In this document: positions 1 to 23,703 of the stretch, piece after piece
Layout of the letters: the number at the start of each line of letters is the position of its first letter
Numbering within the stretch: the first letter of the stretch is position 1
NCBI GenBank assembly: GCA_045863335.1
Contig: BTVY01000069.1
Coordinates: 1 to 23,703 of the forward strand
Length of the DNA: 23,703 nucleotides
Source: Candidatus Hydrogenedentota bacterium
Lineage (GTDB): Bacteria; Hydrogenedentota; Hydrogenedentia; Hydrogenedentales; SLHB01
Reading direction: 5' to 3'
Made by a program: the position numbers and the translations under genes
Notes under the pieces: model-generated
Told to the model about the DNA's origin: nothing
The model's input: only the letters and a program-made list of their open reading frames with translations
The model's database searches: none

Positions 1-16
1 GCCAACGGTCTCCGTC

Positions 17-45
17 TTGTGCGCGGGTCCATCGAACGGTACAAT
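17..45 (+). promoter_or_regulatory. Putative sigma70 promoter for the J-like protein operon
   Basis: TTGTGC (17-22), 17-nt spacer, TACAAT (40-45). Its position supports the GTG start at 88 over the ORF-track start at 19. Confidence 0.5.
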
Positions 46-87
46 ACTTCTCTTGCGCAACCCAATCTCAGGAAAGGATGCGATATC

Positions 88-678
88 GTGGCACCCGATG
101 ACAGCGGGTATGTGAATTACTTCGAGATTCTCGATTTGGACGAAAGCGCCAAGCCGGGCGAGGTTCGGAAGTCGTACCGGCAGAAGATGAAGAATCTGGT
201 AAATGAGATCGCCGCGGTGGAAATCACCGAGGAGCGCCGCGCCCATTATCTTCTGGAAATGGCGAAACTGAACGCGGCGTTGTTTGTTCTGCGGGAAACG
301 GAATCGCGGGACGAGTACTGGCACGCCCGCCAGGATCTCATCGATCTTGAGCAGAATTGGAAAGCCGCCGCCGACTCGGGCGATCCGATCGAGTCCGACC
401 GCTTTCGTAAAGCCTACGATGGTAAGGTCCGCGATTTCCTCGGCAAATATGTGGAGGATTACATGCTCGCGGCGGGCCGCGATAAGGAATGCGTCGAGGC
501 GAGCAATTGGGACCCTGCCCACGAGCGCCACGCGTTCCGGATTCTCCGGCACTACCGGCAACGGCTCTACCGGCAGATTCTGGAACGGCTCCCTTACGCG
601 GAAATCACTCGCCCGGAAATCGACTGGGACGAACGCAAACAGGTGGTAGGCCAGATGCTTGCCCACGGAGGCGTCTAA
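88..678 (+). CDS. DnaJ/J-domain-like protein lacking the HPD motif
   Basis: N-terminal NYFEILDL...EVRKSYRQ...LNAALFVLR...RDEY matches the J-domain helix pattern. SD-like AGGAAAGGA precedes GTG at 88. Confidence 0.7.
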   Translation: MAPDDSGYVNYFEILDLDESAKPGEVRKSYRQKMKNLVNEIAAVEITEERRAHYLLEMAKLNAALFVLRETESRDEYWHARQDLIDLEQNWKAAADSGDPIESDRFRKAYDGKVRDFLGKYVEDYMLAAGRDKECVEASNWDPAHERHAFRILRHYRQRLYRQILERLPYAEITRPEIDWDERKQVVGQMLAHGGV

Positions 679-681
679 GCC

Positions 682-1788
682 ATGGCACGCGGAAAAGCCG
701 CCTCGACCCAGGAAAAGGTCGTCAACCAGGAACTCGCGGCGCAGGCGCTTGCCAAGGCCGTGGCGGATGGCGACATCGTGAACTTCCGCATCCTTTTCTC
801 GCCCTTTTCGCCCATCCGGGTGGACTCCAGCGAACGGCTCGAAGACGAGAAGTACGCCTATCTATTGCCCGATCGCGAGGAAGGCGCGTCGCATGACTTC
901 CGCGACGAATTGGCCCGTGTCAGGCAGGAGGCCACGTGGCGTCACATTCAGCAGGAATTGGACGCGAACCGCCCTGCGCGACTGCCCTGGGAACTGGTGA
1001 TCCGGTTGGGCGACAATGCCGTGCGCCTCGGCAAGTATACGAGCGCGTCGCAGGCCTACGAACTGCTCCGCATCCGCCGCCGCATGCAGGACGAGTTTTT
1101 CGCGCAAGCCGATGCCGCAATGGATGACGGCAATCTTAAGCGCGCCGTGCGCGGTTATATCATCGCGACCGGGCTCGACTACGACTACGCGGCTTTCCCC
1201 GAGCCCTTGCCCATGGTACCTGACTTTCAGCGGAGAGCGCTGATGCTGCATGGCGTCTACCCCGAAAAGGTCGAGGATTCCCTACCCTTGCAGGAGCCGG
1301 AGTTGTTCCTGCGGACAGCGCTATCGTACCTGTTGCTGGACGTCGGAGCGGCAGCCCGTCTCGAGTCGCGGTCCGTACCGCAACGGCTGGCTTTTCTGGC
1401 GGAACTGGTGCGGCAACGCGACCCCGAATGGCGGGAATTTGTCCACCGTTATCGCGAAGCCTGCGACCTGATGCGCGATTTCGAGAAGCGTATCGAACGC
1501 GCGAAGAAGGAGGCCGGAACCAAGACCTCGTTGGCGGAGGAAATCGAAGCGATGCTCGGCGAAGATCCACGGGCCATTCCTGCGAGCCTCCTCGGCCGGA
1601 CGATTGAGAACGGCGAATGGTGGCAGTATCTCAAGGAGTTGGCCTACAAGCATCCAGCATCGGTGCTGTTTCTGTCGCGCCAGATTGTTGGCGAAACGGA
1701 AATCGTGGTGCCGCGCTACCGCAGCGATTCACCCGTGCCGAAGGAGTTGGGTCTGATCGCCGGGGCGCCCGCGTCGGCGCATGCGTAG
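682..1788 (+). CDS. Hypothetical alpha-helical protein with possible TPR-like segments
   Basis: 368-aa ORF 3 nt after the upstream stop, with GGAGG upstream. GDNAVRLGKYTSASQAYELL and AQADAAMDDGNLKRAVRGY resemble TPR helix pairs. Confidence 0.75.
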   Translation: MARGKAASTQEKVVNQELAAQALAKAVADGDIVNFRILFSPFSPIRVDSSERLEDEKYAYLLPDREEGASHDFRDELARVRQEATWRHIQQELDANRPARLPWELVIRLGDNAVRLGKYTSASQAYELLRIRRRMQDEFFAQADAAMDDGNLKRAVRGYIIATGLDYDYAAFPEPLPMVPDFQRRALMLHGVYPEKVEDSLPLQEPELFLRTALSYLLLDVGAAARLESRSVPQRLAFLAELVRQRDPEWREFVHRYREACDLMRDFEKRIERAKKEAGTKTSLAEEIEAMLGEDPRAIPASLLGRTIENGEWWQYLKELAYKHPASVLFLSRQIVGETEIVVPRYRSDSPVPKELGLIAGAPASAHA

Positions 1789-1841
1789 CATGGTCCCGCG
1801 CGGACCACAGTTGAATCCACCCATGAAAGTGTACACGCGCC

Positions 1842-2450
1842 ATGGGTCTCGTCATTGATCTTCATCTCCATACCCGGCGCTACTCCAGGTGCAGCCGTAT
1901 CGACCCGGAGAATCTCGTCGGGCAAGCGGTGCGGGCGGGCATGGACGGCTTGGTGATCACGGAGCACCATCACCAGTGGAACGATGATGAGCTCGCGCAA
2001 CTAGTTGCAGGATCGGGACATCCGGGGTTCCTGCTCCTCGCCGGATTCGAATACACCTCGGCGCAAGGGGATTTGCTGGTCTACGGTCTTGACGCCGAGG
2101 CCGCCAAGGAGTTTCGGCCCGGCTGGCCGCCTGAGCGCGCGGCCCAGATGGTGCTGGAATTGGGCGGAGTGTGTGTGGCCGCCCACCCCACCCGGGCGGG
2201 ACTGGGCTTTGACGAGCGCCTGGAAACCTTGCCGCTCGCGGCCATGGAGGTCGCCAGCGTGAATCTGAAGGAACATGAACAGCGGCTCGCACGTTCTCTT
2301 TCCGAGACGCTGAAGCTCCCCGCAACGGCGAGCAGTGACGCTCACGATCTCCGCGATGTCGGAAGATATGCTACGGTATTCGAGGATTTAATACTTAGCT
2401 CGGCAGATTTGCAACGCGCCCTCCGAAATGGTAGATTTCAAGTGGCATAG
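1842..2450 (+). CDS. PHP-domain metal-dependent phosphoesterase
   Basis: PHP motifs DLHLHT, ITEH, GFE, AHP and SSDAH. Confidence 0.9.
   Translation: MGLVIDLHLHTRRYSRCSRIDPENLVGQAVRAGMDGLVITEHHHQWNDDELAQLVAGSGHPGFLLLAGFEYTSAQGDLLVYGLDAEAAKEFRPGWPPERAAQMVLELGGVCVAAHPTRAGLGFDERLETLPLAAMEVASVNLKEHEQRLARSLSETLKLPATASSDAHDLRDVGRYATVFEDLILSSADLQRALRNGRFQVA
2409..2437 (+). promoter_or_regulatory. Putative internal sigma70 promoter for lepB-lpxH
   Basis: TTGCAA (2409-2414), 17 nt, TAGATT (2432-2437) with an upstream TG; lies in the 3' end of the PHP gene. Confidence 0.45.
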
Positions 2451-2471
2451 CGCGCTGAGAGGAAACTACAG

Positions 2472-3110
2472 GTGGTGACTAATACCCCGCAGGCGTCAAC
2501 GGGAGCCAACGACGCCGCGCAAAACATTCGCCGCGAAGTCTTTGAGTTCGTGCGAATGGTCGTGCTTTTTCTCGTCTTGTTCCTGGTGCTCAAGACCTTC
2601 GTCATCGAAGGTTATGAAGTGCAAGGTCCCTCCATGGAACCCACCCTGCACAACAGCGAGCGCATCCTGGTCTTTAAACTTCCTCATGCCCTTGGGTTCG
2701 ACAGCATCGAACCCGGCGACATTGTCGTGTTTGACAGTACGGACGACGCCAACAAGCGCTACGTGAAGCGTGTAGTCGCCGAAGGGCCGCGTCCCGAGGG
2801 GGGGAATACGGTTTCGGCCGTGGGCGAAGGATCGTACGGTCCCCGCGACGTTTCGGTGAGTCTGGAACGGGGACGGCTCTTCGTGGACCACCATCTGGTT
2901 GAGGAACCCTATCTTCCTGAGGAAATCCGCGATACCTTCGACGCCTCGGACCCGGAACGGGAGCTGGGGGCAGGCCAGTACTATGTGCTCGGCGACAACC
3001 GTAACGTGAGCAAGGACAGCCGCAGTTTCGGGCCGGTGAACGACGACGTGGTTATCGGTAAAGCCGTCTTGCGCTTCTGGCCCCTGAGCAAGTTCAGTAT
3101 CCTTCGATGA
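2472..3110 (+). CDS. lepB: Signal peptidase I
   Basis: N-terminal TM segment, catalytic Ser box GPSMEPTL, YVKRV Lys box, and GDNR..SKDSR.FG box. Confidence 0.95.
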   Translation: MVTNTPQASTGANDAAQNIRREVFEFVRMVVLFLVLFLVLKTFVIEGYEVQGPSMEPTLHNSERILVFKLPHALGFDSIEPGDIVVFDSTDDANKRYVKRVVAEGPRPEGGNTVSAVGEGSYGPRDVSVSLERGRLFVDHHLVEEPYLPEEIRDTFDASDPERELGAGQYYVLGDNRNVSKDSRSFGPVNDDVVIGKAVLRFWPLSKFSILR

Positions 3111-3886
3111 ACACGGTCATCTTCTCGGACGTCCACCTCAACGTGGCGGCGGACGGTCGCGAGCGCATGGCCGAATTCGTGCGATTCCTCCGCTCCATCG
3201 ATCCTACCGAAACCGGGCGCGTCGTTATTCTGGGCGATCTCTTCGATTTCTGGTTCGAGTACCGGCACGTCATCTTCAGCGGATACTTCGATGTGCTGCG
3301 CGCCTTTGCGGACTTGCGCGACGGGGGCGTGCGCTTTGATTTCGTGTGCGGCAACCACGACTTCTGGGCGGGGCGCTTCCTGCGCGATCACCTGGATTTC
3401 CAGATCCACGAAAACCGGTTCCTGCTGGATCTCGGCGGGAGACGTGTGCTCTTCGTCCATGGCGATGGCATTAACCCGGAAGACGTGAGCTATCGCATCT
3501 ACAAGCGCATCGCCCGGTTCCCCCTGGTGGTTGCCTTGTTCCGCTTCATTCATCCCGATTGGGCCATGGCCATCGCCCAGGGCGTTTCGCGCGGCAGCCG
3601 TCATCTCAAGGCGGTAGACGACCCCAGCCAGGGTCCGGAGGTGAAGCCCCTCCAGAACTTCGCGCGGCGGGCACTGGAAGGGGGAGAAGCGGACGTGGTG
3701 ATGTGCGGGCATTCGCACTACCCGGTGATCGAGGAACATCCGGTGCCCGATGGGGCGGGGCTGTACATCAATACCGGCGACTGGCTGGCTCACCAGACCT
3801 ACGTGGAATGGGACGGATCGGACTTCCGGATGCGGTCATTCGACGGCGAATCCGCCTGCAAACCAGTAGCCACCGAGGGCGCATAG
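3107..3886 (+). CDS. lpxH: UDP-2,3-diacylglucosamine diphosphatase (calcineurin-like metallophosphoesterase)
   Basis: SDVHL, LGDLFDFW, GNHDF, HGD, GHSH and NTGDW motifs; ATGA overlap with lepB. Confidence 0.85.
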   Translation: MNTVIFSDVHLNVAADGRERMAEFVRFLRSIDPTETGRVVILGDLFDFWFEYRHVIFSGYFDVLRAFADLRDGGVRFDFVCGNHDFWAGRFLRDHLDFQIHENRFLLDLGGRRVLFVHGDGINPEDVSYRIYKRIARFPLVVALFRFIHPDWAMAIAQGVSRGSRHLKAVDDPSQGPEVKPLQNFARRALEGGEADVVMCGHSHYPVIEEHPVPDGAGLYINTGDWLAHQTYVEWDGSDFRMRSFDGESACKPVATEGA

Positions 3887-4759
3887 CGCGCCATACAGGA
3901 TCGCCAGCAGGAAAATCAGGATGCCCGCGCCGCGCTTGCGCGTGAAGGCGAGCACGTTGCGCCGGATGATCGTGCCCAGACTCGGGCTGATATCCGCCAC
4001 GATGACCGTGATGTTGTCTTTGCCGCCGTTGTCATTGGCCATGTTGATGAGGCGGCCCACAATCTCCGCGGGGGCGGCGTTGCGGCGGAATTCCTGGATG
4101 ATCTCGGCGTCCTTGCACATGTTGACCAGCCCGTCCGTGCACAGGAGCAACATGTCGCCGGGCACGATGTGCCAGATGTAGGTGTCGATATCCACCTGGG
4201 GATGAGTGCCGATGCTGCGGGTAACGATGTGGCGGCGGTTGTCCGATTCCGCTTCGGCCTTCGTCATCATGCCGAACTTGACCTGTTCGTCCACCCAGGA
4301 ATGGTCTTCGGTCTTGGCGATAATCTCGCCGTCCCGAATGTGGTAGCAGCGCGAATCGCCCACGTTGCCGATGTAGACTTTCCGCGGCGTGACCACCGCG
4401 CTCAACAGCGTCGTACCCATGGGGCGGCCCTTGGTCACGAGATCCGTGTTCGTCCTGTGGACGTTGTCGTTCGCCAGTTTGATCGCTTCGCGAATGACGG
4501 GAATGAACCCCTCATCCTCATCCGGATCCGCCGGGGGAGGTGGGGGCGCTTGTTTCAGCATGTCTTTGGCAATGGATACGGCGAGCTTGCTGGCAATCTC
4601 GCCGCCCATGTGCCCGCCCAAGCCGTCGGCGACACAGAGCAAGGCGCCTTCACGGAAAAGCTGCAGACCGGCCGTGTCGTCGCGGAAGACCCCGTAGTAG
4701 TCTTCGTTGTTTCTCTTGCGCCGCCCAATATCCGTCTGCGCCGCTATGTCAATACGCAT
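3836..4759 (-). CDS. PP2C/PPM-family Ser/Thr protein phosphatase (PrpC/Stp1-like) with a C-terminal TM anchor
   Basis: GRRKRNNED, VADGLGGH, MGTT, NVGDSRCY, LLCTDGL and GGKDNIT motifs; hydrophobic C-terminus; AGGAGG before ATG at 4759. Confidence 0.93.
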   Translation of the reverse strand: MRIDIAAQTDIGRRKRNNEDYYGVFRDDTAGLQLFREGALLCVADGLGGHMGGEIASKLAVSIAKDMLKQAPPPPPADPDEDEGFIPVIREAIKLANDNVHRTNTDLVTKGRPMGTTLLSAVVTPRKVYIGNVGDSRCYHIRDGEIIAKTEDHSWVDEQVKFGMMTKAEAESDNRRHIVTRSIGTHPQVDIDTYIWHIVPGDMLLLCTDGLVNMCKDAEIIQEFRRNAAPAEIVGRLINMANDNGGKDNITVIVADISPSLGTIIRRNVLAFTRKRGAGILIFLLAILYGALCALGGYWFAGGFAVE

Positions 4760-4787
4760 GCAGAACTGCCTCCTGCTGACTCGGGGA

Positions 4788-4817
4788 ACAGTAGCAAACA
4801 CCGTCCGACGCAGGCAA
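4788..4817 (-). promoter_or_regulatory. Possible sigma70 promoter for the PP2C gene
   Basis: Minus strand: TTGCCT, 18 nt, TACTGT with an upstream TG. Confidence 0.35.
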
Positions 4818-4876
4818 CCTTTTCCGGACATAACACTGGGGCCGCGCCGGATTGTTTCCCCTTGACACTAAACGGG

Positions 4877-4905
4877 TTGACAGGCTTCGGCCAAGCGACT
4901 AGAAT
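4877..4905 (+). promoter_or_regulatory. Near-consensus sigma70 promoter for the DnaA-like/coiled-coil gene
   Basis: TTGACA (4877-4882), 17 nt, TAGAAT (4900-4905). Confidence 0.7.
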
Positions 4906-4946
4906 CGCCCTTGGTTGACAAGCCGCCTGCGGGGAGCATTTTTCGT

Positions 4947-7664
4947 ATGAAAAGGTTCAACTTCGGCTCATTTCTGGTAGACGAGTCGAACGACCACGCC
5001 TTTCAGCTTTGCCGCGACGTGGCGGACCTCAAACCCGTCAGTCCCGTGCCAGTCGTCCTCCTCGGCGACGAGGGCTGCGGCAAGACGCATCTCCTCTATT
5101 CCATCGTAAATCGCGTGCGCGCGGGATCTTCCAAAACCGGGCTCGCATACGTGACGGCCTATGACTTCCCCGACCAGGTGCGCGCGCTCATCGACGATCC
5201 GTCTCCCGTAGAGCGTGCCCAGTCGGCCATCTTGCTTGTCGATCAGTTCGAGCGGTTTCGCGATCTCGTCGAAGAACTCGAAGCCGTGGTCCGGATATTT
5301 CTGGACAACAATCACTACGTCGTCATCGCCACGAGCGTGCATCCGGGCCGGCTGCATCACCTCAGCGAGAGTTTCAAGGCCCTGCTCGATTCCGGCCAGT
5401 TGGCGCAGATTGTGCCCAAGGGTACGGAAACCCAGATCGACCGGATCAAACGCCAGCTTCGCGAAGAAAGCGAATCGCAGCTTCAGAAGAAGCAGGAAGA
5501 GATCGAAGAGTTGCGCGCGCTCCTGAGCCGCGTCGGAAAAGACCTCGATCGCGACACCACGGCGACCATCAATGGGCTGCGCGAGGAACTCGACGCGGAA
5601 CGGATCGCGAAGGCCGAGGTCGTCAACAAGTTTGAGGTCGCGCGGGACCTCGCGGCGAGCGTGCAGGACGAGCTGGCCGCGGCCCGCGACGAAATTTCCG
5701 CAGCGCGCAAGCGCGCCGAAGAAGCCGAAGCGAAAGCGCGCGCCGCGGTCGAACAGGACCTGAACGAAACGCGGCAGCAGCTTACCATCGCGCAGGCAGG
5801 CGCCGCCGAGCGGGATCGCGAAATCGAGCGGCTCAAATCGGAGCTGGCGCAGTCTGAATCGTTGAAGGCGGCCATCGCGTCGCTCGAACAGGACCTGACG
5901 GAAGCCAGGGCGGAAGCGTCGGAGAACCTGGAAGCCGCTCGCGGACTGCACGAGAAATACGAAACCGTCCAGGAGCAGGTGTCGAGCGAAGCGGAGACGG
6001 CTGCGTCGTTGCGGACCCGTTTGGAAGCCTTAGAGGCGCAACTTGCGGAACGCACCGAAGCGGAATCGGCCCTCCAAACCGAACTCGAAACAGTCAAGTC
6101 GGAATCGGCGCAACGCGCGGCGGAGCTGGATTCGGCGCGGCAAGAGATCGCCGATCTCAGGGCAACGTCCGAAGGCATTTCCCAGTCGGAACAGGAAATT
6201 CGCGACGAATTGAATCGTCTCCGCACGGAACTCAGCGCGGAACAGGGCAAAGCGCGCGAGTTGCAGGAGCGTTTCGAGCGGGCGGAATCAGAGGCCGGGT
6301 CGCATGCCTCGGCGGCGGGCGACCTGCGCGCACAGTTGGAGTCAGCGCGAACGGAACTCAACACGCAAATCGATACCTTGCGCCGCGAAAAGTCCGTCGC
6401 CGAAGCGGAGCGCGACGAGGTCGTCCAGCGGGCGGAAGGTTTGCTGGAACAAATCGGCGGCCTTCGCGCGGAGTACCGCGCGGTCGAGCATGAACAGCAA
6501 TCACGCGTCGCTGCGTTGGAAGCGGCCATCGAAGCCCAGGCCGCGCAGGCCATCGACCGGGAGGAAGTGGTCCGCCTTCAAGCCCTCGCGGAACAGGCGG
6601 GCGCGGAGTTGGATGCCCTGCGCCAGGCGTCGGCCGCGGAAGCGGAGGAGTTGCGGCAACAGGCCGCGGACTTGCGTGAGAAACTGCAACGCGCGGAGCA
6701 GGAACGCGCCACGTTGGCGTCGGAAAAAGACGGCGCGTTGCGGGATGCCGAGGAATTGCGCAACGCTTTCGAAGCGGCCAAGAGCGACGCGGAACGGGAG
6801 ATCGCGGAACTGCGCGGCGTGCTCGATCAGACGGCCAACGCGCAGGAAACGCTCAACGCGCAACTGCGGGAAATCGGCGCGGAACGCGACCGCTTGCAGG
6901 AGCGGGTCGCCACCTTGGAAGAGGACCGCGATCAATTCGACATGGTCCGGCAGGAACTCATTCGCGAACGGGAAGCGGTCCAGACGCAACTCGACGAAAC
7001 GCACGGCACGCTCGATCGGGTGCAGCAAGAGTTCGCGTTGGAACGCGACCAGTGGCAATCCCGCGTCGACGAGGCCCAGCGCGAGGTCGATGCCGCGCGC
7101 ACTGAATTGGCCGGTGCGAACGACGCGATGCAGGCGCGTATCTCCGATCTCGAATCCGCGTTGCAGGCGAAGGATGGCGAACTCGCGTCCTTACGAAACG
7201 AAATCGAGTCGCGCACCGGCGAGTTGGCATCCTCTCTCGAAGCAAAGGAAGCGGAACTTGCCCGCGTCCGCGCCGAGGTCGAAGGACGTGCCGGCGAACT
7301 GAGCGAAGCCCTTCGCGCGAAAGAGGAGGAATTGGCCGCGGCCCGCCGCGATGCTGAGACACAGATCGCGGAAGCCACCGCGCGCGCCGACCGCCTCGAA
7401 GCGGACATGGCCGAGATGCGCCGCGCCTCGGATACCATGCGCCGCGCCAGCAGCGACGCCGGGCAACGCCTCGAAGGCGCCGCTCGCAGCCTCGCCGACA
7501 TCGCCACGGGCCTGGTCGCCGCGCTCCAAAGCGTCAACCCCAACACCGATGACGACTCCGGCGACGCCGCCATGCGCTCCGCCCACGACGCCGTCACCGG
7601 CGCCCTCGAAAAACTCCGCCCCCTCGAAGACCTCGAAACCTTCGAAGAAGACCACTCGATCTGA
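4947..7664 (+). CDS. DnaA/Hda-type AAA+ domain fused to a very long coiled coil (not a canonical DnaA)
   Basis: FNFGSFLVDESNDHAF and VVLLGDEGCGKTHLLYSI match the DnaA domain III start and Walker A. The remainder is E/A/R/L/Q-rich heptad sequence. GGGGAG precedes ATG at 4947. Confidence 0.85.
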   Translation: MKRFNFGSFLVDESNDHAFQLCRDVADLKPVSPVPVVLLGDEGCGKTHLLYSIVNRVRAGSSKTGLAYVTAYDFPDQVRALIDDPSPVERAQSAILLVDQFERFRDLVEELEAVVRIFLDNNHYVVIATSVHPGRLHHLSESFKALLDSGQLAQIVPKGTETQIDRIKRQLREESESQLQKKQEEIEELRALLSRVGKDLDRDTTATINGLREELDAERIAKAEVVNKFEVARDLAASVQDELAAARDEISAARKRAEEAEAKARAAVEQDLNETRQQLTIAQAGAAERDREIERLKSELAQSESLKAAIASLEQDLTEARAEASENLEAARGLHEKYETVQEQVSSEAETAASLRTRLEALEAQLAERTEAESALQTELETVKSESAQRAAELDSARQEIADLRATSEGISQSEQEIRDELNRLRTELSAEQGKARELQERFERAESEAGSHASAAGDLRAQLESARTELNTQIDTLRREKSVAEAERDEVVQRAEGLLEQIGGLRAEYRAVEHEQQSRVAALEAAIEAQAAQAIDREEVVRLQALAEQAGAELDALRQASAAEAEELRQQAADLREKLQRAEQERATLASEKDGALRDAEELRNAFEAAKSDAEREIAELRGVLDQTANAQETLNAQLREIGAERDRLQERVATLEEDRDQFDMVRQELIREREAVQTQLDETHGTLDRVQQEFALERDQWQSRVDEAQREVDAARTELAGANDAMQARISDLESALQAKDGELASLRNEIESRTGELASSLEAKEAELARVRAEVEGRAGELSEALRAKEEELAAARRDAETQIAEATARADRLEADMAEMRRASDTMRRASSDAGQRLEGAARSLADIATGLVAALQSVNPNTDDDSGDAAMRSAHDAVTGALEKLRPLEDLETFEEDHSI

Positions 7665-7741
7665 GAGACAGCAGGGACACCTCCGTAAGACGGGAATGAT
7701 TCCCCCCCGTGCTACTCTTGCTTCCGTATTTCCTATCCGTC

Positions 7742-9175
7742 TCAATTCCGCTCTTCTCCGAGGAAGGCGAAATCGCGTTGCCGGTATATGGCGTCGGAAC
7801 GGATGAGCCGGCGGGTTTGGAGAGCCATGGCGATGGCGATCACCAATGCGCAAACACCATAAACGGGCATCGCTGCTCCACTGCCCAATCCGGTAGTCAC
7901 GACAAATCCCCACAAGAAGAACGCGCCGCCGAGGACCCCGACGCCAGACCGCGGGAATAGGAGATAGCCCAGCGCCGGCACCCACATGAGCAGCAGCGCC
8001 CAACCGGCATGAATGGGCAGACCCAACCCGAATGCCATGACGAGCACGGCCGCGCAAGCGACGATGCCGGTAGCGATGGGCGTCGCGAGCATGAACGCGA
8101 CGATCCGGTCCGCTCGCCAAGGCAGCATCCGCAGTGCGGCGAGCGAAGCCAACCATTGGGCGAGCCGCCGAACCGTCCAAAACACGGCCAGGATAGGCAG
8201 CCAACCGGCCATCGCGACCAGGAGTTCGCGCTGCCCGGGGTCGTATCCGCGCAGGTCCAGGAAAATGGCGATGAGGACCGCGCCTACGATGGGTATCGAA
8301 AGCGCCAATGCGCCCTGCCGCACCGCTTCCCGGCACACCAACTCCCAATAGGCTGGCCGCCGCGACCCGTGTGTGGGAGGCGGAAGTCTATCCGGGACAG
8401 AGAATGTGACACCAACCTTGTGCGCGCAAACGTGTCGAATCAACAACTGCTGCGCCGCCGTGCGTGCGGATAGGACCAGCGCGACCGCGACCACCCCTTC
8501 CGCAGCGAACAGCATGGCGGCAAGATACCAAGGCAGACGAACGATCTCGTTGCGGACGAGCACGTCAAAATTGAAATAGCACACGTATCCGAATGCGACC
8601 GCGGCAATCACGATGATGACCATATAGAAACTCGGTCCGCTGCCGTGCAACAGAAACTCGCGCCATGATCTCGACGCGGGCGGACCGAGTAGCTTCGCGG
8701 CATGAACCATGACGCTGCAAAACGCCGCGACGACCAGCGCGTTCACACCATTCGCGAACAACCGGGGCAGGAACGTATTGTCGGGAAGTCCGAGCCCCCA
8801 CAGCGCGGCGGGAAAAATCGCAAGAATGAAGAACGCCAGCGCCGGCAATACGACGGCCTCATACCACATGGCCCGCGCGACGGTCCGAGACGGCACACCT
8901 AAACCCAATACCGTGGCGAGGCGTCGATTCGTTGTCAGGTCGTGCATCATCATGGCGACACCGATGGACGTCATTCCCAAAATCCCGATCCACGGACTGG
9001 GGTTTCGGACCGGACCGCTCAGGAGCGCCATAAACGCCACGTTGAAATACGACATGACCAGGAACCCCCAGTTCCACCGCGCATACGCCAGCACCAGCGC
9101 CCGCACCGTCTGTGCCTCCGTCCATGTGTGCTTTGGGGAAGTCAGCACCATCTCGCGGTATGTTTCCTGATTCAT
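7742..9175 (-). CDS. Polytopic membrane protein, ABC-2-type permease-like (paralog 3)
   Basis: 477 aa with many hydrophobic segments; two coupling-helix-like motifs (LGLGVPSR, LRMLPWR); last gene of the GntR-ABC operon. Confidence 0.7.
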   Translation of the reverse strand: MNQETYREMVLTSPKHTWTEAQTVRALVLAYARWNWGFLVMSYFNVAFMALLSGPVRNPSPWIGILGMTSIGVAMMMHDLTTNRRLATVLGLGVPSRTVARAMWYEAVVLPALAFFILAIFPAALWGLGLPDNTFLPRLFANGVNALVVAAFCSVMVHAAKLLGPPASRSWREFLLHGSGPSFYMVIIVIAAVAFGYVCYFNFDVLVRNEIVRLPWYLAAMLFAAEGVVAVALVLSARTAAQQLLIRHVCAHKVGVTFSVPDRLPPPTHGSRRPAYWELVCREAVRQGALALSIPIVGAVLIAIFLDLRGYDPGQRELLVAMAGWLPILAVFWTVRRLAQWLASLAALRMLPWRADRIVAFMLATPIATGIVACAAVLVMAFGLGLPIHAGWALLLMWVPALGYLLFPRSGVGVLGGAFFLWGFVVTTGLGSGAAMPVYGVCALVIAIAMALQTRRLIRSDAIYRQRDFAFLGEERN

Positions 9176-9187
9176 GCGATCCTCACG

Positions 9188-9218
9188 TGCGACTCCGCGT
9201 CTTTGCGATTTTGCGTTG
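9188..9218. repeat. Degenerate 8-mer tandem repeat (CTTTGCGT-like)
   Basis: TGCGACTCCGCGTCTTTGCGATTTTGCGTTG; near copy of 11884-11918. Confidence 0.6.
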
Positions 9219-9239
9219 GAACGTTCACCACCAAATCAC

Positions 9240-9722
9240 GAAGTGCACGAAGGTAGCGAGCGTTCGAAGTAACGCTTTGCATGGGCAGCTCGATGCAGCG
9301 CAGGCGTCCCGCCTGCAACGGTTCGGGGCGGGGTCGTGGCACGCCAAAGAATGCAGGCGAGACGCCTGCGCTACATGGTGCCGTTGTTTCCATACTCGTC
9401 CCCTTCGCGGAAAAACCTCTCGCGCCAATCCGCTGCATCCGCGCGACCGGCATTCGGCAGTTTCGTTCCTTGCGTTCCCTGCGATTCCGTACGGCCCCGG
9501 CCTTCCGTGCGTTCCCTGCGTTCCTTTCGTGTCCTTCGTGCCTTCGTGGCACATCCTGCCCATGCTGCTCCCTAGCGACCGCATTACCCGACTTCTACCT
9601 CGACTTCCACCCACCACCCCCACGCGCCGCTCCGGCACGCTGAAGGCGTACAGCAACCCTAGCCAGGGGCAACGCCCCTGGACCACGCGCGCGCACCCCA
9701 CCACATAGCCCTGTAGGGGCGG
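9240..9722. repeat. Composite intergenic repeat, copy 1
   Basis: Direct repeat of about 11181-11658. Core 9421-9561 matches 11362-11502 with one mismatch. Confidence 0.92.
9295..9374. repeat. REP doublet (REPIN-like), GTAG type
   Basis: GCAGCGCAGGCGTCCCGCCTGCA (9295-9317) faces an inverted copy at 9352-9374 whose reverse complement is GTAGCGCAGGCGTCTCGCCTGCA. Confidence 0.75.
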
Positions 9723-9754
9723 AATACTCCTACCCGTACTCAACATCGCGCAAG

Positions 9755-11131
9755 CTATCCTGTCCTGCCGAACATATCGCCGACCGTATCAGCGATAACG
9801 TCCCGTTTTCCGAACAACGCCCCATCGCCGCAGAGATTCTGGTACAGATACACGTAGGCACCGAGCCAAAGTAGGGTGGCATATGGGAGGTAGAGGCCAA
9901 TAGCCCAAGGTGATTGCCAGTGCCAGAAGGCGAGCGCCAGGGGCATCGCCAGGATTCCGCCTGCGATTCCGCCGAAAGGCTGTCCGACCGTCTTGTTCAA
10001 TGGCAGCGCGACCGAACAACACCCTCCGAGCCCCAAAACACAAGCGATCGTGTTCGCGACCGGCCAACCGAAATAGAACGATGCCGCGACTAGAGCCGCC
10101 AGCACGGACATGATAAGTGGCAAGACCAATGAGAGTACGAGCAGCGCCTGCTGCGAGCGGTGCAAGGGCAAACATCGAATGACCCGGTAATCCATTTCCT
10201 TGAATCGCACTGAATACGTGAGGACCAGGACGAAGGGAACAACCAAAACGAGAGTCGGAGTGTCGGAATCGACGTCTGCGACTGTCAAATGGGCGTACAC
10301 GGGGATCAACACTGCGACGCTAATCACACACAGGCTCGCGAAAACCAGACAGTCCAACCATAACCCGTAAAACGTCAAGGCGGACCGCCTCTTGTAGGAG
10401 CCCCGTCCGATGCCAAAGGTTGGAAAAGCCAATTCCGGGGCCGACTTCATCGTACCCACTCCCAGAACGTGAGGAGCGAGGAAGTACGATAGCGCGACGA
10501 GTACTGCCGAAACACAGACCATCCCCACGTACGCGGGGAGATAGCCCTTATCGCTTCCTATGAAGACCCACCCTGCAGCGCCAACGAAGGCAAAGGTGCT
10601 GAGCCAGCCTCGAATCGAAGTAAGATTGGCCCATGCATCGCTTGGTGAATCTTCGTGAGGTGAGAGCCATCTTGCGAAAGGGATCACGGTGGCCAGCCCC
10701 ATCGCGATCACGCATTCCGGAACGACCTGCGCAACCCATTGCCAAGATCCTTCGCCTATCAACAGGGCGCCTAGACGAATTACGAACTGGATCGCTCCGT
10801 AAAGCAGGGGTGCGAGTGAGACGGTCATGAACCAGATGAGGTTCGCCTTCTGCCGCGACGATAGGGGGAGCATCGCAAGCCCCGCTCCGGCCTCCTTTTT
10901 CGAAATACGGTCGAGCACCAGAACGGACCAAAGAACGGCAATGAATCCGCCAGCACCGGGATGAATGAAGAAGATGAGCATCGATGCCATTCGCCGTTCC
11001 CGGCTCACCAACCACTTCCCCAATTCCCACATGGCCCGGCCCGACGCCAGCCATTCGCCGGGCGGCGCGTCGAACGGTTCCATGCTGTTGGGACGCGTTC
11101 CCGCCGGGATTGGGGTCGCATCAGTTCTCAT
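9755..11131 (-). CDS. Polytopic membrane protein, ABC-2-type permease-like (paralog 2)
   Basis: 458 aa with many TM segments; motifs LAMLPLSSR and IRCLPLHR. The start codon is uncertain. Confidence 0.7.
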   Translation of the reverse strand: MRTDATPIPAGTRPNSMEPFDAPPGEWLASGRAMWELGKWLVSRERRMASMLIFFIHPGAGGFIAVLWSVLVLDRISKKEAGAGLAMLPLSSRQKANLIWFMTVSLAPLLYGAIQFVIRLGALLIGEGSWQWVAQVVPECVIAMGLATVIPFARWLSPHEDSPSDAWANLTSIRGWLSTFAFVGAAGWVFIGSDKGYLPAYVGMVCVSAVLVALSYFLAPHVLGVGTMKSAPELAFPTFGIGRGSYKRRSALTFYGLWLDCLVFASLCVISVAVLIPVYAHLTVADVDSDTPTLVLVVPFVLVLTYSVRFKEMDYRVIRCLPLHRSQQALLVLSLVLPLIMSVLAALVAASFYFGWPVANTIACVLGLGGCCSVALPLNKTVGQPFGGIAGGILAMPLALAFWHWQSPWAIGLYLPYATLLWLGAYVYLYQNLCGDGALFGKRDVIADTVGDMFGRTG

Positions 11132-11180
11132 GGTCTATCCCCCGCGCCAACGCCTGGACAAGACAATTCGACATCCATCG

Positions 11181-11658
11181 CGAAGGCATGAAGGAAAGGA
11201 GCGTTCGAACCACCGCCGTGCATGGGCTCTTCGATGTGGCGCAGGCGTCCCGCCTGCAACGGTTCGCGGGGGTGACGTGGTACGCCCAAAGATGCAGGCG
11301 GGACGCCAGCGCTACATGCTGCCGTTGTTTACATGCTTGTCCCCGTCGCGAAAGCACCATCCGCGCCAATCCGCTGCATCCGCGCGACCGGCATTCGGCA
11401 GTTTCGTTCCATGCGTTCCCTGCGATTCCGTACGGCCCCGGCCTTCCGTGCGTTCCCTGCGTTCCTTTCGTGTCCTTCGTGCCTTCGTGGCACATCCTGC
11501 CCGTACTGCTCCCTCGCGACCGCATTACCCGTTTGCCTCGACTTCCACGCAACACCCCCACGCGCCGCTCCGGCACGCTGAAGGCGTGCAGCAACCCTAG
11601 CCAGGGGCAACGCCCCTGGAACACGCGCGCACCCCACCACAAAGCCCTGTAGGGGCGA
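11181..11658. repeat. Composite intergenic repeat, copy 2
   Basis: Direct repeat of about 9240-9722; offset is 1941 bp in the core. Confidence 0.92.
11236..11315. repeat. REP doublet (REPIN-like), GTGG/GTAG type
   Basis: GTGGCGCAGGCGTCCCGCCTGCA (11236-11258) and inverted TGCAGGCGGGACGCCAGCGCTAC (11293-11315). Confidence 0.75.
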
Positions 11659-11792
11659 AACCAGGTACGGGTTCACAGCGTCTTTGCCAATTCGTCTTCT
11701 TTCGCCCTTACAGGGCTCCAATAAGGCGCGGCACCTTACCAGGGGCGCCACTTCGTTCTGCCCCTGGCTAGGGTTGCGCGGCGCCTTCAGCG
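11576..11792. repeat. ~217-bp nested palindromic element (MITE/REP-like)
   Basis: Three concentric arm pairs: 11576-11586/11782-11792 (11 bp perfect), 11591-11609/11759-11777 (19 bp perfect), 11643-11660/11700-11717 (18 bp, one mismatch). Confidence 0.85.
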
Positions 11793-11883
11793 CCGGGATT
11801 CCGGTCGGTGGACGGATATCGCGTCTACCCGCCATTGTGATTCGTCGTTTGCGGGTTGCCACGCGCTTACGTCTACGGCATCC

Positions 11884-11979
11884 CTTTGCGACTCTGCGTC
11901 TTTGCGTCTTTGCGTTGAGGCACGTGCGATGCTCGATGGGACTTATGGGACCGATGGGTCTCATGGATGTGATCGGCGC
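11884..11979. repeat. Short tandem repeats: an 8-mer (CTTTGCGT) array followed by a 9-mer (nATGGGnCn) array
   Basis: CTTTGCGA CTCTGCGT CTTTGCGT CTTTGCGT at 11884-11915; GATGGGACT TATGGGACC GATGGGTCT CATGGATGT at 11935-11970. Confidence 0.7.
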
Positions 11980-11981
11980 GT

Positions 11982-13310
11982 TCATCGGACGCGCTCCGTA
12001 AACGCGGCGTCCCATTTACCGCGATGGTAGGCGCTGCTGGAGCCGAGCAGGATGTACACGGCAATCAGCGTTATCGAGCCGAAGATTGCCGTCACCACGT
12101 AGTAGAACCCCGTCGGCCACGGCAGAGCGATGAACAGCAGCACGACACCGAGAAATAGCACGCCTTCAAACAAGACAAAGAAAGTCTCATCGGTCACGAT
12201 CTGCGCGGCGCTGCAAAGGCCGTGCACGCTCATGGCCGCAAGGACGATGCCGAGCGCGTACAACGGGTTCCAGCCGTACCACGCGCTGGCGATGGGGACC
12301 ATGAGCGTGGACGGCACGAACGCCGTCGCCGGATATGCCAAGTACAAGGCGGTCTGCCGCAGACGCGAGATGGGCAGGAAACGAACGGTGTGTACGTCCA
12401 ACGCGCGGGTCACGTCGGCGCAACCGATGACTAACAAGGCGAACACCCAGACCCCGTCGACACGGACGTTCGCGATCCGATGAGCCACTTCGTTCATCAC
12501 GAGGAAGAGGAAACCCAGGCTCACGCCAAGCCAGAGATGTCCGCGCCACATCCACAGGAACTGCGCGGGCCAAAACCCCGAGGGCATGGTGTCCGGCTCG
12601 TTGGAGGCCGCCGTATCTGCGACCGCGCGCCGTGCCAATCGGCACGCGGGACTCCACGCGGCCTCACGTTCGAGATACGACCAGATCGTCACGCCGATCG
12701 AAGTGAGCAGGCCCGTTGCCATGAGCGGCGTCCAAGCGGGCTGGTCTAACGTCATCAGCCACGCCAACCAGAACCACGAGCCACCGAACGCGAGTTGAAG
12801 GAATTTCCGCCCCAGGGTCTTCAACGACGATAGCGAGGATGTAGTTGTGGGGGACTTATGCAGCAGGCCTTGGCCCTTAGAAAGGCTCGCCGCAGCGCCC
12901 GTCAACAGAATGGCGCGACGCAGAATCCAAGCCCAATCGGCATCGCTCAGGCCCACCATGCCCGGCAAGGACTTTTGAATCGTGTGCACCAAAGGCAGGG
13001 ACAAGACGGCGAACGCCCAAAACAACGTGGCATAGGTTTTCGCGGAAACCGGCGTCGCCAACAACGCGCGCGCCCGCTGATCGAGCGAACGCGAGAGCCA
13101 CCACGCGGCAACCGCGACAATGCCGGCAACCGCCGGAAAGAATGACTCCCCACCAAAGGACCCAAGGCCAGCTGCCACACATAACGCAAGAATGGGTCCG
13201 AAAATCGACACAAGCCATGTGACCAGGTGTCTATTCATAACGACCTGTCCCGCCCCATAAGTCCAGGCTGCGCCGTTAGGCAGTTGCGTTCCTTTCGTTT
13301 GGGATGGCAC
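11982..13310 (-). CDS. Polytopic membrane protein, ABC-2-type permease-like (paralog 1)
   Basis: 442 aa; GTG start 1 nt after the ATPase stop; motifs LLATPVS and VRFLPISR. Confidence 0.75.
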   Translation of the reverse strand: MPSQTKGTQLPNGAAWTYGAGQVVMNRHLVTWLVSIFGPILALCVAAGLGSFGGESFFPAVAGIVAVAAWWLSRSLDQRARALLATPVSAKTYATLFWAFAVLSLPLVHTIQKSLPGMVGLSDADWAWILRRAILLTGAAASLSKGQGLLHKSPTTTSSLSSLKTLGRKFLQLAFGGSWFWLAWLMTLDQPAWTPLMATGLLTSIGVTIWSYLEREAAWSPACRLARRAVADTAASNEPDTMPSGFWPAQFLWMWRGHLWLGVSLGFLFLVMNEVAHRIANVRVDGVWVFALLVIGCADVTRALDVHTVRFLPISRLRQTALYLAYPATAFVPSTLMVPIASAWYGWNPLYALGIVLAAMSVHGLCSAAQIVTDETFFVLFEGVLFLGVVLLFIALPWPTGFYYVVTAIFGSITLIAVYILLGSSSAYHRGKWDAAFTERVR

Positions 13311-13311
13311 A

Positions 13312-14196
13312 TCACCGATCCTTCACCAGCCCGACGAACAACTCCTCCAACGTTACCGGCGTCGTCGTGATATCCGTCAGGCCTTGGGCTTCGAGGTCCT
13401 CGACGGGATGTTTCGTGCTGTCGACGAGGAGGCGCCAGCGGTCGCCGTCGTGGCGTTGGACGACGAGGCCTTCGGTGGCCTTGGGTTGTTGGCCGTTGGG
13501 GGAGAGGCAGTCGACCATGCGGTAGCGTTCGACCAACTCGGCGGTGGACCCTTCGACAAGGAGTTTGCCGCGGTCGATGATGCCGATGTGGTCGGTGAAG
13601 CGCTGGAGGTCGTCGAGGTTGTGAGACGAGATCAGCACGGTGCGTTCTTCGTCCTGAACGGCGTCGAGGAGTTCGGTGAAGAGTTCCCGTTTCGAGATGG
13701 CGTCGAGCCCGGCGGTGGGTTCATCGAGGAGGAGCAGGGCGGGCCGGTGCGCGAGCGCGACGATGAGCGCGAGTTTCGTGCGCGACCCGTAGGACAAGGT
13801 GGCGATCTTGTCCGTCCATCCGATCTTCAGGCGGTCCAACAGTTCCGCGCAATAGGTGTCGTCCCAATCCGCGTAGAAGGCGCGGATGAACCCGATGAGC
13901 CGGCGCACGGTGCCCCAGGCGTTGAAGTTGAGGTCGGGGCTGACGTAGCCGACGCGCTTCTTCATCTCGACTTCGTCGCGGATGTGGTCGAACCCGAACA
14001 CGTGGATGTCGCCGGCCTCCTTCGCGCCCATGCCCATGATGAGGTCGATGGTCGTCGTTTTGCCCGCGCCGTTCGCGCCGATGAGGCCGTAGATGGCGCC
14101 CTTGGGCACGTTGAGATCGAGCGGGCCGAGGTGAAACCCGGGAAAGGTCTTCTCCAGGCCGCGGATACGGATCGCGTCAGCGGTTGCTATCATCAT
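13312..14196 (-). CDS. ABC transporter ATP-binding protein (YtrB-like)
   Basis: Walker A GANGAGKTT, signature-like LSYGSR, Walker B LLLLDEPT, H-loop ISSH; GGGAGG before ATG at 14196. Confidence 0.95.
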   Translation of the reverse strand: MMIATADAIRIRGLEKTFPGFHLGPLDLNVPKGAIYGLIGANGAGKTTTIDLIMGMGAKEAGDIHVFGFDHIRDEVEMKKRVGYVSPDLNFNAWGTVRRLIGFIRAFYADWDDTYCAELLDRLKIGWTDKIATLSYGSRTKLALIVALAHRPALLLLDEPTAGLDAISKRELFTELLDAVQDEERTVLISSHNLDDLQRFTDHIGIIDRGKLLVEGSTAELVERYRMVDCLSPNGQQPKATEGLVVQRHDGDRWRLLVDSTKHPVEDLEAQGLTDITTTPVTLEELFVGLVKDR

Positions 14197-14217
14197 GCGT
14201 GTGTCCTCCCAAACGTC

Positions 14218-14747
14218 AAATTCGAAATCCGAATGTCGAAATCCGAAACAAATTCGAATGACCCAATAACGAAATGTTCCAAACGGAAACTTGTCCAACA
14301 ACGTCTTGATCGCTTGATTGGCCGGCGGTCTGTGCAAACAACAGAACATCCCCCTTGATCCCCCTTCGAAGGGGGAATTTCGTCAAGCGCAGTTTTCCAG
14401 GGGAAGTCAGGTGCACTATCCAAGTCTGGGCACCGAGCAACTTATGACGCAACGCTTCGCGTTGCGTTCGCTTGAACAGTCCGCCTGGATTCGCGCCGCG
14501 TCGTCTCGCGCTATCCGATCGACGACGCTCGGCAAATTCCCCCTTCGAAGGGGGATCAAGGGGGATGTTCCCCGCGGTTCGATTCATCAAAACCGCCTCC
14601 TTTGTTGCCGCGCCGCGCATCGTGTATTTCGGTTTCAACGCTCTGCTCCCAACGTCAATGCCTTGCTCAGTGACGGCGAAGGCAAGCCTTCGCACTCCAC
14701 ATGGCCGAACCTTTCGAATTTTGGTCCGTCGAATTTGTTTCGGATTT
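14218..14747. mobile_element. Non-coding nested inverted-repeat element (MITE-like) between gntR and the ABC ATPase
   Basis: Outer perfect 19-bp IR at 14239-14257/14729-14747 within heptamer-like arrays; inner perfect 37-bp IR at 14344-14380/14534-14570. Mobility is inferred, not shown. Confidence 0.6.
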
Positions 14748-14755
14748 TCTTCCCA

Positions 14756-15187
14756 CTATTTCTTCCCCGCGGTTTTTGCCAGCGCTTCGGGTTGTTCGAG
14801 GAGCCGGTGCACGAGCTTCAGCAACTCCTCGTCCGTCATACCGGCTTCACGGCCTTCGCGGAGGGCTTCGGCGATGAGCGACGCGGCTTGCGCGCGTTTG
14901 GCTTCCCGGCTGCGGGCGGCGCCTTCTTCGGACACGAAGGTGCCGAGCCCTTGTTTGCGGTAGATGATCCCTTCGCGTTCGAGTTCTTCGTAGGCCCGTT
15001 TTACGGTGATGAGGCTGACGAGCAACTCCTCCGCCAGCGCCCGGAACGACGGCAAGGGCGCGCCGGGGGCGAGACGCCCCTCGCTGATCTCCCGTTTCAC
15101 GCCGTCGACGATCTGCTGGTACAGAGGCCCCGGCGCCGCCGCGGAAATGGGGCGGAGGAAGAGTTTTTTGTTCGGTTCGTTGGTCAT
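14756..15187 (-). CDS. GntR-family transcriptional regulator, YtrA subfamily
   Basis: PLYQQIVDGVKREI...LPSFRALAEELLVSLITVKRAYEELEREGIIYRKQGLGTFV winged HTH with a short helical C-terminus, upstream of an ABC ATPase. Confidence 0.93.
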   Translation of the reverse strand: MTNEPNKKLFLRPISAAAPGPLYQQIVDGVKREISEGRLAPGAPLPSFRALAEELLVSLITVKRAYEELEREGIIYRKQGLGTFVSEEGAARSREAKRAQAASLIAEALREGREAGMTDEELLKLVHRLLEQPEALAKTAGKK

Positions 15188-15189
15188 CA

Positions 15190-15214
15190 GGTGTATATAT
15201 AGCATATATACACC
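15190..15214. promoter_or_regulatory. YtrA-type GntR operator
   Basis: Perfect IR GGTGTATATAT-AGC-ATATATACACC 2 nt upstream of the gntR ATG; fits the GT..TA...TA..AC style of YtrA-subfamily sites. Confidence 0.85.
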
Positions 15215-15233
15215 ATGCTGTCTAGTGGCTTTT

Positions 15234-15272
15234 GACACGGAAAGGCACGGACCTACACGGACGGACACGGAC
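15234..15272. repeat. Four CACGGA units at 10-bp period
   Basis: CACGGA starts at 15236, 15246, 15256 and 15266. Confidence 0.75.
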
Positions 15273-15299
15273 AGGATCGACGCGGCGCCGGAGGGGGTC

Positions 15300-15332
15300 T
15301 CCCCCTGCAAAGCGTGCATGGTTGCAGGGGGA
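15300..15332. promoter_or_regulatory. Candidate upstream activator site for the NtrC-family regulator
   Basis: Perfect 11-bp IR TCCCCCTGCAA-N11-TTGCAGGGGGA, with further TGCA boxes, about 50-80 bp upstream of the sigma54 -24 box. Confidence 0.5.
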
Positions 15333-15380
15333 AGCGTGACTGGTTTGCAGCCTTTCCCGGCCAAATCCCTGCAAATACGC

Positions 15381-15396
15381 TGGCACGGCGCTTGCC
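15381..15396 (+). promoter_or_regulatory. Sigma54 (-24/-12) promoter
   Basis: TGGCAC-GGCGC-TTGCC matches TGGCAC-N5-TTGC; a sigma54 activator is encoded downstream. Confidence 0.88.
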
Positions 15397-15496
15397 CTTT
15401 ACCGGGCGACAGTTGAACCGGTAACGAGGCGGGCGGAGGCCCCGACGGTTGGGGCTTCGCGCTTATGGTGCTCAAAAATCGAAAGGACGGTGTCTT

Positions 15497-15871
15497 ATGG
15501 TGTGGAACACGTGGATGAAGATGACGGCGGTGGCGGCGGTTCTGGCGCTGGCAATGGCGGCGGGTCCCGTCATGGCGCAGCAGGGAACGCCTTCGGGCAA
15601 GGGCGTGAACTATGTCGACGCGGACGGCGACGGCGTTTGCGACAACTACGGCACGTCGGCCTGTAACGGGTGCCAAGGCGGCAAGGGCCAAGGCAAGGGC
15701 CAGGGCGTGTGCGATGGCACCGGCAAGGGTCAGGGCAAAGGCAAGGGCCAAGGCGTTTGCGACGGTTCGGGCAAAGGCCAGGGCAAAGGCCAGGGCAAAG
15801 GCAAAGGTACCTGCGACGGCACCGGCAAGGGTCAAGGCAAAGGCAAAGGTAAGGGCAAAGGCGGCAAGTAA
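15497..15871 (+). CDS. Small secreted Gly/Lys/Gln-rich protein with a DxDxDG motif and CDG[TS]G repeats
   Basis: GAAAGGA SD; signal-peptide-like N-terminus ending PVMA; NYVDADGDGVCDN; six Cys; GKGQ repeats encoded by varied synonymous codons. Confidence 0.85.
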   Translation: MVWNTWMKMTAVAAVLALAMAAGPVMAQQGTPSGKGVNYVDADGDGVCDNYGTSACNGCQGGKGQGKGQGVCDGTGKGQGKGKGQGVCDGSGKGQGKGQGKGKGTCDGTGKGQGKGKGKGKGGK

Positions 15872-15956
15872 GCTTGAGGCGACGCCCGAAGCCGTGGAAA
15901 ATGACACGCTAAGGGGCCGCGCGGGCAACCAGCGCCCAACCGTAAAGTAACCGCGA

Positions 15957-17276
15957 TTGAAACCGACATCACCAAATCGAAATCGATGGATCGTCCCGGT
16001 GGTCGCCCTGGTGGCGGCCGCCGGGCTGCTTTGGTTTGTCCGCGACTACCGCGCGCAAGTCGCCGCCGACACGCAGGTCGCCCTCGAACGTGGGGAGACC
16101 GTCCTGGAATCGTTGGCGGCCGGGCTGCGGGGCAACACGCGGATGGGACGATACCGGCCGGAATATCTGACGGCGATCTTCGAGGAGTTGACCGATTCCC
16201 AGCGTATCGCGGGCGTGCGGTTGACGGATGACGAGGGCGTCGTGGTCGCAGCGGGAGGACACTCCGAGTTTCCCGAAGCCGCTCCGAATAGCGCGCCCGC
16301 GTGGAGCGGCGATCTGCTCGTCCTCGCGCGGTCCATTGAGTTTGAAGAGCACGGTCCGGGTATGGGCGCGGGGCGCGGGCGTATGCGCGGGGCCATGATC
16401 GATGCGGACAGTGTCGAATGGGGGACGGGGCGTTACACGCTCGCCGTGGCCGTCAATACCGAATGGCTCGCTGAGGCGCGACAGCACGAGCGGCGTCAAC
16501 TGATTGTGGCGTCGGTCGTGTGGGTGGGACTCGTTTGCCCCCTCGTGTTGGCCATGCTCCGGGCGCGGGAACGGCACCGCCGACTCACAACCGACTTGCT
16601 CCTCGCTGAAGCGCGCGCGCAACGGCAGGAAGAGCTGGCGCGCATCGGCGCCGGGCTTGCCCATGAGACGAAGAATCCCCTCGGGATCGTGCGCGGGCTG
16701 GCCCAGTCCATCCACGACACGCCCAACTTGGCGCCGGATACGAAACGCATGGCGCGGGATATCGTCGACGAAGCGGATCGCACCGTCGGCCAGATCAACT
16801 CCTTCCTCGACCTCGCGCGTCCAACGGAGCCACAGCTTGGCGCAGTCGACGTGGATGCGCTGTTCGAAGGGCTGGTGCCGCTGTTGAAAAGCGAAGTTCC
16901 CGGCAATTCCGTCGCGTTCGAGATTGAGCCCGTCGGAGTGTCCGTCTCAGCCGATGAAAACCTGTTGCGCCGCTGTGTGCTGAACCTCGCCATCAACGCC
17001 ATGCGCGCCATCGACGGGGAAGGCACCGTTACGCTTGGCGCGGCGCACCATGGCGACGACGTCGAACTCTACGTGGCCGACACAGGCCGCGGCATCGCGC
17101 CGGACGATTTGCCTCGCGTCACAGAACCATACTTTGGCCGTTTCGAAGGCGGCACTGGATTGGGTCTGGCTATCGTCGATCACATCGTGCGGGCTCACGG
17201 CTGGACGCTGCACATCGACTCGACGCTAGGGATAGGCACGCGCGTGTCCATCCGCGGCCTGCGTGCGGTAGGATAA
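15957..17276 (+). CDS. Membrane sensor histidine kinase (NtrB/ZraS-like)
   Basis: Two TM segments, H-box LAHETKNPL, N-box NLAINA, G1 DTGRGI, G2 GTGLGL. The TTG start is uncertain. Confidence 0.93.
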   Translation: MKPTSPNRNRWIVPVVALVAAAGLLWFVRDYRAQVAADTQVALERGETVLESLAAGLRGNTRMGRYRPEYLTAIFEELTDSQRIAGVRLTDDEGVVVAAGGHSEFPEAAPNSAPAWSGDLLVLARSIEFEEHGPGMGAGRGRMRGAMIDADSVEWGTGRYTLAVAVNTEWLAEARQHERRQLIVASVVWVGLVCPLVLAMLRARERHRRLTTDLLLAEARAQRQEELARIGAGLAHETKNPLGIVRGLAQSIHDTPNLAPDTKRMARDIVDEADRTVGQINSFLDLARPTEPQLGAVDVDALFEGLVPLLKSEVPGNSVAFEIEPVGVSVSADENLLRRCVLNLAINAMRAIDGEGTVTLGAAHHGDDVELYVADTGRGIAPDDLPRVTEPYFGRFEGGTGLGLAIVDHIVRAHGWTLHIDSTLGIGTRVSIRGLRAVG

Positions 17277-17281
17277 GCGCC

Positions 17282-18583
17282 ATGAACCAGCCGTGCATCG
17301 CAGTTGTTGACGACGATCCCGCGCAGCGCCAACTACTGGCCAACGCATTGGAACGCGCGGGCTACGCCGTCCGCATCTGTGCAGACGGAAAGGAAGGTGT
17401 TGCCGCCGCACCGGACTGCGCACTCATGCTCCTCGACGTCCGCATGCCGGGCATGAGCGGCCTCGAAGTCCTCGAACGCGTCAAGCGCGAGTACCCTGAA
17501 GTCGTTGTCATCCTCCTCACCGCGTTTATCGACGTGCGCGACGCGGTCGCCGCCATCAAGAGCGGCGCGCTGGACTACCTCGAGAAGCCGGTGGACCTCG
17601 ATGAACTCATTGCCGCGGTGGATGATGCTTTGGGCGCGGCGGGCCGGGTGGTGGGAAGTGAGGGTCTGCCGGATCTCCCCAACGGAGTCGTGGCCGAAAG
17701 CACCGCCATACAAAACGTTTTCTCGCAGGCGGCACGTGTCGCGCCCGCGGATGCGAGCGTGTTGATCCTGGGCGAGAGCGGGACGGGGAAGCAGGTCGTT
17801 GCGGAGTTCATCCACAGGGGAAGCCCGCGCGCGGGAAAGCCGCTGGTCAACGTGAACTGTGCGGCATTGCCCGAGCATCTCGTGGAGAGCGAGTTGTTCG
17901 GCCATGAAAAGGGTGCGTTCACTAGCGCCGACACACAACGGCGTGGCCGCTTCGAAGAGGCCGACGGCGGCACACTCTTCCTGGACGAGATCGGCGAACT
18001 ACCTCTCGCTTTGCAGCCCAAACTGCTGCACGTACTCGAACGCGGCATTATTCGGCGCGTGGGAGGAAGCGAAGACATCCCGGTCGACGTGCGGATCGTG
18101 GCCGCCACGAACCGCGATCTGGAAGCCGACGTAAAGGCCAACGCGTTTCGCGAAGACCTGTACTTCCGGCTCAATGTGTTTACGCTGACCCTGCCGCCGC
18201 TTCGCGATCGGCGGGACGATATTCTTCCGCTGGCGGAAGGTTTTCTGAAGGACCGCAAGAAGAAGCTGGCGCCGGCCACCGAGCGCGCGCTTATGACCTA
18301 CGACTGGCCCGGCAACGTGCGGGAACTCCGCAACGCGATGGAGCGAGCGTCGCTCATGTCGGCGGGGGCGCTCATCCTGCCGACCGACCTGCCGCCCCAG
18401 GTGCAACAGGCGAAGCCTATCGAGCAACCCGGGTCTGTGCTGGTCGGCGACATGCAGGAGATCCAGCGCCGGGCTATCCTGGAAGCCCTGGAAAAGGCGG
18501 GCGGCAACAAGACCCGCGCCGCCGCGCTACTCAATATCAGCCGCCGCAATTTCATCTACAAGTTGCGCGAGTACGGCATGTAA
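17282..18583 (+). CDS. Sigma54-dependent response regulator (NtrC/ZraR family: REC-AAA+-Fis HTH)
   Basis: VVDDD and LLDVRMP receiver domain; GESGTGK, ESELFGHEKGAFTSA, LFLDEIGE, WPGNVREL; C-terminal GNKTRAAALLNISR. Confidence 0.96.
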   Translation: MNQPCIAVVDDDPAQRQLLANALERAGYAVRICADGKEGVAAAPDCALMLLDVRMPGMSGLEVLERVKREYPEVVVILLTAFIDVRDAVAAIKSGALDYLEKPVDLDELIAAVDDALGAAGRVVGSEGLPDLPNGVVAESTAIQNVFSQAARVAPADASVLILGESGTGKQVVAEFIHRGSPRAGKPLVNVNCAALPEHLVESELFGHEKGAFTSADTQRRGRFEEADGGTLFLDEIGELPLALQPKLLHVLERGIIRRVGGSEDIPVDVRIVAATNRDLEADVKANAFREDLYFRLNVFTLTLPPLRDRRDDILPLAEGFLKDRKKKLAPATERALMTYDWPGNVRELRNAMERASLMSAGALILPTDLPPQVQQAKPIEQPGSVLVGDMQEIQRRAILEALEKAGGNKTRAAALLNISRRNFIYKLREYGM

Positions 18584-18592
18584 TCTCGGCGG

Positions 18593-19678
18593 CTATTGCG
18601 CCACGTCCGTCTTCAGCAGCTTGTACAATCCGGAGTCAAGGCCGATCAGCATTTCGCTGCCGGGCGGGGTGGATTCTTCCATCACTTCCAATGACCGCAT
18701 GAACACGTACAGGTCAGGATTCGCACCGAAGGCTTCGGCAAAGATGCGAATCGCCTGGGCGTCGCCTTCGCCGCGGAGTTTGGCGGCGTCGCGTTCGGCG
18801 TTGGCCAGGATGACCTGCACGCGCCGGTCGGTGGTGCCTTCGATGATATCCGCCTGCTTCTGCCCTTCGCTGCGGTAGGCCTTGGAAATGCGCGAACGCT
18901 CCGCCTGCATGCGGCCGAACACGGCCTCGAAATTCTCCTGCAGCAAGTCCGCGCGCTTGATGCGCACGTCGATGACGCGAATGCCGTACTGGGCCTTGGC
19001 GCGCGCATCCGCCTGCGCGGTCACCGCGTTCATGATCTCCTCCCGGCCCCGGGTGATGCGTTCCTTCATGGGATTGTCCATGACCATGTTTTCCACGTCC
19101 TGCAAGTCCTCTTCCTGGGAGTCCATGGGCCGATCCACGTAATCATTGGTTGTGCGGATGACTTCGGTCAGATTGTTCTTGCCGAGTTCCTCGCGCACGG
19201 CGGAGTAAATCACGTCATCCAGCGCGCCCTTGGCGGCCGTGGTGGTGCGCACGCTGATGCGGAAAAGCAGCGGGTTTTCGATGCGCCAACGCGCGAAGTT
19301 GTCGACCACCAGCGTCTTCTTGTCGGCAAGCACGACCTCTTCCGGGTCGGCGTCGTAGGTCTTGAGCACGTCGGGGAACCGTTCCACGGTATCCGCGAAG
19401 GGCAGTTTGAAGTAGAGGCCCGCGCCCTTGCTGACGTTCAGCGATTCGGTGTCGACATCCGTTTCCGAGCGCGCCGCAGTCTGCAAAATGGCTTTGCGAA
19501 TCGCCGCGAATTCCTCCTCTGGCATGTCGCCTACGATGACGTGGATGGGCTTGGCCAGACGCGTGACCACGGCCTGTTCGCGTTCGTGCACGACGAAGGT
19601 ACATGCATTCAGGACAATGCCGCCCACGATTAACAGAATGGCGAGGATATTCAGAATGGTTCCCAGTGTCTTGAACAT
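18593..19678 (-). CDS. hflC: FtsH protease modulator HflC
   Basis: N-terminal TM, GLYFKLPF, DKKTLVVDNFARWRI, DVRIKRADL, RMQAER...YRSEG; TAATG overlap with hflK. Confidence 0.93.
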   Translation of the reverse strand: MFKTLGTILNILAILLIVGGIVLNACTFVVHEREQAVVTRLAKPIHVIVGDMPEEEFAAIRKAILQTAARSETDVDTESLNVSKGAGLYFKLPFADTVERFPDVLKTYDADPEEVVLADKKTLVVDNFARWRIENPLLFRISVRTTTAAKGALDDVIYSAVREELGKNNLTEVIRTTNDYVDRPMDSQEEDLQDVENMVMDNPMKERITRGREEIMNAVTAQADARAKAQYGIRVIDVRIKRADLLQENFEAVFGRMQAERSRISKAYRSEGQKQADIIEGTTDRRVQVILANAERDAAKLRGEGDAQAIRIFAEAFGANPDLYVFMRSLEVMEESTPPGSEMLIGLDSGLYKLLKTDVAQ

Positions 19679-20733
19679 TACGGGGTACCCCCTTCCTGGT
19701 CAGCCGGAGGGGGCGGCATGAGCACCATTCCGTTCCGTCCCATGGTTTTCAGGTTCACAATACCCGCCGCGTCGTCCACGACGGTAATCTGCAATTTCGG
19801 CAGCAGGTTCGCCATGGTCTCGAGGTATAGTCGAGCCCGGGTGACCTCCGGCGAAAGCCGATACTGTTCAGCAATCGACTCGAAACGCGCGACCGATCCT
19901 TGCGCCTCGGCAATGCGCGCTTCCTTGTAGCCCTCGGCCTGTTGTTTCAGGCGCTCGGCCTCACCCTCGGCCCTTGGGATCTGTTCGCTCTGATAGGCGT
20001 GGGCCTCGTTGATAATCTTCTCCCGTTCCTCGCGCGCACTCGCGACATCCTTGAACGCGCTGGCGACCTGTGCCGGCGGTTGCACGTCCTGCAGATACAC
20101 GTCGTGGATGGTGACGCCCGCGCCGGTCAGATCGGCGAGTTCCTGCATCTTCTGTTTGATCTCATTCGAGATCTGCACCTTTCCGGTTGTGAGCACGTCG
20201 TTGATGGGATGGTCGCCGACGGCCTGGCGCAGCGCCGCTTCCGCGATGGCCTGCAACATGTTGGGTACGTCGCCGGGCTCAAAGTTGAAAACATAGTCCC
20301 GCGAGTTCTTGATACGGTACTGAACCGCCATGGAACAATCGACCACGTTCTCGTCCCCGGTCAACATCTGAGCTTCCTGAAGCAGGCTCCGGTCCGTATC
20401 AAAGCCGCGGTAGCTCGTCTGGCCGCCGTACGGCTCGGAGCGGAATCCGAGTTCGAGGCGCTTGACCTCGCCAATGTCGGCCAGTTCAACGGTCTGGATC
20501 GGCCAAGGCAGCTTGAAATGGAACCCGGGCTCGGTCGTCTTCGTGTATTTGCCGAAAGTCAGTACCAGCCCTTCTTCACCGGGAGCAACCGTGTATGCAG
20601 GCCCGCCGATCACGAACCAGATGGCCAGCACGACAAGCATGACCGGCGCCACGATGAGCCGGGGGCTGAAACTCGGCAGTTTGAACTCGGGTTTGCCCCC
20701 GATGATCTCGGGCGCGAATCGTTTCTTGGTCAT
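19678..20733 (-). CDS. hflK: FtsH protease modulator HflK
   Basis: PGFHFKLPWPI, MLTGDENVV, DVQPPAQVASAFKDV, PEVTRARLYLETM; AGGAAAGG before ATG at 20733. Confidence 0.94.
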   Translation of the reverse strand: MTKKRFAPEIIGGKPEFKLPSFSPRLIVAPVMLVVLAIWFVIGGPAYTVAPGEEGLVLTFGKYTKTTEPGFHFKLPWPIQTVELADIGEVKRLELGFRSEPYGGQTSYRGFDTDRSLLQEAQMLTGDENVVDCSMAVQYRIKNSRDYVFNFEPGDVPNMLQAIAEAALRQAVGDHPINDVLTTGKVQISNEIKQKMQELADLTGAGVTIHDVYLQDVQPPAQVASAFKDVASAREEREKIINEAHAYQSEQIPRAEGEAERLKQQAEGYKEARIAEAQGSVARFESIAEQYRLSPEVTRARLYLETMANLLPKLQITVVDDAAGIVNLKTMGRNGMVLMPPPPADQEGGTP

Positions 20734-20793
20734 GGGGAGATATGCCTTTCCTGAGTCGTCCGGTGCGAGGCAGGGGTACGACGGACTGGCGTC

Positions 20794-20822
20794 AGGATAG
20801 GCGGGTCCGGTGGAGATTTCAA
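20794..20822 (-). promoter_or_regulatory. Putative proximal promoter of hflKC
   Basis: Minus strand: TTGAAA, 17 nt, TATCCT. Confidence 0.55.
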
Positions 20823-20833
20823 TGATTGGCGCC

Positions 20834-20997
20834 AGAAAGGATCCATTCGGCCGTGAATGGGTCCGGCATAAACCCGAATATGCCGCACAACGCCAGGAAC
20901 ACATACCGCCGGCGTCGAATGATTGCGAACGCCGGCGGACCCACCAGGACCAAGTCCGAACCAATTGCCCAGATTCGGACGTGTTTGGAGTCCCAAC
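20834..20997 (-). ncRNA. Candidate structured small RNA or long structured hflKC leader
   Basis: Four consecutive stem-loops lie between an upstream promoter (21004-21032) and a final hairpin followed by UUUCU. No credible ORF. The strand is not certain. Confidence 0.4.
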
Positions 20998-21003
20998 GAC
21001 TCC

Positions 21004-21032
21004 AATTTAGCACTGGATTGCAGTTTCGTCAA
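21004..21032 (-). promoter_or_regulatory. Putative sigma70 promoter upstream of the hairpin array
   Basis: Minus strand: TTGACG, 17 nt, TAAATT with an extended TG. Confidence 0.6.
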
Positions 21033-21045
21033 CGGTCCGCTGCTC

Positions 21046-21091
21046 AAACGAAACCGGGGCGCTCGGTTGCGTCGAACGCAACCGGCGCCCC
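21046..21091 (-). terminator. Intrinsic terminator of ilvD
   Basis: Long GC stem at 21056-21091 followed on the minus strand by GGTTTCGTTT, 22 nt after the ilvD stop. Confidence 0.7.
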
Positions 21092-21113
21092 AGTGGAGAT
21101 TATTACAGGGTGC

Positions 21114-22853
21114 TTATGGAAGCTTCAGGTTCGCGTCCGTGACGGCGCCGTCGGAGGCTGAGTTGACCAGCGTCGCGTACTTGGCGAGCACGCCCTTGGT
21201 GTAGCGCGGTTTGGGCGCCTTCCACTTGGCGAGGCGTTTCTTAATCTCCGCCGCCGGGATGCCAAGATTGATTTGGCGCTTGACGGCGTCGATGGTGATG
21301 GAGTCGCCGTCTTTCACGATGGCCAGCGGCCCGCCGGCCTGCGCTTCCGGCGTGATGTGACCCACGACAAATCCGTGGCTGCCGCCCGAGAAACGTCCGT
21401 CCGTGATGAGCGCCACGTCCTTGCCGAGGCCTTTGCCCATGACGGCCGACGTGGGCGCGAGCATTTCACGCATGCCGGGTCCGCCCTTGGGACCTTCGTA
21501 GCGGATCACAATAACGTCGCCCTTCTTGATCGTGCCGTCGAGGATGCGCTTCAGGGCCTCCTCTTCCGAGCCGAACACGCGGGCCTTGCCGGTAAACTTC
21601 AGCCCTTCCTTGCCGGAAATCTTGGCGACGGCACCCTTGGGGGCCAGGTTGCCGTAGAGCACCACGAGGTGGCCGTCCTTCTTGATGGGGTCCGACAAGG
21701 GCCGTACGACCGTCTGCTTTTTGGGGTAGGGCTTGACGTTCTTGAGGTTCTCCTTGACCGTCTTGCCGGTGACCGTCAGGCAATCGCCATGGAGCAGTCC
21801 GGCGTCGAGGAGCGTCTTCATAAGGGGCGTCAGACCGCCGATGGCCACCAGGTCGGCCATGACGTGGGCGCCGCTCGGTTTCAGGTCAGCCAACACCGGC
21901 GTCTTCTTCCCGATGCGGGTGAAATCGTCGATGTTCAGTTTCACGCCCATGGTGTAGGCCATGGCAAGGAGGTGCAACACCGCGTTGGTCGAACCGCCAA
22001 GCGCCGTCACGACCGCGATGGCGTTCTCAAAAGCCTTGCGGGTCATGATGTCGCTGGGGCGGATACCCTTCTTGATAAGGTTCAACACCGCGGCGCCGGC
22101 ATCGCGGCAGTCGCGGGCCTTTTCCTTCGAGATCGCGGCCTGGGCGGAACTATTCGGCAAGCTCATTCCGAGCGCCTCGATAGCGGACGCCATCGTGTTG
22201 GCCGTGTACATGCCGCCGCAAGAGCCGGCCCCAGGAATGGAACAGGCTTCAATCTGTTTAAGCTCCTTGTCGCCGATGTCGCCGCGCGCGTGTGCGCCCA
22301 CGGCCTCGAACACCGACACGATGTCGACATCCTTGCCCTTATGCTTGCCCGGCATGATGGTGCCGCCGTAAACGAAGACGGAAGGCCGGTTCAGCCGCGC
22401 CATGGCCATGAGACAGCCGGGCATATTCTTGTCGCAACCGCCGATGGCGATGAGACCATCGAACCATTCGCACCCGGCGACCGTTTCAATGGAGTCCGCA
22501 ATCACTTCGCGGGACACCAGCGAATACTTCATTCCTTCCGTGCCCATGGAGATGCCGTCGGAAATGGTGATCGTGCCGAACTCGATGGCTTTGCCGCCCG
22601 AATCGTTCACGCCTTCCGCCGCCATATTGGTGAGCACGTTAATGTGCATGTTGCACGGCGTCACCATGCTCCACGTGGACGCAATGCCGACCTGCGACTT
22701 CTTGAAATCTTTCCGGTCAAATCCCACCGCATGCAGCATCGCCCGGGACGGCGCCCGCTCGACCGTCTCGGTAATCTGGGACGAATACACCCGATGCAAC
22801 GATTTTCCGTTCTTGGCAGTCTTCTTACCGCCCTTAGTAGTCTTGGTTTTCAT
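21114..22853 (-). CDS. ilvD: Dihydroxy-acid dehydratase
   Basis: [64 protein letters not shown]. Confidence 0.98.
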
Positions 22854-22909
22854 GGCGATGCTCCGCTCGATTCTCGAAGAGATTCCCCTCAAAAGACACG
22901 TAGTCCCAC

Positions 22910-22938
22910 ATTATAGGCTTCTTTCATAGGAAGTCCAA
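22910..22938 (-). promoter_or_regulatory. Sigma70 promoter of ilvD
   Basis: Minus strand: TTGGAC, 17 nt, TATAAT. Confidence 0.65.
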
Positions 22939-22942
22939 CTGT

Positions 22943-23057
22943 TAGAGGCGGGAGACTGGAGGCGGGAGGCTGGAGACGTGTTCCGTCCGATCCGTATCGA
23001 CCAAAGTCGGCGTTACACTTCTTCCTCCAGCCTCCGGTCTCCACCCTCGACCCTTGA
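22943..23057. repeat. Two inverted arrays of five degenerate heptamers around a 45-bp core
   Basis: TAGAGGC GGGAGAC TGGAGGC GGGAGGC TGGAGAC (22943-22977) versus TCCTCCA GCCTCCG GTCTCCA CCCTCGA CCCTTGA (23023-23057). Confidence 0.75.
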
Positions 23058-23082
23058 CAAATTCCTCTTACGGGCATATTGT
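23054..23082 (+). promoter_or_regulatory. Sigma70 promoter of the marR-family gene
   Basis: TTGACA (23054-23059), 17 nt, TATTGT (23077-23082), followed by AT-rich GTTAAG repeats that may be an autoregulatory operator. Confidence 0.6.
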
Positions 23083-23112
23083 TAAGATATATACAGTTAA
23101 GGTATTGACGAC

Positions 23113-23598
23113 ATGACCCTCAAAAACGAACTCGGCCTGCGGGCGGACTTCAAGAACCGCGACCATGAAACCCTATTGAACATCTACTTCACGGCCTCCA
23201 AAGCCAAGAAGCGGGCGGACGAATTCTTTCGCGGCCACGGCATCACCGACGTGCAGTTCAACGTCATGATGTTGCTCAAGAATCAGAGCGGCGAGCGCGG
23301 CGGTCTCACCCAGATCGAATTGAGCGAGATGATGCTGGTTAACCGCGCCAACATCACCACCCTCATCGACCGTATGGAAAAAGCCGGATTTGTCGTCCGG
23401 GTTCCGGATCCCGACGACCGGCGCTACAACATCGTCAAGCTCACCCGCGCGGGAATCGCCCGCCACGCCCAGGTCGCCGCGCGCTACATGGAACAGGTGG
23501 GTGACATCATGGGCGCCCTCATCAAGCAGGAACGGCAAACCCTGGTAGACCTCTTGACCCGGCTCCGCGGCCGGATCGATTCGCTCGATACCCGGTAA
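23113..23598 (+). CDS. MarR-family transcriptional regulator
   Basis: GITDVQFNVM, LTQIELSEMMLVNRANITTLIDRMEKAGFVVR.PDPDDRR...VKLTRAG. Confidence 0.95.
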   Translation: MTLKNELGLRADFKNRDHETLLNIYFTASKAKKRADEFFRGHGITDVQFNVMMLLKNQSGERGGLTQIELSEMMLVNRANITTLIDRMEKAGFVVRVPDPDDRRYNIVKLTRAGIARHAQVAARYMEQVGDIMGALIKQERQTLVDLLTRLRGRIDSLDTR

Positions 23599-23622
23599 GA
23601 AACCCGAAAGGAGGATGAAGTC

Positions 23623-23688
23623 ATGCGTAGGCGATCCCATTGGTTCATATATGGCTCCTCACAAGAATCTGTGCAGAAGACAAGTTGA
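23623..23688 (+). CDS. Possible 21-aa small ORF/leader peptide (MRRRSHWFIYGSSQESVQKTS)
   Basis: Strong SD AAAGGAGG 8 nt upstream of the ATG; no other support. Confidence 0.3.
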   Translation: MRRRSHWFIYGSSQESVQKTS

Positions 23689-23703
23689 GGAGCATGTGCT
23701 AAC

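What the first reader, a model, noticed from the sequence alone, without database searches (positions are those of the whole stretch)
4947..7664. DnaA-type AAA+ head on a ~700-aa coiled coil: candidate repurposed initiator homolog
Seen: about 160 aa resembling DnaA domain IIIa, followed directly by continuous coiled coil and an acidic tail. I see no domain I, no DNA-binding domain IV and no TM segment. It has its own near-consensus promoter and is divergent from a PP2C phosphatase. Established: DnaA and Hda act through AAA+ head-to-tail contacts. Inference: it could be a filament or scaffold that tethers, caps or inhibits DnaA, linking replication initiation to cell architecture, possibly under phospho-control. 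I do not recognise this architecture as a characterised family.
Basis: partly seen in the sequence, partly recalled or inferred. Interest (0 to 1): 0.72.

Follow-up and report, generated by a model that had tools for sequence, protein, structure and literature searches.

The report
DnaA-like head on coiled-coil stalk
This gene encodes a real, conserved but uncharacterised relative of the bacterial replication initiator DnaA, in which only the ATP-binding core is kept and is mounted on a very long coiled-coil stalk, so it probably works as a nucleotide-loaded tether and not as an initiator.

Summary
ORF 4947-7664 (+) encodes 905 aa. Residues 1-160 are a DnaA-type AAA+ base (Pfam PF00308, 57 bits against a cut-off of 23; AF2 pLDDT 89; best folds are DnaA domain III). 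A proline-free heptad rod follows (about 162-850), then an acidic tail. Domains I, IIIb (lid) and IV are absent, and there is no TM segment.

It is not a chimera. 205 representative proteins share an N-terminal head of this type. 114 of 135 genomes of the phylum (Candidatus Hydrogenedentota, going by the labels on homologues) carry it, alongside a canonical dnaA.

Walker A and the Walker B Asp are invariant (32/32). The second Walker B residue is Gln (22/32), and the box VII arginine columns are not Arg. I therefore expect ATP binding with poor hydrolysis.

The commonest neighbour is an HD_3/YfbR-like phosphohydrolase gene directly downstream (62/114 genomes, moved elsewhere in this genome). 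The divergent PP2C is adjacent in 31/114 but also persists in genomes that lack the family. About one sixth of members have a QxxLF(D/E) tail motif that resembles a sliding-clamp-binding motif. This protein does not.

Best reading: a nucleotide-loaded tether, probably linked to replication. Its partners are unknown. No functional description was found in six literature searches.

The parts
4877..4905 (+). sigma-70-like promoter match TTGACA-17-TAGAAT
   Evidence: 11 of 12 positions; 1 site found against 0.2 expected. Motif match only.
4931..4936 (+). Shine-Dalgarno-like GGGGAG, 10 nt before ATG 4947
   Evidence: sequence read directly
4947..7664 (+). CDS of 905 aa plus stop: DnaA-head coiled-coil protein (P0001)
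   Evidence: Relatives start at the same MKRF.
4947..5426 (+). DnaA-type AAA+ alpha/beta base (domain IIIa-like), residues 1-160
   Evidence: PF00308 57 bits. AF2 pLDDT 89, strand order E36-40, 64-69, 93-98, 124-129, 151-155. Foldseek top hits are DnaA domain III, TMq 0.70-0.75. hhalign against the phylum's own DnaA: 99% probability, E 4e-18.
5064..5090 (+). Walker A, G40-DEGCGKTH-48
   Evidence: G45, K46 and H48 are 32/32; T/S47 is 32/32 in alignment A1
5229..5246 (+). Walker B, ILLVDQ (residues 95-100): Asp99 kept, second acidic residue replaced by Gln100
   Evidence: D99 32/32. Position 100: Q 22, E 4, D 2, other 4. Aligned to DD of DnaA.
5340..5354 (+). family-specific HPGRL motif (residues 132-136) with near-invariant Arg135
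   Evidence: R135 29/32, P133 29/32, L136 30/32
5370..5396 (+). helix equivalent to DnaA box VII (residues 142-150). The arginine columns are Ser142 and Leu146; Lys144 sits between them.
   Evidence: alignment. Position 142 has no Arg in 32. Position 146: L17 I4 V3 T2 R2, the remaining 4 not listed by the call. Position 144: R19 K7.
5430..5534 (+). neck helix, residues 162-196, leaving the base where the lid (IIIb) starts in DnaA; ends at Gly197
   Evidence: AF2 helix 162-184 to the end of the model. Moderately conserved in the family.
5535..7496 (+). coiled-coil rod, residues 197-850
   Evidence: no Pro, heptad periodicity. Only coiled-coil-type Pfam, NCBIfam and PADLOC matches.
6399..6545 (+). 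conserved rod island 1, residues 485-533
   Evidence: family HMM 38.8 bits; found in 83 of 103 members and 100 of 190
7338..7391 (+). degenerate rod island 2, residues 798-815 (AARRDAETQIAEATARAD)
   Evidence: loose pattern match, but below the HMM threshold in this protein. The island is found in 78 of 103 members.
7497..7661 (+). acidic tail, residues 851-905, ending in LRPLEDLETFEEDHSI (7614-7661)
   Evidence: 13 acidic and 3 basic residues. PLxDLxPL-type motif in 16/190 and a D-x-[SA]-I C-terminus in 31/190 members.
3836..4831 (-). divergent neighbour: Stp1/IreP-like PP2C phosphatase with a hydrophobic C-terminal stretch that reads as a membrane anchor
   Evidence: PF13672 70 bits. NF033484 226.4 bits against a cut-off of 230. 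Adjacent and divergent in 31/114 genomes. The anchor was read by eye from the translation and was not tested.

Best explanation
The gene encodes a lineage-restricted paralogue of DnaA.

Shown:
- Only the nucleotide-binding alpha/beta base of the AAA+ module is kept.
- The P-loop and the Mg-binding Asp are under strict selection.
- The features DnaA and Hda use to hydrolyse ATP and to act on a neighbour are missing or altered: Gln instead of the second Walker B acid, no Arg at the box VII columns, no lid with sensor II.
- The stretches aligned to DnaA's initiator-specific insertion and to the loop after Walker B are shortened.

Inferred:
- The head binds ATP, turns it over slowly or not at all, and serves as a docking module.
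- The neck helix leaves the base where the lid would be and runs into a several-hundred-residue rod.
- The three rod segments vary in length independently between conserved landmarks. This fits an in-register parallel dimer with two heads at one end and two acidic tails at the other.

Proposed mechanism (inferred, untested): a nucleotide-loaded tether that follows Hda/YabA/CrfC-like logic. The head would engage an initiator-clade AAA+ partner. Candidates are DnaA or the genome's second paralogue (MshEN + DnaA domain III). The tail motifs would engage a second partner. In about a sixth of members that may be the sliding clamp, through QxxLF(D/E). In this protein the partner of PLEDLETF...DHSI is unknown. 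The gene is ancestrally co-transcribed with an HD_3/YfbR-like phosphohydrolase.
For: Head identity:
- PF00308 57 bits.
- Best PDB sequence hits are all DnaA.
- Foldseek ranks DnaA domain III first (TMq 0.70-0.75), then Hda (0.64-0.66).
- hhalign against the phylum's own DnaA: 99% probability, E 4e-18, 24% identity.

Selection on nucleotide binding: K46 and D99 are 32/32; S/T129 is 32/32.

Loss of catalytic and trans-acting features:
- Q100 in 22/32.
- No Arg at position 142 in any of 32; Arg at position 146 in 2/32.
- The protein continues as a helix after beta5 instead of a lid.
- 4- and 3-residue deletions relative to DnaA.

A real family:
- 205 representatives at E<=1e-30, head always N-terminal.
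- 114/135 genomes of the phylum at >=128 bits, with a clear gap to DnaA-type hits at <=86 bits.

Rod: segment lengths are uncorrelated (r -0.02, n 74; only 10/74 have near-equal arms).

Hints of a link to replication:
- HD_3/YfbR-like gene directly downstream on the same strand in 62/114 genomes across 10 taxonomic families. The intergenic distance is -4 nt in 5 of the 16 held loci that have it.
- QxxLF in 27/179 tails against 1.9 expected; the highest of 200 shuffles was 8.
- A profile of that motif hits 31/179 tails, 0 rods and 0 shuffled tails.
- In this genome the same motif ends a Cas2, a DprA-like protein and a PA0069-type radical SAM protein.
- The genome holds only three PF00308 loci and no stand-alone Hda-sized one.
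Against: - No partner has been shown.
- This window's protein is not hit by the QxxLF profile, and its HD_3 gene lies on another contig.
- No dnaA, dnaN, par or fts genes appear among 170 neighbouring ORFs of 32 loci.
- There is no DnaA box near the gene.
- Family f13 (0/10), f4 (0/2) and genus g29 (0/2) lack the family yet keep DnaA-type genes. It is therefore dispensable.
- HD_3 (f13 10/10) and PP2C (133/135) persist without it, so neither depends on it.
- A basic residue at position 144 (26/32) and Arg135 (29/32) could still act in trans, so 'no arginine finger' holds only for the aligned columns.
- An acidic residue at position 73 (24/32) lies next to a DnaA-invariant Glu column. I recall that column as catalytic.
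- The reading of QxxLF as a clamp-binding motif rests on recalled consensus, not on a test.
- Related genomes are not independent counts.
Confidence: 0.35

Rival explanations
1. One reading: the head caps or inhibits DnaA oligomers directly. It would offer its ATP site to DnaA's arginine finger while having none of its own, acting as a chain terminator, with the rod anchoring this to cell architecture.
For: DnaA-type base with an intact P-loop and no Arg at the box VII columns. No Hda-sized PF00308 gene in the genome.
Against: - Only 24% identity to the phylum's own DnaA, with deletions in the stretches aligned to the initiator-specific insertion and the loop after Walker B.
- No linkage to dnaA or dnaN, and no DnaA boxes.
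- Lost in lineages that keep DnaA.
- The genome's other paralogue keeps DD, SRF and the lid and scores 105.6 bits on the Hda model. It is the better Hda-like candidate.
Confidence: 0.15
2. A cytoskeletal or polar coiled-coil scaffold unrelated to replication. The DnaA-derived head would serve only as an ATP-sensing or oligomerising end domain, possibly regulated by Ser/Thr phosphorylation.
For: Long rod with conserved islands and variable spacers. Divergent Stp1-like PP2C in 31/114 genomes, retained in 12 genomes of family f3. One member carries a C-terminal MshEN domain (P0203).
Against: PP2C is kept in all lineages that lack the family. No kinase and no cytoskeletal or division genes recur in the neighbourhood. 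The strict conservation of a DnaA-type P-loop and the QxxLF tails in other members are left unexplained.
Confidence: 0.25
3. An adaptor for the co-transcribed HD_3 phosphohydrolase: the tail or rod recruits or regulates a (deoxy)nucleotide-hydrolysing enzyme, with the head sensing ATP.
For: HD_3/YfbR-like gene directly downstream in 62/114 genomes, often overlapping by 4 nt. 10 of the 16 loci with HD_3 adjacent have a hydrophobic-Phe-acid tail motif, against 2 of the 16 without. These loci are related, so the counts are not independent.
Against: HD_3 is present without the family (f13 10/10) and is unlinked in this genome and its closest relatives. The enzyme's substrate is inferred from the family name only: NF003009 scores 27 bits against a cut-off of 122.
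Confidence: 0.12
4. An SMC-like chromosome organiser or an anti-phage NTPase.
For: JGI labels some members 'chromosome segregation ATPase'. There are weak SMC, Rad50, LmuB and JetC matches.
Against: All those matches fall in the coiled coil and lie far below cut-offs (SMC 60 bits against 567). There is no ABC head, no hinge, and the arms are asymmetric. The gene is single-copy in most genomes, near-core and stably placed.
Confidence: 0.03
5. An assembly chimera or a non-coding ORF.
For: None beyond the odd architecture.
Against: Same-genus genomes have open reading frames of 891-952 aa with heads 81-100% identical. 205 representatives share the architecture. A 704-nt contig from an RNA library (5061-5764, 0 differences) and an 880-nt contig from a DNA run of another study (4858-5737) span the junction.
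Confidence: 0.01

Closest known systems
DnaA (chromosomal replication initiator), domain IIIa
   Same: Same AAA+ base fold and sequence family (PF00308). Shares the GxxGxGKTHLL P-loop, the Walker B Asp, the N-terminal F..F....N motif and a polar residue at the end of beta4.
   Different: No domain I, no linker, no lid (IIIb, with sensor II), no DNA-binding domain IV. DQ instead of DD. No Arg at the box VII columns. Shortened insertion and post-Walker B loop. TIGR00362 scores 62 bits against a cut-off of 344.
Hda / HdaA (regulatory inactivation of DnaA)
   Same: A DnaA-derived AAA+ protein without domain IV. Some family members combine that head with a QxxLF motif that looks like a clamp-binding motif, as Hda does (motif consensus recalled).
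   Different: Hda is about 230 aa, keeps the lid and the arginine finger, and has its clamp motif at the N-terminus next to the AAA+ module. Here the motif, where present, lies hundreds of residues away across a rod and is absent from this protein. TIGR03420 scores 32 bits against 194.8.
YabA (Bacillus subtilis) and CrfC (Escherichia coli); both recalled from the literature, not searched here
   Same: Working analogy only. YabA is a coiled-coil hub that bridges DnaA and the clamp. CrfC is an NTPase with a helical stalk that binds the clamp.
   Different: No sequence or fold relation. YabA is about 120 aa with a zinc domain. CrfC is dynamin-like.
FrzS/AglZ-type proteins (recalled): a signalling-type N-terminal domain on a long coiled coil
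   Same: A globular regulatory head followed by a very long coiled coil and a variable tail.
   Different: Their heads are receiver domains, not AAA+. There is no evidence of a shared function.
MshEN + DnaA domain III paralogue of the same genome (G000:C14, L002 1258-3432 -)
   Same: A second DnaA-derived protein without domain IV in the same genome. One member of the family studied here (P0203) carries an MshEN domain at its C-terminus.
   Different: That paralogue keeps DD, SRF and the lid (PF00308 181.6 bits) and has an N-terminal c-di-GMP-binding-type MshEN domain instead of a coiled coil.

Membership tests
Pfam Bac_DnaA (PF00308) domain family | Score above the gathering threshold over most of the model | tested here: met
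   57.0 bits (head) and 52.5 bits (whole protein) against a cut-off of 23; profile positions 3-158 of 162
DnaA (TIGR00362 equivalog) | Full-length score above the cut-off | tested here: not met
   62.2 bits against 343.9
DnaA (TIGR00362 equivalog) | N-terminal domain I and C-terminal DNA-binding domain IV | tested here: not met
   The match starts at residue 2. No DnaA_N or Bac_DnaA_C hit at E<=1. Coiled coil follows residue 162.
DnaA (TIGR00362 equivalog) | Box VII arginines (R281/R285 in E. coli numbering, recalled) and the lid with sensor II | tested here: not met
   The aligned columns are S142 and L146. Across the family: no Arg at 142 in 32, Arg at 146 in 2/32. No IIIb domain.
Hda (TIGR03420) | Score above the cut-off; about 230 aa with IIIa and IIIb | tested here: not met
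   32.1 bits against 194.8; 905 aa; no lid
Hda (TIGR03420) | N-terminal clamp-binding motif (QL[SD]LF/QLSLPL type, recalled) | tested here: not met
   The protein starts MKRFNFGSF. It has no QxxLF in its tail.
AAA+ ATPase (generic) | Walker A GxxxxGK[ST] | tested here: met
   GDEGCGKTH; K46 32/32
AAA+ ATPase (generic) | Walker B hhhhD[DE] | tested here: inconclusive
   LLVDQ: Asp kept 32/32; second residue Q 22, E 4, D 2, other 4
AAA+ ATPase (generic) | Trans-acting arginine finger | tested here: inconclusive
   Not at the DnaA columns, but R/K144 in 26/32 and R135 in 29/32. Geometry could not be checked because no model coordinates were available.
SMC / Rad50 / MukB | Split ABC head at both termini, hinge or hook, antiparallel symmetric arms | tested here: not met
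   Only coiled-coil matches, 60 bits against 567. Rod segments are unequal and uncorrelated.
Known anti-phage defence proteins (PADLOC) | A match of the NTPase head to a defence model | tested here: not met
   The best head hit has E 3.6e-4 at 17.7 bits. All stronger hits lie in the rod.

The most novel reading that the evidence does not exclude
The family is a previously unrecognised class of replication-cycle regulator. It would be a DnaA-derived, ATP-locked head on a parallel coiled-coil tether, bridging an initiator-clade AAA+ assembly (DnaA, or the c-di-GMP-type MshEN-DnaA paralogue) to the sliding clamp or another landmark. That would make it a giant functional analogue of Hda/YabA, evolved independently in Hydrogenedentota and ancestrally coupled to a deoxynucleotide phosphohydrolase.
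Probability: 0.2. Interest if true: 0.8.

Novelty: new variant of a known kind. Interest (0 to 1): 0.58.

Why it matters
DnaA-derived AAA+ modules are known as initiators (DnaA) and as their inactivator (Hda). This family shows the bare nucleotide-binding base re-used as the end domain of a long coiled-coil protein. It is conserved across most of an uncultured phylum that also carries a second domain-IV-less DnaA paralogue fused to a c-di-GMP-receptor-type domain.

If the head still recognises initiator-clade partners, this would be a new way to couple initiation or fork-associated clamps to cell architecture or to nucleotide supply. If it does not, it is a clear case of an initiator ATPase fold exapted as a structural nucleotide sensor.

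The hypotheses can be tested with recombinant protein, because the parts are small and well defined: head 1-200 and the tail peptides.

Tried and rejected
1. Complex prediction of head (A1, residues 1-170) + 2 ATP with domain III of the phylum's own DnaA (A2). The verdict was 'no answer': score 0.00 against a mark of 0.32, and the controls were not run. It counts neither for nor against binding. The single job was then spent, so tail-DnaN, head-paralogue and homodimer tests could not be run.

2. Symmetric fold-back (SMC- or Rad50-like hairpin with island 1 at the apex). In this protein island 1 lies at the rod's midpoint. Across 74 members, however, the two arms are uncorrelated (r -0.02) and near-equal in only 10. 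My first rod-end definition, the first proline, failed. Rejected.

3. A D-x-S-I C-terminus as a genome-wide sorting signal. Only 4 of 5034 ORFs end D.[SA]I. Rejected.

4. Neighbour count by greedy longest-ORF picking gave HD_3 in 9 of 32 loci. This was an undercount. BLAST against all ORFs gives 16 of 32, and the genome-wide count is 62 of 114.

5. MshEN-HDOD as the general upstream partner of HD_3. It holds in this genome only. There were 0 hits in 6 further HD_3 loci and 0 in the 32 family loci.

6. DnaA boxes. One 1-mismatch TTATCCACA lies at 17808, far from the gene, against 1.8 expected by chance.

7. A profile of the QxxLF tail motif does not reach this protein's PLEDLETF tail or those of its close relatives. 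By eye, DLETFE resembles DLHLFD of L041, but that is not a test.

8. PADLOC gave only coiled-coil-level hits.

9. The ESM Atlas, queried with the stored homologue P0082, returned only Hydrogenedentota PF00308 clusters.

10. Tail motif class does not separate cleanly by HD_3 adjacency for the DxSI ends.

11. DNA repeats inside the gene: only two weak families of 30-31 nt.

12. RNA. Run X2, an RNA-Seq library, has contigs in all 30 bins of 4700-7700. The tool warns that DNA can be present in such a library, so transcription is not shown.

13. Literature searches (listings and abstract starts only; no paper was opened) found nothing on this architecture. Supplements were not consulted.

Full report
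WHAT IS THERE

The + strand ORF 4911/4947-7664 encodes 905 aa from ATG 4947 (P0001). That start is preferred because relatives begin at the same MKRF/MKRY and GGGGAG precedes it at 4931-4936. A TTGACA-17-TAGAAT match (11 of 12) lies at 4877-4905. It is a motif match, nothing more.

Upstream and divergent, at 3836-4831 on the - strand, is a PP2C phosphatase. It scores just under NCBI's Stp1/IreP cut-off, 226.4 against 230. Further upstream lie a metallophosphoesterase, a signal peptidase I and a PHP-domain gene.

THE HEAD

Residues 2-150 match Pfam Bac_DnaA over nearly the whole model: 57 bits for the head alone against a cut-off of 23. Every other NTPase family is below its own cut-off.
- NCBIfam ranks DnaA first (62-67 bits, far below the equivalog cut-off of 344) and Hda lower (32 bits).
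- The best PDB sequence hits are all DnaA.
- An AF2 model built on 32 family heads is confident (pLDDT 89, pTM 0.81).
- Its best Foldseek matches are DnaA domain III structures (TMq 0.70-0.75). Hda follows (0.64-0.66), then clamp-loader subunits.
- A profile-profile comparison with 21 DnaA domain III sequences of the same phylum gives 99% probability, E 4e-18 and 24% identity.

WHAT THE HEAD KEEPS AND LOSES

Counts are in alignment A1, n = 32.
- Kept: G45, K46 and H48 32/32; T/S47 32/32; Walker B Asp99 32/32; a Ser/Thr at the end of beta4 (position 129) 32/32.
- Changed: the second Walker B residue is Gln in 22, Glu in 4, Asp in 2 and other in 4. DnaA has Asp there.
- Changed: the columns aligned to the two box VII arginines of DnaA are Ser142 (no Arg in 32) and Leu146 (Arg in 2 of 32).
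- Shorter: the stretch aligned to DnaA's helical insertion between beta2 and beta3 is 4 residues shorter. The loop after Walker B is 3 residues shorter.
- Missing: there is no lid. After beta5 the chain continues as a helix (162 onward) that runs into the rod.

Two caveats apply. A basic residue at position 144 (R19, K7) and a near-invariant Arg135 in a family-specific HPxRL motif (29/32) could act in trans. An acidic residue at position 73 (24/32) sits next to a column holding a Glu that is invariant in the phylum's DnaA. I recall that Glu as catalytic in E. coli DnaA. I could not inspect model coordinates.

My inference is that nucleotide binding is selected for and efficient hydrolysis is not.

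THE ROD AND TAIL

In this protein:
- No proline occurs between residues 158 and 864.
- Hydrophobic 3.5-residue periodicity is strong (z 3-6.7) over most of 155-870, with three dips.
- Ala, Glu, Arg, Leu and Gln make up 66% of the rod.
- There is no TM segment.
- The last 55 residues carry 13 acidic and 3 basic residues and end in LRPLEDLETFEEDHSI.

Across the family:
- Length is 168-1460 aa, median 617 (190 proteins; 11 are under 400 aa and probably fragments).
- Two rod islands are conserved. Island 1 is found in 83 of 103 members, here at residues 485-533 with 38.8 bits. Island 2 is found in 78 of 103 and is below threshold here.
- The segments between neck, island 1 and island 2 vary independently: 45-389 and 22-280 residues, r -0.02, n 74.
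- This argues against a symmetric fold-back. It fits chains paired in register and in parallel. That is an inference.
- Tails are acidic. The median net charge of the last 50 residues is -7.
- Tails carry clade-specific short motifs: a D-x-[SA]-I C-terminus (31/190), PLxDLxPL (16/190) and HHVE[EQ]L (21/190).
- A further tail motif is QxxLF, often followed by D/E and a second FE[SA]LP. QxxLF occurs in 27 of 179 tails against 1.9 expected; the highest of 200 shuffles was 8, and it occurs in 4 rods.
- A profile of that motif finds 31 of 179 tails, 0 rods and 0 shuffled tails. It does not find this protein's tail.
- QxxLF matches the sliding-clamp-binding consensus as I recall it.
- In this genome, 7 of 5034 ORFs have Q..[LM]F in their last 25 residues. 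I looked up the 4 where it lies at the very end. They are a Cas2, a DprA-like protein, a PA0069-family radical SAM protein and one protein without a family.

REAL, AND HOW WIDESPREAD

- A word-indexed search found about 100 proteins of 498-976 aa at E 6e-97 to 2e-36. Scores then drop sharply to E 4e-13, where unrelated Gemmatimonadota proteins begin.
- Of the 12 family hits that carry a taxon label, 11 are Candidatus Hydrogenedentes or Hydrogenedentales and 1 is 'Nitrospiraceae bacterium'.
- An exhaustive profile search of 1.84 billion representatives gives 205 proteins at E<=1e-30. The head starts within the first 53 residues in all 150 listed.
- In 135 genomes of the phylum, 114 have a family-level hit (>=128 bits). 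The next class, DnaA and other paralogues, scores <=86 bits.
- The family is absent from f13 (0/10), f4 (0/2), f14 (0/1), f15 (0/1) and genus g29 (0/2), plus a few single genomes.
- Four genomes have a second copy.
- Same-genus genomes carry open reading frames of 891-952 aa with heads 81-100% identical.
- Contigs from other runs bridge the head/rod junction. A 704-nt contig from an RNA library covers 5061-5764 with 0 differences. An 880-nt contig from a DNA run of another study covers 4858-5737.

The chimera idea is refuted.

GENOMIC CONTEXT

This genome has exactly three PF00308 loci:
- a canonical 461-aa DnaA;
- a 724-aa protein with an N-terminal MshEN domain carrying the c-di-GMP-binding motif model (54 bits against a cut-off of 38), a long linker and a complete DnaA domain III with DD and SRF but no domain IV, next to a GspE/PilB-like ATPase;
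- the protein studied here.

The commonest neighbour of the family is an HD_3/YfbR-like phosphohydrolase gene directly downstream on the same strand.
- It is there in 62 of 114 genomes, spread over ten taxonomic families (from the coordinates).
- It is there in 16 of the 32 loci I hold. The intergenic distance is -4 nt in 5 of these and at most 50 nt in most of the rest.
- In this genome and its nearest relatives the pair is broken. The HD_3 gene lies on contig C14, 8 nt behind an MshEN+HDOD gene.

The divergent PP2C is adjacent in 31 of 114 genomes, with a median gap of 230 nt. It is also present in 133 of 135 genomes, including every lineage that lacks the family. HD_3 is likewise present in f13 (10/10). 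A Pfam survey of 170 neighbouring ORFs found PP2C, metallophosphatase and TPR proteins upstream and HD_3 downstream. It found no replication, segregation or division genes.

One family member (P0203) ends in an MshEN domain and has a degenerate Walker A.

HOW IT MOST LIKELY WORKS

Shown: a DnaA-type nucleotide-binding base without lid, domain I or domain IV, on a long heptad rod with landmarks and an acidic, motif-bearing tail. It is conserved and lineage-restricted, and is ancestrally paired with an HD_3 gene.

Inferred: an ATP-loaded, hydrolysis-poor docking head; a parallel dimer; a tether between a head partner and a tail partner.

The most coherent arena is replication, for four reasons:
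- the head comes from the initiator clade;
- some tails look like clamp binders;
- the operon partner belongs to a (deoxy)nucleotidase-like family;
- the genome has no stand-alone Hda.

I give this 0.35.

The protein cannot work like Hda in the textbook way, because it has no arginine at the Hda/DnaA finger column and no lid. The genome's MshEN-DnaA paralogue is the better Hda-like candidate.

The main rival is a scaffold unrelated to replication (0.25).

COMPARISON AND NOVELTY

The protein is a member of the Pfam Bac_DnaA domain family. It fails the membership tests for DnaA and for Hda. NCBI labels relatives 'DnaA/Hda family protein' or 'hypothetical protein'. JGI labels some 'chromosome segregation ATPase', which reflects the coiled coil only.

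Six full-text searches (listings and abstract starts only) returned nothing on a DnaA head fused to a coiled coil, on DnaA paralogues of Hydrogenedentes, or on MshEN-DnaA fusions.

I rate it a new variant of a known kind: a new architecture and probably a new role for a known module.

LIMITS

- No partner was tested successfully.
- The single complex job gave no answer.
- Counts over related genomes are not independent.
- The clamp-motif, E. coli residue numbers and the YabA, CrfC and FrzS analogies are recalled, not computed.

Noticed in passing
G000 contig C14, locus L002 1258-3432 (-); not in the window: A second DnaA paralogue without domain IV. It has an N-terminal MshEN domain that passes NCBI's c-di-GMP-binding motif model (54 bits against 38), a ~350-aa low-complexity linker and a complete DnaA domain III (PF00308 181.6 bits, DD and SRF kept; Hda model 105.6 bits). 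It lies directly upstream of a GspE/PilB-like ATPase. Frames of 700-940 aa with DnaA-type hits recur in relatives, including lineages that lack the coiled-coil family. It may be a c-di-GMP-linked Hda-like protein.
   Followed up: partly
Proteins P0104-P0121, e.g. P0105: About 650-aa proteins, labelled Gemmatimonadales where a taxon is given, carry two tandem DnaA domain III modules (PF00308 twice, 328.8 bits) and no domain IV. This is another re-use of the initiator ATPase.
   Followed up: partly
Protein P0203: A member of the coiled-coil family that ends in an MshEN domain (E 4.3e-19) and has a degenerate Walker A (GRT instead of GKT).
   Followed up: partly
G000 contig C14, locus L048 1495-2085 (-) and 2093-3532 (-): In this genome the HD_3/YfbR-like gene, which usually follows the coiled-coil gene, sits 8 nt behind an MshEN+HDOD gene. 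This pairing was not seen in 6 other HD_3 loci or in the 32 family loci.
   Followed up: partly
G000: C3:75434-75787, C12:69935-70936, C21:32739-33803: A Cas2, a DprA-like protein and a PA0069-family radical SAM protein all end in G-Q-x-x-L-F, a clamp-binding-like C-terminus. A Cas2 with such an end is unusual.
   Followed up: partly
window 7742-9175 (-) and 9755-11131 (-): Two large proteins (477 and 458 aa) whose translations read as rich in hydrophobic stretches (by eye) have no Pfam hit. Two further ORFs without Pfam hits (11329-12015, 11982-13310) and an ABC ATPase (13312-14349) lie on the same strand, with a GntR regulator at 14756-15928. This may be an ABC-type export system with unrecognised permeases.
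   Followed up: no
window 15957-17276 (+) and 17282-18583 (+); 18593-19678 (-) and 19678-20964 (-): A histidine kinase plus sigma-54 activator pair, kept 3.6-5 kb downstream of the family gene in two same-genus genomes. Also a pair of SPFH/flotillin-like genes.
   Followed up: no
G004:C8:300840-301813; G001:C732; G002:C217: The PP2C orthologue next to the family gene is split into two matches with an in-frame TAA in G004. It shows 2 in-frame TGA inside the match in G001 and G002. These could be pseudogenisation, assembly errors, or matches that run upstream of the true start.
   Followed up: no
window 3107-3886 (+) and 3836-4831 (-): The metallophosphoesterase and PP2C genes converge and overlap by 51 nt as called by ORF boundaries.
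   Followed up: no
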